A DNA stretch of 64,000 nucleotides from a virus. The translations under genes were made by a program, and so were the position numbers. Below, one piece after another: positions 1 to 64,000 of this stretch (position 1 is its first letter; each line of letters starts with the position of its first letter). Under the pieces are notes generated by a model. That model worked only from the letters and a program-made list of their open reading frames with translations. It did not search any database and was not told the DNA's origin. The stretch is from positions 7,165-71,164 of the IMG/VR virus record IMGVR_UViG_3300003177_000017; one strand, given 5' to 3'.

Positions 1-228
1 TTGCAATTCAAAAAAGACTTTTCTAAATATACAGATTTTAAAATAACTTATACTTGTGGGTATAACACAACAGATTTAATACCTAACGCAATCAAACATT
101 CTATTCGTATGACATTCGCTACATTGTATGAAATGCGAGAAGATGCTTTAACTGGAACACAAATAAATGAGGTTCCTGTATCAGCAAGAAATATTTTAAA
201 AACCTTTAGATTAAGGACAACAAAATAA
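1..228 (+). CDS. Head-tail connector (HK97 gp6-like), 5'-truncated by window edge
   Basis: C-terminal ITYTCGY...IPNAIKHSI...LYEMRE pattern typical of gp6-like connectors; first gene of a head-tail/tail operon. Confidence 0.8.
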   Translation: MQFKKDFSKYTDFKITYTCGYNTTDLIPNAIKHSIRMTFATLYEMREDALTGTQINEVPVSARNILKTFRLRTTK

Positions 229-554
229 TGGCAATCAACTCAGGAAAATACAGACACAGAATTAAAATATATACTAATTCTGGAGTAAGAGATGTATACG
301 GTGGTTTAGATAATACTAGAACATTGATCGCTAATCCGTGGTGTAAATTAAGAATTTTGGCTGATGTTGAAGTTGTAGGAACTACTACACAAGGGCAAAC
401 AAGGATAGAATTTGAGATCCGATATGCAAGATCCTGTGTAGAATTAACATCTGATATGTTTATTGTTTTTAAGAGTATTGATTACGATATTATATCAGTG
501 ATCAATCCTGAAGAACTAAATGAAAAATTGTTAATTACTGCAATAAGGAGATAA
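228..554 (+). CDS. Head closure/stopper protein (SPP1 gp16-like)
   Basis: N-terminal GKYRHRI, central IRY, C-terminal YDIISV motifs; size and position. Confidence 0.8.
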   Translation: MAINSGKYRHRIKIYTNSGVRDVYGGLDNTRTLIANPWCKLRILADVEVVGTTTQGQTRIEFEIRYARSCVELTSDMFIVFKSIDYDIISVINPEELNEKLLITAIRR

Positions 555-555
555 A

Positions 556-930
556 ATGTCCTTTATTGTAGATCTTAAAAATCATTTAGAAAGTGCAACA
601 ACATTTTCAGTATATCCGATACATATTCCACAAGGTTCTGCATTACCAGCAATACAAATGGATGAAATATCATCTGTTAGAGATCACAATTCAGATCTAG
701 ATAAATCAAACATAAAACGAAAACGAATACAACTAACTATAGTTACTAATAACACTAAGCAAACTTTAGATACTAAAGAACTTATTGAACTGTTATATGA
801 AAATTTTAGTGGGTTTATTGGTACATCAAATATATTAATAGCAAGAGTTGAGACTGGTGTGTCAACTTATGATAAACAAACACTAAATTTTGAATTCTCA
901 ATAGATATAATATTCAAAATTTTACTATAA
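556..930 (+). CDS. Tail terminator/completion protein (DUF3168-like)
   Basis: VYP...PQG..LPAI motif and RIQL strand; directly upstream of tail tube. Confidence 0.7.
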   Translation: MSFIVDLKNHLESATTFSVYPIHIPQGSALPAIQMDEISSVRDHNSDLDKSNIKRKRIQLTIVTNNTKQTLDTKELIELLYENFSGFIGTSNILIARVETGVSTYDKQTLNFEFSIDIIFKILL

Positions 931-960
931 TTCAAGCATTTGACTTGATAAGGAAAGAAA

Positions 961-1407
961 ATGGCAGGATTAACGGATATTAGTGTCAGTAATTATACTG
1001 TACTTCAATATACCACAGACTCCGGTACTACATGGGTTGATATTACAAATGTTAATAGCATTGGTGATTTAACTGATGAAAAAACTATTGTTGATGTTCA
1101 AGAATATGGCGTGTCATATTTACGTAAATTAGTAGGTACTGCAAACGCTGGAACAGTGGATCTAACGGTAAACTTTAACCCAGCAGATACAAGTCATGTT
1201 TACTTATTGGCTTCATACAAATCTGGGTCACCAGAAATGTTTAGATTAGTTATGTATAATACATCGGCTAAAACACTAGGAAATTACATACAATTCAATG
1301 GGTTTGTTGGAACTAATACAATATCTAATTCGTTTGATTCATCTCGAACAGTAGTATTTAGTATTGCAGTAGATGGTGCATTAGGCGCACTTACTCCAAA
1401 CTTATAA
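961..1407 (+). CDS. Major tail tube protein (siphovirus)
   Basis: 148 aa, W..I..V.SIG, G...AG...LTVNF.P and F.GFV motifs; strong RBS; followed by hairpin terminator. Confidence 0.85.
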   Translation: MAGLTDISVSNYTVLQYTTDSGTTWVDITNVNSIGDLTDEKTIVDVQEYGVSYLRKLVGTANAGTVDLTVNFNPADTSHVYLLASYKSGSPEMFRLVMYNTSAKTLGNYIQFNGFVGTNTISNSFDSSRTVVFSIAVDGALGALTPNL

Positions 1408-1413
1408 TATTAT

Positions 1414-1435
1414 AATGGGGCTATGCCCCATTTTT
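1414..1435 (+). terminator. Intrinsic terminator after tail tube gene
   Basis: aatggggc-tat-gccccatt followed by T-tract. Confidence 0.75.
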
Positions 1436-1444
1436 GGATAAAAT

Positions 1445-2089
1445 ATGGCAGGAAAATCAACATCAAAAGATCAATTCTCGGTAACTACATATACTAAAGG
1501 ATTTAAAGAACTTAGTGATATGTTACGATCATTTATTGATCCAGTATTCAGGAAAAGAGCTTTGTTGGAAGCAGGTAGGAAAACAATGTTACCCTTAGTT
1601 CAAAAGTTTAGATCTGCTGCTCCTGAAATTAAAGGGGAAATGGCTAAAAAAAATCCAAACACTCCAGCAGGCATTTTGAAAAATTCTATTAAATATACAG
1701 CTAGTTACAACCAAGGGGTTAAATATAATAGACACGGAAAATATGTAAGTTTATCAAAATATGAATATGCAGGACAGATAAGAACAGGACAAAAATCAGA
1801 ACAATTTGCTAAGGTTATGGAATATGGTAGACCTGCATTTAAAGCAACTAGAGATGTTGTATTTGGAAATGTTGTATATCCTTATGATGTAATAATACCA
1901 GCGGTAAAACCAACAGCATTTATGCGTAAAACTTTAGACGCAAATTATTATAGAATGATCATAACATTTAAAAATGAACTTAAAAAATCTATTGATAAAC
2001 GAAAACTACAAGAAATAAGAAAAATAAAAGCATCAACTAGAAAGCTTATAAAAAAAGAAAAAATGCTTTCAAATATAAATCAATTATAA
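1445..2089 (+). CDS. HK97 gp10-like tail component
   Basis: KGFKEL start, G.LKNSI, EYG and P.AFMR motifs; basic protein. Confidence 0.75.
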   Translation: MAGKSTSKDQFSVTTYTKGFKELSDMLRSFIDPVFRKRALLEAGRKTMLPLVQKFRSAAPEIKGEMAKKNPNTPAGILKNSIKYTASYNQGVKYNRHGKYVSLSKYEYAGQIRTGQKSEQFAKVMEYGRPAFKATRDVVFGNVVYPYDVIIPAVKPTAFMRKTLDANYYRMIITFKNELKKSIDKRKLQEIRKIKASTRKLIKKEKMLSNINQL

Positions 2090-2106
2090 CAAATTAGGAG
2101 AACAAT

Positions 2107-2436
2107 ATGTTAGACAAATCTAAATTATTTAGCATTAAACCAAAAATTAAAAAAGTTTTTATAAAATCACTCAATGAAGATATATTCGTTAAAGAATTCG
2201 TTGTTGCAGAACGTAATAAAGTAAGAGAAGCAAATAAAACTGAGGATTATCAATTAATTATGATGATCTTAGGAATTTGTGATAAAGATGGTGTTCCTAT
2301 TTTTGATATTGATGATGTTGAACATTTATCTAATTTACCACAAGTAATAGCAGATGAACTGATGTTAGCGGTGGTAGATCATAATGAACCGAAGGATTCT
2401 CTTAAAGAAGCAAAAAAGTCGCCAGAGATCCAATAA
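2107..2436 (+). CDS. Tail assembly chaperone G
   Basis: Between tail tube and tape measure; ICDKDG.PIF motif; ends just after a slippery heptamer. Confidence 0.8.
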   Translation: MLDKSKLFSIKPKIKKVFIKSLNEDIFVKEFVVAERNKVREANKTEDYQLIMMILGICDKDGVPIFDIDDVEHLSNLPQVIADELMLAVVDHNEPKDSLKEAKKSPEIQ

Positions 2437-2870
2437 GAAAATTTCAACTTGAATTATGTATAGCATGGGGGCAACCTATAGAATATATAGAGTCATTACC
2501 AGATTCTATTTTATCAGAATTTATGGCATTGGATAGTATAATGCCATTTACTCCATCAGCCCCAGCATATAGAGAGGGATTATTGTGCGCATTGTTATAT
2601 AATCAAAATGCTACCAAAAAATCTAATACAATCTCAGTAGAAGAATTATTTCCATATCTAAAATCTGGCACACCAGAATGGTTGGAAGATCCAAGAATAC
2701 AAAAGACAAAGAAATTACTAAAATCAATAAATTGTCACTCACCAGATGTATATAAATCTAGCTATAATGACATTTGCGAAAAAATAAAAGAAGAAATTGT
2801 TATCGAAAAAAATAGTTCAGACCCAGACCAATATGTCATTAATAAATTAAAAGAATTCTTAACAGAATAG
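2107..2870 (+). CDS. Tail assembly chaperone G-T (frameshift product)
   Basis: -1 frame continuous from 2418 to stop at 2870; ATG 2523 is internal to it. Confidence 0.85.
2412..2418 (+). other. Programmed -1 frameshift site A_AAA_AAG
   Basis: G frame GCA AAA AAG; the -1 frame is open from here (KVARDPIRKFQLELCIAWGQP...) into ORF 2523-2870. Confidence 0.9.
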
Positions 2871-2879
2871 GAGATACAA

Positions 2880-5585
2880 ATGGCTAAAAATCAAAGTGTT
2901 GGTCGAGTAAGTATAGAGATGACTGCTGACGTTGTACAATTTGTTAATAAATTACACAAAGCAGACAAAGATGGCAATGGATCATTACTTAGAATTGCTA
3001 GGGGGTTCCAAAAGACCTCAGCAGCAGCTAAAAAAGGATCTAAAGGAATAGATGGGTTATCAGGTAGACTTAGAAATATGGGGCAAGCCGCAGCATTAGT
3101 AAGTGGACCAATGGGCGGCATATCATCAAGACTATCTGTTATGGGAACTATAGTTTCGCAGGGTCCACTTATAGCTGGAATAGCGGCAATAGGATTAGCA
3201 TTTACTGCATTATATAAAATATTTAAGCACGGTGCTTTAATAGTTGATAATGATATAATGCAGTTAGCACAACTATCTGCAACTATAGATAGAACGGGTC
3301 ATGCTGCTGGTATAACTACAGGTGAAGTTGATGCGTTTGCTCAAACATTAGCAATGAATACATTAGCATCTGTAACTGATGTTCGTAAAGCGATGGGTAA
3401 ATTAGCAACATTCACCAAAATAACCGGACAAAATTTCTTTGACACTACAAAAATTGCTGAAGATATGGCGGCTGCTGGTTTTGGTTCTGTAATAGATAAT
3501 GCGGTTCAATTAGGTAAAGCTTTGTCTGATCCTATTAAGAATTTGGGGGCATTAACAAGAAACGGAATAACATTCACTAATAAACAAAAATTATTAATTG
3601 TTGAATTAGCAAAAGAAAACAAGTTATATGAAGCTCAAGCTAAAGTATTAAAAATTATACATGATCAATTAGGTAATACTGCTACAGCACAAGCATTTAA
3701 CACTATAGCCGGTGCAGCAGACACAATGGGACAAAGATTCGATGATTTATCAAAAGTATTTGGTAATATGTCGCATGGTCCTATATTAGATTTTATGCAA
3801 GCACTTGATGATAAGATAAGAGTATTAACTTTATATTTAGATCCTACATTTGAGTTTAAAATGAAGGCTCCAACTAAAGCCAGAAAGTATATTGAATCAT
3901 TAGGACTAGATTTACACAAAGTTACATCCGGTCTTATGCTTTCAAACATGACAGACTCATTTACTAAAGCTATAAAAAACATGAGAGGACAATTATTTTC
4001 TCTGGAATTAACTCAGCAAAGTGTAAGCAAAAAACTATCTTCTGCTAGTTTAAATATTGGCGGTAAAACTCCACTTAATATTAAAAAAATTAAAGCATTG
4101 CAACTAGAAAAAGATTTAATTGACGCTAAAGTTTTATCATTAAAAAAAGCATTAATAACAATAAAGTCATATAGATTACAAACAAAGGCTTCTACAGGTG
4201 AAGTTTCTGCAAATTTAAGCCATGAAGCTGATCTATCAGCAGCTAAAAACACACAAAATAAAAAAGAATTTGAAGCTCGTATAGCTCAATTAAACAAAGA
4301 GTCTGATGTAGTAGCGAAAAATATAATTAAGCAAATAAAACTAGAGGCTATACAAACACTAGCTGATCAAAAAGCATATAAAGCTAAACAAATACAATTA
4401 GAAAAAGAAAAAAAAGCAAAAGATAAAGCTTTTGCTGATGATGTGACTAGAAGAAATAAGGAAAACCATCTTAAAATTAATTCTGGTTTAGGATTAGCAG
4501 CCGATCTAAAAGGTAAAAAATATAGCGATTTATTCAAACTTAAACAAGAATTTGCTAATAAATCTGCTGCATTAGAAAATGCCATTGCAGCAGCATCTAT
4601 GTTAAAAGATATTACTATCACACGTAATCTACTTGCAGCAAAAAAAGCCTTAGATAAAAAATATGCGGCTGATAAAGTAGCAATAGAAAATAAAGCTGCT
4701 ATTAAGATAGCCGAAGATAAAGCTTTAGCTGTTGCTGCGGCTAAAAAAAAGTATAAGGATAACAGCGTTAAAATTAATTCTGGATTAGGATTAGCAGCTG
4801 ATCTAAAAGGTAAAAAATATAGCGATTTATTCAAACTTAAACAAGATTTTGCTGATAAATCTTCTACATTAGATACTGCTATTGCGTCAGCAAAAATGTT
4901 GAATGATACTACTGCTTTAACTGCACTATCAGATGCAAAATTAGCTTTAGTTCAACAATATGAGGATGATAAAGCCGCAATAGAAGATTCTGCTGCTGCT
5001 AATAAAAAAGCAAAAGATTTATCATTAATACAATTTACAGCACAAGCTACAACTTCTGCTTTAAGTGGGTTATCTGATATGTATCAGAAAACAGGAAAAG
5101 ATCATGCTCGCGCGCAAAAGAATATATTTTTATTAACACAAGCGATAGCATTCGGAATGAATGTAGTCAATACACAATCTGCTATGAGTGATATAGCAGC
5201 ATCAAAAACAATACCTGAATTAGCAAAACCAGCTTTAGCCGCAACTGCACTAACTGAAGGTATAATCCGTGGTGTAACCATTGCATCTGCTACAATAGGA
5301 GCATTTCATGGTGGTACTGACTCTGTACCAAAAGCCTACGACAATCAATCATTTTTACTTAAAGCCGGTGAGCGTGTCGTACAACCACAAGCCAATAAAG
5401 ATCTTACTTCTTTCTTAAAAAATGGTAATTCTAACGGATCGATAACTGTATCCGCTCCAATAACCATACAAGGAAACGTGACGGATCAAAGATGGTTCCA
5501 AGCTGAATTAGTTAAAAATAGACAATTAATTTCTGTTGCTATTGATAAAGCAAAAAGTGAAAAACCAAATAGTAGATATAATTAG
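2880..5585 (+). CDS. Tape measure protein
   Basis: 901 aa Ala/Lys-rich helical protein after G-T; QLGKALSDP motif; C-terminal FHGG...LLKAGERV. Confidence 0.92.
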   Translation: MAKNQSVGRVSIEMTADVVQFVNKLHKADKDGNGSLLRIARGFQKTSAAAKKGSKGIDGLSGRLRNMGQAAALVSGPMGGISSRLSVMGTIVSQGPLIAGIAAIGLAFTALYKIFKHGALIVDNDIMQLAQLSATIDRTGHAAGITTGEVDAFAQTLAMNTLASVTDVRKAMGKLATFTKITGQNFFDTTKIAEDMAAAGFGSVIDNAVQLGKALSDPIKNLGALTRNGITFTNKQKLLIVELAKENKLYEAQAKVLKIIHDQLGNTATAQAFNTIAGAADTMGQRFDDLSKVFGNMSHGPILDFMQALDDKIRVLTLYLDPTFEFKMKAPTKARKYIESLGLDLHKVTSGLMLSNMTDSFTKAIKNMRGQLFSLELTQQSVSKKLSSASLNIGGKTPLNIKKIKALQLEKDLIDAKVLSLKKALITIKSYRLQTKASTGEVSANLSHEADLSAAKNTQNKKEFEARIAQLNKESDVVAKNIIKQIKLEAIQTLADQKAYKAKQIQLEKEKKAKDKAFADDVTRRNKENHLKINSGLGLAADLKGKKYSDLFKLKQEFANKSAALENAIAAASMLKDITITRNLLAAKKALDKKYAADKVAIENKAAIKIAEDKALAVAAAKKKYKDNSVKINSGLGLAADLKGKKYSDLFKLKQDFADKSSTLDTAIASAKMLNDTTALTALSDAKLALVQQYEDDKAAIEDSAAANKKAKDLSLIQFTAQATTSALSGLSDMYQKTGKDHARAQKNIFLLTQAIAFGMNVVNTQSAMSDIAASKTIPELAKPALAATALTEGIIRGVTIASATIGAFHGGTDSVPKAYDNQSFLLKAGERVVQPQANKDLTSFLKNGNSNGSITVSAPITIQGNVTDQRWFQAELVKNRQLISVAIDKAKSEKPNSRYN
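4471..4862 (+). repeat. Internal duplication in tape measure (period 297 nt / 99 aa)
   Basis: 4471-4565 and 4768-4862 near-identical (KINSGLGLAADLKGKKYSDLFKLKQ). Confidence 0.9.
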
Positions 5586-5594
5586 GGAGACAAT

Positions 5595-6173
5595 ATGATA
5601 CAATTTCCTACAGGATTAATAATTTCTAATGTACACATATCGCATTATACTCCTAATTTTATTAACACCTCATTGAACTTAAAAACAACAACGTATAATC
5701 GAGGAGTACATCAAATAAAAGGATCTTTTGATGTTACTATAACTGGTGAACACGACAAAAGAATTTTTGAATCATTTTTAATGAAAATACAAGGTAAATT
5801 AAATCCATTTTTTATTAATTTAAAAGGAAGATTTAATTCGCCTACAGTCACTTCACCATTAGTTCCTGTATCAGCAACAGCAACGATTGGAGCATTATCA
5901 TTAAATACATCTACATTTATTGGTACAATATCTGAGGGGGATATGTTTACTATTAGTAATAGCACTAAGATACATATAGCAACATCTTTAACCACTACTA
6001 ATACAACTCTTACATTTTTCCCTCCGTTAGCAAAAGGGTTATTAATAACAGACCAATTAAATTTTAAAGATGTTAATTTATTAGTTAGAACTACTACTGA
6101 TGCACCAAACATGAGTTATACCCAGTCAGGGATCATTCACACAACAAAAATAAAATTTGAGGAAGTTATATGA
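5595..6173 (+). CDS. Distal tail protein-like
   Basis: Immediately after tape measure; GD.F and FFPPL motifs. Confidence 0.6.
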   Translation: MIQFPTGLIISNVHISHYTPNFINTSLNLKTTTYNRGVHQIKGSFDVTITGEHDKRIFESFLMKIQGKLNPFFINLKGRFNSPTVTSPLVPVSATATIGALSLNTSTFIGTISEGDMFTISNSTKIHIATSLTTTNTTLTFFPPLAKGLLITDQLNFKDVNLLVRTTTDAPNMSYTQSGIIHTTKIKFEEVI

Positions 6174-6694
6174 TATGTAATCTTGTACATCTGCAAATAA
6201 ATGATTTAAATGGTGGGGTTATACATTATAGGCTAAGTACATCAAATTTTGATGTGTCCTTCAATGGAAATACATACACATCAACAGGTGATCTTCTTAA
6301 AATAACAAACTCAGAAAACACAAATCAAATATCAAAAACTGGTATAAAAATAACAATGTCTGGGTTAGATCCAGCGTTTTTAACAGAAATAGACTCAGGT
6401 GCATATCTACGCGCTCCAATCGACATATACACGGTAAATATTCCAGATGGAACTAATGTAGTATCTAGCTACGCTTTTTACCACAGAGGATATTGTGATA
6501 CCCCTGTAACCGGTATTGATTATACATCAAACAAGCTAACAGTTGAAATAGAAACTACTAATGTTTTTACAGATATTGATAAAACTCCTAGTTTAATGAG
6601 ATCTTCATTATCTGCACATGCCAGTATTCATTCTGGTGATAAATTCTTTCAATATGTAGCAGACATTGACATTACCGAAATTTGGAAAAAATAG
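6170..6694 (+). CDS. Tail tip/hub protein (lambda L/DUF2163-like)
   Basis: FNGNTY...G.LL start, GDKFFQYV...W end; synteny. Confidence 0.6.
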   Translation: MICNLVHLQINDLNGGVIHYRLSTSNFDVSFNGNTYTSTGDLLKITNSENTNQISKTGIKITMSGLDPAFLTEIDSGAYLRAPIDIYTVNIPDGTNVVSSYAFYHRGYCDTPVTGIDYTSNKLTVEIETTNVFTDIDKTPSLMRSSLSAHASIHSGDKFFQYVADIDITEIWKK

Positions 6695-6703
6695 GAGAAT
6701 TTT

Positions 6704-7117
6704 TTGGATTCTATAACAAAAAAATTAAAATACATAATTAATAAATATAATAATAAAGAACGTATATGTGGTGAAATTGATTGTAATTTAATGATTTTGG
6801 AATTATATGAACCTGAATATTATAACAAGCTTAAAGGTAATTATTCTACTATAAAACAAGGGATCAAATTAGCTAAAAAAACAATAGGTTATAGATCTAT
6901 AAAAGAAATAATGGATAAATCAGGGAAATATACAGAGATCCCTTATAATTTTTGTGTGGCTGGAGATGTAGGCGTAGTAATGAATTCAAATTGTACATTT
7001 TTACATCTAGGAAAAGAATTGTTTATAATTAAAGATATAAAAAATAAAGAAATATTTAAAATTATAGATAAAAATTCAATAACACATGATATGTATAAAT
7101 TCTATAGGAGAAATTAA
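6704..7117 (+). CDS. Tail tip assembly protein, NlpC/P60-like
   Basis: GEIDC and GDV motifs; TTG start with AGGAG RBS; precedes tip protein. Confidence 0.55.
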   Translation: MDSITKKLKYIINKYNNKERICGEIDCNLMILELYEPEYYNKLKGNYSTIKQGIKLAKKTIGYRSIKEIMDKSGKYTEIPYNFCVAGDVGVVMNSNCTFLHLGKELFIIKDIKNKEIFKIIDKNSITHDMYKFYRRN

Positions 7118-10100
7118 TGTCAACATTAGAAATAACATTAATGTATATTGTTACCGCTATAAGTGTGTCCACATCAGTATATACATTATTAAATATGCCA
7201 CAGCAGCAAGATATAGGATCAAAAACACAAAAACGTGGAACTGATGCCCCTAGAAAGGTCGCATACGGTAGGTCTATAATAGATAGTACAAATGTATATA
7301 ATAATGTATTAAATGATAATTCTGCATGGATAGTTAAAGTATTTTCTTTGGGGGTTGGACCTATAACTGCTATAAGACAGGTATATGTTAACGATCTTCC
7401 TATATTAGAGCATGAAAATACAATATCCCCTGATGTAACATCATTAGTATCCCCAAACAACCCAAATGTAACATATACTTACACAAATAGTTCTTTTAGA
7501 TTTAAACGTGATAACAATGATTTCGTACATCAGTTCACCAGAAATCAAGACATTCAAATGCAATTCAGATATGGAAAAAATGCTGAGGTTGCCTCAGATT
7601 TAGCCATAGAATTTAGTGACAATGAATGGACTGTTGATCACCGTGGCGATAGGGTTCCCCATGTTGTAATGTCTTTATATAGATCAACAAATACAGATAC
7701 CCCTATATTATCTAGTGTATTTACACTTACTGCATTAGTTGAAGGAGTACCGGTACACGATCCTAGATTTCATGCAGCCGGAGTAAAAGAATACATACAT
7801 TCTAATTCATCAGTACCAGCAATAAATGTAAATATAGGTAGAAATCCAGCTCTTTGTCTTTTAGATTTTTTAACTGATACTTATTACGGAATGAGTGTAG
7901 ACTACAGTTATATCAATATACAAAGCTTTATGGACGCAGCAAATTGGACTGATACTAATAATTTACACGTAGATGGATCAGTAGATACAGGACAAAAATT
8001 TGGTGATTGTTTATCACAAATAATGTCATCATTTCAAGGGGTACTTGTATTAGAAAATGGGTTAATAACTTGTAAATATGAAGATATTGTATTAAATCCA
8101 TACAGCACAACATTCGATGAAAATAATACAATATCATTTAAAGATATAAAATCTGCATCACATAGTTCATATTATAATATAGTACAAACTAAGTACAAAA
8201 ATACATTAATGTTAGAAAAAGGAGATGTATACCAGATACCGGAAGATCTTAACTATATTCCCCAAGGTGCAACTAAATCAAGAATTCAAATAGATGGATT
8301 TAAAAAAGTAAAAACCTTAGATTTGCCTATGACATTAGGAAATTCTGATGGTGCATATCCAAAAGGTGGATATGGAATATCTTGGTTGATAAATGGAGTA
8401 CAAAAATATTTTCATTTAGCTTATGGGAATGATTCTATTGGATCAGGGTTTAGCCAAAGTCCTGTAGGAAAAACATTTGTAGGAACTTATATTGACACTA
8501 CATTAGCAGATGCAGCAACTGCAATCAGCTATAATTGGACTAATATAAACAACTCGCAAGGATATCTTAATAAACAAGGTATTGCAGGGATAGATGTATC
8601 AAACGCTCAAGTAAGCTATTTACATATTGCATTTGCAGACTCAATATCTGGATCTGGTTTTAATCAAATTCCAACAAGTAAGACATACGTTGGAACTTAT
8701 ATAGATTTTAATTTGTATGACAGTTTAGATACTACTAAGTACACTTGGGGATCGTTGTACAATAATTTTGAAATAAATGGGATCATGGATGGCTCAGTAA
8801 AATTTTTTACTAACCGATTATATGTTAAAGCACTGCACCAAAAAGGTGTGTCTATATCAGTAGATCTACAACAGTATCCAGTAAAATTATATGATGTTAT
8901 AAAAATATCAAATAAATCAATAGGTTGGGTAGATAAATTATTTAGAATAACAACAATAAATACATCAGTTAATGAGAATTCTTTTAATATTGGCGATTTA
9001 ATTTGTGTTGAATACAACGATAATATGTACACAGGATCGCTTGATGGATTAACTGGACGGAATATTAAAAGAACATATCAACATCTTAATCCAGTGACAA
9101 ATTTAGTATTTAATTTACATAATTTTATAACCGATGGGTATGGTACATTAACTTGGACAAATCCTAACACGATAGGAAATCTTAGTTATAAAATTCAATA
9201 TAAATTGTCCAGTGAAGTTGCATGGAAAGATACTGCCACCTCAGAAATAGAGCAAGCGGTTATTAATAACCTAAAACCAACACATTATGATTTTAGAGTT
9301 AAAGCTACAAGATTAAGATATTTTGATTCTGATTATACAGAAATTCTTAATGTGTTGGTATCACCAACGGTATTATTCCCCAACATAACTAATATTGCAT
9401 CTGATTATAGTGGATTAGACTTTATTTATTCTTGGGATGATATGGCACAAGTTGCTGTATTAAATACACAAGATCCAACAGATCCAAATTCCAATGGAAC
9501 CAGTGGAAAGGTCATTGATTATTTCAGTCATTATGAAGTTAAAGTTTTTCATAATAATATATATAAACAAAGCTTTATCACATCTGATCCTAAATTTGTG
9601 TACTTATATTCAAATAATAAAACTAATGTATTATCAAGAGCTGTTAATATTGAAGTATATATTGTTGCAAAAGACGGCACAAAATCGACTGCACCAGCAA
9701 TTATTTCTGGAACAAATCAGCAAATATCAGCACCAGCTAATATAAAAGTAAATGTATTATTAGGATTAGCTAACATATCATGGACACCAAGAACCGATTT
9801 AGATTTTGCTGGAACAGAAATTCACATATCAACGAATTCTACTTATGTTCCATCAGCAACAACTTTAGTAGATAACCTACAATCAGAATCGACATATCAA
9901 TATACTTATCCTGTAGGGGATATTGTAGATAGATACATTATATTAGGACACTATGATAATTTTAGTGAAACCGGTATAAATTATTCTGTACCTAAGTTAA
10001 TATCAACAACTGCAGGATTTCCTGTAAGTGATGCAAAAAATCTTAGTATTAGCTCATCAAGTCAGATATTTAGTTATGATTCTGGTGGGGTGTTACAAAG

Positions 10101-13100
10101 TGCATCACAAATTAATTTTACAGCAAACAGACAAAATATTAATACTAATGTAGTTTGGACTACCACCCCTAATGTGGCATCTGGATCTACAGATAATTTT
10201 GTGCTTACATCTACACAATTCGGTACACAACAATCAGTTAAAGTTACTGCAACATCAGGAACATTTGTAGATGAAATTACGGTTGTTAGATTACAAAATG
10301 GGATCAATGGTATAAGTTATACTGGAACTACTGAATATTATAAATTAACTAATTCTGTTACTGCCCCAACAGTAGCTTCTGGTGGATGGTTAACTACTCC
10401 TTCAACTCCTATATCTACAAATAAATACTTATGGAATTATAATAAAAATAGTAAATCAGATGGTACTAGCACAAACAGTTCAGTTAGTCTAATAACTCAG
10501 TATGTTAAAGATGGTAAAGGCATTTCTAGTATTACAGAGTTGTACCAATTGGGAGTTAGTTCTACAACTGCTCCTACTGGCACATGGTCAACAAGTTTTT
10601 CTGGTGCTGGTGCAATATCTAGTGCATTACCGTATATGTGGAATAAAACCACAATAATTTACACAGACACGACAACCAATACCATTATTACTATGATTGC
10701 GGCTAAAGGTATAAATTCAATAACTGCAATATTATCTAATGAAAGTCATACTATACCAACGGACTCTGCTGGTAATAATGGTAACTACATAGGATCTGCA
10801 ACTACAGTTAGATTATATGAAGGCGCGACAGAATTAATATATGATGGAATTGGTACATCTAATTCTACATGGAAAATTACTGTTACCGCAACTAATATAA
10901 CTGCTGGAACATTGGTTGATCAAGGAAACTATGTTTTAATAAATAATAGTTCTGCTATGACTGCTGATGTTGCAACAATAAGCATTGTTATATCAGGTGT
11001 CAGAGCTAATGGAACTCCATTTAGCATAACAAAACAACAGTCATTGTCTAAATCTAAAACTGGGTTGTCCGCAGCACCAGCTATTAGAGGTTCTAAACAT
11101 TTTTACTTAGATGTATCACCCTTATATAATCTTAGTGCTACCGCTTTTGCTACAAATGCGGATATAGCAATAACAAATGCAGGTGAAGCAAAGGTAAATA
11201 GAGATGTTGTTACATTAACCAATCCCACTCAAAAATATTCTGAAACTAAATATTGGGATACTGTACCAACAACTCCTGTATGGGCTACTGTTACTGAAGT
11301 GGTCGATGGTAGTTTAATTGTTAATGGTACAGTCGGGGCTAATCAGATAAATACAACTGATCTGTTCTCTACTGATATTACAGCATCAGGTGTAATAACT
11401 GGCGGAACAATTCAAACAAGAAGCGTTGTCATACCTACAATACCAACTGCTAGAGTTATACTTAAAGATGTAAGTACCAGCATAGCTTCACCAATTACTG
11501 TCTATGACAATACTAATGCTCCGTTACTAAAAATAAATAGTAAAGGGAAACTAGATTTCTTTGGTAATCTACAGGACGGAAGCATAACACAAGGAATGTT
11601 AGCTCCTAGTTTATTAGCCTTATTAACTCAGTCAGGGGCAACCGTAACTGGTGGATCTACAACTGGTGGAAGCGCGTCAACTGGCGCTGTTTCCGTTTCC
11701 TCTGGTACATATAACACTACATTAACTATTGCAAATGCGGCTACTACCCCTGTTAGTTTAGCTTTTAGTTTATATGACTCAGGAAACAATACTGGCGGTG
11801 TTGTATACACTTCTCCTACATGGCATATTAGTATTACTCAGACTGACTCTGCTAATACTACAACAACGGTGTTTGACTCAGCTACAACCATTTATGGAGC
11901 TGCATGGTCAGAACCAGCTGGCGGTGGGTTTACAGATCATTTATTAGATTTATCTTATACAAATACTATCGCAACTCCAAGTGTTGCTGTGGCTGGTTCA
12001 ACAACTTACAATATAATAGTTACTAGAACCTCAGCAGCAAGTAGTTCTGTCAGCCCCATTTTGCATTTTTCAGCAACACAAGCTGTTATATCAGGTGGAA
12101 CTTATACTTTACCAACTGCTTCTACAACGGTTTCAGGTGGTATTAAAGTCGGTAATAATTTATCAATTGATGTTAATGGTAAATTATCGTCAACCGACAC
12201 TAATACTGTTTATACCCACCCAGCAACACATCCTTGGAGTATTTTAACTGGTGTTCCTGTTTATGCTACGAGATGGCCATCGTTGGCTGAAATTGGTGCT
12301 TTGGGTTCAAGTGCCACTGCTGCTAATTCAATTTTGTTAAATGGTATTGATAGTACACAATTTTTGAGATCTGATGTTGCTGATACAATGGTTGGTAAAC
12401 TAAGTTTTGCTGGGGAGTTTCAATTAGTTATTGATAATACAGCAAACGCTGGTGTTAATGTTATACGCCAAGATATTGGCATGGCATATTTAGGAACACA
12501 AAAAAATTGTGGTATATCCTTTTATCGCGGTGGCGCGGCAACAGGTGGTTGGTTAGAATTTTATACTAATAATGGTACATCTCACATGAAGTTAGATGCC
12601 ATTGGTAATCTAACAAATACTGGTAATATAACACCAACAGGAGCATTTTTAACTAATCCAAATGGTACTGGAAATACTTTATCTATTAGTGGTATCCCAA
12701 ATGCGAGCGCAACACAAGCTTCGGTAGCTGTTACAAACGGCAATTTACATTTAGATGCCGTTAGTAGTAGTTCTATATACCTTAATTATTATCACGGTAC
12801 ATTAGGTGTAAAATTTTGTGCTGGTAATGGTACAGTAGTCGCAGTCATGGGACCAGATGGTGATTTATGGAAAGGTGCTGCCGATAATACTGGATACAAA
12901 TATTGGAATTCAGGTAACGATGGTTCAGGAAGTGGATTAGATGCAGATTTATTAGATGGTATTGATAGTACAGCCTTTGGACAGCTTTCTAGTACACAAA
13001 CATGGACAGGTACGAACACATTTTCTAATGTCAATATACAAGGCAGTATTCCAGTAAAATCAACACAAGATGTTATGGGCAGCGGTCATGTTTTATATGA

Positions 13101-14862
13101 TATGACTGATATGATCGAAAATAACTCTAATATTGCTGAACTTAATGCTTCTTTAACGGCAGGTAAATTTGCGGTAATGCCGATTGGTTCACCAGCTAGT
13201 AGAGGGATTTCAACCACAACAGCAGCAAATTATTACTCTGCGTATATACCAGTTAAATTGGGCGAAAAAATTACAGTAGAAATATATGCTATGCAAACAG
13301 GAAGTACTGCACGCGCTTATATGGGTATTGAAAGATATGATAAAGATAAAAAACCTATAGCTGTTAATAACGGTACTTATTATTCTGCATTAACTGATAC
13401 TTTATTGACCACAGCTTGGACTAAATATAGTTTCACTAGTATAATGCTAACAACTCATACGCCATATCTTGGTTCTGATGGTGGAGCAGTTTGTTATATA
13501 AGACTTAGATTATTATGTAATTACGCTACTACTGGTCAAGCGTATTACACTGGAATGCGTATACTTAGACAAGTTCAAGCCGCTGGTGGAATAGATTTAA
13601 ATCCAGCGAATACAACAGTTACGAACACAACAAAAATAATTAACTTAAACGCTGATTTATTAGATGGCATTGATAGCACACAATTTTTGAGATCTGACAC
13701 AACAGATTACCAAAATAATACAATATATCAACGTGGCTATTTAGTTAATGAGACTGCTTATAGAGACCGAGGAGTGTATGGTAATTATGACCCAGCAAAA
13801 ACTAATCATATTTGGTCTATGGGCGTTGCATATAGAAATGCTGCTGATGGTTCAACCTTTGGTAATTTGTATGGCTTAGCTTATAAACATGTTAATAACA
13901 CCACAGGCGGAACAATGGCAGGCGGGCATCAAATGGTTTGGTGTCAGAATGGTACTGGAACTTCTGCTATGGGTACTAATATATGGACTTCTGGTTCAGT
14001 TTCTGCTGGCAACATGATTACGGGTACTAAATTTAATGCAACTTCGGGTGGTTTAAGCTTCGACAGAACAACAAATAATTCTGCTATATGGTTTGCTAAT
14101 GAGAACGATACTAATCATGTATTGTATAATACTTATGCTGGTGTAAACGTTTTAGCAAGAACTGGTGCTGGAACCGGCACTGACGGAATTCGATGGAACA
14201 CTTGGACAGGCTTAGAAATTCGTACAGGTAGTGGCGGAGTTAATCTAGCACTAAGTGTAACAGCAACCGATGTAAGAGTAGATAAAATATTACATGTTGG
14301 TGCTAGTAATACCGGATATTTTTATCAAGATGTTGCCAACAGAACTGCTTATGCAGGCGGAGATTTTTACATACAAAGTAGTGTTACTAATAGTTATAAT
14401 TATGCTACTAACAATTATCATGGCAGTACTTCTGGCGATGCACAATTATTTAGAGGTAATACTCTTACAGGAAATAGTTGGTCATTAACAGGTGCAGGAG
14501 CTTTTAATACTGCTTCTGTAACGGCAACTGGTCTTGTCTCAGCAAGTGATTGTGTCGCAACATCTGATAGACGCGTTAAATATAATATTAAACCTATTGA
14601 AAATGCAGTTGATAAAATATTAAAACTAACAGGTAATACTTTCAATCGTACTGATATGACAGACAGAAAACATGCTGGTATCATTGCACAAGATGTTGAA
14701 CAGGTATTGCCTGAAGCGATATTCAAAACACCCGATGAGAAACTTGGTGAAAAATTACAAGTATCTAATACAGCAATGATAGGTTTATTGGTACAAGCAG
14801 TTAAAGAACAGGCAACAGAAATAGCAGAACTTAAAGCGATAATTAAAAAGGATCTTAAATAA
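7117..14862 (+). CDS. Central tail fibre / tip attachment protein (J-like) with FN3 domains and C-terminal peptidase S74 chaperone
   Basis: N-terminal AYG, NPALCLLDFL; FN3-like repeats; C-terminal SDRRVKYNI...GIIAQDVEQVLPEA...GLLVQAVKE. Confidence 0.9.
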   Translation: MSTLEITLMYIVTAISVSTSVYTLLNMPQQQDIGSKTQKRGTDAPRKVAYGRSIIDSTNVYNNVLNDNSAWIVKVFSLGVGPITAIRQVYVNDLPILEHENTISPDVTSLVSPNNPNVTYTYTNSSFRFKRDNNDFVHQFTRNQDIQMQFRYGKNAEVASDLAIEFSDNEWTVDHRGDRVPHVVMSLYRSTNTDTPILSSVFTLTALVEGVPVHDPRFHAAGVKEYIHSNSSVPAINVNIGRNPALCLLDFLTDTYYGMSVDYSYINIQSFMDAANWTDTNNLHVDGSVDTGQKFGDCLSQIMSSFQGVLVLENGLITCKYEDIVLNPYSTTFDENNTISFKDIKSASHSSYYNIVQTKYKNTLMLEKGDVYQIPEDLNYIPQGATKSRIQIDGFKKVKTLDLPMTLGNSDGAYPKGGYGISWLINGVQKYFHLAYGNDSIGSGFSQSPVGKTFVGTYIDTTLADAATAISYNWTNINNSQGYLNKQGIAGIDVSNAQVSYLHIAFADSISGSGFNQIPTSKTYVGTYIDFNLYDSLDTTKYTWGSLYNNFEINGIMDGSVKFFTNRLYVKALHQKGVSISVDLQQYPVKLYDVIKISNKSIGWVDKLFRITTINTSVNENSFNIGDLICVEYNDNMYTGSLDGLTGRNIKRTYQHLNPVTNLVFNLHNFITDGYGTLTWTNPNTIGNLSYKIQYKLSSEVAWKDTATSEIEQAVINNLKPTHYDFRVKATRLRYFDSDYTEILNVLVSPTVLFPNITNIASDYSGLDFIYSWDDMAQVAVLNTQDPTDPNSNGTSGKVIDYFSHYEVKVFHNNIYKQSFITSDPKFVYLYSNNKTNVLSRAVNIEVYIVAKDGTKSTAPAIISGTNQQISAPANIKVNVLLGLANISWTPRTDLDFAGTEIHISTNSTYVPSATTLVDNLQSESTYQYTYPVGDIVDRYIILGHYDNFSETGINYSVPKLISTTAGFPVSDAKNLSISSSSQIFSYDSGGVLQSASQINFTANRQNINTNVVWTTTPNVASGSTDNFVLTSTQFGTQQSVKVTATSGTFVDEITVVRLQNGINGISYTGTTEYYKLTNSVTAPTVASGGWLTTPSTPISTNKYLWNYNKNSKSDGTSTNSSVSLITQYVKDGKGISSITELYQLGVSSTTAPTGTWSTSFSGAGAISSALPYMWNKTTIIYTDTTTNTIITMIAAKGINSITAILSNESHTIPTDSAGNNGNYIGSATTVRLYEGATELIYDGIGTSNSTWKITVTATNITAGTLVDQGNYVLINNSSAMTADVATISIVISGVRANGTPFSITKQQSLSKSKTGLSAAPAIRGSKHFYLDVSPLYNLSATAFATNADIAITNAGEAKVNRDVVTLTNPTQKYSETKYWDTVPTTPVWATVTEVVDGSLIVNGTVGANQINTTDLFSTDITASGVITGGTIQTRSVVIPTIPTARVILKDVSTSIASPITVYDNTNAPLLKINSKGKLDFFGNLQDGSITQGMLAPSLLALLTQSGATVTGGSTTGGSASTGAVSVSSGTYNTTLTIANAATTPVSLAFSLYDSGNNTGGVVYTSPTWHISITQTDSANTTTTVFDSATTIYGAAWSEPAGGGFTDHLLDLSYTNTIATPSVAVAGSTTYNIIVTRTSAASSSVSPILHFSATQAVISGGTYTLPTASTTVSGGIKVGNNLSIDVNGKLSSTDTNTVYTHPATHPWSILTGVPVYATRWPSLAEIGALGSSATAANSILLNGIDSTQFLRSDVADTMVGKLSFAGEFQLVIDNTANAGVNVIRQDIGMAYLGTQKNCGISFYRGGAATGGWLEFYTNNGTSHMKLDAIGNLTNTGNITPTGAFLTNPNGTGNTLSISGIPNASATQASVAVTNGNLHLDAVSSSSIYLNYYHGTLGVKFCAGNGTVVAVMGPDGDLWKGAADNTGYKYWNSGNDGSGSGLDADLLDGIDSTAFGQLSSTQTWTGTNTFSNVNIQGSIPVKSTQDVMGSGHVLYDMTDMIENNSNIAELNASLTAGKFAVMPIGSPASRGISTTTAANYYSAYIPVKLGEKITVEIYAMQTGSTARAYMGIERYDKDKKPIAVNNGTYYSALTDTLLTTAWTKYSFTSIMLTTHTPYLGSDGGAVCYIRLRLLCNYATTGQAYYTGMRILRQVQAAGGIDLNPANTTVTNTTKIINLNADLLDGIDSTQFLRSDTTDYQNNTIYQRGYLVNETAYRDRGVYGNYDPAKTNHIWSMGVAYRNAADGSTFGNLYGLAYKHVNNTTGGTMAGGHQMVWCQNGTGTSAMGTNIWTSGSVSAGNMITGTKFNATSGGLSFDRTTNNSAIWFANENDTNHVLYNTYAGVNVLARTGAGTGTDGIRWNTWTGLEIRTGSGGVNLALSVTATDVRVDKILHVGASNTGYFYQDVANRTAYAGGDFYIQSSVTNSYNYATNNYHGSTSGDAQLFRGNTLTGNSWSLTGAGAFNTASVTATGLVSASDCVATSDRRVKYNIKPIENAVDKILKLTGNTFNRTDMTDRKHAGIIAQDVEQVLPEAIFKTPDEKLGEKLQVSNTAMIGLLVQAVKEQATEIAELKAIIKKDLK

Positions 14863-16169
14863 TGGCACATATTTCACTTTGGGTTAATACTAACGACATA
14901 CCACAAGTGTCTTCAAATCCAGTTAATTCTAGTAGTTCGCCTATTAATATTAACCAAGGTGACACTGTAGAGTTTAGGTACTTTCAAAATTTATCTACTA
15001 ATAATCCCGACGAGACAATATCTTTTCAAAGTTTTCCAGCAAATATTTTCACAAGTATCGCTGGCGGGTATAGTTTTACGGCTTTAGCAGAAATACAAAG
15101 TACAACACCACAAACATTTGTACCACATACTTCGGGTGGTTTTACAGTCAGTTCAACAGCAACGTTAGGTGCAACAACTGTTACTGCTAAGAATTTAACT
15201 CGTGGTGCTGCTAATACAATATACTTAAATGTTACCGGTACTGCACCAGTTGACATAACCCCTGATGCTTTCTCGTTGGGAGTAGATATAACAAATGCTC
15301 ATCCGACTGAAATACAGTACTCAGAAATTGTGCATGTTTTAGGTATAAATGCACAAGTAAATGTTTCCGTTGCTGGCTCAGGAGCCGCAATACAGAAAAA
15401 CTATAACGGCTCGTGGGTGACAAGTACAACTGCCCTGATAAACGACTCATTTATTGTTAGAGTACCCGCACCGCTTAATTACGGGTTATCTACGACTGTT
15501 ACACTAACTATTGGTAATATGTCGGATGTCTGGGTAGTGTCCACCCCTTTAGTGCCACCTGTAATAGAGATATTAGACTCAACAATTACATCTTTACCTG
15601 TTTCACTAAACGCAGTAAAAAACTACTTTGGGGGTTTTGCAAATGTATACAATGTACCATCAACTAATAACTTATTAGCTTATGTTAGAGGGGGGGCATT
15701 TGTTCCTGATATTTCACAAAACTCAGCTATAAACACTACTGTACCACTATCTTTAAAAAGTTTTTTAAACTCTAAGACAAGTTTTTTTATTGATACCCTA
15801 CCTAGCACAAAAGCGTTAGTACAAAACGTACTGACGACAGGGGGTACATTTCAATTAGTCTGGTCTGTACCTACGGATTGGTCGTTAGGTTTTGGTGCTA
15901 ACATGTTTAGCCAAGCAGAATATAAATTTGTGTTAACTGAAAATATATCGGCAAATACAGTTACCGGTATTATTGCAACAACTTCAACAGCAAGTATTAG
16001 CACTTACTCAACATCTAATACTATGATAACCTTAACAACACCAGTAATTCCGAGTGCAGTTGAAAAGATGTATACTGGTCATATTGATTTTTATGCAAGA
16101 AGTATAGTTTCTCCGTATCCTATACTAACAACAACAGCGTATTACCGTTTTAATTTTTACGGTATATAA
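14862..16169 (+). CDS. Putative virion/tail-associated protein
   Basis: 435 aa Thr/Ser-rich beta protein, DITPDAF motif; coupled to fibre gene. Confidence 0.55.
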   Translation: MAHISLWVNTNDIPQVSSNPVNSSSSPININQGDTVEFRYFQNLSTNNPDETISFQSFPANIFTSIAGGYSFTALAEIQSTTPQTFVPHTSGGFTVSSTATLGATTVTAKNLTRGAANTIYLNVTGTAPVDITPDAFSLGVDITNAHPTEIQYSEIVHVLGINAQVNVSVAGSGAAIQKNYNGSWVTSTTALINDSFIVRVPAPLNYGLSTTVTLTIGNMSDVWVVSTPLVPPVIEILDSTITSLPVSLNAVKNYFGGFANVYNVPSTNNLLAYVRGGAFVPDISQNSAINTTVPLSLKSFLNSKTSFFIDTLPSTKALVQNVLTTGGTFQLVWSVPTDWSLGFGANMFSQAEYKFVLTENISANTVTGIIATTSTASISTYSTSNTMITLTTPVIPSAVEKMYTGHIDFYARSIVSPYPILTTTAYYRFNFYGI

Positions 16170-16202
16170 ATATTAATGTAAATAACCAAATAGGAAAACA
16201 AA

Positions 16203-16331
16203 ATGACAAATTTTTTAATTATAGCAGCTATTGTAGTTGTGGTAGCAGGTTTAGCATATACACACAAATTATCTAAAAATAACGTTAGTTCTGGTGCCAA
16301 CCAAAAAAATAAACCAACTAACAAAAAGTAA
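16203..16331 (+). CDS. Small membrane protein (42 aa; not in ORF track)
   Basis: RBS AGGA; MTNFLIIAAIVVVVAGLAY TM segment plus basic tail; stop overlaps next RBS. Confidence 0.65.
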   Translation: MTNFLIIAAIVVVVAGLAYTHKLSKNNVSSGANQKNKPTNKK

Positions 16332-16340
16332 GGAAATATT

Positions 16341-16721
16341 ATGAGTTTCGTTAAAACCTTCACAGACCCTCAAGGGGTTACACACACAAACGCATATTTT
16401 GAAGTTGCTTATGCTTCAAAAAGAAATGACAATTCTGACAGTTACACTTTAGATATTAAAGAAACTGTAGATGCTGCTGGCGTAGTTACAGGATTTACGT
16501 ATACACCGACAACTAATGCGAATTCATTTTCTAATGTAGATTACAGAATGTATTATTGGACAAATAAAGCAGCAAAAACCGCAGGTAATATGCCTTATGT
16601 TTTAGCTAGCAAAAGTCCGATTGGTGAAGTACATAATGCACAAAATCTTGATGCTACTTATGCTACTTTAACAGCGATGGCAGCAGCAGAAAAACATTGT
16701 CAAGCAGTAGTATTGGTATAA
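16341..16721 (+). CDS. Hypothetical protein (possible fibre-associated)
   Basis: 126-aa ORF with RBS. Confidence 0.6.
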   Translation: MSFVKTFTDPQGVTHTNAYFEVAYASKRNDNSDSYTLDIKETVDAAGVVTGFTYTPTTNANSFSNVDYRMYYWTNKAAKTAGNMPYVLASKSPIGEVHNAQNLDATYATLTAMAAAEKHCQAVVLV

Positions 16722-16822
16722 CAAGAAATAACAACCAAATAAAAATAACAAATAAGTTTTGTTGTGTTTAGTTACAAAGTAACAAGATGTTAAACATTTT
16801 TTAATAAAACTATTAGGAAATA

Positions 16823-17089
16823 ATGCAAGTGGAAAACATGTATCTTACAACTATTGGTAATTGGACATTTGAAGTAGTTCAAATTAGAGCAAGAAAAACT
16901 ATAAAACACAAAACACCTTATACTGGGATTCTAAATATAACTATTGTGGACGGAACGCCTCATATAGAAGGATTGTTGTCTAGATCTAAATTTAACAAAT
17001 CTGATTTTTTATCAATAAAAAGATATATTAATAAATTGGGGTTTAACTCAGTAGAATATATAAAATTCCCACCAATATTAAACAATTAA
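16823..17089 (+). CDS. Hypothetical protein
   Basis: 88-aa ORF with AGGA RBS. Confidence 0.55.
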   Translation: MQVENMYLTTIGNWTFEVVQIRARKTIKHKTPYTGILNITIVDGTPHIEGLLSRSKFNKSDFLSIKRYINKLGFNSVEYIKFPPILNN

Positions 17090-17100
17090 CAAGGATTTTT

Positions 17101-17377
17101 ATGGCAGTACAAACAGAACTAGCATTAAAATTTTCAGATTTGATATTAGTTGCAGTTCCAATCATGGCTGCAATTACTGACTGAGATCAAATTGCTAACA
17201 CAAACTATAAATACCCATAAAGGTAAAGTAGAATTAACTGAAGATAAAGTATCGAATTTAACTGATGAAATGATCAAGATGAAATTCTGCATTCAAGCAT
17301 TAGATAATAAACAAGACAAAAATCATATAGAATTACTTAATGCAATTGCAGGAATAACAAGGAACAATAAGGAATAA
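17101..17377 (+). pseudogene. TM + coiled-coil protein split by a 4-nt duplication (or sequence error)
   Basis: RBS-ATG 17101 gives MAVQTELALKFSDLILVAVPIMAAITD*; removing one ACTG of ACTGACTG (~17176-17183) joins it to the frame ending at 17377. Confidence 0.6.
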
Positions 17378-17387
17378 CATAAATAAC

Positions 17388-17612
17388 ATGAAAAAATCAT
17401 ATATCCTTAGGCTGATGATAGCCATAGACCAGCTTGGTAATGTTTTACTACTCAACGGTGACGAAGATTTAACAGTCAGCGGTCATGTTGGTTATCAGGC
17501 TTATATAACACATAATAAACGTTGGCTAATAGCTCAATGGATCATTAATAAAATTTTTTGGTTTCAACCTGAGCATTGTTTTGTATCAATAGAATGGGAT
17601 AGAGTAAAATGA
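17388..17612 (+). CDS. Conserved phage hypothetical protein
   Basis: IDQLGN..L.GD...TVSG.VG...HC pattern; paralog at 23933. Confidence 0.65.
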   Translation: MKKSYILRLMIAIDQLGNVLLLNGDEDLTVSGHVGYQAYITHNKRWLIAQWIINKIFWFQPEHCFVSIEWDRVK

Positions 17613-18358
17613 ACTTAGAACAATATTTAATAGCAAACCCAACAGCTACGTTAGCGGCTACTCAAGCGTATACTGAAACTACTGATAAGAAGCGAGTAGG
17701 CTCAGGGCAAGCAAGAGGTTATTTCGCACAGACAGGTATTTGGCTGGCACTTAAATTAATACAAGGTGACTTAACACATGCTTTGTTTTCGTTAGCTGAT
17801 GCGACTATTGTGACAGCGACTGATGCGAGTTCATACTTTGGTTTTGATATGAGTAAAGCTGATGGTATTGCTAACATGGCAGGGTTAGATGCGATGGTAG
17901 CTGGTAACGTTATGACAACTGCACAAAAGACATCTTTTCTTGATATGATGATCACAAAGGTAACTCCCTTTAGCGCAACAACACAAGCAGATATTGACAA
18001 TACACTTGCGTTAATTACGTTAAAAACTAATCCAATTACACTTCAAGAAGTTACTTATCCAGCTGGGTCAGTTCATATTATACGTGGGGCTAACGAAAAG
18101 ATTTATGTCAATGTTTCTGTATTGGCTCAAGATGCTATAGCACAACCTGATAACCTAATTGCTACTGTATTTCATAAAGCAGCTGGTGATACGATTTATA
18201 CTGAGGTTGCACAAGCAAGAGGTAATTTCCCTATTCCAGCGAATTGGAGTGGCTCTAAAGCATATATACTCAATCACAGCAACTTGTTACCTCATGTTCA
18301 AATCAAGCTTACATCTACTTACAATCGTGTGTTTACTGCTAATACGTATACAGCGTAA
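17609..18358 (+). CDS. Hypothetical virion-associated protein
   Basis: 249-aa ORF coupled by ATGA overlap. Confidence 0.6.
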   Translation: MNLEQYLIANPTATLAATQAYTETTDKKRVGSGQARGYFAQTGIWLALKLIQGDLTHALFSLADATIVTATDASSYFGFDMSKADGIANMAGLDAMVAGNVMTTAQKTSFLDMMITKVTPFSATTQADIDNTLALITLKTNPITLQEVTYPAGSVHIIRGANEKIYVNVSVLAQDAIAQPDNLIATVFHKAAGDTIYTEVAQARGNFPIPANWSGSKAYILNHSNLLPHVQIKLTSTYNRVFTANTYTA

Positions 18359-18367
18359 GGAGTTGTT

Positions 18368-21300
18368 ATGACAACTTTTTATAATGAAGCGTTGCCTGAT
18401 ATTGATTGGACTAATCCAAATACCAATAATCTTGTTGGGTTATTTTATTTTGACGGTACAAATGTAGTTGAAGTATTAACAGGTACAGTAGGCACTGGTA
18501 CGCCTGTTGCTTCGGGTGATGGTTTTGTAGGTGAAGCAACGTTTAATATCAGTGATTTAGGGTTTAACTTCAATGATACTGTTACCCCAATAACTGTTTT
18601 AGTTGTCGGTAATATGTTGCAAACAACGAATGGTCAGGAGAATACACCATTAAAGCTGTCTAACTCTGTCACCACAATATTACATGATCAAAATCCTTGG
18701 TTTATTGATAGACCACCAACATTTTCAGCTAATTATGATACTGCTGTAGCAGATGATTTTTTCGTAGCCTCAGAGGATACAAATAGTTTAGGTGTTATTA
18801 TTAGAAGAACTAATCCCAATAACTACGTATGTTCTTTTTATCTAAATAATCGTATTGGTGTGCAATCTGTACCTACACTCCAACTTAGTGATACCTCTGA
18901 TTTAACTCAATTAGTCTTTGGGGATACAGTACAAAAAAATAATATATTAGTAGTATTCAAAGGCGCTATACCTGTTGCACAGCTTGATGCTATTGATGCA
19001 GACCCTTATCAACTATTTCAAACTAAGCAAGACGTACAGCAAGAGTATGGGTTGGTATTCCCAAATGAAGCATTTCCTACTACAGCACAGATAACATATA
19101 CTGAAATTCCATTAGGCGCATCTTGGAGCATAGATACAGACTTGTTCTGTACAGCGGGGTTTAATATTGTTGCAGGTGGTAACACCACTAATAGATTTTT
19201 ACGTATAGATTGTACAGTAGGCAGTAACTCAGCAATGTTAGCGAGAATTAATTCTGGTTTTGTTAGGACTATTCCGCTGCTAAGTGATTTTACTAATCAA
19301 CGAATAGATTTTAAAATAACGCTTTCATTAGGGGGTATTTTAACTGTTTATGTTAATGGGGTTCTACAAGGAAGCGTAACAAATGCAGCAGATGTTTCGT
19401 TGCCAATTGATAGAGTTAATGATTATGGCGGCATCAACTCTACAGCTATAATGACAATATATAAACAAATCATAATAGACAATATAAACCCTGCAAACTC
19501 ACGCCTATGGAATTTCAACAAAACCTTTGGTGATACAGCCACAGATGAATTAAACGGTGCAATTGCTACTCTTAATGGCTTCCCTGTTGACTCAGGATAT
19601 GTGAGAGGTGCTAATGGGTTGATTGAGGGGTATCAGTTTGATGGTGCGGGAATAACAGCAGCAATAACCAGTATTACAAATCCAGTACCCGTAGGCTCAT
19701 CCCTAACATTTACTGGTACATGGGAAAATTTGAATAATACTTTTCAAATGTTTGTTAATATATACACTACTGATTTCTTTAGTATAAATGCAGCAGGAAA
19801 TTTACAAACCAGAATATCGTATAACTTAATGACATCTTCAACTACCTTAGTATCTGGTGCTGTTTTTACATTTAGAATTGAACGTACTGCAACACAGTAT
19901 ATAGTTTTCTTGAATGGTGTGGAACAATATCGACATAATGAAATAGTCGATTTATCCCCTATGAATGGTTTTTCAAACATAACATACAAATTTAAAGGGC
20001 AAATGCAAAGTTGCATTATTAATGATGGGATTGCTGATACTTATAATTGGGATGGAACCACAGGCGACCAAGCCAAAATAGTCGAAACTCAATCAGGCAA
20101 TCATGCGTTTATCACAAACGATTCAGTAGTGAAGTGGCAACCTATATTAGTTAAAGATGTATTCACAGTCGGTGATTATACTGATGCTGGAGCATTTGCA
20201 GGTGCTAGACAAAATTCTCTTGGCGTTCAGGAATATTTATTTTCTGGTACTCAAGCATTAGCAGCAACAATTCGCATTAACAACTCATCGGCAGACCAAC
20301 TTTTATTTAGGGGTATTGGAGGTAACTTTAACGGTGATATTAATCAAGCAGATGTAGCGAGATTGACCAGAACAGTTAGCAATAATTCAGTGGTTGATTT
20401 ACGAATAGGCAATTTCAAGTTTGAAAATTTGATAATAGATGCAGGCACAGAGCTACTTGGTCAGTATAATAATCATAACTTTGAGGTTGAAAATTGTGGT
20501 TTACTAGGTTGGGTATATTTAACAGATGCTACTAGACATTTTAAAATGACAAATAGTGTTTTGCATACACCATTATCCAACAATCCTGCCATATTGACTT
20601 ACTCACCAAACACTTCAGTAATAAACTCAGTGGTCATACACGATGGATACACAGGTTGGGATTACGGAGCTTTGAGAGCAAGAGGGGGTGTAGGAAATAT
20701 TAATGTAATTAACAGTATAATAAATAGTGTCGGTAAATCTACAGAAGATGATAGTACAGTAGTTGGCATAACAGGTAATAATAATATACTTAGTACAAAC
20801 GAGGCAACAGCCTTAGCAATTGGTACACAGGATGTCAATCTAAATACATATTTCACAAACCCAGCAACCAACGATTACACCATCAACACCACAGGTCAAA
20901 CAGCACTCAAAACAAAAGGCTGGAACGGTACAGATATTGTGGGATGGGCTTATGCTTCTGCTGTTGCAATTTCATTAGCTATTTCTGGTACAGTTTCGCC
21001 AAGTTCTACTGAAGTTGATATTGTCAATGGTGGAAAGACTTTAGTATTAACTTTAACAGGGGATACATGGCAACCTGCGGGTACGGCGTTTGATGCACAA
21101 AGACAAGCAATCATAAACGGATTAGTTTCTGCACAATCTGAAATTACTGGCTGGAATAACGAAGTTAAAGGTAAAGAATTAGTAACTTCCGTTGTAAGAA
21201 CTTCAAATACAATTGTTACAATTACATTATCAGCAGCAGTTAGTTATAATATAACTAATACAGAGACTATTACAACTACAATACCAGCATCTGCATTAAC

Positions 21301-21415
21301 AACAACAACAACAACCAATTTAGCAGGTGATATTACTTTTACAATTATACCAACTGCAACAGGGTTTAAAGTAGCATGGGCTATAAATTCAAATAAACTA
21401 ATAGGAGCCTTATAA
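18368..21415 (+). CDS. Large virion/receptor-binding protein (lectin-like beta-sandwich and beta-helix-like segments)
   Basis: 1015 aa; YVNGVLQG and FLNGVEQ LamG-like motifs; Asn-rich INSV/INSI ladder near C-terminus. Confidence 0.55.
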   Translation: MTTFYNEALPDIDWTNPNTNNLVGLFYFDGTNVVEVLTGTVGTGTPVASGDGFVGEATFNISDLGFNFNDTVTPITVLVVGNMLQTTNGQENTPLKLSNSVTTILHDQNPWFIDRPPTFSANYDTAVADDFFVASEDTNSLGVIIRRTNPNNYVCSFYLNNRIGVQSVPTLQLSDTSDLTQLVFGDTVQKNNILVVFKGAIPVAQLDAIDADPYQLFQTKQDVQQEYGLVFPNEAFPTTAQITYTEIPLGASWSIDTDLFCTAGFNIVAGGNTTNRFLRIDCTVGSNSAMLARINSGFVRTIPLLSDFTNQRIDFKITLSLGGILTVYVNGVLQGSVTNAADVSLPIDRVNDYGGINSTAIMTIYKQIIIDNINPANSRLWNFNKTFGDTATDELNGAIATLNGFPVDSGYVRGANGLIEGYQFDGAGITAAITSITNPVPVGSSLTFTGTWENLNNTFQMFVNIYTTDFFSINAAGNLQTRISYNLMTSSTTLVSGAVFTFRIERTATQYIVFLNGVEQYRHNEIVDLSPMNGFSNITYKFKGQMQSCIINDGIADTYNWDGTTGDQAKIVETQSGNHAFITNDSVVKWQPILVKDVFTVGDYTDAGAFAGARQNSLGVQEYLFSGTQALAATIRINNSSADQLLFRGIGGNFNGDINQADVARLTRTVSNNSVVDLRIGNFKFENLIIDAGTELLGQYNNHNFEVENCGLLGWVYLTDATRHFKMTNSVLHTPLSNNPAILTYSPNTSVINSVVIHDGYTGWDYGALRARGGVGNINVINSIINSVGKSTEDDSTVVGITGNNNILSTNEATALAIGTQDVNLNTYFTNPATNDYTINTTGQTALKTKGWNGTDIVGWAYASAVAISLAISGTVSPSSTEVDIVNGGKTLVLTLTGDTWQPAGTAFDAQRQAIINGLVSAQSEITGWNNEVKGKELVTSVVRTSNTIVTITLSAAVSYNITNTETITTTIPASALTTTTTTNLAGDITFTIIPTATGFKVAWAINSNKLIGAL

Positions 21416-22473
21416 TGGCATTTAAAAAGAATACTGCTGTAACTGGACTAACTATTGGTTTAGTAAGTGCTACGAACGGCTCAGCGGTAACAACAGGTAC
21501 ACCCGTTGGCTATGTCACAATAGATGGTGGAACACAAACTGCTATCGCTGATGTTACCCCAGTACATGAAGGAAATGGACAATATTCATTTAATCTAACT
21601 GCTGCGGAAACCAACGGTAATATTATCGGATTAACATTTATTGACTCAGCATCACTTCCTGTTTATTATACAATAAAAACAGAAACTAAACTAACATCCG
21701 ACTTGTTAGATTTTAACGCAGCACTCGATACAGTAGCGAGTGTTACGTTAGTTGGTACTTGTACATCTAATACAGATATGCGTGGAACAACTGGTGCTAA
21801 CACAATAGCACCAGATAACAATTCAATTACCGCTATTTTAGCTGATACTAATGAGTTACAGCTAAACCAAGGCAATTGGACGACAGCAACTGGGTTCAGT
21901 ACATTTAATCCAGCACTCGATACAGTAGCAACAGTTACTAATTTAACTAATCTTCCATCTATTCCAGTGAATTGGATCACTTCAACGGGTATAGCCGCAG
22001 CAGCATTAAATGGTAAAGGCAACTGGAACTTAGGTAAAACTGGGTATTCAATTCAAGGTACTAAAACAACTTTAGACTCATTATCTGATCTAACTGCTGC
22101 TCAAATTTGGGAGCATGATGTTAGTACAACAACAGCAGGGATAAACAAAGCTGGTAATGTAGTTCAAACTATTGCTACAGATACCACAACTGATATTCCG
22201 GCACTAATTTCTGCATTGAATAATTTGTCATCTACACAAATAAAAGCAGCGGTATTATTAGCTCTACAAGATCCAACAACAGAGCCAACAACAATACCTG
22301 CTGCTACTGCATCTATAATAGATAAACTTAGTTATTTGTTTGCATATCGTGGTAATAAAATAAATCAAACTGCGACAGCACAAACATTAAGAAATCGTAC
22401 AGATACATTAAATATATCTTCTGCTGTAGTTAGCTCAGATGGAACAACTACATCAAGAGGAACACATGCCTAA
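21415..22473 (+). CDS. Putative virion structural protein
   Basis: 352 aa Thr/Ala-rich; GNGQY...LTAAE motif; internal DTVA repeat. Confidence 0.55.
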   Translation: MAFKKNTAVTGLTIGLVSATNGSAVTTGTPVGYVTIDGGTQTAIADVTPVHEGNGQYSFNLTAAETNGNIIGLTFIDSASLPVYYTIKTETKLTSDLLDFNAALDTVASVTLVGTCTSNTDMRGTTGANTIAPDNNSITAILADTNELQLNQGNWTTATGFSTFNPALDTVATVTNLTNLPSIPVNWITSTGIAAAALNGKGNWNLGKTGYSIQGTKTTLDSLSDLTAAQIWEHDVSTTTAGINKAGNVVQTIATDTTTDIPALISALNNLSSTQIKAAVLLALQDPTTEPTTIPAATASIIDKLSYLFAYRGNKINQTATAQTLRNRTDTLNISSAVVSSDGTTTSRGTHA

Positions 22474-23204
22474 TGATAACTACAGATAATGATAGACTAA
22501 GCATCATGGGGTTATACCCTATTACTGCTAGTTTCTCTGCTGCTGATGTACAGCAATTTATACTTTATAGAGATCCATTGGTGGTCATTATAGGCGGTAG
22601 GTCGGTCATTTCTAATGTTACTGGTAATGGATTATTAACATCTACTTTCGATATACATAAATTACTATTATCTGCTATATCTGGGAATGGATTATTACCT
22701 ACAGCTTTAACAACATCACGTATTCTAAGCTCTGTAATAAACGCTGGTGGAACTTTAATAACTCAGATGCAGAAAGCTATTCCTCAGACATCAAACGTTA
22801 AGGGAAATGGTTTACAGGCTACATTAATAGCTAAACAAATGCAGCAAACAACAATAATAAAAGGAAATGGATCATTAACATCCACTTTCGATATTATGAA
22901 AACTGCTTTAAGTTCAGTTAGTGGAAATACCTCTGGTGTTCTTGTTAACATAGAAAAATCTACAGCATTTGTTTCAACAGTTAAGGGAAATGGTTTATTA
23001 ATTGACTCTATTCTAGTCAATAAAGAATTACAAACAATAACAATTTCTGCTGGTGGTGTTGTAAAAACTATTTATATTCGAGATTTTAAAGATAATTCTA
23101 TTATATTTATAAACTTAGATGTTTTTGCTGAAGATACCCATGGGGTTTTCAATACATTATTAGGTCATACAGTTAAGGAGTTTACAGTTTATGGCAGTTT
23201 CTAG
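22473..23204 (+). CDS. Putative virion protein with (V/I).GNG.L repeats
   Basis: About 20-aa periodic repeats. Confidence 0.55.
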   Translation: MITTDNDRLSIMGLYPITASFSAADVQQFILYRDPLVVIIGGRSVISNVTGNGLLTSTFDIHKLLLSAISGNGLLPTALTTSRILSSVINAGGTLITQMQKAIPQTSNVKGNGLQATLIAKQMQQTTIIKGNGSLTSTFDIMKTALSSVSGNTSGVLVNIEKSTAFVSTVKGNGLLIDSILVNKELQTITISAGGVVKTIYIRDFKDNSIIFINLDVFAEDTHGVFNTLLGHTVKEFTVYGSF

Positions 23205-23544
23205 TCCTACCTCAATATCACATGGAAATTCATATAAATGGACTTTCAACATAAAACAACCAGATGGTAACATTAAAGATTTAACTGGTACTTTAAAGTT
23301 GAAATATCAAATAGCTAAAAGAGTCCAAAATTTACCTATAATTCAATACACATTAGTTGATCCAGAATTAAACATTTCTGATCCATTGTTAGGTAAAATA
23401 ACACTGGATCTAGCATCAACAACAATCAACACAATTCCAGCCGGTTCTTATTACCATGAAATATGGCAAGTGAATGCTTTAGGCGAACCGGTAACTTTAT
23501 TAGCTGAACGTCTTAACGTTGTTGATAAACTTATAGAATCATAA
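23191..23544 (+). CDS. BppU-like baseplate/adaptor domain protein
   Basis: G.S, DLTG, GKI, T......G.YY.E pattern. Confidence 0.55.
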   Translation: MAVSSPTSISHGNSYKWTFNIKQPDGNIKDLTGTLKLKYQIAKRVQNLPIIQYTLVDPELNISDPLLGKITLDLASTTINTIPAGSYYHEIWQVNALGEPVTLLAERLNVVDKLIES

Positions 23545-23571
23545 CAAAATAACAAATAACAAAGGATACTT

Positions 23572-23916
23572 ATGCCATACACAGTACAAGGCAAGAATAT
23601 AATGCTGAACGCTTTGGGCGTTACACACGTTTCATTACATACCGCAGCTCCAACCGATGCAGGACTAAATGAAGTGACAGGTGGCACGTATGCTAGACAA
23701 CCTATTGTATACGCCACATCAACTATTGGAATATTAGACGACAACGGATTGACATCACCAATCAACGTTCCAGCAGGTACAACAGTAGCCTATATAGGTT
23801 ATTGGAATGCTTTAACAGCAGGAACATTTTTAGGGTATGATGCAATTACCAATGAAGTTTATACTAACACAGGAACATTAAAAGTAACTGACTCTAAACT
23901 AGATCTCAACTTATAA
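23572..23916 (+). CDS. Small tail-fibre-associated structural protein
   Basis: SLHTA.P...NEV.GG.YARQ...W.A.T.G.F pattern. Confidence 0.6.
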   Translation: MPYTVQGKNIMLNALGVTHVSLHTAAPTDAGLNEVTGGTYARQPIVYATSTIGILDDNGLTSPINVPAGTTVAYIGYWNALTAGTFLGYDAITNEVYTNTGTLKVTDSKLDLNL

Positions 23917-23932
23917 GGATCAGATTGAAATA

Positions 23933-24148
23933 ATGGAATTTTTGATATTTATAGATAAAAAAATAAATGCGTTATTACTTGGTGACAAAAATGTCACTGT
24001 TTCAGGTAGAGTTGGCTTAGCTTCATTGGAAGGATCAATCGGAGCTAAATATATAGAGCGTATGATCAACTTCATATTTTGTGATAAAGATCATTGTTAT
24101 AACTCTATTGATTTAAACTATCAAACATTATCAATGAGGAAAAAATGA
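23933..24148 (+). CDS. Conserved phage hypothetical protein (paralog of 17388-17612)
   Basis: ID...N.LL.GD...TVSG.VG...IN.IF...HC. Confidence 0.65.
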   Translation: MEFLIFIDKKINALLLGDKNVTVSGRVGLASLEGSIGAKYIERMINFIFCDKDHCYNSIDLNYQTLSMRKK

Positions 24149-24591
24149 TGGGAATTCCAATTATAGGATCTTTGATAGATGGAGTGATAAATTACTTCAC
24201 TTTATCAAAAACAGCAAAAAATAAAATTCAATTAATTAAAGAACAATCAAAAATTGATGAAGTTAAAAGAGAACAAGAATTAAAACAATCAGAACACACT
24301 AATAAAATTAAACGATTAGCACAAAACGATTCAGTAGAAGCTAATTATGATCTTACCGCATTAAAACAATCAGCATTATCTTATATTGATGAAGTCATGA
24401 TCTTATGGGTGTTCACAATCATATCTTTATTATTTATTCCTAGTTTACAACATTATGCAGTAGACGGATTTATAGCTATGCAAAAATATGTACCGGTTTG
24501 GTTCCAAGTTGTATTTGTCGGATCATTTATATCTAAACTAGGATTAAGATTTTTGTTTTCAAAACGAACATTGTTCGGTAAAGTTGTATGA
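24145..24591 (+). CDS. Holin-like membrane protein
   Basis: Coiled coil then S.IDE and two TM segments with P.W; upstream of lysozyme. Confidence 0.6.
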   Translation: MMGIPIIGSLIDGVINYFTLSKTAKNKIQLIKEQSKIDEVKREQELKQSEHTNKIKRLAQNDSVEANYDLTALKQSALSYIDEVMILWVFTIISLLFIPSLQHYAVDGFIAMQKYVPVWFQVVFVGSFISKLGLRFLFSKRTLFGKVV

Positions 24592-24845
24592 CAAAAGATA
24601 TAATGCGGATACGTAGACATATAGCAATAACTTCTTTTGTCTGTATTATATTAACATTGTTTAGTGTACTACTAATGATATTTTTTGGAAACAAAGAGTT
24701 AGCAAATAATATGCTAAGTGCTACAGGAATAATATCACCTATAATTTTAGCACTTACCGGTATTATTGCTCAATATGCACATACGTCATCACAACACGAT
24801 AAAATTAAAATAAATCAAGGGGAAATACATGATAGAACAGAATGA
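24588..24845 (+). CDS. Two-TM holin-like protein
   Basis: Two hydrophobic helices with charged termini. Confidence 0.55.
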   Translation: MTKDIMRIRRHIAITSFVCIILTLFSVLLMIFFGNKELANNMLSATGIISPIILALTGIIAQYAHTSSQHDKIKINQGEIHDRTE

Positions 24846-25011
24846 AATTTATATTTATGAAAATGAACCAGTTAGAGTTACTCATTATGCACATCCTAAT
24901 GCAATTGCAGTAGTTACACTCAAAGGAAAAGGATGTCAAGTTAAAGATATTGATCTTTTTGAGATCAACCCAGATGATTATAAACCAAAATCATCTGTAA
25001 AGACGAAGTGA
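24829..25011 (+). CDS. Hypothetical protein
   Basis: 60-aa ORF with RBS, overlaps neighbours. Confidence 0.5.
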   Translation: MIEQNEIYIYENEPVRVTHYAHPNAIAVVTLKGKGCQVKDIDLFEINPDDYKPKSSVKTK

Positions 25012-25457
25012 TGTGTTGTAAAAGAAAATCTTTACCTTTATGTGTTAAAAATTTAGATATTATAAAAATATCAGAACATTTAGAATTAACTGCATATTAT
25101 GATATAGTCAATGTACTGACTATAGGATATGGATCAACATATAATGTAAAGGAAGATCAACACATCACTAAAGACGAAGCTGAAGATATGTTATTACGTG
25201 ATGTTAAAATACCAGTGAATTGTATTAATTCTGAGGTGTGTGTAAAATTATCTCAAAATGAATTTGATGCTTTGGTATCTTTAGTTTATAACATAGGGAT
25301 AGGAAATTTTAGAAACAGTACATTATTAAAATATCTTAACCTAGGTGAGTATAAAAAAGCTAGTAATGAATTTCCGAAGTGGCGCAAAGCTGGCGGAAAA
25401 ATAATTCCTGGATTAGAACTACGCAGAGAACAAGAAAAAAGATTATTTTTATCATAA
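25008..25457 (+). CDS. Endolysin, GH24 phage lysozyme
   Basis: E-x8-D-x5-T triad (EHLELTAYYDIVNVLTIGYG), FDALVS..YNIG, GL..RR..E. Confidence 0.93.
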   Translation: MMCCKRKSLPLCVKNLDIIKISEHLELTAYYDIVNVLTIGYGSTYNVKEDQHITKDEAEDMLLRDVKIPVNCINSEVCVKLSQNEFDALVSLVYNIGIGNFRNSTLLKYLNLGEYKKASNEFPKWRKAGGKIIPGLELRREQEKRLFLS

Positions 25458-25459
25458 TT

Positions 25460-25500
25460 AAAAAGCCCCGATAGCTAATATGCTATCGGGGCTTTTTTTT
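25460..25500. terminator. Bidirectional intrinsic terminator between convergent arms
   Basis: aaaaagccccgatagc-taatat-gctatcggggctttttttt. Confidence 0.92.
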
Positions 25501-25521
25501 CAATTAAGGTACTAAACGAGC

Positions 25522-25587
25522 ATTCTAAGAGGTTTTAATAACTAAGTCATGCAATGGCAACACTTTAAGATTAAAACCTCTTAGAAT
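25522..25587. repeat. 18-bp perfect inverted repeat, 30-nt spacer
   Basis: attctaagaggttttaat (25522-25539) / attaaaacctcttagaat (25570-25587). Confidence 0.85.
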
Positions 25588-26109
25588 TCGTGTTTATCCA
25601 ATTGTTAATAATTTTTTCTACATTATAAAATAATTTTTTCAAGGTAGAGTTATTATATAAATGCACAATTTCACAATCTGCTTCATAGAAATAATTCCTT
25701 GAATCATTATCAAAAGAACAATCATCTCTATATATTTGAATTACTAATACATGATCTGCCCCAATCTCATTAATAACTAATTGTAATTCTTCTTTAAATC
25801 CTCCATCTGATATAATATTGATCCCTTTTTCTAAAGAATTACATAACATTTTACCAAAATAATTTTTACCATACACAGGTTTAATTAATTTTTCTGAGGT
25901 GGTGATCTACCAAATAATTCCTCTGTACATACTTCTTTAAGCTCTCTTGTATATAATTCATTCCATCTTTCATCAGATATTTGAGCTACAGCTTTTGCTA
26001 TATCAAATAATGCAGTTTTAAATTCCTTATGATGATAATTTGAAAAATGCTCTGCAATTGCATCTTTACCTGAATTTGGCGGAGCATTAAGTACAACAGC
26101 AAATTTCAT
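25571..26109 (-). pseudogene. Deoxynucleoside monophosphate kinase, frameshifted
   Basis: P-loop NAPPNSGKD in 25885-26109; second frame SEKLIKPVYGKNYFG...IISDGGFKEE...FDNDSR; break at ~25895-25905. Confidence 0.8.
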
Positions 26110-26357
26110 TGTACTCTCCTACCAACAATATCCAATCCAGAATATAATATTTCGTAATACTCTTTATATACACCGTCTTTTGATATAAACAAATGAACTG
26201 CTTTACCGTTAGGAATATTTTGTTGTTGTACTAAATCACACATATAGTTTTTTGACCTAATTTTGAATATAAATTTACTTACATAAGAATCAAAATCACG
26301 CCAAAGATCTGGTTGATGTTGTTCTGGTTGTGTGAAGAAAGAACTTAAATCAGCCAT
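26106..26357 (-). CDS. Hypothetical protein
   Basis: 83-aa ORF with AGGAG RBS. Confidence 0.55.
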   Translation of the reverse strand: MADLSSFFTQPEQHQPDLWRDFDSYVSKFIFKIRSKNYMCDLVQQQNIPNGKAVHLFISKDGVYKEYYEILYSGLDIVGRRVQ

Positions 26358-26892
26358 TAGTTCTCCTTAATTTTGAAAACATTTTTAAGAATTCATTTTC
26401 TGCTTCTTTTGGTGTCCATAAGTATAAATTAACTCCTAAATGATCATACATATTAACCCAAGATAAATTTCCATGCAGTAAAACAGATTCGTCTTTTATT
26501 ATATTAGTATCACCATAATCAGCAACAGAAGAATGTACTAAATTAAATTTCTTCATAACTTGATCGGTGATTTGTTTTTCTAATTCTATGTATCCTTTTA
26601 GATGTGATTTTATAGGTCTAGGAATATCTACTAAATATGCTTCACTAGCATCGTGCATCAACGCATATAATGCTTGTGCAGGATCACTTGTTTGTAACAT
26701 AACATATTCTGATAATATAACACAATGCTCTGCAACCGAATAAAATTCTTTTACATGACCACTATACCGACATAAATTCGATAAAGCATGTGCAATATCG
26801 AATAAATCTATAGAATCAATACTAGGATCAAGAAAATTGAATTGCTTTCCAGTATAAGTTTGAATAAAGTTCATGTTGTTTATATTTTTCAT
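26350..26892 (-). CDS. HD-domain phosphohydrolase (YfbR-like 5'-deoxynucleotidase family)
   Basis: DIAHALS..CR..GH...FYSVAEH and LMHDASEAYL.DIP.P.K. Confidence 0.88.
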   Translation of the reverse strand: MKNINNMNFIQTYTGKQFNFLDPSIDSIDLFDIAHALSNLCRYSGHVKEFYSVAEHCVILSEYVMLQTSDPAQALYALMHDASEAYLVDIPRPIKSHLKGYIELEKQITDQVMKKFNLVHSSVADYGDTNIIKDESVLLHGNLSWVNMYDHLGVNLYLWTPKEAENEFLKMFSKLRRTNG

Positions 26893-27101
26893 GCTTCCTC
26901 ATTTAATTTTTGATCTATTAACATCATTAAGTTGTCTATAACAAAATCACCATTATTACCATCGAAATAAATAACATCATTCAGATCATCTGTGTTTTGT
27001 GATGAAAATGCTTCACCACAATAGAGACTCTCTCGATCTATAATATTTAATTTAACAAACAGATCATAACCTTTATATTTTTCATAACAGTATAATTCCA
27101 T
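26889..27101 (-). CDS. Hypothetical protein
   Basis: 70-aa ORF with RBS. Confidence 0.5.
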   Translation of the reverse strand: MELYCYEKYKGYDLFVKLNIIDRESLYCGEAFSSQNTDDLNDVIYFDGNNGDFVIDNLMMLIDQKLNEEA

Positions 27102-27109
27102 ACTAATCC

Positions 27110-28705
27110 TTATTTTTTGTATTTGCCATTTTTTATTTGAACAATAGCACGTTTACCATTTTTATAAGTTATAATGTTACTATGGCTCCATGAGCTATTC
27201 CCTATATTATATCCTTGATCTAGTTTACCAAGGACACCAGCATAGTATACTCCATCTAAAATGAATGCGCTATGACTATGCCCTAAATTCATTTTTAATC
27301 CAGATTTAATGAAAGATGTAATTGATCCCCTTGCTCCGTTATTTCCATGATCCCCATGACTTCCGAATTCAATATTAGAAATAACAAAAGATTCATCGGT
27401 TTTTAGAAATAATACTTCACTTAGATCATTAAACATATTACAACTGTATTCAAATATAGAGAAATCTTTTGAATTCCCTTCTCTTATATTTTTATAACTT
27501 TGTAGCTGTAATTCTAAAAACAATTCAGCATTGACAGGATCATACCTATAATCTGTAGTTTTTAACCATCGCTGTAATGCTAGATCATGATTAGATTCAA
27601 CAACAACAACTTGAGTATTTATTTCACTGAATTCATCAACTAAATCAGAAGTCATTTTAATTTCGTCTTTAACTGACTGTGTTTTATTACATAACATTTT
27701 GTATAAAAAATAGGGATCTTTTATATTATGATGATTTCTAGCTTGTTGGTCTAAAACATCATGTAAAAATACATAATGAGGAATTAACTCGTTAACCATA
27801 GAATTATCTGATCTCCATGATACATCAGCAGCAACAGGGTCTAATTTAGCTGCATGAATATCACCCAAGTTTAGACATAAAATTGTATCTGTAGTATATC
27901 CAGCAGACGTATAATATGTATCTAAATCATAAAAACTACCACTTTCAGTTTCAGCATTTAATTGTCTAGCAAACCATATTCCATCTGAATCAACCTCAAC
28001 GAGCAATGCAGCGTATATATGATTAAATGCTGCTATCTGTCCAGCTTTCTTTTGAATGTAGTTAGATAACGTTACACAGCCGGTAGAGTACATATTTTTA
28101 GTTTCTTTATATTTACTATTGGGTACAGGTTCTAACTGTACTTTAGCATGAGGAACGATCATAGAATTATGCCCTGTGTATGAACTCATTCCTGAAAATA
28201 CCCTTTTAGCAGTAGGTAAAATATTTAATTCCCCTGACCAAACTAAATCATCAGTAATTTGAATGCTACAATCTTGAATATAATTTCTAATTTTTGGATC
28301 AAACCATAAATCATGTTCCCCATCTTTAGTTAAATTTTGAAACCCTGATTTATTATATGTGAATGTTCCAACAATAATTTCAGCATCTTTATGTTCAGCA
28401 CAAACATTTAATGCTTTCCAAAATCTGTTATGAACGTGTGTATTATTTTGTGCTGAAGTGAATATAAATGTTTTCTTATCTGTAATATCAGAAATTTGAA
28501 CTCTTTTGGTTAATGGAGAATTGATAAATCCACTGGCGATAGGTTTATTATCTTGTTCTTCCCAAAATTCTTTATATGTTCTACGCCTTAAAAAATAATT
28601 TATAGTTGATTTTGAGCAATTATATTTTCTTGATATTTTTCTTGATGATAGGTTATCTTGTGTGGACAACCTTAATATTTCTACTAATTGATCTTCATTA
28701 AACAT
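27110..28705 (-). CDS. T5 A1-like nuclease (N-terminal HTH + metallophosphoesterase)
   Basis: TSAQNNT, YSTG..T..NYIQ.KAGQ, GDIH, HD..D, SNHD, HG..G.NG.RG, GHSHS, SSW motifs as recalled for T5 A1. Confidence 0.8.
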   Translation of the reverse strand: MFNEDQLVEILRLSTQDNLSSRKISRKYNCSKSTINYFLRRRTYKEFWEEQDNKPIASGFINSPLTKRVQISDITDKKTFIFTSAQNNTHVHNRFWKALNVCAEHKDAEIIVGTFTYNKSGFQNLTKDGEHDLWFDPKIRNYIQDCSIQITDDLVWSGELNILPTAKRVFSGMSSYTGHNSMIVPHAKVQLEPVPNSKYKETKNMYSTGCVTLSNYIQKKAGQIAAFNHIYAALLVEVDSDGIWFARQLNAETESGSFYDLDTYYTSAGYTTDTILCLNLGDIHAAKLDPVAADVSWRSDNSMVNELIPHYVFLHDVLDQQARNHHNIKDPYFLYKMLCNKTQSVKDEIKMTSDLVDEFSEINTQVVVVESNHDLALQRWLKTTDYRYDPVNAELFLELQLQSYKNIREGNSKDFSIFEYSCNMFNDLSEVLFLKTDESFVISNIEFGSHGDHGNNGARGSITSFIKSGLKMNLGHSHSAFILDGVYYAGVLGKLDQGYNIGNSSWSHSNIITYKNGKRAIVQIKNGKYKK

Positions 28706-28707
28706 AA

Positions 28708-28914
28708 TTATCCTTTAAAAAAATTAATTTCGTGTTCTAATGCTTTTGCTTTATTACATAAGTGATCATTAATATCTTCATCTGTAGCTGTTTGTATTAA
28801 AGATTTATCTGCCCTTACTGTAGTAAAAGAATTACCTAAATAGATAAATACTGATCCTATTTCTACTATTTTATAATAATTACCTAAATAATATACATTA
28901 TCATTTATCTTCAT
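28708..28914 (-). CDS. Hypothetical protein
   Basis: 68-aa coupled ORF. Confidence 0.5.
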   Translation of the reverse strand: MKINDNVYYLGNYYKIVEIGSVFIYLGNSFTTVRADKSLIQTATDEDINDHLCNKAKALEHEINFFKG

Positions 28915-30311
28915 ATTACCTCTCTTGATGCTTGTTCTTGTTGAATTAAAGTTTCTAACGAGTCTGCATGATCTTTGTCAAACCTAAATTCCACTAATCT
29001 AGGTAAAAACAAACTTTGATGTTGTTTATTTTCTGATGTTTCTCTTGAGTTATAACTTATTGTAGCAAAAGAAAATATATAATTATTAGCCCATTGCATG
29101 AATTCATCAGCAGTCATATTTTTTGATTTTTCTAACCCACGATCAGCATCACTTAACCCAGATCCAACATTACATTGGACTAAACCATCTGATGTTTTTA
29201 CATTAAATCCTCCAATACATCGCTCAAACTTAGTACCTTTCTTACCATAATACCAACCGGTTATCTGCAAATCACAAGGAAATTCCTCTTTAAATTTTAT
29301 CTGATCTGTTACTCGCTTATTTTTCCATAATGATGCAGGATCTTTAAGAATAGTTCCTTCTTCACCACGCAAGGTTAATTCTCTAAAATGTTCTTTAGCC
29401 TCAGTCAAATTATCTACCCATCTGCACTCGATAATTGAAATATATTCACTTTTAATTAAATCTAATAAGATAGTTAAGTCAGTCAACCTATTCAAATAAG
29501 CTCTGTTTTCCTTGGTTTTATTGAAATATATGTCTATATCAATAATATCCCATGTAATATATCTAACTCGTAATGCTTCTTCTTCGGTGATAGTGCCTTT
29601 AATTGATTTGTTAAGAATGCCATTACCTGTTTTTCTGGGTAAAATCTTATTATTTTCATCTACAACGACAAGTTCACCATCTAATACAAAATTAATACTT
29701 GGTTTAATTTCGTTAGTAATATGATCTAGGTTGTGAAATTTATTACCATTTCCAGAATGTAATGAAACTTCATCTTGTTTAATCACAGCTATACATCTCG
29801 CACCATCGGCTTTTAATGAACTGATTGCAGGAAAATTAATTTTTTTAATTTTTTTAAGATCATACGCTGAACATTTCATAACAGGGAACTTGGGTAAGAA
29901 ATCTTTTTGAACTTTTTGTATAGATTTAATGCTCAGACCACATTTTAAATTTCGTGCTAACACCATATCTACTAGATTTTTTTCCCATTGGGTTATTGCA
30001 CTATAGATCTGAATTAGATCTATATGATCTTTGTCGTCAGCAGATCCTTTAAAATCTAAACGGTCTAACAAAATAAGTGCATCTAATAAACTGTGATCTA
30101 CTGACTGATATGGGTCAGCAATTACCCCAGTGATATAAAATGACAACTTAGGATCTAATACTATACGACTAAAATCAATAAAATCATTATATAATAAATC
30201 ATCTGATTTTTTTAATTCTTGTAAATGTTCAATTTTTTTATTACCAGATAATGAATTTATTTGGTCTATAAAATTATAAAGTTTTCTTGTATCTGCATGT
30301 AAACAAAACAT
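28911..30311 (-). CDS. ATP-dependent DNA ligase (T4 gp30-like)
   Basis: KADGAR, LDGELV, EGTILK, VGSGLSD, LFLPR. Confidence 0.95.
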   Translation of the reverse strand: MFCLHADTRKLYNFIDQINSLSGNKKIEHLQELKKSDDLLYNDFIDFSRIVLDPKLSFYITGVIADPYQSVDHSLLDALILLDRLDFKGSADDKDHIDLIQIYSAITQWEKNLVDMVLARNLKCGLSIKSIQKVQKDFLPKFPVMKCSAYDLKKIKKINFPAISSLKADGARCIAVIKQDEVSLHSGNGNKFHNLDHITNEIKPSINFVLDGELVVVDENNKILPRKTGNGILNKSIKGTITEEEALRVRYITWDIIDIDIYFNKTKENRAYLNRLTDLTILLDLIKSEYISIIECRWVDNLTEAKEHFRELTLRGEEGTILKDPASLWKNKRVTDQIKFKEEFPCDLQITGWYYGKKGTKFERCIGGFNVKTSDGLVQCNVGSGLSDADRGLEKSKNMTADEFMQWANNYIFSFATISYNSRETSENKQHQSLFLPRLVEFRFDKDHADSLETLIQQEQASREVI

Positions 30312-31158
30312 GTTATTCTCCTACACTAAGTTTAGCTTTTATAGCTGGATACGGATCATAGTTATACAGTTTAAAATCTTTTGCAGTAAATGTCAATAAT
30401 TCATCTAAAGTATCAAACTCAGGCAGAACTAAATCTGGTAAAGCTCTTGGTTCTCTTGATAATATTTCCTCTACTTGATTGATATGATTTGAATAAATAT
30501 GGGTATCTCCAAATGTTCCTGTTAATGTTCCAGCTTCATACCCAGTAAGTTTAGCTAATATCATTAATATAAAACTATATGATGCTATATTGTAAGGCAA
30601 CCCTAAGAAACAATCAACAGATCTTTGTACCCATTTTAAATCCATCACCCCGTCTTGAATATATAACTGGAACATCACATGACATGGCATTAAAGCAGCA
30701 GAATTATCTCGTTGTACTATTGGGTTCCATGAATTTACAATATGATACCTTGACATAGGATCTTCTTTAATTGATTTAATTACATTTTGTATCTGATCAA
30801 CTCCTTGATTGTTATAATTTCTCCATTGGTTCCCATACAGCGCACCTAAGTCAGCATTTCCTTCACCGCCCCAACGTTCTGCATCATTGGTCCAAATAGT
30901 CCAAGCATCTTCTTTAAGATCGGAATAATGTTTTAAATCATCTAAGTTTGTGCTACCGGATAAAAACCATAATGCTTCCCCAATTATATTACTAAGTTTT
31001 AATTTCTTAGTAGTTAATAAAGGAAATCCTTCAGGTAACTCATGCGTTATATTCACATCAAATAATCCTACAACCTTACCTGTTCTAGTCTCTCGTACAG
31101 AACCAAATCCCAATACATCATACAATACATCTAAATACTCGTGCATGTTATTCTCCTA
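30309..31158 (-). repeat. 15-bp direct repeat flanking thyA
   Basis: catgttattctccta at 30309-30323 and 31144-31158 (TAGGAGAATAACATG on minus strand). Confidence 0.85.
30313..31146 (-). CDS. thyA: Thymidylate synthase
   Basis: RTG, FPLLTTKK, YG.QWR, LMPCH, QRSVD.FLGLPYN, D.HIY. Confidence 0.97.
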   Translation of the reverse strand: MHEYLDVLYDVLGFGSVRETRTGKVVGLFDVNITHELPEGFPLLTTKKLKLSNIIGEALWFLSGSTNLDDLKHYSDLKEDAWTIWTNDAERWGGEGNADLGALYGNQWRNYNNQGVDQIQNVIKSIKEDPMSRYHIVNSWNPIVQRDNSAALMPCHVMFQLYIQDGVMDLKWVQRSVDCFLGLPYNIASYSFILMILAKLTGYEAGTLTGTFGDTHIYSNHINQVEEILSREPRALPDLVLPEFDTLDELLTFTAKDFKLYNYDPYPAIKAKLSVGE

Positions 31159-31771
31159 TTTTTTGAATTAATTGATAATGTGCATATTGCAGTTGCATTA
31201 TATCTCTTGCGCAATCACATTTACTATCATGCTTGATCATATTAGGAATGTCAATCATATTATTCAAATATCCTCTATTTTTATGTGTTGGATCTATATG
31301 ACACCCAATAGAATCAATGGCTGTTCTAATATCTCTATGACTCCAATAAGGAATAGGATTAACCTCACCATAACTTTGATATAAACTATCAAGTATACTG
31401 AAATCAAAAGAATTTCCTCTACTCCAAGCATGTGCATCTGACTTAGAACTTAAATCATATTGTTGTTGTTCTAAATATTTATAAAACATAGAAAACAAAT
31501 CTTTTGGATTTATATCTTTTTCATTAGGTTTTACCATTAAATCAAAAGCTTCTTTGTTCTCTTTTTTCTTCCAAAATTCTATAGTTGATGTTGATGTTGT
31601 TCTTCCACAAGATAATTGAGATTTCCAATCCAATTTAACATCGAAAGCTTTTTTTACTAATTCATTAAACGGGATCATATCACTAGGATCAAAAACAATA
31701 CAAGTGAAGTTAGTAACTGCTGCGGTAGGTGTAGTATCTAAAGTTTCTAAATCTATAATTAAGTTTTTCAT
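31148..31771 (-). CDS. dexA: 3'-5' exonuclease DexA-like
   Basis: IDLETL, WSRG.SFD, RDIRT, HDS..DCARD; upstream of dda-thyA. Confidence 0.88.
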   Translation of the reverse strand: MKNLIIDLETLDTTPTAAVTNFTCIVFDPSDMIPFNELVKKAFDVKLDWKSQLSCGRTTSTSTIEFWKKKENKEAFDLMVKPNEKDINPKDLFSMFYKYLEQQQYDLSSKSDAHAWSRGNSFDFSILDSLYQSYGEVNPIPYWSHRDIRTAIDSIGCHIDPTHKNRGYLNNMIDIPNMIKHDSKCDCARDIMQLQYAHYQLIQKIGE

Positions 31772-31777
31772 ATATTC

Positions 31778-33115
31778 CTATTTACAAAAGTGTGTGGCAA
31801 TTGATGATCTTGTTATTGCAGTATATAACATTTTCTTTATATTAGCACTAATTTCAAAAGCTAAGAAGTTAGGGGTGTAAATAAATGTATGATCAAAAGT
31901 AGATCCTTGAGCCTTATGTGCTGTCATACAATATATATGTTTAAATGGATCAAACATTTTTTTTAATCCCTTTGGAATATCTTTTTTAGCTAATTTAGCA
32001 TAAGACACCACAGTATTGTTATAATATTCTAATGATGTAGTTTTAATAACAACTACATCATGTAAGGTTCCGTCTAATTTAGATTTTATAGACATATCCC
32101 AAGTATCTACACCGCTAGGAATAAGTGGATCTTCTTTATAGCCATCGCATATAGACATGATCTCAAATTCTTCCGCATTTTTATATGTCTCAGTGCCGCT
32201 TTGAGCTACTATAATTTCCCCGACAATATATTCATCTACATTACCGTAAATTGCTTTTCTTATAGCTGTATTAATTTCCTCAACTCCCATGATCTCTTTG
32301 TTATTATGAGTTATTTTTTTATTAGTATAACATATACATCTACAAAAATCTGGATCAGCTTTGAAATTATATGATTTGAAATATGCAACTAAGGTGTTAA
32401 CAAAATCAATAGGGGTGTGATTAAATACCCCATGTCCATTTTTATCTACATTATGAACAATATTTGGGATCATAGGACTAACATCATCTTGACTTTCCCT
32501 GAATTTAGTTGCCAATGCAATTATAGGGTTATCTAACGCACATCTAACAACCTCAGTAAGATTTGACTGTTTTTTAATTTCAGTAAATACCCTAGAGTCC
32601 TCTGGAGTAGAATTATAATCTGAATTTACTGGTTGTATTTGGCATACATCACCAATAAAGATCACAGTCTTAGAATCACAATCTTTAATATATTCAAATA
32701 GATCATCACCAATCATAGAAGCTTCATCTATGAATAAAATATCATAACTGTATTTAGACTTGAATTTGTCTTGTACACAAATTTCTCGTTCTCCCCGTTG
32801 TACTAATTTTAAACCAAGTGCAGAATGAATTGTTCTTGCATCAATCCTATGGTTGATCCCTTGTTCATTAGCCATACTTTCAATAACTTTAACTGCTTTA
32901 TGGGTTGTACCGGTAAGTCCTATACTTGTAGCCATAGGTAATGATTTAATTATATCTACAGTTACTGTAGATTTACCTGAGCCAGCAACACCATTCAGTG
33001 TATGAAACCTATCTTCCTGAGTTAGTTTAGATTGATTTATTGTATCGAGTATTTCTTGCTTAACCTTTTGTTGGGCTTCAGTTAGTTTAATACTAGGTTT
33101 TTTTTGTGTATTGAT
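31778..33115 (-). CDS. dda: Dda-like SF1B helicase; true start upstream of called ATG (probable ATC start at 33115)
   Basis: Frame open 60 codons upstream of ATG 32935 and contains Walker A GVAGSGKS; DEASM, GD..Q, TAHKAQGST, YTAITR. Confidence 0.88.
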   Translation of the reverse strand: MNTQKKPSIKLTEAQQKVKQEILDTINQSKLTQEDRFHTLNGVAGSGKSTVTVDIIKSLPMATSIGLTGTTHKAVKVIESMANEQGINHRIDARTIHSALGLKLVQRGEREICVQDKFKSKYSYDILFIDEASMIGDDLFEYIKDCDSKTVIFIGDVCQIQPVNSDYNSTPEDSRVFTEIKKQSNLTEVVRCALDNPIIALATKFRESQDDVSPMIPNIVHNVDKNGHGVFNHTPIDFVNTLVAYFKSYNFKADPDFCRCICYTNKKITHNNKEIMGVEEINTAIRKAIYGNVDEYIVGEIIVAQSGTETYKNAEEFEIMSICDGYKEDPLIPSGVDTWDMSIKSKLDGTLHDVVVIKTTSLEYYNNTVVSYAKLAKKDIPKGLKKMFDPFKHIYCMTAHKAQGSTFDHTFIYTPNFLAFEISANIKKMLYTAITRSSIATHFCK

Positions 33116-33124
33116 AATATTCTC

Positions 33125-34030
33125 CTATATTCCTACGTATTCTATTGCATCATGGGCTGAATCGTATAATTTTTTATCGTTGTAAAAACTACCATCTAAA
33201 TCATCCAATTGTCTAGCCATTTGTACAAGTTCGTCAATTGATAACGGATAGTTTATTCGTTTGGCATTATAACACACTTTAACCATAAATTTATATAATG
33301 CTAAGTGATGTTCTCCTGCTAAAGTTAACTGATATTCTTCAATCATGCGATCATAACAAAACGGGCATTTCTTGGCTTGTATATTAAAACATGGTATTTT
33401 TTTAGTTTTTAAATAAATTTTTCTTTTTAGACCACTAAGTTTATTTTTTTGTTGATACTTTTGTTCTTCTGCTGGTGACGGAAATTCTGAGATTAGTTCT
33501 TCCCAATTTAACTTTTCTCCATCAGATGACATAAATATATGATAGTAGTTGTCTTTATTATCATACATCGCTGGTATATACATTAGTCTTGATTTATCTT
33601 TAGTTTGTTTATCTACTACATTACCAAGTTTTTCATTAATTGCATACCATAATTGTGATAGCACTTCTTTAGATGCAAATTTATGTAATTCAAAAATTAC
33701 CCTGATCTTTATATGATCTTTAGTGCAACTAGGAGATGAATAAATTAAACAATTATAATTTAGTTTAATTTTATTAATATCATCAAGACTAATGCCAGAG
33801 TCAATATCAAGCATCACTATATCCCACCCTAAAACGTTCTCATTAGCCCGTTTAGTGTTAGGTGCATATATAGCACTAGAAATCATTCCTTGCTCGCTAT
33901 ATTCCCCTTTAGCCGGCTTATGCCCTTTTACTTGTGATATAGTTTTCATGGTTTTAATAAAATTATTCCAAGACATTTCTGCTTGCTGTGGTGTGTTACT
34001 AAAGTTAGAATTAAAGAAACTAAATTTCAT
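33125..34030 (-). CDS. AEP-superfamily primase (PrimPol-like) with helical C-terminal domain
   Basis: LDID, YSSPS..K.RV, D...KD.SR..Y.P motifs; no Toprim or zinc-finger features of DnaG-type gp61. Confidence 0.7.
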   Translation of the reverse strand: MKFSFFNSNFSNTPQQAEMSWNNFIKTMKTISQVKGHKPAKGEYSEQGMISSAIYAPNTKRANENVLGWDIVMLDIDSGISLDDINKIKLNYNCLIYSSPSCTKDHIKIRVIFELHKFASKEVLSQLWYAINEKLGNVVDKQTKDKSRLMYIPAMYDNKDNYYHIFMSSDGEKLNWEELISEFPSPAEEQKYQQKNKLSGLKRKIYLKTKKIPCFNIQAKKCPFCYDRMIEEYQLTLAGEHHLALYKFMVKVCYNAKRINYPLSIDELVQMARQLDDLDGSFYNDKKLYDSAHDAIEYVGI

Positions 34031-34452
34031 TATGCACCAGCCTCAAACAGTCTTAGTTCTAATATGGTTCTAAGATGATTGTTCCTGAATTTTAAAGAAT
34101 CAACCATTGTGCTTATGCTCTCAATAGCAGCTTCCATAGCAGATATACGTTCTTTTTGTTCACAAAGGGTATCATCTGACTCTAAGTAAATACTTAGTTG
34201 CTTTGCATTGTTACACATATAATCGAAGGGTTCATTTTTATACGACTCTGCTTCTCCTTGATAGAACTGCATACGAATACGAGTTAATTTATATAACTCA
34301 GATTTTTGTTTTTCTAAATAACATTTATAATCATAGCTATATTTAATATATTTTGATAACAACTTAACCGACCGATGTATCTCCATCTCTAAATCATTTG
34401 ATAATATTGAATCTTGTTTTATTTGTTCCAACAATTGTACAATAGTGATCAT
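34030..34452 (-). CDS. uvsY: Recombination mediator UvsY
   Basis: 140 aa, KY..Y, FY.G, Y..SD, C-terminal FEAG; adjacent to uvsW. Confidence 0.85.
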   Translation of the reverse strand: MITIVQLLEQIKQDSILSNDLEMEIHRSVKLLSKYIKYSYDYKCYLEKQKSELYKLTRIRMQFYQGEAESYKNEPFDYMCNNAKQLSIYLESDDTLCEQKERISAMEAAIESISTMVDSLKFRNNHLRTILELRLFEAGA

Positions 34453-35984
34453 AATTCCTCCATATTAACATGCTTAATATTAAGTGTAAATTGCTGCTGA
34501 TTATAGTATTCTGTTCTTGCTAACCCGTGTTCAAACACATAATTCTTATAAGCTCCTATACAATAATCATCAACTATATCATAAAATGTAACATTGTTGT
34601 CAAATTTACTCAATCTCAATAATCTTCCCACTGATTGCAGAACCTTTACTTTAGATTTTGATGGATGTGCTAATATTAAATTATTTAGTCTTTTTATACT
34701 GATCCCTGTGCTTATTGTACCAATAGAACCGACTATAATAGAGCCATCTTCTATTTCCATTGATTTTCTTATTTCCTCTCTTGTTTCTTTATCAACTGAT
34801 CCATTATACAAATATACTTTACGATTGGTATCCTTTAGCATTTTAACTAGAACTTCACCATGTTCAATTTTATGGATCATCACAATAGTATTGCCTGTTA
34901 AAGAATTGGCAAGATCTACTAGGTACTGATTTCTTAATTCTGACTCAGTTATATATTTAATTTCTTCTACATAATCAGCTTTTTTTCTAACATTTTTTCC
35001 TTTGTCATCTATTCCCCTAATAGCAGATCTAAGGAACTTACACTCTTGTTCTGAGTATTTTAATATTTGTGCTTCTATTACTAAATTAGCTATCCTAGAA
35101 TCATCCATTAATTCTTTAGTTGATATAACATTAAAAACTTCTCCAAACAACCCAACTAATGACATTTCATTACTTTTCGATTCAGATAAAGTACCAGTAA
35201 GTCCTATTCTTACATTAGCATTAACAGATTTATTAATTATATCAGTTAAAGATTTTGCTGCTGCGGTATGAACTTCATCGTTAATAATAACTTTAAATTC
35301 TTCAAAAAAAGAATTCAAGGGTTTAGTTTTACTATTAGACATAGACTGATATGTAGTTAATACAATTTGTTTATCTTCTTCTAGTTTTCCCTTAGACATC
35401 TTAGTAATATAATCATCTGGGTTCCAATCTATATCAGAACTATAATCCCTAAAATCTGAGTGTAATTGAGTTACTAACCCAACATTAGGAACCATAATTA
35501 AAAATCGTTCATTTGGGTACATTTTTAAGTACACTTGGATCAACAAATATATAACAAGACTTTTTCCCGATGAAGTTGGGCTTAACAAAATAGCACGTTG
35601 TTGTTCCAGTGCATAATGCGTGGCTTCTAATTGATACAAGTAAGGAGTTATTCTTTCACCCCCAGAACATACACTCAGACTATCTACAAACGATTCTAAG
35701 CGATGTTCATCTAACTTCAATGCAGTTATTGCAGGGTCAATAAAAAATGTCTTATTATGCAGCTCACAGGCTTCTATGACTCTTTTATATAATCCTAACG
35801 GAAGTATACCATTAGCTGTCATAAGATATAACCGACCATCCCATTGTTTATTTTTAAAAGCTGGATGAAATCTATAATTATCTGCCATAAAACTAAATTT
35901 TTCTCTAAGTAATATAACGAAATCGAAATCATTAGTATCAATTTGAATTTTAGACTCATTAATTTTCCTGATCACAATATTCAT
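34449..35984 (-). CDS. uvsW: SF2 helicase UvsW
   Basis: F.PAFK...WDG, SPTSSGKS, DEVH, GLTGT, STGISIK.L, LQSVGR.LR. Confidence 0.93.
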   Translation of the reverse strand: MNIVIRKINESKIQIDTNDFDFVILLREKFSFMADNYRFHPAFKNKQWDGRLYLMTANGILPLGLYKRVIEACELHNKTFFIDPAITALKLDEHRLESFVDSLSVCSGGERITPYLYQLEATHYALEQQRAILLSPTSSGKSLVIYLLIQVYLKMYPNERFLIMVPNVGLVTQLHSDFRDYSSDIDWNPDDYITKMSKGKLEEDKQIVLTTYQSMSNSKTKPLNSFFEEFKVIINDEVHTAAAKSLTDIINKSVNANVRIGLTGTLSESKSNEMSLVGLFGEVFNVISTKELMDDSRIANLVIEAQILKYSEQECKFLRSAIRGIDDKGKNVRKKADYVEEIKYITESELRNQYLVDLANSLTGNTIVMIHKIEHGEVLVKMLKDTNRKVYLYNGSVDKETREEIRKSMEIEDGSIIVGSIGTISTGISIKRLNNLILAHPSKSKVKVLQSVGRLLRLSKFDNNVTFYDIVDDYCIGAYKNYVFEHGLARTEYYNQQQFTLNIKHVNMEEL

Positions 35985-36280
35985 TATCGCTCACTTTTGT
36001 TTAATCTACCTTTAAGTTCACTGTATTTTAACCACCGTTCAACTTTTTCCATTTTGTTAAGAATTGAATTGTCATCAACTATATTTTCTATACTGCGGTT
36101 AAACAGCATTTCGATACTAGCAACCAAGCCATTAATCTCTCGTAATAAACCTACCTCATTAGACTCATTGATAGATAAATTAAACCCGTCAATTCCAAAT
36201 CTTAATGCCTCACAGCATAATTTTTGGACTTCTGAGCATTCCTCGGCAACTATTGTTAATAAATGATCTTGTTTATTCAT
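35984..36280 (-). CDS. MazG-like all-alpha NTP pyrophosphatase fold protein
   Basis: AEECSEV...LRFG...EIN.L. Confidence 0.55.
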   Translation of the reverse strand: MNKQDHLLTIVAEECSEVQKLCCEALRFGIDGFNLSINESNEVGLLREINGLVASIEMLFNRSIENIVDDNSILNKMEKVERWLKYSELKGRLNKSER

Positions 36281-36471
36281 TAGTATTCCTCAAAAAGTGA
36301 TATTATAAATATTAATACAAATAAAATTACTGCGATGTAATAATCTCTGTATTCAATAAATGCAGGAAAAACTTTTAATGTATCTACTATAAAAATAGAT
36401 ATTATCAAAAACACTACTACAGATAATGCTTGTAATATACTTAATGCTATGTTTATGGTCCAAGTTTTCAT
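36280..36471 (-). CDS. Small two-TM protein
   Basis: Two hydrophobic segments. Confidence 0.55.
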   Translation of the reverse strand: MKTWTINIALSILQALSVVVFLIISIFIVDTLKVFPAFIEYRDYYIAVILFVLIFIISLFEEY

Positions 36472-36484
36472 GTTATGTCCTCAG

Positions 36485-37411
36485 TTAAAGTAAAGGTAAT
36501 AGATCTTTTTTTAACAATGTAGCTACATCTTTTGATATAAATTTGTGAATGTTTTTCAAACCATCAATTTTTTTGTAATTTTCTGGTATTACTTCATCTT
36601 GTATTAGATCTTCAATGACATCTTTACAGTATAAACCTAATACCGAACCAAAATCTTTTTGATCTAGTTCACCAACTCCGCCTAGTTTTGATATTACTGA
36701 TAGCAATCTATTAGAAGTAATATAATTACCAAAATCAACAGAGCATTGCATAACATGTTTAACTTTCTTTTTTATTTCAGAGAATTTTTCATTTTTATTT
36801 TTAATGATAAGAATGTTGTTATTATGATCTACACAATGCTGATAATGCCCTTTAATTACTACACCTTCCATTATAGAACCAGATTTACTTATTTTTGTCG
36901 ATGTGTCGTTTTTGTACATCAAACAATCGTTTAATTTACCAGAATAAAGAATTGGTGCTGTATCAAACCCAGTACAACAAAACAATTCATACGCTTCTTT
37001 GGGTGAGTAAAAGGTCAAACTTCCATCTTTACGCAAGATAGCTAAATCAAACGCATAGAATTCAACTTCATTATTATATTTTACTCTACCATTTATTTTT
37101 TCGCCTATCAATTCACCATAAATAATTATTTGCTCCAAATCAGGCATACGACCATTTAGTAAAGACCAAATTAATTTTATTCTTTCTTTGTGTGCGTCAA
37201 TAACAGATTGGCAATTATAAAATACACCGTCAATAAATTGTGTTCTTGATCCAAATTTAATATTTTCATCACTGTTCATATACATACTAAAATTAGCGCC
37301 ATCTAATTTTTCAAAACAACAAAATATTTTATTTACATAATGCAATTCTACATAATTTATAGTTCTTTCTCTATATGAATTAACTAAACTTGGATATTTA
37401 AAAAATTTCAT
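36485..37411 (-). CDS. RNA ligase 2 (Rnl2 family)
   Basis: F.KY.SL.N, EKLDGANFS, YGEL, FYAFD, EGVVIK, K.KN..F.E. Confidence 0.92.
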   Translation of the reverse strand: MKFFKYPSLVNSYRERTINYVELHYVNKIFCCFEKLDGANFSMYMNSDENIKFGSRTQFIDGVFYNCQSVIDAHKERIKLIWSLLNGRMPDLEQIIIYGELIGEKINGRVKYNNEVEFYAFDLAILRKDGSLTFYSPKEAYELFCCTGFDTAPILYSGKLNDCLMYKNDTSTKISKSGSIMEGVVIKGHYQHCVDHNNNILIIKNKNEKFSEIKKKVKHVMQCSVDFGNYITSNRLLSVISKLGGVGELDQKDFGSVLGLYCKDVIEDLIQDEVIPENYKKIDGLKNIHKFISKDVATLLKKDLLPLL

Positions 37412-38019
37412 TATCTCTCCGATGCTATATAAAAAGTTATTTTAGGTTCTTTGCTTTTAAACACAACAACCCCTGATGTCGATATATTAACAGTGTAGTC
37501 AGTCAAGATCAAGTTTAATTTATTTTTAATTGAATGTTTTATGTATATTTCAAAATCTTGATCTGATTTTTGATGAAGATTAATGTAAATGTTATTATTT
37601 TCTGAACATAATAATATATCTTCTGTTTTATTAGCAGCACTTGCTCTAATGATCTTATCAAATGAATTACTAGGTAAATCAAATTTGTGTTTAATATCCA
37701 ACTCTCCTAATTTTCGATCAAGATAACATAAATCTTCTTTATTGGATTGTCGATATGTAGATCTTGCTTCTTTATCTTCTATAATAATATTAGTTTCGTT
37801 AAAAGTTAGAATTGGATCATCAAATAAAGATAATTGTCTTAGAAAATTTTTAAGATCATGTAAAGCAAAAGGTTCCAATTCTGTATCTACTTCTGCTACC
37901 ATTAACCTATTTCTATCTGGGTTTATTGATGATATTACCTGTCCTTTCTCGACAACTAAATGATTGCTGATCTTGGCACAATGAGTTAATATATCATAAA
38001 CTTCTTGGGTTAATTTCAT
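37411..38019 (-). CDS. Sliding clamp (T4 gp45-like)
   Basis: MKL.......L....I, F...DL..FL..LSLF.DP, Y.V.IS, YIA.E. Confidence 0.85.
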   Translation of the reverse strand: MKLTQEVYDILTHCAKISNHLVVEKGQVISSINPDRNRLMVAEVDTELEPFALHDLKNFLRQLSLFDDPILTFNETNIIIEDKEARSTYRQSNKEDLCYLDRKLGELDIKHKFDLPSNSFDKIIRASAANKTEDILLCSENNNIYINLHQKSDQDFEIYIKHSIKNKLNLILTDYTVNISTSGVVVFKSKEPKITFYIASER

Positions 38020-38740
38020 TGGTTATCCTTTTTTCTGCTATATTAAAATAATTTTCATCTAACTCTATACCAATAAATTTACGATTCAGATTTTTACAAG
38101 CTACTCCAGTTGTTCCAGATCCCATACAAAAATCCAAAACAGTTTCACTTTCGTTTGTATAAGTTTTAATTAAGTACTCCATTAGTGCTACGGGTTTTTG
38201 TGTTGGGTGTAATGATTTTCCTTTATCCCCAAAGCATCCTCTAAATAAAAGTGTTTCATTTGGATAACTCATATCAACCGGTATCTGTCTAACTGACTCT
38301 GCAGTCATACTTCCGTAATTGTCTGCTTGTTTTCTGTTTGTAGTTGGCGGTCTAATATTTTTAGGCAATTTTTTAGTTAATTGGGGATTATATAAACATT
38401 GTTTTTTATAAAAAACACTTATAATCTCATTCCTTCTCATTGGCATTCTTTTGGCATTAAGATGGTTAGTTGCTTTATCTTTTTGCCATACCCAATCATA
38501 CTTAAATTGCTTTAAATTACTAACACGTAATAAACTAGAAAAAGGTTCAGCCCCAAAAATTACAATAGCACCATTAGGTTTAATAATACGTTTTAGTTGT
38601 ACCCACATAGGTTCAAATGGTATTATAGAATCCCATTTACAAGCGGTAGTGCCATAAGGTGGATCAGTCAATATCATATCAACACTACCAGAGGGTATTT
38701 CTTTCATTAATTCTAAACAATCACCTTTCATTAATTTCAT
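37994..38740 (-). CDS. DNA N6-adenine/N4-cytosine methyltransferase (beta class)
   Basis: GDCLE, TDPPYG, HPTQKP, VLDFCMGSGTT, FIGIE. Confidence 0.95.
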   Translation of the reverse strand: MKLMKGDCLELMKEIPSGSVDMILTDPPYGTTACKWDSIIPFEPMWVQLKRIIKPNGAIVIFGAEPFSSLLRVSNLKQFKYDWVWQKDKATNHLNAKRMPMRRNEIISVFYKKQCLYNPQLTKKLPKNIRPPTTNRKQADNYGSMTAESVRQIPVDMSYPNETLLFRGCFGDKGKSLHPTQKPVALMEYLIKTYTNESETVLDFCMGSGTTGVACKNLNRKFIGIELDENYFNIAEKRITNEINPRSL

Positions 38741-38752
38741 TGGTTATCCTTT
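38010..38752 (-). repeat. 22-bp direct repeat flanking the MTase gene
   Basis: ttaatttcattggttatccttt at 38010-38031 and 38731-38752. Confidence 0.92.
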
Positions 38753-39645
38753 AATTTAGATGGATAAAAATCAGAACAACATTTCGCTAACAAATACATT
38801 TTGTGTTTTTGTAAATATTGTAATGTTTTTCCATCTGAATTCAATCCATGTTTTTTGTTAAACTCTGATTTTATTTGGTTAACTAAAATATTCGGTTGGT
38901 TATTGATCCCTATCAGTTTCCAATTTCTTAGATAATTTTTAGTGTAACCTAATTCTTCCAATTTATCTCTTAACACATTTGTATTATAACAGATCCACAG
39001 TTCATCTTTTAGTTTTTGTGTTACAGCTGGCGAGCGCAAAGGTTTAATACCTTTTTCTTTATCCTGTTGTTGTTTCTTAAAAAAATCATCACTACATTTA
39101 ATATTAGGAACACCATCAACTTTATCTCCTGATATAATTAACTCGAACTCGAACCTAATTGAATCGTCTACAGAAAACATACTTTTAGCATAAGGTCTAT
39201 ACATATCAACTGATAAATTTTTAGTACAAGCAACTAAATCTTTATCGTTAGAAATAATTAAAGTTTTTTCTTTGATGTCTTTAGTTAAAACTCCAATAAT
39301 ATCATCTGCTTCTGCTCCTTGTGTTTGCACTGTTTGATAAGGAAAGTTGTTTGTAATATCTTTCTGAATATCAGTAAAATATTTCATGATCTGTCCCCAA
39401 TCTAATTTAGAGTCATCTTTAGCGTTTTTTCTTACCCATTTATATTCAGGAAATACATCTTGCCTCCAAGAATGACTATCAAAACAAATAACCATATTAC
39501 CATAACTATGTCTAAATTTAGCATTATATGATCTGATCATATTTAAAATTATATGCTGAATTTGTGAGAAATCAGGTTCTTTGTTATCTTTTAAATCTGC
39601 ATGTAAAGCGGCAAAAAATGTTCCACTTGCATCAAGTAATATCAT
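38737..39645 (-). CDS. rnh: RNase H / 5'-3' exonuclease (T4 rnh-like)
   Basis: ICFD..SWR...P.YK..RK, EADDIIG, IISNDKD, GDK.DGVPNI. Confidence 0.92.
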   Translation of the reverse strand: MILLDASGTFFAALHADLKDNKEPDFSQIQHIILNMIRSYNAKFRHSYGNMVICFDSHSWRQDVFPEYKWVRKNAKDDSKLDWGQIMKYFTDIQKDITNNFPYQTVQTQGAEADDIIGVLTKDIKEKTLIISNDKDLVACTKNLSVDMYRPYAKSMFSVDDSIRFEFELIISGDKVDGVPNIKCSDDFFKKQQQDKEKGIKPLRSPAVTQKLKDELWICYNTNVLRDKLEELGYTKNYLRNWKLIGINNQPNILVNQIKSEFNKKHGLNSDGKTLQYLQKHKMYLLAKCCSDFYPSKLKDNQ

Positions 39646-40162
39646 AACATCTCCTTTCTTTTAATAATTTATGAAAATCTACAGGTTTATAATCTGTGTG
39701 TTCAACACAGACGTTGATATATCTTTTGTCATAATAATGGATTAGATCGAATCCACGCAACATTACCAATTTGTCATGTAGATGTCCATGTATGTTATGT
39801 GAACGTCCTCTAAGCTCTTGTTCATGTATAGGACAATGACTTAACCAAACTCCCTTTAAACTGTATAATGCTTTTACATCATCATACACGTCCACTAGAT
39901 CTCTCATTTTTATTCCATGTTCTAAATCATGGTTCCCACATATCAATAATTTTTTTGTACATCTTATAGATTTGATTTTTTGCAACCACTCTTTACTAAA
40001 TGCTATATCTCCTAATAATATCAAAGAATCGCGTTTATTTACATTTGATGCTAAATTATCAAATATTATGTTATGATGTTCCTCTGGAGAACTAAAATTT
40101 GTTCTGTACTTACAGATATTACGGTGTCCTAAGTGTAGATCGGACGAAATTAATAAGCTCAT
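39632..40162 (-). CDS. Calcineurin-like metallophosphoesterase
   Basis: SDLHLGH, LGD, GNHD, SHCP, HGHLH. Confidence 0.9.
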   Translation of the reverse strand: MSLLISSDLHLGHRNICKYRTNFSSPEEHHNIIFDNLASNVNKRDSLILLGDIAFSKEWLQKIKSIRCTKKLLICGNHDLEHGIKMRDLVDVYDDVKALYSLKGVWLSHCPIHEQELRGRSHNIHGHLHDKLVMLRGFDLIHYYDKRYINVCVEHTDYKPVDFHKLLKERRCYDIT

Positions 40163-40449
40163 GCTGGATCTAAATCCTTATATGTTATAATGAGATTTCC
40201 TTTAGTCCAAAGAGAAACAAAACCCATGATGACATCTCTTTTATCTAGTGGAGATATAATTATATCAACAGCCGCAAAAAATATAACAATTATACTAAAT
40301 ATATAACTTAACGGGTTCCACGGATTTAGATGTATGTTATACTCAGATTTTGTTACATCATAATATCCAACAATTATTTTTAAATAATGTAAACATTTAC
40401 CTAATTTACTTAATTTGTATCGGTATTCCAATTGTGTTCTTGTTCTCAT
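40159..40449 (-). CDS. Hypothetical membrane protein
   Basis: LNPWNPLSY followed by TM segment. Confidence 0.55.
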   Translation of the reverse strand: MRTRTQLEYRYKLSKLGKCLHYLKIIVGYYDVTKSEYNIHLNPWNPLSYIFSIIVIFFAAVDIIISPLDKRDVIMGFVSLWTKGNLIITYKDLDPA

Positions 40450-40646
40450 ACATCCCCCTTGTAATATCTTAGTGCATTTAATAAAATAGAAATTCTTTCA
40501 ATATTATAAGTATCAATACATGATGTAATTTCATCACTGAATACATAGAAATCTACATCTTTAGCTATATCATTAAAATCATTAAAATCTATAATATCTA
40601 ATTTATTAATATCATCATATAATTCTTTAATTTCTTTTGGTATCAT
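40446..40646 (-). CDS. Hypothetical protein
   Basis: 66-aa ORF with RBS. Confidence 0.5.
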   Translation of the reverse strand: MIPKEIKELYDDINKLDIIDFNDFNDIAKDVDFYVFSDEITSCIDTYNIERISILLNALRYYKGDV

Positions 40647-40656
40647 TAGAATCCTT

Positions 40657-40675
40657 ATAGGGCATTGCGCCCTAT
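40657..40675 (-). terminator. Hairpin downstream of gp32 (terminator or mRNA stabiliser)
   Basis: atagggc-attgc-gccctat; weak U-tract. Confidence 0.45.
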
Positions 40676-40688
40676 TAAATTAGGTAGG

Positions 40689-41729
40689 TTAATCACTTAG
40701 GTCAATGCTAGAAAACACGTCTGTATCCGGAACAGATTGATTAGCAAAAGGATCTTCTTCAATGCTTAGTTGTGATTCTGGTTCTGTATTAGTAATATTT
40801 GCAAACACGTCTGTATCTAATTCTGGTTCTGTATTAGTAATATTTGCAAGCACGTCTGTATCTGTTTGTGGTTCTGATTGTGGTTCTGATTGTTTTTCTT
40901 TCTCAAAAGGATTAGCACCGGCTTTAGCAGCAACTTCAGGATTGAATTCTTCATCCATGATTTTAGCGACATATCGACCGCCCAACACCTTGATCATTTC
41001 TGCCTTTAATTCATCATACGATTTGTAATTTGATTCTGATTCAAATTCTGCTAAATCATACATAGAATTATATAATTTCTCTTGCACTTCTTGTCTACCA
41101 CCAGCTAACGGTGATACTTGTTCAAATTCAGAGCTATCATAACTAAGGCTAAAATCACCATTTTCTGATCTTATTCTAAAATTTGCCCCTTGATCCCAAT
41201 CAAAAAATTCTAATGGTTTCTGATCTTCAAATTTAGGAAACCATGCTGCTTCTAATTTTTTAAGAATTGCTGGACCAAATTGATATAACATCACTTTACC
41301 ATTATTTTCTGGGTTTGCTTTATCATCTAATACTACGATATTAGTGATGTATTTTTTCTGAACTTTACGTTTACGTGCCATTGCAGCTTCAGCACCATTT
41401 TTACGTTCAGCATCAGGAATTTTAGCCCAATGTGCTTTATTTAATTCTGATACTGGATCAGGCTTATTAATACTAGATAAATTTCTGTTCCAGTAACTAT
41501 TACTGCCGTTTTTGAAACTAAATTCAGTCCAAGCAACCCACGGTACTGTAGGTTGTCCATCTGCATCATATCGTGGTAAGAAACGGATCAATGATGTACC
41601 TATACCGCTATCAGTGCTATATCTATGTTTCCATTGTCTAGGATCACGCGTAGAACTACCATCATCTTGAATTTTTGTTTTCATTGCAGCGTTGTTTACT
41701 TTGTTTTTTTTAATATCAGCGAATGACAT
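40689..41729 (-). CDS. Single-stranded DNA-binding protein (T4 gp32-like)
   Basis: D.R.W, IRFLP, DPVSE.N, NI.V..D..NPENNGKV.LY.FG, GANF, YD.S.F; acidic tail. Confidence 0.93.
   Translation of the reverse strand: MSFADIKKNKVNNAAMKTKIQDDGSSTRDPRQWKHRYSTDSGIGTSLIRFLPRYDADGQPTVPWVAWTEFSFKNGSNSYWNRNLSSINKPDPVSELNKAHWAKIPDAERKNGAEAAMARKRKVQKKYITNIVVLDDKANPENNGKVMLYQFGPAILKKLEAAWFPKFEDQKPLEFFDWDQGANFRIRSENGDFSLSYDSSEFEQVSPLAGGRQEVQEKLYNSMYDLAEFESESNYKSYDELKAEMIKVLGGRYVAKIMDEEFNPEVAAKAGANPFEKEKQSEPQSEPQTDTDVLANITNTEPELDTDVFANITNTEPESQLSIEEDPFANQSVPDTDVFSSIDLSD
40775..40863. repeat. 45-nt tandem duplication in gp32 acidic tail
   Basis: DTDV(L/F)ANITNTEPE twice. Confidence 0.85.
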
Positions 41730-41738
41730 ATATTTTCC

Positions 41739-42335
41739 TTATTTATCTAAATATTTAGATAATATTTGTTGTAGTTTAGGGAAGTTGGCTCTCATAAAAT
41801 CTTGATATTTTACTATTTTTAGCCTAATTTTTGGGTATAAAAATGTGTCTGTTATTTCTTTGTCGAATTTTTCAATAATTCCTCCTGATGTTATTCTATT
41901 GATCGCACATACAGTATTTAATGCTATATGCCCTCCGTTTAATAATTGCAATACTATCGGTAAAGCATCTGATTTTGTGCCAAATAAAGCTTTTATTCCA
42001 TGTCCTAATCCCTGCATTTTCTTTAAATCTTGTTCAAAATTATAACACAAATTTTTCATCTGTGCTTTATGATCAGCATAACAACAATAAGTCATTGTAC
42101 TTGGATGATTATTTCCTTGCATCATATTAGCCATATAATACACAATTAAATCACCTTCGTAATATTTTTCAGCAAGTGCATAAAAGAACTTACAATCATA
42201 TCTTTCATCCAATTGTAGTTTAGTTCCTCTAATTCTTATTCCCTTTTTAAACAAGTTATAATTTTTTGAATTAAAATGGCTCTTTACTGCAATATAACAT
42301 TTAAACGCTTGTAATCCTGATACACCTGTGATCAT
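41739..42335 (-). CDS. Helicase loader (T4 gp59-like)
   Basis: Y.A.K.HF...Y..FK, R.D..F...L..KY, C-terminal KY..F; upstream of gp32. Confidence 0.82.
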   Translation of the reverse strand: MITGVSGLQAFKCYIAVKSHFNSKNYNLFKKGIRIRGTKLQLDERYDCKFFYALAEKYYEGDLIVYYMANMMQGNNHPSTMTYCCYADHKAQMKNLCYNFEQDLKKMQGLGHGIKALFGTKSDALPIVLQLLNGGHIALNTVCAINRITSGGIIEKFDKEITDTFLYPKIRLKIVKYQDFMRANFPKLQQILSKYLDK

Positions 42336-42532
42336 ACCGCCTCTTTAAATTTAACAAAACCATCACCATCTGATAAATTATTTGTTCTATCCAGAATAAC
42401 ATAATATTTATATTTCTGTAAAGTTATAGTGAAATATTCTCCTTGGTTAAGAAAATTTTTCATAGTTTTGAAAGCAACATCAACATCAATGAATTCTCTG
42501 TATACTAATCTACCATTTAATTTAACTTTCAT
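42332..42532 (-). CDS. Hypothetical protein
   Basis: 66-aa ORF downstream of promoter. Confidence 0.5.
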   Translation of the reverse strand: MKVKLNGRLVYREFIDVDVAFKTMKNFLNQGEYFTITLQKYKYYVILDRTNNLSDGDGFVKFKEAV

Positions 42533-42562
42533 AATGTTCTCGTTAATTATTTCAACATTTAT

Positions 42563-42591
42563 ATATTAAATATTATATTAATAAATGTCAA
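42563..42591 (-). promoter_or_regulatory. Sigma70-type promoter
   Basis: TTGACA-17 nt-TAATAT in intergenic space ahead of the gp59-gp32 unit. Confidence 0.6.
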
Positions 42592-42611
42592 CACTATTTT
42601 AATACTAAATA

Positions 42612-45173
42612 TTAAATAAATAATGGATCAAGAGTTGGTTTTGGTTCTATATCCCATCCTATAACGTCTGTAATGCCAGTTATAGGCTTAATAAATGTTT
42701 TATAATACATTGTATCATAATCTACTTTATTATCTAATTTGAACTCTTTTGGGAACACATCAACAAACCCTATAACATTTTGATTTAATCTGTTAGGTTC
42801 TTCAAGATAAATATATCGCATTTTATCGCCATTGTTAATAACTTCATAATCAGTCAGTGATAATTTTTTAAGTTCATTGTTATAGTTTATTGCTGCTCTG
42901 GAGTTAAATGGTACAGTAACATCGTGCCTAAATGATCCGTCCGGTCTACAATAACTTTCCTCTAGTTTATTTACTCCCTTTGGAGCTGCTATTTGATGTA
43001 CACTAAAAGTGTTGTATTCTTTATGAAAATCTTTTATATAATTTTGCAATTCTAACTCATTCTTGGTTAGAATTATTTTTACAGTTTCTGTCATGGCATT
43101 TCTACACACTTCTGGAGTTGATGATTTAACTAAATCTAATCCCATTATTTTTAAATACGGTTCTTTAATTGTATATCTAACCCCCTCCATATCTAGTACA
43201 TTAGCTGCATATCTTTTCTTTGCAACAAAGAATACATCACTAGCAATCATTTCTCTAGCCATAACCATTTTTTGCTGAAATGCTTTGGTATAATTCGCTA
43301 ATTCTTGATACCATTTATCAAACAAAGGCTCTAACTTAGATTTGCACCACCGATCAAGGTATTCCACTATTTCCATAGTTTCCATATTTTTACAATTCAA
43401 CTCTACAAACCTTTCCATAGAAAACATAGTCGAATCTGTATCAGTTGCATAAATATATCTAACATTATCAGTGCATAATAGTTCATTGAAATATGTATTC
43501 AATTTATTATTTATCCATTTAATTGATAGCTGTCCACTTGTTGTTATTGATTCTGCTAATCGAATATCAAATAAAGAAAAATGTACATTAGCTAATGCAC
43601 CATAAGCAGAATTAAGTGCTAATTTACGACACAATTGATTCCCGTCTTTTATTCTATATTGCTGCATCTCATGATCATATTCTTTTTGAGATTTACTTGT
43701 TATGATATTATCTTTAATTGATATAGCTTTTTGATGATGCGTCAGCATTTCCTTTTTTATCTTTTTCCTTTCATTATACAATTTTTCCATCAATCTAGGT
43801 AATAATCCCTGACTATCAGTTTTGAAGGTACAACCATTTGGAGTCACACATAAGTTATTAGGTATTGATATATCCTCGTTAGCTATCATTTTGTCTATAT
43901 TTATATCTAATTTTAATGTAGTAATTTTCTCAGGACTTATATTATATTGCATAATCAGATGTGGATAGAGAGAATTTAAATCACTCGACATAAGCCATTT
44001 ATGTTTACCTATTTTTGGATCTAATACAAATCCACCAGCAAAACTTTGCTGCTGCTGATCTTTTTTTGGCGGTGTGATAATATTATCATCTATAGTATTT
44101 TTATAAATAATATTTTCCCATAATCCTACTGGACTGGACACTTCACTGAAATTTATTCCAGCTAAATATCCTAAACTGAAAGTAACATCAAAGAATCCTA
44201 ATTTATCATCTAAACCTTTAACAATATATACATCAATAATATTATAAATTTGATACAAATTTGGATCTTTTTTGTTTAAAGTTTTTAGGTTAGAAGCAAC
44301 TGAGCTGTAATCTACTTTTTCCGATACTTGTTCAACGCCCCCTATAAATCCTAATTTATAACTCTCTCTAGGCTTAAATCTATTTTTCTTATATAAATTA
44401 ATATAATCTAGATCATTTACACCTAAAATATACACTTGTTGATATTCTTTATTAAAAGTATTGATTTTAGTTTTGATCTCGCATACATTCCACGGTGATA
44501 ATTTTTTAGGATCTAAACCAAGACGTGTTAATCGGTTAAACAAATAAGGAAAATCAAATCCGCTTGAATTCCATCCAGATACATTAACTGGGAAATTAGA
44601 TTGCCAAAACCCTAATAAACCTTTTAATAACTGGGTTTCATTTTTGAATTTTACGTGTTTAATATTTTGTATGTTGTATTTACTAAGAAGATCTGAGTTT
44701 TTATCGAAATCATATAAACTAAATAAATAATAACAATCTGTTATATTGTCATATATTGTTAAACAATCAACCTGCCATTCTGCTAACATAGGATCAGGAA
44801 ACCCCTTATCACTAGGACATTCAATATCTATAATAAATGTTCTTATTAATTTAGGGTTATATTCGTTATTCTTAAATTGCTCATGCAAAAAAGTTAAGTT
44901 AAAATTTCTATTTCCATAATAATCAATGCCGGTATCTTTAGCTTCAAATATTGCTTTATTTGCGTCTTTAATTGTGTCGAACTGTATTCTTTTAAGTTTA
45001 TCACCATGTAAAGATGTGTATTTAGATATGCTTTTAACTGTGTTTTTAACTGTGTTTACTGTTTTAATATATAATGATGGTTTATATTTCAACTTAGTTC
45101 TAATTTCTTTGTTATTATTTATATACCTAAGTAAAATATTATTTCCTCTTTTATGACAACTTAAATAAAACAT
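42612..45173 (-). CDS. Family B DNA polymerase (T4 gp43-like)
   Basis: Exo DIE, GWN..FD, YN..DV; Pol DLNSLYP, K...NS.YG, DTDS, KKRY; C-terminal clamp-binding-like TLD.LF. Confidence 0.97.
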   Translation of the reverse strand: MFYLSCHKRGNNILLRYINNNKEIRTKLKYKPSLYIKTVNTVKNTVKSISKYTSLHGDKLKRIQFDTIKDANKAIFEAKDTGIDYYGNRNFNLTFLHEQFKNNEYNPKLIRTFIIDIECPSDKGFPDPMLAEWQVDCLTIYDNITDCYYLFSLYDFDKNSDLLSKYNIQNIKHVKFKNETQLLKGLLGFWQSNFPVNVSGWNSSGFDFPYLFNRLTRLGLDPKKLSPWNVCEIKTKINTFNKEYQQVYILGVNDLDYINLYKKNRFKPRESYKLGFIGGVEQVSEKVDYSSVASNLKTLNKKDPNLYQIYNIIDVYIVKGLDDKLGFFDVTFSLGYLAGINFSEVSSPVGLWENIIYKNTIDDNIITPPKKDQQQQSFAGGFVLDPKIGKHKWLMSSDLNSLYPHLIMQYNISPEKITTLKLDINIDKMIANEDISIPNNLCVTPNGCTFKTDSQGLLPRLMEKLYNERKKIKKEMLTHHQKAISIKDNIITSKSQKEYDHEMQQYRIKDGNQLCRKLALNSAYGALANVHFSLFDIRLAESITTSGQLSIKWINNKLNTYFNELLCTDNVRYIYATDTDSTMFSMERFVELNCKNMETMEIVEYLDRWCKSKLEPLFDKWYQELANYTKAFQQKMVMAREMIASDVFFVAKKRYAANVLDMEGVRYTIKEPYLKIMGLDLVKSSTPEVCRNAMTETVKIILTKNELELQNYIKDFHKEYNTFSVHQIAAPKGVNKLEESYCRPDGSFRHDVTVPFNSRAAINYNNELKKLSLTDYEVINNGDKMRYIYLEEPNRLNQNVIGFVDVFPKEFKLDNKVDYDTMYYKTFIKPITGITDVIGWDIEPKPTLDPLFI

Positions 45174-45380
45174 TATTCTATTACTCCTGCTTTCTTAATT
45201 TCTATAATATCATCTGCTGAAAATCCACAGTTTTTTGAGTTTAATTATATCCTCAATGACTATTTTATTTTCAATGACAATAGGGTAAACCCCGAATTGT
45301 GTAGTTACTAGAACACCGTTTTCATCATATATATATATATATCACCTGTGTGTGTTGTACTTTAAATATTGTGGTTTCAT
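45173..45380 (-). pseudogene. Degraded small ORF containing (AT)8
   Basis: AGGAG-ATG at 45380; frame broken at dinucleotide and homopolymer runs. Confidence 0.4.
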
Positions 45381-45500
45381 AATTTCTCCTTTAACGTTAG
45401 TAAAGTTTACTAACCAGTCTGCTATTTTGCCTATCTTGTTGTTTCAACTTCTTTACTAATTGTAGTATAGACCAATAATCATTTAGTCTTTTGGTTTTCT

Positions 45501-45770
45501 CTAACATAATTGTTCATGTTGTTCTTGTTTTACTTCTTTAAGTAAACTTTCTACACTTAGAGCAAACCGTAGATACCCTTCTGATTCAATAGCTGATACA
45601 GTTAGATTATGTTTTTCCATATCTTCCTTCAAGTATTTAGCATCTTCTATCAGATCTAATAAAGAATACTCTAAATGTTCATACATATACTTGTATGTAT
45701 CTTCATCATTAATTAACTGCTGTGCTTTTGCATGTATTAACTGTTCTAATTCTTGTTGTAAATGTTTCAT
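45501..45770 (-). CDS. Hypothetical protein
   Basis: 89-aa ORF with RBS. Confidence 0.55.
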   Translation of the reverse strand: MKHLQQELEQLIHAKAQQLINDEDTYKYMYEHLEYSLLDLIEDAKYLKEDMEKHNLTVSAIESEGYLRFALSVESLLKEVKQEQHEQLC

Positions 45771-45955
45771 TTTAGTTCTCCTGTATACTGGCTAATTACT
45801 TTGTGTACTGAACAACTCGCCCAACACATGCTGTGTTTTCTTTGGTTAGCATTATGTTCGTCTACTAGTTTATTAACGGTTTCCGCATCTTGATAAACGC
45901 CCTCTATAGTAAATCCTTCATAATCTACGTGGTGTTTTAATATATAAACTTTCAT
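45767..45955 (-). CDS. Hypothetical protein
   Basis: MKVY...DYEG..I.GVY pattern common in small phage proteins. Confidence 0.55.
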   Translation of the reverse strand: MKVYILKHHVDYEGFTIEGVYQDAETVNKLVDEHNANQRKHSMCWASCSVHKVISQYTGELK

Positions 45956-45983
45956 GTTAGTTTTCCTTCAATTTAATAAATGG

Positions 45984-46178
45984 TTATAAATAACATTTGA
46001 GGCTATCACACCAGTTTTTACGCTCAAGCGCTCGTAAACGTCTAACTACGTTCCCTCGGGGGTCGTAGCGTTTAGCTCCTTTTGCTTTTCTATTATTATA
46101 AGCTGTCGAATCTTCTCTGTTTAACCGTGAATTATTAAACTGTATCCTAGTATTTGCTAAATTTCCTAAATAAGTCAT
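45984..46178 (-). CDS. Hypothetical basic protein
   Basis: 64-aa ORF. Confidence 0.45.
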   Translation of the reverse strand: MTYLGNLANTRIQFNNSRLNREDSTAYNNRKAKGAKRYDPRGNVVRRLRALERKNWCDSLKCYL

Positions 46179-46183
46179 TTTAT

Positions 46184-46393
46184 CTAATCACTAAACCATT
46201 CGTAATTATCTTTGAAAAACTTTTCTGCAACTAACCACATATCAGATGAGTCTTTATCATTTATAGCAATCATATCGCCCACTCTAGGACTACCATTTTT
46301 CTTATCTGATTCAGATATACTAATTGAACATGTTAATAACCCCTCTACCCAAGGTGTCATTTCTTGTAGATATTTCTTTTTATAAAATGCCAT
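46184..46393 (-). CDS. Conserved phage hypothetical protein
   Basis: NGSP..GDMIA.N.....D.WLVA..FF.DNYE. Confidence 0.65.
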   Translation of the reverse strand: MAFYKKKYLQEMTPWVEGLLTCSISISESDKKNGSPRVGDMIAINDKDSSDMWLVAEKFFKDNYEWFSD

Positions 46394-46560
46394 TTTATCT
46401 CCTAATTTATTTAATGAAGGTTATCGTGCTAGAGCCTTTTTAACTGCTGCGGTAACACCACGTTTATTTTGTTGCATTAACACATACTCTGCATCTTCTT
46501 GTGTTAATAGCGTAGTTCTTGTTTTATCTTTAAAAACAACTCTAAATATTTTCCTCTAAT

Positions 46561-46676
46561 ACTTACAATTTCATATTCTATAGTTAATTCCTAAATTACA
46601 CTTACATTTCAGGATTATAATTAATCCGTATTTTGTTAGAAATACGGATTAATTCCGCTTATTTACAGTGTTATAT
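46561..46676. repeat. ~115-bp dispersed repeat copy 1, ending in attC right half-site
   Basis: Matches 48072-48187; ends GCTTATT-tacagt-GTTATAT. Confidence 0.85.
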
Positions 46677-46847
46677 TGCCTTAATCGCGTTATCTAGCTT
46701 TTTGCCAAACCAGCCAATAAACATCAATATATTAGCTATTGCTAATCCTGCGAATATTAATGGGCTTAAAATAATCAAAATATGCCAATAAATAAACCCA
46801 TACTTAATGCACATTTTTTTATAGTGTTTCCATCTGTCTATTTTCAT
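46671..46847 (-). CDS. Cassette-borne membrane protein (58 aa; not in ORF track)
   Basis: MKIDRWKHYKK...KAI*; stop lies in the GTTATAT core site. Confidence 0.65.
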   Translation of the reverse strand: MKIDRWKHYKKMCIKYGFIYWHILIILSPLIFAGLAIANILMFIGWFGKKLDNAIKAI

Positions 46848-46879
46848 ATATCACCCATAAAATTTAGTGCCAAAGGCAA

Positions 46880-46954
46880 ATATAACAACAAATTACAAAG
46901 GAAAAATACTCGCTGCGCTTAAAGCGTATTTTCCTCTGAATTAAAAGGTTATGT
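46880..46954 (+). mobile_element. attC-like recombination site (complete, 75 bp)
   Basis: R'' ATATAAC-5 nt-L'' ATTACAAA...L' TCTGAAT-6 nt-R' GTTATGT; arms pair with extrahelical bases. Confidence 0.8.
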
Positions 46955-46970
46955 AGTTTTATCTTTCTTT

Positions 46971-47009
46971 GCGTATGCCGCGTAATACGCTTAATAATAA
47001 AGGTTAGTT
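46971..47009 (+). mobile_element. attC-like right-half remnant
   Basis: gcgtat/atacgc hairpin, GCTTAAT, then GTTAGTT at 47003. Confidence 0.55.
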
Positions 47010-47243
47010 TGTTTTACGCGCTAATCTTGTGTCTATAAATAAATCAGAATTACTTGCTATTTTTGCCAGAAATCGCGGAACCCTTATCCATATGTATGGT
47101 AGTAACATATAGTTAAAACGGATGGCACTTTTTCCTGTTTCAGTGATTCGTGTAAAACATAAACTAACAACTGGCTCAAGCGGATTGTTTACAGTCGGTT
47201 GTTTTGTCATGCGTTCTAAACAAGCTTTGTAATTTGTTGTCAT
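47004..47243 (-). CDS. Cassette-borne hypothetical protein starting inside an attC site
   Basis: GGAG RBS and ATG inside 47162-47291; stop within core site at 47003. Confidence 0.6.
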   Translation of the reverse strand: MTTNYKACLERMTKQPTVNNPLEPVVSLCFTRITETGKSAIRFNYMLLPYIWIRVPRFLAKIASNSDLFIDTRLARKTN

Positions 47244-47291
47244 TATATTTTTCTCCGTTATTTCGTGGCAACGTTAGCCTAAAGGTTAGTT
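47162..47291 (+). mobile_element. attC-like site (130 bp, partly degenerate)
   Basis: R'' AACTAAC-aactg-L'' GCTCAAGC...L' CGTTAGC-ctaaag-R' GTTAGTT. Confidence 0.72.
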
Positions 47292-47453
47292 TGCTAAACC
47301 AAGCTTAGCGGCACAGCCAAGCAAACCCACTTCAAACAACTCTGGCTTATTGTTAAACCAGTTAGTTAAAGTCTGTAATCTCTGCCCTGTTAACTCGCTA
47401 ACTTGAGTTAGTGATTTTAATCCTAACTCTTTAGCTTGTTTGCTTGCTGTCAT
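47286..47453 (-). CDS. Small HTH DNA-binding protein
   Basis: MTASKQAKELGLKSLTQVSELTGQRLQTLTNWF; stop in core site at 47285. Confidence 0.7.
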   Translation of the reverse strand: MTASKQAKELGLKSLTQVSELTGQRLQTLTNWFNNKPELFEVGLLGCAAKLGLAN

Positions 47454-47457
47454 AATT

Positions 47458-47706
47458 TTACTCGCTACAGTATTCAACACGAACAAAATCACCACCCAAA
47501 TCAGAGGCAATAAAGTAGCCCGTACTTGTATACGGAGCCGTTATTCCGTTAGCAATTTCTTGTACACAAACACCAACAAAGCCTTTTACCTCTAAACAGT
47601 CAAGAAAATTAACAGAACTATCTGTGTTGAACATTTCAATGATTGAAGCCTTGATGGATTCTTTGACAGTTAAGCCTTTTATGATGGATACATTTAATAC
47701 TTTCAT
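47458..47706 (-). CDS. Hypothetical protein
   Basis: Likely start MKVLN at 47706, downstream of promoter. Confidence 0.55.
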   Translation of the reverse strand: MKVLNVSIIKGLTVKESIKASIIEMFNTDSSVNFLDCLEVKGFVGVCVQEIANGITAPYTSTGYFIASDLGGDFVRVEYCSE

Positions 47707-47759
47707 AATAATAATCTCTATATTTAATGTCGGCACTTATGTTTCGACTTGATGAAACT

Positions 47760-47787
47760 ATTATACCGAACTATTTAAAGAATACAA
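47760..47787 (-). promoter_or_regulatory. Sigma70-type promoter inside cassette
   Basis: TTGTAT-16 nt-TATAAT. Confidence 0.65.
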
Positions 47788-47814
47788 CAGTTATTTTAAA
47801 TTAATTTAGTAGTA

Positions 47815-47874
47815 ACATAACAAGGCAATTCAATCGGACTAACTACGCTTGCTGTTTAAATTTAAAGGTTAGGC
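47815..47874 (+). mobile_element. attC-like site (60 bp, probably internally deleted or chimeric)
   Basis: R'' ACATAAC-aaggc-AATTCAATCGGAC...ttaaag-R' GTTAGGC; L boxes pair poorly. Confidence 0.62.
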
Positions 47875-48071
47875 GGTTAATCTATTTCACCCCGTACTTT
47901 GTGTATATATATATATATATCTGTCGCTGTTAATAACGTACCTGCTTATACATCATTATTAATTATAATGTGAATTACTGGCTTGCTAACTATACCAAAT
48001 TGATCACATGCGTAATTTTCTATAGCCTCAAACATTTGTTCTTGGGTTAATATCATTTCTTTATCTCCAAT

Positions 48072-48187
48072 AGTTACAATTTCATATTTTAGTGTTAATT
48101 CCTAAATTACACTTACTTTTCAGGATTACACTTAACCTGTATTTCTGTTGAAACACGGAATAATTCTATTGATTAACAGTGTTAGTT
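48072..48187. repeat. ~115-bp dispersed repeat copy 2, ending in attC right half-site
   Basis: Matches 46561-46676; ends ATTGATT-aacagt-GTTAGTT. Confidence 0.85.
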
Positions 48188-48361
48188 CGCAAAACCTAAC
48201 ATCAAACCCATAGGTAATATCACTATTTTTATTGCTGTATTTTTTCCATTTGTAAATGTGCCTACATGTAATAGGTAAGTATCTTCACCTTTACTCCATA
48301 ATAGAGATTTTGCGAAATTGAGTATTATTACAAATCTCCAAAAACTTAAATTAATTTTCAT
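48182..48361 (-). CDS. Hypothetical protein (59 aa; not in ORF track)
   Basis: MKINLSFWRF...GFAN*; stop in core site at 48181. Confidence 0.55.
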   Translation of the reverse strand: MKINLSFWRFVIILNFAKSLLWSKGEDTYLLHVGTFTNGKNTAIKIVILPMGLMLGFAN

Positions 48362-48603
48362 CCCTTATACTCTTATTAAATGCAGTGTCTTCCATGTGTT
48401 TCATTACGTACTCAAATGTTAATTCTGCCATAGTCCTACTCCAGCATTCATAACCATTTTTCATCACTTTAATAGCAGCAGGACTTTGTTCATCATCCCA
48501 CTCATTCGGATCATCTGTAAACACAATTTACGCATCTGTGTTTCTAAATCATAATCCATAACATTTCCTCAATTTTGGTAATTTGTTATTTGTTAAATAA
48601 ATT

Positions 48604-49059
48604 TTATTCATCATAAATCCCTAATGCCTTAGCTACTGCAATAATATCTTCTTTGTTTGTCCAGCATAACCCGCGTTTAATTAGTACTCTTTCATACTTA
48701 TAATCAGTAAAAGTATCCTGGGTATACCCATGGCGCGCGCTACTAGTTAAGCTAAAGTATTGTTGATTATATTCTAACTTTTCCACTGGTGGATTAGCTT
48801 TTACTTTTACACCAAATACTGTGATTTCTGTTTTAGCTATTCTGTAACTGTACCCTGTTAAATTCACCCAATTGCTATAAATAGGGCCCTTTCTTTCCCA
48901 ATTGCTAGGGTATCCATTTATTTTATATTCTAATTCAGCACCGTTGATCCAAGCGCGCAGTATTTTTCTATTGTCTATAATTTCTTTCAAATCTAAAATA
49001 TTTAATTTGTTATCATCTAAGGATAAGTATATTTTTGCTTGCTCTTTTGTGATTTTCAT
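48604..49059 (-). CDS. Hypothetical protein
   Basis: 151-aa ORF; AW..GA..EY...W...YR pattern. Confidence 0.6.
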   Translation of the reverse strand: MKITKEQAKIYLSLDDNKLNILDLKEIIDNRKILRAWINGAELEYKINGYPSNWERKGPIYSNWVNLTGYSYRIAKTEITVFGVKVKANPPVEKLEYNQQYFSLTSSARHGYTQDTFTDYKYERVLIKRGLCWTNKEDIIAVAKALGIYDE

Positions 49060-49559
49060 TAGCTCACCCCAAATATTAATCTAATCTCTTTCTGCATGTT
49101 CTCTAACACCCACGCAATAGCTTCTTCACTTGTAGTGTACAAAGCCAATTCAGTATGTTGTGTTAGCACATACCATTCACAATCAAATACCTTTCTATTA
49201 TACTTATAAGCAAAGTAGTATTTCCTTTGGCGGTTGTTAGACCAATCAACTTCTTCTTGTTCAAGTTCCCTAAGCTTGTCAATAACAGCTTGTTTAGCAA
49301 CCATCTTATTATTAACTAATTCAGCCTCCTCTTTTGTTTTAAATACATTGCCTCTAGCGAATCTACGTTTATCAATAGTGTGATTAGCCCAAGTATCTAA
49401 AATATACACCCCCATACTATCCATGAAATAATATTTACCGCCAAACTCAGGTTTCCATCTACCTTTCTTAATTGGTTTAGTTTTACTAATAGGTGCATAA
49501 CCAGCTGTTAATAGGTCTGATTCACTTATTTGTACATTATTTATTTTTACTGTTTTCAT
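49059..49559 (-). CDS. Hypothetical protein, paralog A
   Basis: RBS GGAG before ATG 49559; RWKP..G..Y, GNVFKT.EEA. Confidence 0.65.
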   Translation of the reverse strand: MKTVKINNVQISESDLLTAGYAPISKTKPIKKGRWKPEFGGKYYFMDSMGVYILDTWANHTIDKRRFARGNVFKTKEEAELVNNKMVAKQAVIDKLRELEQEEVDWSNNRQRKYYFAYKYNRKVFDCEWYVLTQHTELALYTTSEEAIAWVLENMQKEIRLIFGVS

Positions 49560-49638
49560 TAGTTTATTCTCCAATAAGTCAATTTTATTGCCCATAACTC
49601 TGTACCAGTTATGGGTTTCATATCTAGCATTTTCATTA

Positions 49639-49959
49639 TTATTCCTCTAGTTCTACTTTACGTAGTATATAACCGTTTGGTTCACAAAAACCAGTTTCCC
49701 AATCTTCTGTCATATTAATATAGTCCAATTCATATACTCCATCATCAACTTGTTGTAAATTATCTATTAATGATAACAAGTCAATTTCCTCGCAGATTTC
49801 ATCATTGAGCAAGTCATGTCCTTTTGACTTTCTTTTTAGTGTAGTTAGTACTTTTGCATAAAAGTATTCATTGCCTCTTTTGAATGTTTTTGTTTTGAGT
49901 CTTACTATTGTTCTGTTATTATCGTGTGGTGTTTCTACTCCCAAGGTTAGTGGCTTCAT
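49639..49959 (-). CDS. Conserved phage hypothetical protein
   Basis: LKRKS.G...L, DG.YEL, DWETG. Confidence 0.6.
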   Translation of the reverse strand: MKPLTLGVETPHDNNRTIVRLKTKTFKRGNEYFYAKVLTTLKRKSKGHDLLNDEICEEIDLLSLIDNLQQVDDGVYELDYINMTEDWETGFCEPNGYILRKVELEE

Positions 49960-50459
49960 TAGCTCACCCCAAATATCAGTTTAAGTTCGGCTTGCATGTT
50001 CTCTAACACCCACGCAATAGCTTCTTCACTTGTAGTGTACAAAATTGATTCAGGGTATTGTGTTAGCACATACCAATCAATTTTAAATTTGTGAGTATGA
50101 TGATCATAACTAAAGAAATATTTCCTTTGCGTGCTATTAGACCAATCAATTTCCTTTCGCTCAAGTTCCCTAAGCTTGTCAATAACAGCTTGTTTAGCAA
50201 CCATCTTATTATTAACTAATTCAGCTTCTGATTCTGTTTTAAAGACATTACCTCTAGCAAACCGGTGAATATCGATAGGGTGTGCATCCCATATATCTTG
50301 ATTTAGTATACCACTTGCACTAATGCGCCAATAAATATCACCAAACCCAGGTTTCCATCTACCTTTCTTAATTGGTTTAGTTTTACTAATAGGAGCATAA
50401 CCAGCTGCTAGTAAATCTTCTTCACTTATTTGTACATCGTTAATTGTGATTGTTTTCAT
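49959..50459 (-). CDS. Hypothetical protein, paralog B
   Basis: Collinear with 49059-49559 at an exact 900-bp offset. Confidence 0.65.
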   Translation of the reverse strand: MKTITINDVQISEEDLLAAGYAPISKTKPIKKGRWKPGFGDIYWRISASGILNQDIWDAHPIDIHRFARGNVFKTESEAELVNNKMVAKQAVIDKLRELERKEIDWSNSTQRKYFFSYDHHTHKFKIDWYVLTQYPESILYTTSEEAIAWVLENMQAELKLIFGVS

Positions 50460-50545
50460 AATATATTTCTCTTTTAATTTATGTTGTTTATCAATTTCTA
50501 TACTTTTCAATAACTGACTAACATACGGCTTTGGTAGGTGAGTTC

Positions 50546-50752
50546 TCATACCTTTGACCCCCCGACAGATAATAGGGTATCAACATCGCGTAAATGACTA
50601 GACGTATCACTATGACTTTTTGCAAGCTCTAAAGCAATCATAGAGCCTTGGGGTATTTCTAAGTTAGCGATAGCATAACAATTGGCTTTAGTTGTGCTAG
50701 GCTCTAAGGTTTGTGCAAACTTAATCATTGCATTTTTGGTTTTAGGTAGCAT
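50546..50752 (-). CDS. Hypothetical protein
   Basis: 68-aa ORF with RBS. Confidence 0.45.
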   Translation of the reverse strand: MLPKTKNAMIKFAQTLEPSTTKANCYAIANLEIPQGSMIALELAKSHSDTSSHLRDVDTLLSVGGSKV

Positions 50753-50924
50753 GGTTATTCCTTAAATCTTTGAGTGTTACTTTAGTGAATCCTGAAGGTG
50801 TTTTTAGCCACATCCCGTAAATATCTTCATAGACAACCCCCGTGTAGTCTGCCAAATACCAGCCGTTATCACCAACATCCCAGTAACATTTACGTTTAAA
50901 TGCCCTCAGTTTAGTTACCCTCAT
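50742..50924 (-). CDS. Hypothetical protein
   Basis: 60-aa ORF after leader motif. Confidence 0.5.
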   Translation of the reverse strand: MRVTKLRAFKRKCYWDVGDNGWYLADYTGVVYEDIYGMWLKTPSGFTKVTLKDLRNNHAT

Positions 50925-50985
50925 AATATATTACTCTTTAAGTTGTGTTGTTGTTTATCAATTTATGTATACAATAAGAATGTAA

Positions 50986-51360
50986 CTAGATGTTACTCAT
51001 ATCAACAACTTCACCAAATGAATCTTCGAAATAAGTTTCGTTACTATTTTCGTCATATTTGTTTTTATACCAATAACCTCTAGAATTTTCAAAATAAGTA
51101 ACATTACCATTTTCGTCAAATATACGTTTATGCCAATAACCATCAGAATTTTCTAAATAAATTTCATCTACACTTTTCTTCGCATCTCTAACACGAGAAT
51201 CATTATTTAATATCTGTTGTTTCGAAACGAATTCTCTTTCGCATTCATTACATACGGAATATTCCATTGAGATCGATAATACTGATCCTTTATAGGAAAT
51301 ACTTTCAATATCATCTAATTGTCTAATACTTTCTGATTTACATATTTTGCAATTGGTCAT
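50986..51360 (-). CDS. MqsA/YgiT-type zinc finger fused to YFENS.GYW repeats
   Basis: CKIC...YKG...CNEC..EF...Q...ND then three ~21-aa repeats; no HTH. Confidence 0.72.
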   Translation of the reverse strand: MTNCKICKSESIRQLDDIESISYKGSVLSISMEYSVCNECEREFVSKQQILNNDSRVRDAKKSVDEIYLENSDGYWHKRIFDENGNVTYFENSRGYWYKNKYDENSNETYFEDSFGEVVDMSNI

Positions 51361-51461
51361 ATAAACTCTTCAAGTTATGTTGTTGTTTATCAATTTATGC
51401 ATACTAAAAGAATGATAAACTAATACTTCATTATTTTGTAATTTATACGTAAATTTAGTCA

Positions 51462-51641
51462 TTATCTATCACATTCAGCTAATATCTGTTTATGTATTTC
51501 AGGTGATAATGTGTTGAGAAACGGTTCAAGTGCTGAAATCAAGTCTACTATTTTATCTTCTCGTTCTTGACAACGTTTCTCGACATTCGCCATTTGTGTT
51601 CGTAACATTTTTATTTGTTGTCTTAATTCAATTTTATTCAT
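51462..51641 (-). CDS. Small coiled-coil protein (59 aa; not in ORF track)
   Basis: MNKIELRQQIK...ECDR*; start overlaps previous stop. Confidence 0.5.
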   Translation of the reverse strand: MNKIELRQQIKMLRTQMANVEKRCQEREDKIVDLISALEPFLNTLSPEIHKQILAECDR

Positions 51642-52200
51642 TTTTGTTTTCCCATTTTAAAAATAATTCGTTTAATTCATCTTTCATTACTGACTCTGCT
51701 ACTGACCATGATGCTGCCCGTGCTAACCATGTTACTGACTCTGCTAACTGTGATGCTGCCCATGCTGCTGACTCTGCTGACTCTGCTGCCCATGCAGCTG
51801 ACCGTACAGCTGACCATGCTGACTCTGCCGCTGACTCTGCTGACTCTGCTAACTCTGCCGCTAACTCTAATTCTTTCTTTGTTATTTTTTTATTTATAAA
51901 ATCCTTTTTAGCTTGTATAGCTAGTCGCGGTCTTTTGTCATCAGGATAAATACTTTCAAAATTATGTAAACATGACATCGCCCAATCACAACCAAGTAGA
52001 TTTAAATCATCTTTTTGATTTTGACTGAACTCTGAATACGAAACAGAAATAAGCCACCAAATATCAGACCACCTATTTGAATCTAAAGCTTGTGATAGTG
52101 TAACAATATTATCGCCATGTGCTTGTTTAAATGTTTTTATAAAACTATTTGAACAAGAAGGTAGTTTTTTTAATTCTTTTATATCTAATGTTGTTTTCAT
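51634..52200 (-). CDS. Phage protein with Ala-rich AESA repeats
   Basis: D..WL, FE..YP.D.RPR.AI motif then AAESAAW repeats. Confidence 0.65.
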   Translation of the reverse strand: MKTTLDIKELKKLPSCSNSFIKTFKQAHGDNIVTLSQALDSNRWSDIWWLISVSYSEFSQNQKDDLNLLGCDWAMSCLHNFESIYPDDKRPRLAIQAKKDFINKKITKKELELAAELAESAESAAESAWSAVRSAAWAAESAESAAWAASQLAESVTWLARAASWSVAESVMKDELNELFLKWENKNE

Positions 52201-52766
52201 TATTTATCCCATCCTTCAGGTTTATACTTGTTTAACCAATTAATAAACTTCTCAGCAGCCCAGGGGTGCATATAGATATTTGAGGTTTCATAATATCTTG
52301 ATGTTGTAGCTACCCATTCTTTACTGTGTGTACTGTATCCTACGTAACAATTTTCTGATCCTTCTGCAAAGTTATAACCATCAGCAAATTCTAAAGCTTT
52401 ACGAGTGAACCAAATATTTGAGTATAAATGCTTACCAACTAACAAAGCTTCTTCTTGAGGCATAGCTAAGTTTGCTTTATTTAGGTTTTTTACATTTTCT
52501 GCTGATGTCCATAAATAGGCAATAATTTTACCTGTATAATTGAAGTCCGGTGTGAAACATTTTCTGCTAACACGAGGAAACATCGGCTTCTCTGGTGCTA
52601 GTAATTCTTTCTTTAATTCTGCTAACTCTTTTTCTAGTTGTTCAATTTTTTGTATTGGTTTCATTTCCTTCTCCAGTTCAGTTTCTTGCCAAGTGTTGTT
52701 TTTAGAAAATCCACTATGTGTGTCTAGCCAAGGGCATAGTGGTGTCTCAAAGTCATCATTCATCAT
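52200..52766 (-). CDS. Hypothetical protein
   Basis: 188-aa ORF with short coiled coil. Confidence 0.55.
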   Translation of the reverse strand: MMNDDFETPLCPWLDTHSGFSKNNTWQETELEKEMKPIQKIEQLEKELAELKKELLAPEKPMFPRVSRKCFTPDFNYTGKIIAYLWTSAENVKNLNKANLAMPQEEALLVGKHLYSNIWFTRKALEFADGYNFAEGSENCYVGYSTHSKEWVATTSRYYETSNIYMHPWAAEKFINWLNKYKPEGWDK

Positions 52767-53101
52767 TTTATATGCCCCAAATCAATCATCTTCTGATTAA
52801 CAGATACCCCATCACCTTTTAAATAAACTGTACCTAGCCAACGATATTTACCAAACTTGTTAGATTTAATAAGTACATCTTTACCGTCTACAAAATCTTT
52901 CATAGCAGCAGTAGCCAGCAAACCTAAACGCTTCTCTTCAGCAGATTTAGGTCTATAAGTTTCAGGAGAATCATAATCAAGCATTCTAAAACGTACTTTA
53001 GTAAAGATGTTAAATCCTAAGTCAACTATTGCATCAATAGTGTCTCCGTCTACAACACGAGTTACTTTTGCATTAAAAGTGTAATTGTTTCTAAGTTTCA
53101 T
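52763..53101 (-). CDS. Thermonuclease (SNase-like)
   Basis: RVVDGDT, R...D.PE, GKY.W. Confidence 0.88.
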   Translation of the reverse strand: MKLRNNYTFNAKVTRVVDGDTIDAIVDLGFNIFTKVRFRMLDYDSPETYRPKSAEEKRLGLLATAAMKDFVDGKDVLIKSNKFGKYRWLGTVYLKGDGVSVNQKMIDLGHIK

Positions 53102-53151
53102 AATTTATCCCTGATAAAGAAATTTCTTAAAAATTTCTGCTACTAAACTGT

Positions 53152-53262
53152 TTATTTGCTTTTGTCAGGTATATCGTCCATCAGCTGCAAGCAATCGCCT
53201 AAGTGCAAAATAGGCTTAACAAAATGGTCAACTTGACATTCATTACGCTGGGCTTCATTCAT
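53152..53262 (-). pseudogene. DNA methyltransferase N-terminal remnant with attC-encoded leader
   Basis: MNEAQRNECQVDHFVKPILHLGDCLQLMDDIPDKSK*. Confidence 0.65.
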
Positions 53263-53273
53263 TGCAAGTTATC
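53214..53273 (+). mobile_element. attC-like site lacking R'
   Basis: R'' GCTTAAC-aaaat-L'' GGTCAACT tgac...gca L' AGTTATC. Confidence 0.65.
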
Positions 53274-53396
53274 TTCACCATCTAATTCAGATTGTAAATC
53301 GTCATAATCAGGTTCTTCACCATCTAATTCAGATTGTAAATCGTCATAATCAGGTTCTTCATCATAAAACTTTTTATAAAATTCAAGATCTTTCAT
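53259..53396 (-). CDS. Acidic 45-aa peptide with 42-nt tandem duplication (not in ORF track)
   Basis: MKDLEFYKKFYD(EEPDYDDLQSELDG)x2EDNLQ. Confidence 0.5.
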   Translation of the reverse strand: MKDLEFYKKFYDEEPDYDDLQSELDGEEPDYDDLQSELDGEDNLQ

Positions 53397-53556
53397 TAGC
53401 TTACACCTTCATTAAAATCAATTGTCATCTGGGTCATTCATATTATCTAAAGGTTTAAATTTTAAATACACTACTTTTTCTAACCATTTTTTAACTTTCA
53501 TTTTATTTCCAATTATTTTTTCTTAAATGACAGGCGAAATTACCCACAATTATAAC

Positions 53557-54099
53557 TTATAAAAAACTACCTAATTCTACTTTCTGATGATCTTGTTTCT
53601 TTATTATTTTATCATCATATTTTCTATGTATAGTAAATGCAGCATTTAATTTATATAAATCTTCAAGTTCTAAATCCTCTGATATATCATCTACATCGTC
53701 ATCGACAGTACAGTGAATAAAGTGTTCTACCCCAGTTTCGTTTAATTCCTTATTATACAAAACCGCTTCGGTAAGTTCTGCGCCATCATAGAATTTTAAA
53801 TTGTTATTTTCTAATACTGCATTGATTGCACCAGTGTAATCTTTTACGCCTAATAAATAAGCAAATCCAGAAATAGTCACATCTAAATCACATGCAGCAT
53901 CCAATGCTTCTAAATCATCATATAATTCTACTGCGTCTATTGCTTCAATTAATTCTTCCTGAATTCTTAATAATTGATTAAGCAATATTTCTTTCCTTTG
54001 TTCTTTGTTCTCTGGTGTATTATCTGGTGGATTTTTTCCACACATACTATTCCATATAGATACTCGCTCAAATGTTGTATTGTTTTCTAACTCAGTCAT
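53557..54099 (-). CDS. MazG/PRA-PH-like nucleotide pyrophosphohydrolase
   Basis: IQEEL.E...E.LDA..DL, V..NN..K, D.KI.K. Confidence 0.8.
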   Translation of the reverse strand: MTELENNTTFERVSIWNSMCGKNPPDNTPENKEQRKEILLNQLLRIQEELIEAIDAVELYDDLEALDAACDLDVTISGFAYLLGVKDYTGAINAVLENNNLKFYDGAELTEAVLYNKELNETGVEHFIHCTVDDDVDDISEDLELEDLYKLNAAFTIHRKYDDKIIKKQDHQKVELGSFL

Positions 54100-54107
54100 T
54101 TTGTCTC

Positions 54108-54371
54108 CTAATAATATACATACAAAAATTCATTTTCTTCTATCTGTATAGCTTCAAACAGATTTATGTTATACCAATAATTATTATAATCATCCCACCC
54201 AACTTTAGATCCGGTTGCGGCAATAAAAAATGTACATACCCCATTAATAGGGGAATATATAATTTCAGTTACTAAATCTCCAAACATTTCTACTGCACAA
54301 TCATGTGCCTGTTCTGTTACAGATGAAAATTCTGAACTAACCGCTACTGATTTTAAGCTTACATTTGACAT
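54108..54371 (-). CDS. Hypothetical protein
   Basis: SPING..TFFI...GSK.GW. Confidence 0.55.
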   Translation of the reverse strand: MSNVSLKSVAVSSEFSSVTEQAHDCAVEMFGDLVTEIIYSPINGVCTFFIAATGSKVGWDDYNNYWYNINLFEAIQIEENEFLYVYY

Positions 54372-54385
54372 TATTTTTCCTAATT

Positions 54386-54423
54386 TTTAGTTATGTTTAG
54401 TTATGTTTAGTTATGTTTAGTTA
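54386..54423. repeat. 10-bp tandem repeat
   Basis: (ttatgtttag)x3 plus partial copies directly after gp62 stop. Confidence 0.85.
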
Positions 54424-54846
54424 AGTTTTTATTCGGTTGCGCTCTTTAAGTGTTTTCATTATTTCAGCAATTTCTTTGTCTGTCAACACATAAATCATTT
54501 CTTTTACTATTTTTTTACTGAAATACTTCATTAACTCAATATCTTTAGATTTTTTTATATATTTTGACCGTGATGTTACCTTTGGCATCATAATTAAATA
54601 TATCAAATGTTGCATTTCTTTTGGTAATTCGCTTAGCTTATTTAGTTCTCCAGCATACAACACTGATCCTAAGTTTTGCCCTAATATGTTATTTATTGTA
54701 TAACAATCATATAATTTTAGCAAAGGATCAACTGTTCTTAAATCTATATTTGATAATATTTTATTCACTGCATCAAAAATATTAAGTGATTTCTCTTTAA
54801 CTCCGTCTTTGTGTTGTTCAGTTATATTCCCCCAAAGATCAATCAT
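54421..54846 (-). CDS. Clamp loader small subunit (T4 gp62-like)
   Basis: Follows gp44; IN..L......YA.E.N and Q motifs. Confidence 0.72.
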   Translation of the reverse strand: MIDLWGNITEQHKDGVKEKSLNIFDAVNKILSNIDLRTVDPLLKLYDCYTINNILGQNLGSVLYAGELNKLSELPKEMQHLIYLIMMPKVTSRSKYIKKSKDIELMKYFSKKIVKEMIYVLTDKEIAEIMKTLKERNRIKT

Positions 54847-55741
54847 TCATAATACCTACTAACGCTGACAATAAGTTTAATTCTCTGTTAGGAACACTAG
54901 AATCAAACTTCTGTGCTTCAGCAATACTCACAACAAATTGAATTAATTTCTCTCCTTGCAGATATTTTTCTACGTTGTTATAACATTCTGAGTAAACTGA
55001 GTCTATATTACAATCAGCTACCCATTGTTTAATTTTTACAAAATTTTTATTTTGTAATATAGTAAACAGATCTTTAATATCTGATCCTTGTTCTGATCCT
55101 AGAGATAATTTTTGTGATGTAATATTTTTTTGAAGTTCATTTAATATTCTTCGTTGATCTGGATAATATTTTTTCACTAATTTAATTATATCATTTGGAT
55201 CATTATTAACCTTTTCAATATTTAAAATATTTAAACACAATCTAGCAAAATCTTGAGCGAGTTCATTCGTTTTATTTTTAGGAATATTAAAATCAAATGT
55301 AGCACATCTTGAGTGCAAAGCTGGAATAACTTTATCAGGATAATTGCATGTTAATATAAACCTAACATCATCATGTTGTTCCATAAAATTTCTTAGTCCT
55401 TGCTGCACGGCTTTAGTTAATCCATCACATTCATCAATAAATATCAGTTTTAATTTAGCACCAGATAACGATACACATGATGTAAAATCTCCAAGTTCCC
55501 TTAATGTTTCAATGTTAAGTGTACCATTTGAACCATTAAATTCTAAATGTTCACAATCTAATTCATTAATTAATATTTTTGATACTGTAGTCTTTCCTGT
55601 ACCGGCAGAACCGCTAAATAATAAATTAGGAATATTATTTATTTTTATATATTCGTTGAATTTTTCTTTAAATTCTGTTGGTAATATACAAACAGTCATG
55701 TTGTGTGGTCTGTACTTATAAGTAAATAATTTATTTAGCAT
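54839..55741 (-). CDS. Clamp loader ATPase (T4 gp44-like)
   Basis: KYRP, GSAGTGKT, DECD, FILTCN, L.SRC, PD.R. Confidence 0.93.
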   Translation of the reverse strand: MLNKLFTYKYRPHNMTVCILPTEFKEKFNEYIKINNIPNLLFSGSAGTGKTTVSKILINELDCEHLEFNGSNGTLNIETLRELGDFTSCVSLSGAKLKLIFIDECDGLTKAVQQGLRNFMEQHDDVRFILTCNYPDKVIPALHSRCATFDFNIPKNKTNELAQDFARLCLNILNIEKVNNDPNDIIKLVKKYYPDQRRILNELQKNITSQKLSLGSEQGSDIKDLFTILQNKNFVKIKQWVADCNIDSVYSECYNNVEKYLQGEKLIQFVVSIAEAQKFDSSVPNRELNLLSALVGIMND

Positions 55742-55742
55742 G

Positions 55743-56554
55743 TTATCCTCTGGTCATTATAAGTTCTTTAATTTTTCCTCTAGCATCTGCTTTACCTGAT
55801 ACAGAACGTTGTACTTCAACCTCATTGATTTTAAAATCTTTATATAATTCTCGTATTGCTGATGTGTTTGAATTGCTAGCTATAACTCTAACCCCACAAT
55901 TAGAAGCCCTAAGCAACCCGTCACGAAGTCTTATCTGGTCAGGCATACAAAAGCCATTCTTTGTGTATTTAAACTCTGTAATCGTGTCTGTCGCACTAAC
56001 ATAAGGTGGATCTGCATATATATAACATCACCTTGTTTTGCATTTTGAATACAAACGCAGGAATCATCAGAACTGAATTTATAATTCAATAATTGAAAAT
56101 AATCATTGAATTCTAAGAGGCTGTTATTATTTTTCTTAATGTTTCCAGAACCGACAGGAGTATTAAAATGTCCTTTTAAATTCTCTCTATATAAACCTTG
56201 AAACCCTGTTCTGTTTAAATATATAAATAACGCAGCAATAGATAATGGATCGGTTGCTGTATTAAATTGATCTCTTAACTGATAATAATTATCTCTACCT
56301 TCTTCCAACAAAGGTAACAAAATATCAATAACTTCATTTGGGAAATTAATAATCATTTTATGTGTTGTGATTAATTTATGATTTAAGTCATTTAAAATAT
56401 AATTATTTGCTTTTACATTTAATGCTACTGCACCAGTACCAACAAAAGGTTCAATAAAGGTTCCTTTTACTTCACCTATAGCATCTAACACATGACTTAG
56501 AATTCTTTGTTTAGATCCTACCCATCTAAGATAAGGGCGTTTATGATCAGACAT
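55743..56554 (-). pseudogene. dam: Dam-family adenine methyltransferase, frameshifted in an AT repeat
   Basis: L.W.G.K, EPFVG.G, YLNR..F.GL.R.N..G.FN.P; deleting one AT at 56016-56024 restores VIYADPPY and joins 55743-55946. Confidence 0.88.
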
Positions 56555-56720
56555 AAAATATTCCTAATATAAATAGCATAATTACTATTGTAGTTCCTGC
56601 TCCGGCTGCGACTATATCTTTTGCTTCTTTGTATCTTACTCCATCAGCACAACAAATAATGATCCCATAGTTTAAAAGAAATAACATACCTAACATAAAT
56701 CCTTTGAATTTAATATTCAT
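56547..56720 (-). CDS. Small two-TM protein (not in ORF track)
   Basis: MNIKFKGFMLGMLFLL...GIFYV*; AGGAGG RBS. Confidence 0.5.
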   Translation of the reverse strand: MNIKFKGFMLGMLFLLNYGIIICCADGVRYKEAKDIVAAGAGTTIVIMLFILGIFYV

Positions 56721-57040
56721 GCTGCCTCCTTAATATTTAAAAATGCTAATACTGTTGCTAAATTAATACTATCTGCTTTATGCCAAGTTTGTTCGTTTAT
56801 AGAACAACACCACTGATTTTCTATAAATTCAATTTTATACGAATTAACTGTATTAATAATTAATTCTAATAAACTAAAATTATGAATAAAATCTAATTCT
56901 TGTTCAATGTTAATAATGTTTTTATTATCACGTTTTATATGTCCAGTTAATGAATTAAATTCTTTGTGTTCTTTGTATTTAATTCCAATTAAATCAATTA
57001 TTGATTTATTAATTTCATAATAATATTCTTTTAATTCCAT
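56717..57040 (-). CDS. Hypothetical protein
   Basis: 107-aa ORF with RBS. Confidence 0.55.
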   Translation of the reverse strand: MELKEYYYEINKSIIDLIGIKYKEHKEFNSLTGHIKRDNKNIINIEQELDFIHNFSLLELIINTVNSYKIEFIENQWCCSINEQTWHKADSINLATVLAFLNIKEAA

Positions 57041-57048
57041 AAATTTTC

Positions 57049-59163
57049 CTATTCTGCTAAATTATACTTAGAAAAGTTACCTATTTTTTGAACCTCGATA
57101 TTAGTATCAAATAAATGTCGGATCTCTTTCCTATGCGATATTACAAAAGTATTCACTGATTCCATTTCATTAAGGATCTCCATGACATATCCAATACCAT
57201 TTGCATCTAATGCACCGTCTAATACTTCGTCAATAATAAGTATATTTGATGATACAGTATTTTTACTTTTTGCTAAATCAATCCACATCAAAAGTATAGC
57301 AATATTTATTCTACTACGTTCTCCGTTTGAAAAACTTCCATAGCTAAATATATCTCTATGTCTTGACTTAATAGTTTCATTAAAGTGTTCATCCAGAACA
57401 AATGAGTAATTAGCTTGCATACGATCTAGATATTTATTAATGCTTGAATTGATCACAGGTAAGTATTGTCTAACAATTTTAGATTTTAATCCAGTATCTT
57501 TTAACATTTCTGTACCTAATTCACACAATTCCTGTTGTTCTGTTAGATCTGTTATACTTGCAGTAATAACATCTAAGTTATTTTTATTGGTTAATAATAA
57601 TTCTTTATAATGTTCTAGTTTGTTGTCTTGTTTCCCCTCAAGATCATTTAATTTTTTACTCAGATCATCAAATTGAGTTTCATTAAAATATTTAGCTGAC
57701 TTTAATCTTGTTATTGCAGAGCTACGTTCTTGATCTAAGTTACAAACTTCTGTGTTATACGGGGTCATTATTTTATTAACCTCATGATCATATACAGATA
57801 ACAATTTTTCATTTTGAAGAACATTTTCATTTTTTATAGAATTACACTGATTAGTCCACTCAGAAATGATCATATCTGTTTTTAATTTATGAGTTGAGTT
57901 TATTTGTTCACAATCATTTTTATACTTATCATTTATTCTCTCACAAATAATACTATGATTTAATCGTTCTTGTTGAACAAAATCAAGATATTTATTATAT
58001 GTTGATTTTATTTCTAATTGTTTATCTAGATCAGATTTTAATATTTCTTTTTGCGCTATGTATTCTTTGTATTCTGTACTAAGTTCATTGATTTTCTTAT
58101 TTATGTTAGTGATTATATCTTTTTTAAAATCTTCAGATATATGTTGTTTACAACGATCACAATTTTCATTATGTTGGTAAAACCCTGCAATAACTTTATG
58201 ATCATTAGCTTTAGAAATACAAACTTCCATCTTAGATCCTAATTCTTTGATCTTTATTTCAGTTTTTTGAATTTTAATATTATCAGGGGCTTGTAGTTCT
58301 GTACGTAAATCTAACTCTGGTAACACAGGCGTGTCAGGAAGCACTGGTAATGATTCAATTATAGGACGCACTGGTAGTATCAAAGGTATATTTTTAGGTT
58401 TCTCTGGTAACACAGGCGTGTCAGGATACGTTATTGGTGTATTGTATAATTCACTAAGATCATTTACTGATTGTGTCAATTTAGTTTGTTGTAATTTTAG
58501 TTCGTTCTTTAGTTGTTGGATCTGAGTTACAGATACTTCTTGAATATTATCAACAATTTCTTGGGTAGATTGTAATTTTGATCTTATGATCTCAATTTTA
58601 TTGTTCTGTTGTTCTAATGTGAACTTAACTTCTTTATAACGTTCCTTCATAGTTATTGACATTTTGCCAATGACTTCTAGATCTAACATTTTTTCTACAA
58701 CAACCCGTCTATCTGGAGTAGATAATTCCATGAATGGCGCAGATGAAGTAGAACTCATAATTGAAGTTTGTGTAAATGTTTTAAAATCTGTTCCAATGAT
58801 CTGTTCTAACTGCTGTTGCAGATCTTTAGTTGCTGCTTCTTGGTCTATTTGTTCATTGTTTTTAAATAGTTTAAATATTGATGGTTTTTGTCCTCGTTGT
58901 ATCTTGTAATCAATACCATTTGCATTAAAATCAAGTTCAATTAACATTTTCTTTTTATTTACTGAGGACACTAATTGATTTAATTTAACATCACGGATAA
59001 CTTTATTGAATAACACATAACAAATCATATCAATAATTGTAGATTTTCCTGCCCCGTTTGTGCCGTATATGATTGTGTTATCTGTACTAGATAAATCAAA
59101 TTCTACCGGTGTAGAACCAATAGAAAGAAAATTCTGCGCTTTAATTGTTTTGAATGTTATCAT
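57049..59163 (-). CDS. Recombination endonuclease ATPase subunit (T4 gp46/SbcC/Rad50-like)
   Basis: NFLSIG, GTNGAGKS, CDRC hook, FS.GE signature, IIDEVLD, ISH. Confidence 0.94.
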   Translation of the reverse strand: MITFKTIKAQNFLSIGSTPVEFDLSSTDNTIIYGTNGAGKSTIIDMICYVLFNKVIRDVKLNQLVSSVNKKKMLIELDFNANGIDYKIQRGQKPSIFKLFKNNEQIDQEAATKDLQQQLEQIIGTDFKTFTQTSIMSSTSSAPFMELSTPDRRVVVEKMLDLEVIGKMSITMKERYKEVKFTLEQQNNKIEIIRSKLQSTQEIVDNIQEVSVTQIQQLKNELKLQQTKLTQSVNDLSELYNTPITYPDTPVLPEKPKNIPLILPVRPIIESLPVLPDTPVLPELDLRTELQAPDNIKIQKTEIKIKELGSKMEVCISKANDHKVIAGFYQHNENCDRCKQHISEDFKKDIITNINKKINELSTEYKEYIAQKEILKSDLDKQLEIKSTYNKYLDFVQQERLNHSIICERINDKYKNDCEQINSTHKLKTDMIISEWTNQCNSIKNENVLQNEKLLSVYDHEVNKIMTPYNTEVCNLDQERSSAITRLKSAKYFNETQFDDLSKKLNDLEGKQDNKLEHYKELLLTNKNNLDVITASITDLTEQQELCELGTEMLKDTGLKSKIVRQYLPVINSSINKYLDRMQANYSFVLDEHFNETIKSRHRDIFSYGSFSNGERSRINIAILLMWIDLAKSKNTVSSNILIIDEVLDGALDANGIGYVMEILNEMESVNTFVISHRKEIRHLFDTNIEVQKIGNFSKYNLAE

Positions 59164-60206
59164 TGAATTCCCCTAGTCTCTTTGTGTATTTGTTGCAATA
59201 ATTTATTCAATTTGTTAGCTTTCTCTGGATATACATCATTGATATAATCCGTGATTAATTCTTCAGTTGATATTGTAGATAACACACCATCAAAAACAAT
59301 AGAAGATGTTTCTGCATCCAATTCCATCAAAGGTTCTATTATTTTTAAGTTATAACATTGTTTTGATTCTAACATATTAATAAATTTGTTATATTTATCA
59401 AAATCTGTTCTGTTGTTAATCACCACTTTAACAATTTTATTCTTTAACTGATCAGAGATCTCAATTAAGTTATCTTCATTGTAACTGATCCGATAATACA
59501 TTTTTTGATCAGATTTTATGAATTCTAAATTATTATTTTTTGTATCTAGAACATGAAATCCCTTATCAGTATTGCAATCAATCCATGACATTTCATACGG
59601 TGTTCCAATATATTTAATATTGTAAGGATAATCACCTTTAGTATGAAAATGCCCTGCTATAGTTAGATCAAATTTCTTAAATAATGATTGTTTTAATCCA
59701 TTTGAACATAAACTGCCACCCATGTTAGCACCATTAATTTCTGGATGGCATACAATAATTTTAGCATCAGTTTCATCTATAGCTGTCAATGAATTAATTT
59801 CATTATATTCACATATCCAAGGCATGAATAAAATTTTAGTTCCATCAAAGGACAATTCTTTACCTGAATTATAAATGAAAATATTATCATAATCAGCCAA
59901 ATGCTCATTGATGGCATTAGGAGTCAATGTATTTTTATAATAAGCATCGTGATTTCCCACAATAACATGTATAGAAATATTAAGTTTTTTCAATTTATCA
60001 AAAAACTTAGTTTTCCATTGATTTAATACATGGGTATTTGTAGATTTTCTATTGTCAAACAAATCTCCTGTTTGAATAATAGTGTTAATTTGATGATCAA
60101 TACAATATTGTATTGTTATGTCTAACACGGATAATTGATAATTCATAAGATTATATGAATTATCAGATGCACCTATATGCAAATCCCCTAATACTAATAT
60201 TTTCAT
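59160..60206 (-). CDS. Recombination endonuclease nuclease subunit (T4 gp47/SbcD/Mre11-like)
   Basis: GDLH.G, GD.FD.R, GNHD, PWI, GHFH, Y.GTPY...W.D...KGF. Confidence 0.94.
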   Translation of the reverse strand: MKILVLGDLHIGASDNSYNLMNYQLSVLDITIQYCIDHQINTIIQTGDLFDNRKSTNTHVLNQWKTKFFDKLKKLNISIHVIVGNHDAYYKNTLTPNAINEHLADYDNIFIYNSGKELSFDGTKILFMPWICEYNEINSLTAIDETDAKIIVCHPEINGANMGGSLCSNGLKQSLFKKFDLTIAGHFHTKGDYPYNIKYIGTPYEMSWIDCNTDKGFHVLDTKNNNLEFIKSDQKMYYRISYNEDNLIEISDQLKNKIVKVVINNRTDFDKYNKFINMLESKQCYNLKIIEPLMELDAETSSIVFDGVLSTISTEELITDYINDVYPEKANKLNKLLQQIHKETRGIQ

Positions 60207-60634
60207 AAAAGATCCTTAAATTCAAAATCCAAATATTTTTCAACAAAATAATGTCTGGTATATTTAACATTAGTATTTACAATATTCTTTATTTTGTCCA
60301 TATAAATATTCAAATCAATTATTTTTTGTAGATCACTATTATCATACACAATAATATCATATTGTATATGATCAATAACAAGTTTAAAATTAAATTTATT
60401 ATGCAGTATATTAAATTTATTGTTATAATAATGTAAATTTATTACAATTTTTTTATTTTTATGTTCTATATAATTAATAAGTTCTTTTGCTTTATCTGAG
60501 TCCATCACAAAATCATAATCAGATTTATCAGTAAATCCTCCCCAACGTCTGGAACCAAAAGGAATAGAATTATGTAAAATATAATCAATTATATCCTGCT
60601 GACTGTTAAGGGAGTGATGATCAAGTGTATTCAT
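60203..60634 (-). CDS. Minimal nucleotidyltransferase-like protein
   Basis: FGSR.......SDYD Pol-beta superfamily motif. Confidence 0.6.
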   Translation of the reverse strand: MNTLDHHSLNSQQDIIDYILHNSIPFGSRRWGGFTDKSDYDFVMDSDKAKELINYIEHKNKKIVINLHYYNNKFNILHNKFNFKLVIDHIQYDIIVYDNSDLQKIIDLNIYMDKIKNIVNTNVKYTRHYFVEKYLDFEFKDLL

Positions 60635-60643
60635 TGTTGTTCC

Positions 60644-61720
60644 TTAATATTCAAATTCTGTATTAAAAGTATCATCTATACTAGATCCCGTCATATAATT
60701 TGTTAGTTGTGCTTCTTGTGCTGCAACTTGGGTTAGATCTTGTTTTATATGTGGATCAATCCAAGTTAAAGGATTTTCCGTAATGTGTTTAAATTTATAA
60801 TTTAATCCTAGTCTAACATAAATACTTTCTGCTAGATATTTTGTATAATCTGACAACAGTTTAGAATTAAATCCTACAATGATTGTAGTTCCTTTAAATA
60901 GATCTTTAGACCATTGTTCTTCTGCTTCTACAGTAGAATTAAGAATTTGCTCAACCTCTGGGACCATTTCTTTCCAAATTTCAGGGTGTTCTTTTGAAAG
61001 AATTTTTAACATGATCATACAATTATTTGCATGTAACACTTCATCATTAAAAATTAACCCAATTTCTTTATCTATCCCATTCAATTTGTTGGTTATTTCA
61101 CATACAGCAAATGTAGAAGCAAATGAGCTTAAAAACATAATACCTTCTAATGCAAGCAAAGTAGTTATTGTTTTAATTAATGTTTTTACCATTTTATCTT
61201 TAGTGTATACGATACCGCATGATAAATTAATTAACATCTGATTATGTTCTTTAAAATTGATAATAATGAATTCAATCCGAGAGATCATACGTTCATCATT
61301 TCTGATACGCTCTAATAGCTGATTAGGGTCTTTAAATACAGTAGCAATCATATTACCATAAGATTTGGCATGTGTTGATTCAGTCATGCTATGATAGCTT
61401 ATAAGAGACTCTAATTGTGGGTTAGAACAAATTGGTAAAAATAATTGTGCAATAGAACCTGATGCCATTGAATCTGATGCCATTTGAAAAGATAATGCTC
61501 TTATAAATATTTCAGTAAGATCATCATCTAAAGACATTAAATCTTTAGCGTCTTGTACCATTGAGATTTCTTTAGCTTTCCAGAATAATGATTGTTGCTC
61601 AATATCTGCTGCCTCAATTTGTGGGTATCTAACATTAAACGAGTCAAACAATCCTACAGGTTCCCCGAAAAAAATAGGGAATTCTGTATTTTTTGTTTTG
61701 ATATTAAATTGTAAACTCAT
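60644..61720 (-). CDS. nrdB: Ribonucleotide reductase class Ia beta subunit
   Basis: FW...E, D, E..H...Y, LEG..F..SF, DE..H iron ligands and radical Tyr. Confidence 0.93.
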   Translation of the reverse strand: MSLQFNIKTKNTEFPIFFGEPVGLFDSFNVRYPQIEAADIEQQSLFWKAKEISMVQDAKDLMSLDDDLTEIFIRALSFQMASDSMASGSIAQLFLPICSNPQLESLISYHSMTESTHAKSYGNMIATVFKDPNQLLERIRNDERMISRIEFIIINFKEHNQMLINLSCGIVYTKDKMVKTLIKTITTLLALEGIMFLSSFASTFAVCEITNKLNGIDKEIGLIFNDEVLHANNCMIMLKILSKEHPEIWKEMVPEVEQILNSTVEAEEQWSKDLFKGTTIIVGFNSKLLSDYTKYLAESIYVRLGLNYKFKHITENPLTWIDPHIKQDLTQVAAQEAQLTNYMTGSSIDDTFNTEFEY

Positions 61721-61935
61721 TTTTCATCTCCTTGTTGTAATGTAATCGTTTTGTCATGTATAGTAAACTCATAAATTTCATTGAAACCACATAATGAAAT
61801 TCCTACAACAACATCACCGTTTGGATAAACATCCAGATATTCATAATTGAATTCTGATGCATCAATAGTTTCATTTCTTTCTTCTGAAATCATTCTTACA
61901 AACTGTATAGCCTGTTCTCTACTGATTATTTTCAT
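61717..61935 (-). CDS. Hypothetical protein
   Basis: 72-aa ORF. Confidence 0.5.
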   Translation of the reverse strand: MKIISREQAIQFVRMISEERNETIDASEFNYEYLDVYPNGDVVVGISLCGFNEIYEFTIHDKTITLQQGDEK

Positions 61936-61938
61936 TAC

Positions 61939-62331
61939 TTAACCTTTTTTAAATTGTTTTAAATTGTTTTCTATAAATGTTTTGGTAGTTTTCCAATTTT
62001 CTAAATATTTCACAATCAAATTTTCATTAGCTTCTAAATACAACTTCAAATAAATATCATTCATATATTCGTATAATTCACCCATGATAACTGAGTCTAA
62101 TTCTTGATCAGATACGAATTTTTTATGTTCTGAATTTCTTTTCAGTTCTAATACAGTTAAAACTTCGTGCAATAATGTAGGTTTAACTACATCGGTACTA
62201 AGTTTCTTTGGTTTCCCATCATAGGCTTTTAAAATATTTACTAAGGTTGTATTATCAGGGCATGTATCCTGTACAAATATAACACAATCAAAAATATCTT
62301 GTTTTAAATCTTGGATTAAATCTTTATTCAT
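61939..62331 (-). CDS. Hypothetical protein
   Basis: 130-aa ORF with GGAG RBS. Confidence 0.55.
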   Translation of the reverse strand: MNKDLIQDLKQDIFDCVIFVQDTCPDNTTLVNILKAYDGKPKKLSTDVVKPTLLHEVLTVLELKRNSEHKKFVSDQELDSVIMGELYEYMNDIYLKLYLEANENLIVKYLENWKTTKTFIENNLKQFKKG

Positions 62332-62354
62332 TTATTACTCCATTTAATTTATAA

Positions 62355-62672
62355 TTAGTTTAAGGTATTCATTTTCTTCATTTTCTTTAATTTCTTTAAT
62401 TTCTTTTTGACGATTTTAAGTGAGTTTATTACTACATCAACTGATTTTGTATTATCAAATCTTAAATAACATTTTATATTAGGAACATCATTTATATCAT
62501 AATAAGATGGAAGAAAATCACCAACACATTTATTTTTATCCAATTCATTGATTATAATTCCTACCATGTCTTTTTTATCCATCCAAGTTCCTACCCCTAA
62601 CTTACCACCAAAAGTTAAAGTCGGGATCATCACTCCGTTAAATCTTACCTGTTTATAACCAGAACTATTCAT
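62355..62672 (-). CDS. Hypothetical protein
   Basis: 105-aa ORF with basic C-terminus. Confidence 0.55.
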   Translation of the reverse strand: MNSSGYKQVRFNGVMIPTLTFGGKLGVGTWMDKKDMVGIIINELDKNKCVGDFLPSYYDINDVPNIKCYLRFDNTKSVDVVINSLKIVKKKLKKLKKMKKMNTLN

Positions 62673-62690
62673 TTTGTATCCTTATTCTAC

Positions 62691-62714
62691 GTCCTGTGTT
62701 TTAAAACACAGGAC
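62691..62714. repeat. Perfect 24-bp palindrome
   Basis: gtcctgtgttttaaaacacaggac in intergenic space after nrdA. Confidence 0.8.
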
Positions 62715-62756
62715 AAATTATTAAGTAATATAAAACATATTAATATTAATTGCAAG

Positions 62757-64000
62757 CTATAAAGAACAATTTTCACAACTTTGTTCTGTCTTAACTTCAC
62801 CTCGACCGGTTTTGCTATTATTATAATATAAGGTTTTCATTCCCATTTTATTTCCATATAGTAAATTCTTAACTGACTCAGATAATGATACCTTACCATC
62901 TTTCATTTTAGTAAAATCTGTGTATGTATCTGCTGATATGCTCTGGTCTGTAAATTTCTGAATTATTGCATAACAATTAACAAGATCATTATACGGCAAT
63001 TCCCATGCAGTTGTATAGTTATATTTTTCAACATCTGGTGCAAAACATTGAATTTTTCCTGTCCTTGAATCTTTATATATCATTTCTGATCTAATTGGAT
63101 ACAGTCCATTAGTATTATTTGTTGCTACTGAGCTGCTTTCACATGGCATGTGTGCTACTAATGTACTAAATCTAACTCCATGCTCTTGCACCTCATTCTG
63201 TAGTTCTTCCCAATTGTATTCTAACTTATTATATAACTTATCTACATTTTTATTATAAGTTTGTAAAGGTGTCCATCCTTCAGCCCATTTAGTTTCATGT
63301 ATTAACGGAAAACTTCCCCTTTCCTTTGCTAATCTAACACTAGCTTTCAACATGAAATAATAATGTCTTTCTGCCAATTTATGAATTACATCTAAGTCTT
63401 TATAATTCTTTCCTAACTTAGCCAAATAATGTGCAAGATCAGTAATTCCTACACCAATAGATCTATATTGATTTGCTGATGATTTTAATTGCGGTAATGG
63501 ATAGTGCATTGATTGCATTAAATTATCTAATCCTTTTGCAACAATATAACAACATTCCTCATAATCTTTATCTGATTCTATTGCAGTAATATTAATAGCT
63601 CCAATAAAACATTGAGCAGTTAGTCCAGTTTTGTCCGAAACATAATCTTGATACAATTCAGTTATGTGATTATATTCTTGAGTAGGCAATGTAATTTCTG
63701 AACATAAATTGCTCAGTCTAACAGTTTTATTAAAGGGGGAGTGTTCATTTACGTTGTCTACATTAAAAAGGTATACTCGCCCCGTGGCTTGTCTTACCTC
63801 TAAATATTTAACTAAAAGATCAAAAGCATTCAAAATTTTACCTTGATTTTCTTCAATCGCTTTATCCATCAAAGAACTAAAATTATATCTGTTGTTATAA
63901 AATGCGTTGTATAATTCTGGATTAATTCTTTGTGATACAACACACCATTTTTGTTTCTTTGCTGCTCTACGTAAAAAATCATTATTTAAACATAATGAAT
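62757..64000 (-). CDS. nrdA: Ribonucleotide reductase class I alpha subunit (5' part outside window)
   Basis: SNLCSEI, R.IGVG, MP.ESSS, DQSIS, KTLYY, C-terminal CENC; frame open to window edge. Confidence 0.95.
   Translation of the reverse strand, partial: SLCLNNDFLRRAAKKQKWCVVSQRINPELYNAFYNNRYNFSSLMDKAIEENQGKILNAFDLLVKYLEVRQATGRVYLFNVDNVNEHSPFNKTVRLSNLCSEITLPTQEYNHITELYQDYVSDKTGLTAQCFIGAINITAIESDKDYEECCYIVAKGLDNLMQSMHYPLPQLKSSANQYRSIGVGITDLAHYLAKLGKNYKDLDVIHKLAERHYYFMLKASVRLAKERGSFPLIHETKWAEGWTPLQTYNKNVDKLYNKLEYNWEELQNEVQEHGVRFSTLVAHMPCESSSVATNNTNGLYPIRSEMIYKDSRTGKIQCFAPDVEKYNYTTAWELPYNDLVNCYAIIQKFTDQSISADTYTDFTKMKDGKVSLSESVKNLLYGNKMGMKTLYYNNSKTGRGEVKTEQSCENCSL

Follow-up and report, generated by a model that had tools for sequence, protein, structure and literature searches.

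The locus lies in an AT-rich marine phage, within an accessory block of small genes adjoined by T4-like replication genes. The phage record spans 71 kb and is 67% complete; the window, i.e. the whole stretch of it that was analysed, covers 64 kb, and all coordinates refer to it. Between 46.67 and 47.87 kb, attC sites on the plus strand lie amid small genes read from the minus strand, and an intergenic repeat named D4 occurs nearby in two copies. The sites were scored with two covariance models built for the present analysis, which differ from the IntegronFinder and HattCI models: R1, made from 42 attCs of class-1-like integrons, and R2, made from 76 sites of 11 out of 19 array loci, none of them from phage. 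The features are as follows, a slash marking the crossover point.

46549..46673, minus strand: D4a, a 125-nt intergenic repeat with a 15-bp hairpin, a conserved 23-mer and a Shine-Dalgarno sequence (SD)
46671-46847, minus strand: ORF58, a small hydrophobic orphan protein
46671..46948, plus strand: cassette unit of ORF58 and attC B1, left border G46670/TTATAT
46880..46954, plus strand: attC site B1, 75 nt; R2 23.4 bits, E 0.005; R1 12.8 bits; cores R'' ATATAAC and R' GTTATGT, crossover G46948/T46949
46949..47003, plus strand: gene-less 55-nt stretch that begins TTATGT and closes with the R'-only remnant
46998..47010, plus strand: R'-only remnant (attC 3' end), core GTTAGTT at 47003-47009
47004..47285, plus strand: cassette unit of ORF79 and attC A, left border G47003/TTAGTT
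47004-47243, minus strand: ORF79
47162..47291, plus strand: attC site A, 130 nt, chromosomal-array type; R2 30.6 bits, E 1.4e-4; R1 8.8 bits; cores R'' AACTAAC (47162-47168) and R' GTTAGTT (47285-47291), crossover G47285/T47286
47242..47271, minus strand: sigma-70-like promoter, TTGCCA-18-TATAAT, inside attC A and directed into ORF79
47286..47868, plus strand: segment between the A and C crossovers, with the HTH gene and ORF82
47286-47453, minus strand: HTH gene
47458-47706, minus strand: ORF82, within the preceding segment
47815..47874, plus strand: attC site C, 60 nt; R1 16.4 bits, E 0.077; R2 21.2 bits, E 0.015; cores R'' ACATAAC and R' GTTAGGC, crossover G47868/T47869
48060..48184, minus strand: D4b, second copy of the repeat, after ORF59 (48182-48361)

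Over the 64-kb window, R2 returned 24 matches headed by sites A, B1 and C, the fourth reaching 13.3 bits. R1 ranked C at the top of the window, and B1 and A were, besides C, its sole full-length matches across the cluster stretch. Published pipelines set their attC threshold at E<=1 or at least 20 bits; E-values given here are approximate, the calibrations having been shortened. In 370 kb of arrays adjoining intI genes, the 76 R1 matches of at least 14.2 bits all (76/76) fell on the expected strand, and R2 was derived from R1 matches, so the two models are not mutually independent. As a control, 100 kb of Vibrio phage henriette gave a top R2 match of 17.3 bits over 37 nt and a longest match of 71 nt at 10.1 bits, and at E<=1 the model was silent on 19 pattern-matched viral loci as well as on the contigs L003 and L004. 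Of the four phage records that Qi et al. (2023, PMC9892861) name, three contain attCs recovered by R2 at 33-50 bits; P12002L gave no R2 match in a looser genome search. A loose hand-made structural scanner was dropped after returning 296 plus-strand versus 309 minus-strand matches in GC-rich DNA; its strict version (52 versus 3 by strand) was kept alongside the covariance models.

In the R2 alignment, both extrahelical bases, the 5- and 6-nt spacers and the L box are present in all three sites, with standard pairing at 16, 16 and 15 of the 17 model pairs, and their primary sequence fits the model (5' TAACAA..GCTCAAG..GA, 3' CTTAGC..GTTAG). R'' and R' pair at 7/7 positions in A, at 7/7 including one G-T in B1 and at 5/7 in C, the strict RYYYAAC/GTTRRRY consensus being satisfied by the R' of C alone. 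Model score and anatomy identify the three sites as attC, in the same layout as the aadA1 attC of R100. A minus-strand reading, with the stop in R'', was dropped given that layout and given that the models score the plus strand only. The attC call of the first-pass annotation holds for 47162-47291, 46880-46954 and 47815-47874; it fails for the 125-nt repeats at 46549-46673 and 48060-48184, which account for two of its four stop-supplying sites and have no full-length R1 or R2 match in searches of the whole window or of a 2.4-kb stretch. D4b yields under R2 just a 17-nt mini-palindrome (48171-48187, 7.5 bits). The two D4 copies are direct repeats of 82% identity whose homology runs exactly from the TAAC stop to the SD, and D4a has fold z values of -3.8/-4.6. 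T4-type phages carry promoter-early stem-loop (PeSL) modules, and D4 is like PeSL as generally described in joining a stem-loop, promoter-like sequence and SD at gene junctions of a plastic region; it differs in having two copies only and a putative promoter, and the likeness is confined to D4 and does not extend to the attC sites.

The bottom strand of B1 forms a canonical imperfect hairpin (z -2.09). Site A folds weakly (z -0.32), pairing being confined to the R box plus 4 bp of the L box, and the minimum-energy fold of C has no hairpin (z +0.55). Among the controls, z lay between -1.9 and -4.2 for four of five bacterial attCs and was +0.12 for the remaining one; three attCs of the phage PH101 gave -1.5 to -2.6. 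Judging from these folding models, A and C may have lost their recombinogenic capacity. Translational coupling through the attC hairpin was considered for site A and is unsupported, its RNA and DNA folding no better than shuffles. The weak folding of A and C, together with the D4 module, which likewise begins at TAAC, would suit an explanation in which the sites are phage intergenic hairpins that resemble attC (terminators, RNA-processing or coupling elements, D4-like junctions) and are unrelated to integrons. Against it, scores of 21-31 bits and the primary-sequence match came from a model built on bacterial arrays only, the extrahelical positions and 5/6-nt spacers are retained, and phage henriette and the pattern-matched viral controls stayed silent.

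The borders of the units bear on the same question. In the established integron mechanism, the sole crossover is the G/TT of R'. A well-formed unit spans the interval between successive G/TT crossovers and contains one complete gene, encoded on the bottom strand of attC; the TTA directly behind the core's G serves as the stop codon of that gene. Two units have this form, and the left border of each complements the R'' of its own attC at 7/7 positions: the stop at 46671 lies within GTTATAT, the exact complement of the B1 R'', and the stop at 47004 within the R'-only remnant, which matches the R'' of site A. That remnant is a 13-mer identical to 47280-47292 of site A, present in two copies only in the 71-kb record, and it gives under R2 a partial match of just 3.2 bits (46992-47009). 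The first six bases of the gene-less stretch, with the G before them, pair 7/7 with the R'' of site C and with none of the adjoining sites. With the left border of the segment 47286..47868, the R'' of site C pairs at 5/7 positions only, and it is doubtful whether this segment is a cassette; the HTH gene ends in the R' core of site A, its stop at 47286 being the TTA of that core. On the upstream side of site C the core coincides with no gene end, the stop of ORF36 being 72 nt away, and stop-codon insertion is not observed at the upstream end of the cluster.

The minus-strand ORFs 46671-46847, 47004-47243, 47286-47453/47510 and 48182-48361 each end with TAA followed by C, three of the four through an Asn-stop (AAC TAA C; ...KTN, ...LAN, ...FAN), just as the first-pass annotation had read them; ORF58 ends with an Ile-stop (ATA TAA C). 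The further claim that attC cores supply these stops is borne out at 46671, 47004 and 47286, which are the TTA of G/TTA, and falls at 48182, which sits in a D4 repeat that is not attC. TAAC closes 16 of the 93 proxy genes of the whole window and 4 of the 5 within 46671-48361 (binomial p = 0.004); AACTAAC itself has 22 occurrences in the window, both strands counted. Stops within attC are not unusual, because 17 of 43 sense ORFs in bacterial arrays likewise end in or past the start of attC, where R' opens with GTTA in 63 of 76 sites.

Three attC sites of the same strand lie within 995 nt of a record without an integrase gene, the arrangement by which CALINs are defined (at least two like-oriented attCs in about 4 kb); intI, attI and Pc beside the array, as in a complete integron, are not present in the record. 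Searches with TIGR02249 and PF00589 gave no match in the 71 kb, i.e. in 67% of the genome, and an integrase may be encoded on the absent part. We consider it likely that the stretch from 46.67 to 47.87 kb is a small integron-type cassette cluster without integrase (CALIN), set in the accessory block of the phage.

The usual integron cassette consists of a promoterless gene followed by its attC and is transcribed from the integron's promoter. The window has the antisense layout: the longest ORF is antisense to attC in both (2/2) inter-attC intervals, and every gene of the region is on the minus strand. Among 40 cassettes surveyed on viral contigs, 14 were antisense, 2 sense and 24 ambiguous, versus 48 sense, 1 antisense and 9 ambiguous among 58 bacterial cassettes; a second bacterial count (n=49) gave 43 sense and 3 antisense. 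The viral cassettes are not uniform, the TJE1 cassette being sense and 23 of 56 viral attCs containing the end of a sense ORF 60 aa or longer. In PH101, three plus-strand attCs face annotated genes of the minus strand. A tyrosine recombinase was absent from all five (5/5) further viral records with such arrays. That absence, the integrase-less record itself, the contrast with the 48 of 58 sense bacterial cassettes and the relatives of ORF82 that stand without attC would all agree with integron-unrelated hairpins. The complementarity of two borders at 7/7 positions argues the other way, as do the attCs of PH101, which were recombined by IntI1 (Qi et al. 2023, PMC9892861, section 3.4), reach 42-50 bits under R2 and also have antisense genes. 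We therefore regard the hairpin explanation as unlikely and retain the integron-type cluster. Among the 19 arrays fetched, no near-identical attC or source array was found, BLAST matches being of chance size (13-23 nt).

Several observations count against a CALIN: the weak folds of A and C, the 5/7 border at 47286-47868, the antisense genes, the occurrence of the ORF82 family elsewhere without attC, the lack of G/TT joints and the distance of 72 nt to the ORF36 stop.

The cluster has a GC content of 0.36-0.39 versus about 0.29 in its flanks, a rise that speaks for the CALIN. With the orphan or near-orphan state of the cargo genes, it would also fit an assembly chimera or bacterial contamination fused to the phage contig. 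Independent contigs from two runs of the source sample, however, bridge phage genes and attCs (45000-47496 and 47548-48499) with zero differences and an even depth of 5.5-7.2, and the cluster genes follow the phage operon in strand and spacing, which makes such a fusion extremely improbable. This comparison covered three runs of one study and two samples, and is neutral on mobility; in the single sample that holds the sequence (the third run being empty), no joint or polymorphism was seen at any G/TT of the attC borders. Near and distant searches of 50,697 phage records showed no DNA similarity to the phage, and a PolB-based hunt for near relatives in IMG/VR reached a top identity of only 36%. 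An Rfam search of 45000-50000 gave chance snoRNA-like matches only.

Pfam and PHROGs returned for the cargo one unknown PHROG and weak Xre-type HTH matches, both for the HTH protein (phrog_409 at 1e-4). A search of 5.8e9 proteins turned up no ORF58 homolog, and homology was rejected both between ORF58 and ORF59 and between ORF36 and its counterpart. The relatives of ORF82 occur in the phage-like contigs L086-L089 without adjoining attC. The ESM Atlas gave no usable lead for ORF82 or ORF79, and metagenome and IMG/VR scans for the ORF79 family were both empty.

As the first-pass annotation had noted, the GGAG (47256-47253) and ATG (47243-47241) of ORF79 lie within 47162-47291 and its translation crosses site A (...PTVNNPLEPVVS...). 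An alternative ATG lies at 47210 beside that at 47243, the GGAG and ATG fall in the attC loop, and unit 47004..47285 opens with the stop triplet. The sequence supports the view that one cargo gene, ORF79, draws on an attC for its RBS, start codon and N-terminal 16-27 residues. Together with the promoter-like site, the RBS, the start and the first 16-27 codons all lie in that gene's own attC, across its loop and 5' half. The promoter-like site agrees with the consensus at 11 of 12 positions, the best of 26 in 45000-50000; such sites are overall no commoner than in shuffles, so 47242..47271 stands as a consensus match only. The sole close homolog, P0002 (76-79% identity), begins at the M12 position, and the core of ORF79 (residues 37-77) is common to five tiny metagenomic proteins without the leader. 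When 1.84e9 representatives were searched exhaustively with phmmer, the leader appeared on no other protein, the four long matches to ORF79 being internal-repeat proteins of 28-50% identity.

From such overlaps the first-pass annotation had derived a combinatorial system, in which recombination at GTT would exchange protein bodies behind attC-encoded leaders, with a domain switch at R''. The anatomy points elsewhere. R'' (47162-47168) is not a crossover point; the crossover of site A (47285/47286) falls, on the gene strand, behind the upstream gene's TAA and ahead of the ORF79 5' UTR, outside the gene, and unit 47004-47285 contains all of ORF79, from promoter-like site, RBS and start through leader and body to stop. 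With every gene clear of the crossover points, recombination would carry each gene over intact, and the swapping of bodies at GTT is unsupported. P0002, one homolog only, is collinear with ORF79 across R'' (NPVEAVVSFRFTRFTE versus NPLEPVVSLCFTRITE) and shows no switch, the outcome that the annotation had set as refuting its own idea. The search for antisense-attC peptides that the annotation had proposed did find similar-ended leaders on unrelated proteins. In viral contig L162, an antisense ORF starts inside each of 7 attCs (7/7), and 4 of the 7 leaders (one a duplicate) end in ..VEKLVS, ..LEKLVS or ..LKPLVI, close to the ..LEPVVS of the window, in front of unrelated bodies that include an MT-A70 methyltransferase. 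Bacterial attCs read in the same frame give ..LLEQFVR and ..LERFVR, and the similarity of the leader ends arises because the conserved attC L''-spacer-R'' is translated on the opposite strand. The start and leader of ORF79 within attC A, the five distant family members that share body 37-77 behind short and different N-termini, and the attC-coded leaders with similar ends on unrelated proteins of L162 and L172 would fit an exchange of leaders and bodies at GTT cores. The position of the only known crossover at the R' G/TT, external to the gene, the collinearity of P0002, the uniqueness of the ORF79 leader and the origin of the leader-end likeness in the conserved site all weigh against it. Combinatorial gene building is not supported, and we judge it very unlikely; attractive as it is, leader and body shuffling is not implied by the anatomy.

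The CALIN reading suggests another course of events. With the sole crossover at the R' G/TT, a host integrase would excise or insert whole genes with their own leader. Cassettes may have been acquired through such an integrase during infection, by attC x attC recombination or by attC recombination with a GWT site of the phage genome, and they could be expressed through phage read-through or from cassette-borne promoters; sites A and C would since have partly decayed. A broader and tentative reading, which we consider possible without favouring it, is that viral attC arrays form a distinct inverted cassette class in which attC acts as the 5' module of the gene, the window being a partly decayed example. 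In such a class, the gene would lie on the attC bottom strand and end TAA/C at the crossover, and attC would bring a 5' UTR, an RBS and a start codon, followed by a leader some 20-45 residues long with an LExxV(S/I)-like end. Because TAAC is G/TTA on the opposite strand, it offers a GWT target, and a host integron integrase could drop the unit directly behind the TAAC stop of a compact phage operon. The upstream stop would then survive insertion, the gene would be expressed by read-through and the end of the unit would rebuild the target.

The window adds one further virulent phage to the roughly 20 reported with integron parts. It also offers a pattern that is testable at scale, namely genes of viral contigs that lie opposite attC, in many cases with their stop in the crossover core and in many with their start within the site. 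If this holds true, phage-borne cassettes would constitute a separate pool with its own expression logic, phages would provide a route of cassette traffic that requires only a host integrase, and annotation pipelines that expect sense genes would mislabel these cassettes.

CALINs in virulent phages have already been published (Qi et al. 2023, Front Microbiol, PMC9892861), and the cluster resembles those described there in having at least two attCs within 3-4 kb, no intI and scores above 20 bits, in its marine setting (the hosts being those of Pseudoalteromonas phage PH101 and a Polaribacter phage) and in its cargo, which in that study is of unknown function or encodes methyltransferases. It differs in that the window sites score 21-31 bits versus 42-50 for PH101 under R2, with two of them folding weakly, and in that its genes overlap the sites, with stops in the R' core and one start in the loop, while the PH101 sites are purely intergenic. 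The passages of Qi et al. (PMC9892861) on these phage attCs make no mention of antisense orientation or overlap; the attC coordinates and strands of its supplement could bear on the orientation. As in the sedentary chromosomal integrons of marine Gammaproteobacteria, units are bounded by G/TT, cargo is small and orphan, and R'' complements the first bases of the unit; site A fits the ~120-130-nt consensus of sedentary arrays along R'', L'', part of the loop, L' and R'. Unlike those arrays, the cluster has no intI, attI or Pc, holds three dissimilar sites (130, 75 and 60 nt) and bears its genes on the attC bottom strand. Insertion at attG (5'-GWT-3') and SALINs (lone attCs outside integrons), described by Loot et al. 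(bioRxiv 10.1101/2022.09.11.507474), offer a possible route by which a host integrase could place cassettes in double-stranded phage DNA at GTT, and the same work predicts a later decay of attC ('domestication'); its evidence concerns E. coli and V. cholerae chromosomes, not phages, and the part of it that treats these insertions reports no preference of stop codon or orientation. Finally, short ORFs in attC assist the translation of the next cassette (reviewed in PMC8876359), and ORF79 is like ORF-11 and ORF-18 of attI1 in that translation signals come from the recombination site. These are short top-strand coupling peptides (PMC8876359), whereas ORF79 has the start of the cargo protein proper within attC, in bottom-strand orientation, and spans no crossover.

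Of the sites that the first-pass annotation had read as attCs, three are genuine (A, B1 and C) and two, the copies of a repeat named D4, are false. The features of the cluster are as follows.

46549–46673 and 48060–48184, D4, a direct repeat of 125 nt (82% identity)
46671–46847, minus, ORF58
46880–46954, plus, attC B1; crossover border 46948/46949 (G|TT of R')
47003–47009, plus, R'-only remnant core; border 47003/47004
47004–47243, minus, ORF79
47162–47291, plus, attC A; border 47285/47286 (G|TT of R')
47286–47453, minus, HTH gene
47458–47706, minus, ORF82
47815–47874, plus, attC C; border 47868/47869 (G|TT of R')
48182–48361, minus, ORF59

Since Rfam returned nothing for the region, we built an attC test of our own. 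Read on the gene strand, the aadA1 attC of plasmid R100 comprises R'' GTCTAAC, a 5-nt spacer, L'' with one extra base, a loop, L', a 6-nt spacer and R' GTTAGAT. In class-1-like integron loci, a strict structural scanner placed 52 sites on the array strand versus 3 on the opposite strand, and 42 unique scanner sites, from a pool of 80 such loci, yielded a first covariance model (R1). For calibration, intI was found in 173 of 401 genomes of one order and 20 kb was taken beside 20 of these; R1 gave 76 matches of at least 14.2 bits in these arrays, all 76 on the strand that the position of intI predicts. In a subset run with filters off, true array sites scored 8–30 bits and full-length wrong-strand matches at most 9.6. 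The 76 sites, representing 11 of the 19 searched loci, were used to build a second model (R2).

Across the whole window with filters off, C was the top R1 match (16.4 bits, E 0.077), followed by B1 (12.8 bits) and, further down the list, A (8.8 bits), the remaining matches being short palindromes with the model interior deleted. With R2, A, B1 and C scored 30.6, 23.4 and 21.2 bits (E 1.4e-4, 0.005 and 0.015) and were the top three of 24 matches in the window, the fourth reaching 13.3 bits. As controls, the best score in 100 kb of phage henriette was 17.3 bits, on a 37-nt palindrome, and 19 other viral loci plus L003 and L004 gave no match at E ≤ 1. Of the four phage records that Qi et al. name, three yielded attCs, at 33–50 bits. 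When aligned to R2, none of the three window sites loses a spacer or an extrahelical position, and 15–16 of 17 pairs are standard. Bottom-strand folding is canonical for B1 and no better than shuffles for A and C, which counts against full function of the latter two. Because these three attCs occur in a 71-kb record (67% complete) from which integron integrases and other tyrosine recombinases are absent, the cluster is a CALIN, an attC cluster without integrase.

The source record, from IMG/VR, is linear, and the window, which spans its bases 7165–71164, is AT-rich (GC ~29–30%). Its family-B DNA polymerase (42612–45173), neighboured by a gp32-like SSB and a gp59-like helicase loader, is ~45% identical to those of Vibrio phages henriette 12B8 and V6Aob; no close DNA relative of the phage was found in the phage collection searched or in IMG/VR. 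Small minus-strand ORFs without known families fill the block from the polymerase to ~53.5 kb, which contains the attC cluster. In the same block, two paralogous genes at 49059–49595 and 49959–50549 (178 and 196 aa, 83–84% DNA identity, spaced by 900 nt with a 106-aa ORF between) look like a recent tandem duplication. Repeats with a 9–12-nt period (CTGCTGAC-like; GC 0.42–0.44 versus 29% for the genome) lie at 51699–51874, inside ORFs of the two strands that overlap each other. There are also two tandem duplications, one of 42 nt and exact at 53272–53355, the other of 45 nt (96% identity) at 40775–40864 within the SSB-like gene (40689–41729). Between site C and ORF36, source-sample contigs break at a (TA)n run (~47903–47922).

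According to text passages of PMC9892861 and bioRxiv 10.1101/2022.09.11.507474, attC crossover between G and TT of R' is the established integron mechanism. In a circularised cassette R' is made up of G followed by the first six bases of the unit, and R'' should therefore complement the unit's own left border. This complementarity is 7/7 for units 46671–46948 (ORF58 with B1) and 47004–47285 (ORF79 with A), but just 5/7 for segment 47286–47868 (HTH gene and ORF82, with C); the R'' of C fits instead the beginning of 46949–47003 (55 nt, without a gene), a misfit that hints at a rearrangement. All cluster genes lie on the attC bottom strand, the stop of each being the TTA of G|TTA, and ORF79 has its start codon within its own attC, in the loop. 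The strongest sigma-70-like match of the region (TTGCCA-18-TATAAT, 11/12) is inside A, just upstream of M12 of ORF79, the second in-frame ATG and the start position of its homolog P0002.

The reported TAA-then-C gene ends were confirmed for all four ORFs named, three finishing in Asn-stop, as was the start of ORF79 inside an attC (GGAG 47256–47253 and ATG 47243, both within 47162–47291). TAAC ends are not rare for this phage, being found in 16 of its 93 proxy genes in the window, and occur in four of the five proxy genes between 46671 and 48361 (p = 0.004). Two of the four ends share a 13-nt repeat with just two copies in the record, and the other two open the D4 copies, the only ones in the window. 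Homology between the D4 copies begins right at the upstream gene's TAAC stop and extends to the next Shine-Dalgarno sequence. The repeat comprises a hairpin, whose 15 bp are perfect in one copy (the first) and which has decayed in the other, a 23-mer that is invariant, and the Shine-Dalgarno sequence. Lacking a full-length covariance-model match even in a 2.4-kb search, D4 was rejected as attC; it resembles the modules of promoter and stem-loop that T4-type phages have at gene junctions.

Among 5.8e9 proteins, ORF79 has one close homolog, P0002 (70 aa), and ORF58 is an orphan with no homolog found. An exhaustive search of 1.84e9 representatives added five tiny metagenomic relatives of ORF79 (49–64 aa); four long matches were rejected as repeat artefacts. 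The five share only residues 37–77 (IRFNY..PYIWIRVP..D), their N-termini being short and unrelated, and the 36-residue N-terminal part of ORF79 is thus peculiar to this cassette lineage. This part is the translation of attC sequence on the other strand, the same-frame reading of bacterial attCs giving ..KPKSPTVSCLLEQFVR versus ..TKQPTVNNPLEPVVS in the window. ORF82 has relatives at 36–71% identity, and those in contigs L086–L089 occupy phage-like contexts with no adjoining attC, including L086 682–942 (54% identity) and L087 865–1131 (46%), the latter adjoining a DnaB-like helicase. In L087, the relative is followed by a small, possibly DNA-binding ORF, as ORF82 is by the HTH gene in the window, and an ORF82-type gene with a small downstream ORF may form a conserved two-gene phage module. 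The sole lead on cargo function from the searches was a weak Xre-type HTH.

The first-pass annotation had proposed that attC-coded leaders and protein bodies are exchanged at GTT cores, in a combinatorial gene-building system. This mechanism is not supported, for several reasons. Crossover 47285/47286 lies upstream of the promoter-like site and RBS of ORF79 and the next, 47003/47004, just past its stop, so that recombination would carry the whole gene, leader included. R'', where bodies were expected to switch, is no cutting point in attC recombination, with crossover at R' only, and the one close homolog, P0002, is collinear across it. Among the 1.84e9 representatives, the leader was found on no protein besides P0002. 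In real arrays it is nothing unusual for a stop to fall within an attC (17 of 43 sense ORFs), and donation of stops, starts and short ORFs by recombination sites is already documented, in passages of PMC8876359, for attI1 (ORF-11, ORF-18) and attC.

Compared with bacterial arrays, in which the longest ORF per cassette (n = 49) was sense in 43 cases, antisense in 3 and absent in 3, the antisense gene layout of the window cassettes is unusual. Two degenerate patterns describing the 5' half of attC were used to scan IMG/VR, and the loci were searched with R2: the first scan gave attC clusters in 4 of 23 loci, and the second, covering 80 of 119 stretches among the matches listed, gave at least two one-strand matches in 15 of these 80. 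Counted by one script, sense, antisense and ambiguous cassettes numbered 48, 1 and 9 in bacterial arrays, 13, 0 and 1 in class-1-like arrays, and 2, 14 and 24 in the 15 viral loci from the second scan (among the matches listed), where most cassettes are ambiguous, ORFs are taken from the first start codon and most contigs count as viral on the classification of IMG/VR. Antisense stops at G|TTA occurred at 2 of 74 bacterial versus 23 of 56 viral attCs, and sense ORFs ending in attC also at 23 of 56 viral sites (viral sites among the matches listed). Fisher tests of these viral loci, among the matches listed and not dereplicated, against bacterial ones gave p = 3e-11 for orientation and 2e-8 for stops.

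One such contig (L162; 64,270 nt, rated 100% complete) encodes an RNA ligase, a DnaD-like loader and five DNA methyltransferases. Its locus 1300–8600 bears seven attC matches on the strand opposite to the genes, with the core TTA serving as antisense ORF stop at five and an antisense ORF starting within the site at all seven; each gene between the attCs begins within one site, most of them finish in the next R' core, and the cargo includes the five methyltransferases (two N6_N4_Mtase, three MT-A70). The same layout is found in L172 (41,176 nt, 96% complete), where six attC matches at 2200–4460 are antisense to a row of small genes and ORF 4183–4452 has a lipoprotein-type signal peptide (..LLVALTGC) with its hydrophobic core coded within attC. 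Among published cases, the three attCs of NC_029094 (Pseudoalteromonas phage H101/PH101, 76228–78355; 42–50 bits with R2) are on the plus strand and annotated gp133–gp137 all on the minus strand, the single site of MW202573 is antisense to annotated genes, TJE1 is sense, and P12002L gave no R2 match. Neither intI nor any PF00589 recombinase was found in the five viral records tested. No description of the orientation bias was found in the literature searched, including the text passages of Qi et al. 2023 (PMC9892861).

Most likely, cassettes would have entered the accessory-gene block of the phage while it infected a marine gammaproteobacterium that carried an integron, inserted in trans by the integron integrase of that host. 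The reaction would be attC × attC or attC × GWT site, GWT genome sites being cassette targets in the passages of Loot et al. (bioRxiv 10.1101/2022.09.11.507474). A bolder reading, drawn from anatomy alone, is that TAAC stop codons could be the insertion targets, to which bottom-strand cassettes would be adapted; it would explain orientation, stops and starts together, and insertion at a TAAC stop was not seen at the upstream end of the window cluster. Under integrase-mediated insertion in trans, the units, lying on the attC bottom strand, would be read together with the phage operon or driven by promoters that the cassettes carry, the conserved core TTA acting as cassette-gene stop and the attC loop giving the ORF79 translation start, and sites A and C would have drifted after insertion. 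The only sample containing the sequence gave no sign of ongoing exchange. The inverted, overlapping gene layout recurs on viral contigs and merits a proper survey; the window cluster itself is a further member of a published kind, the phage CALIN.
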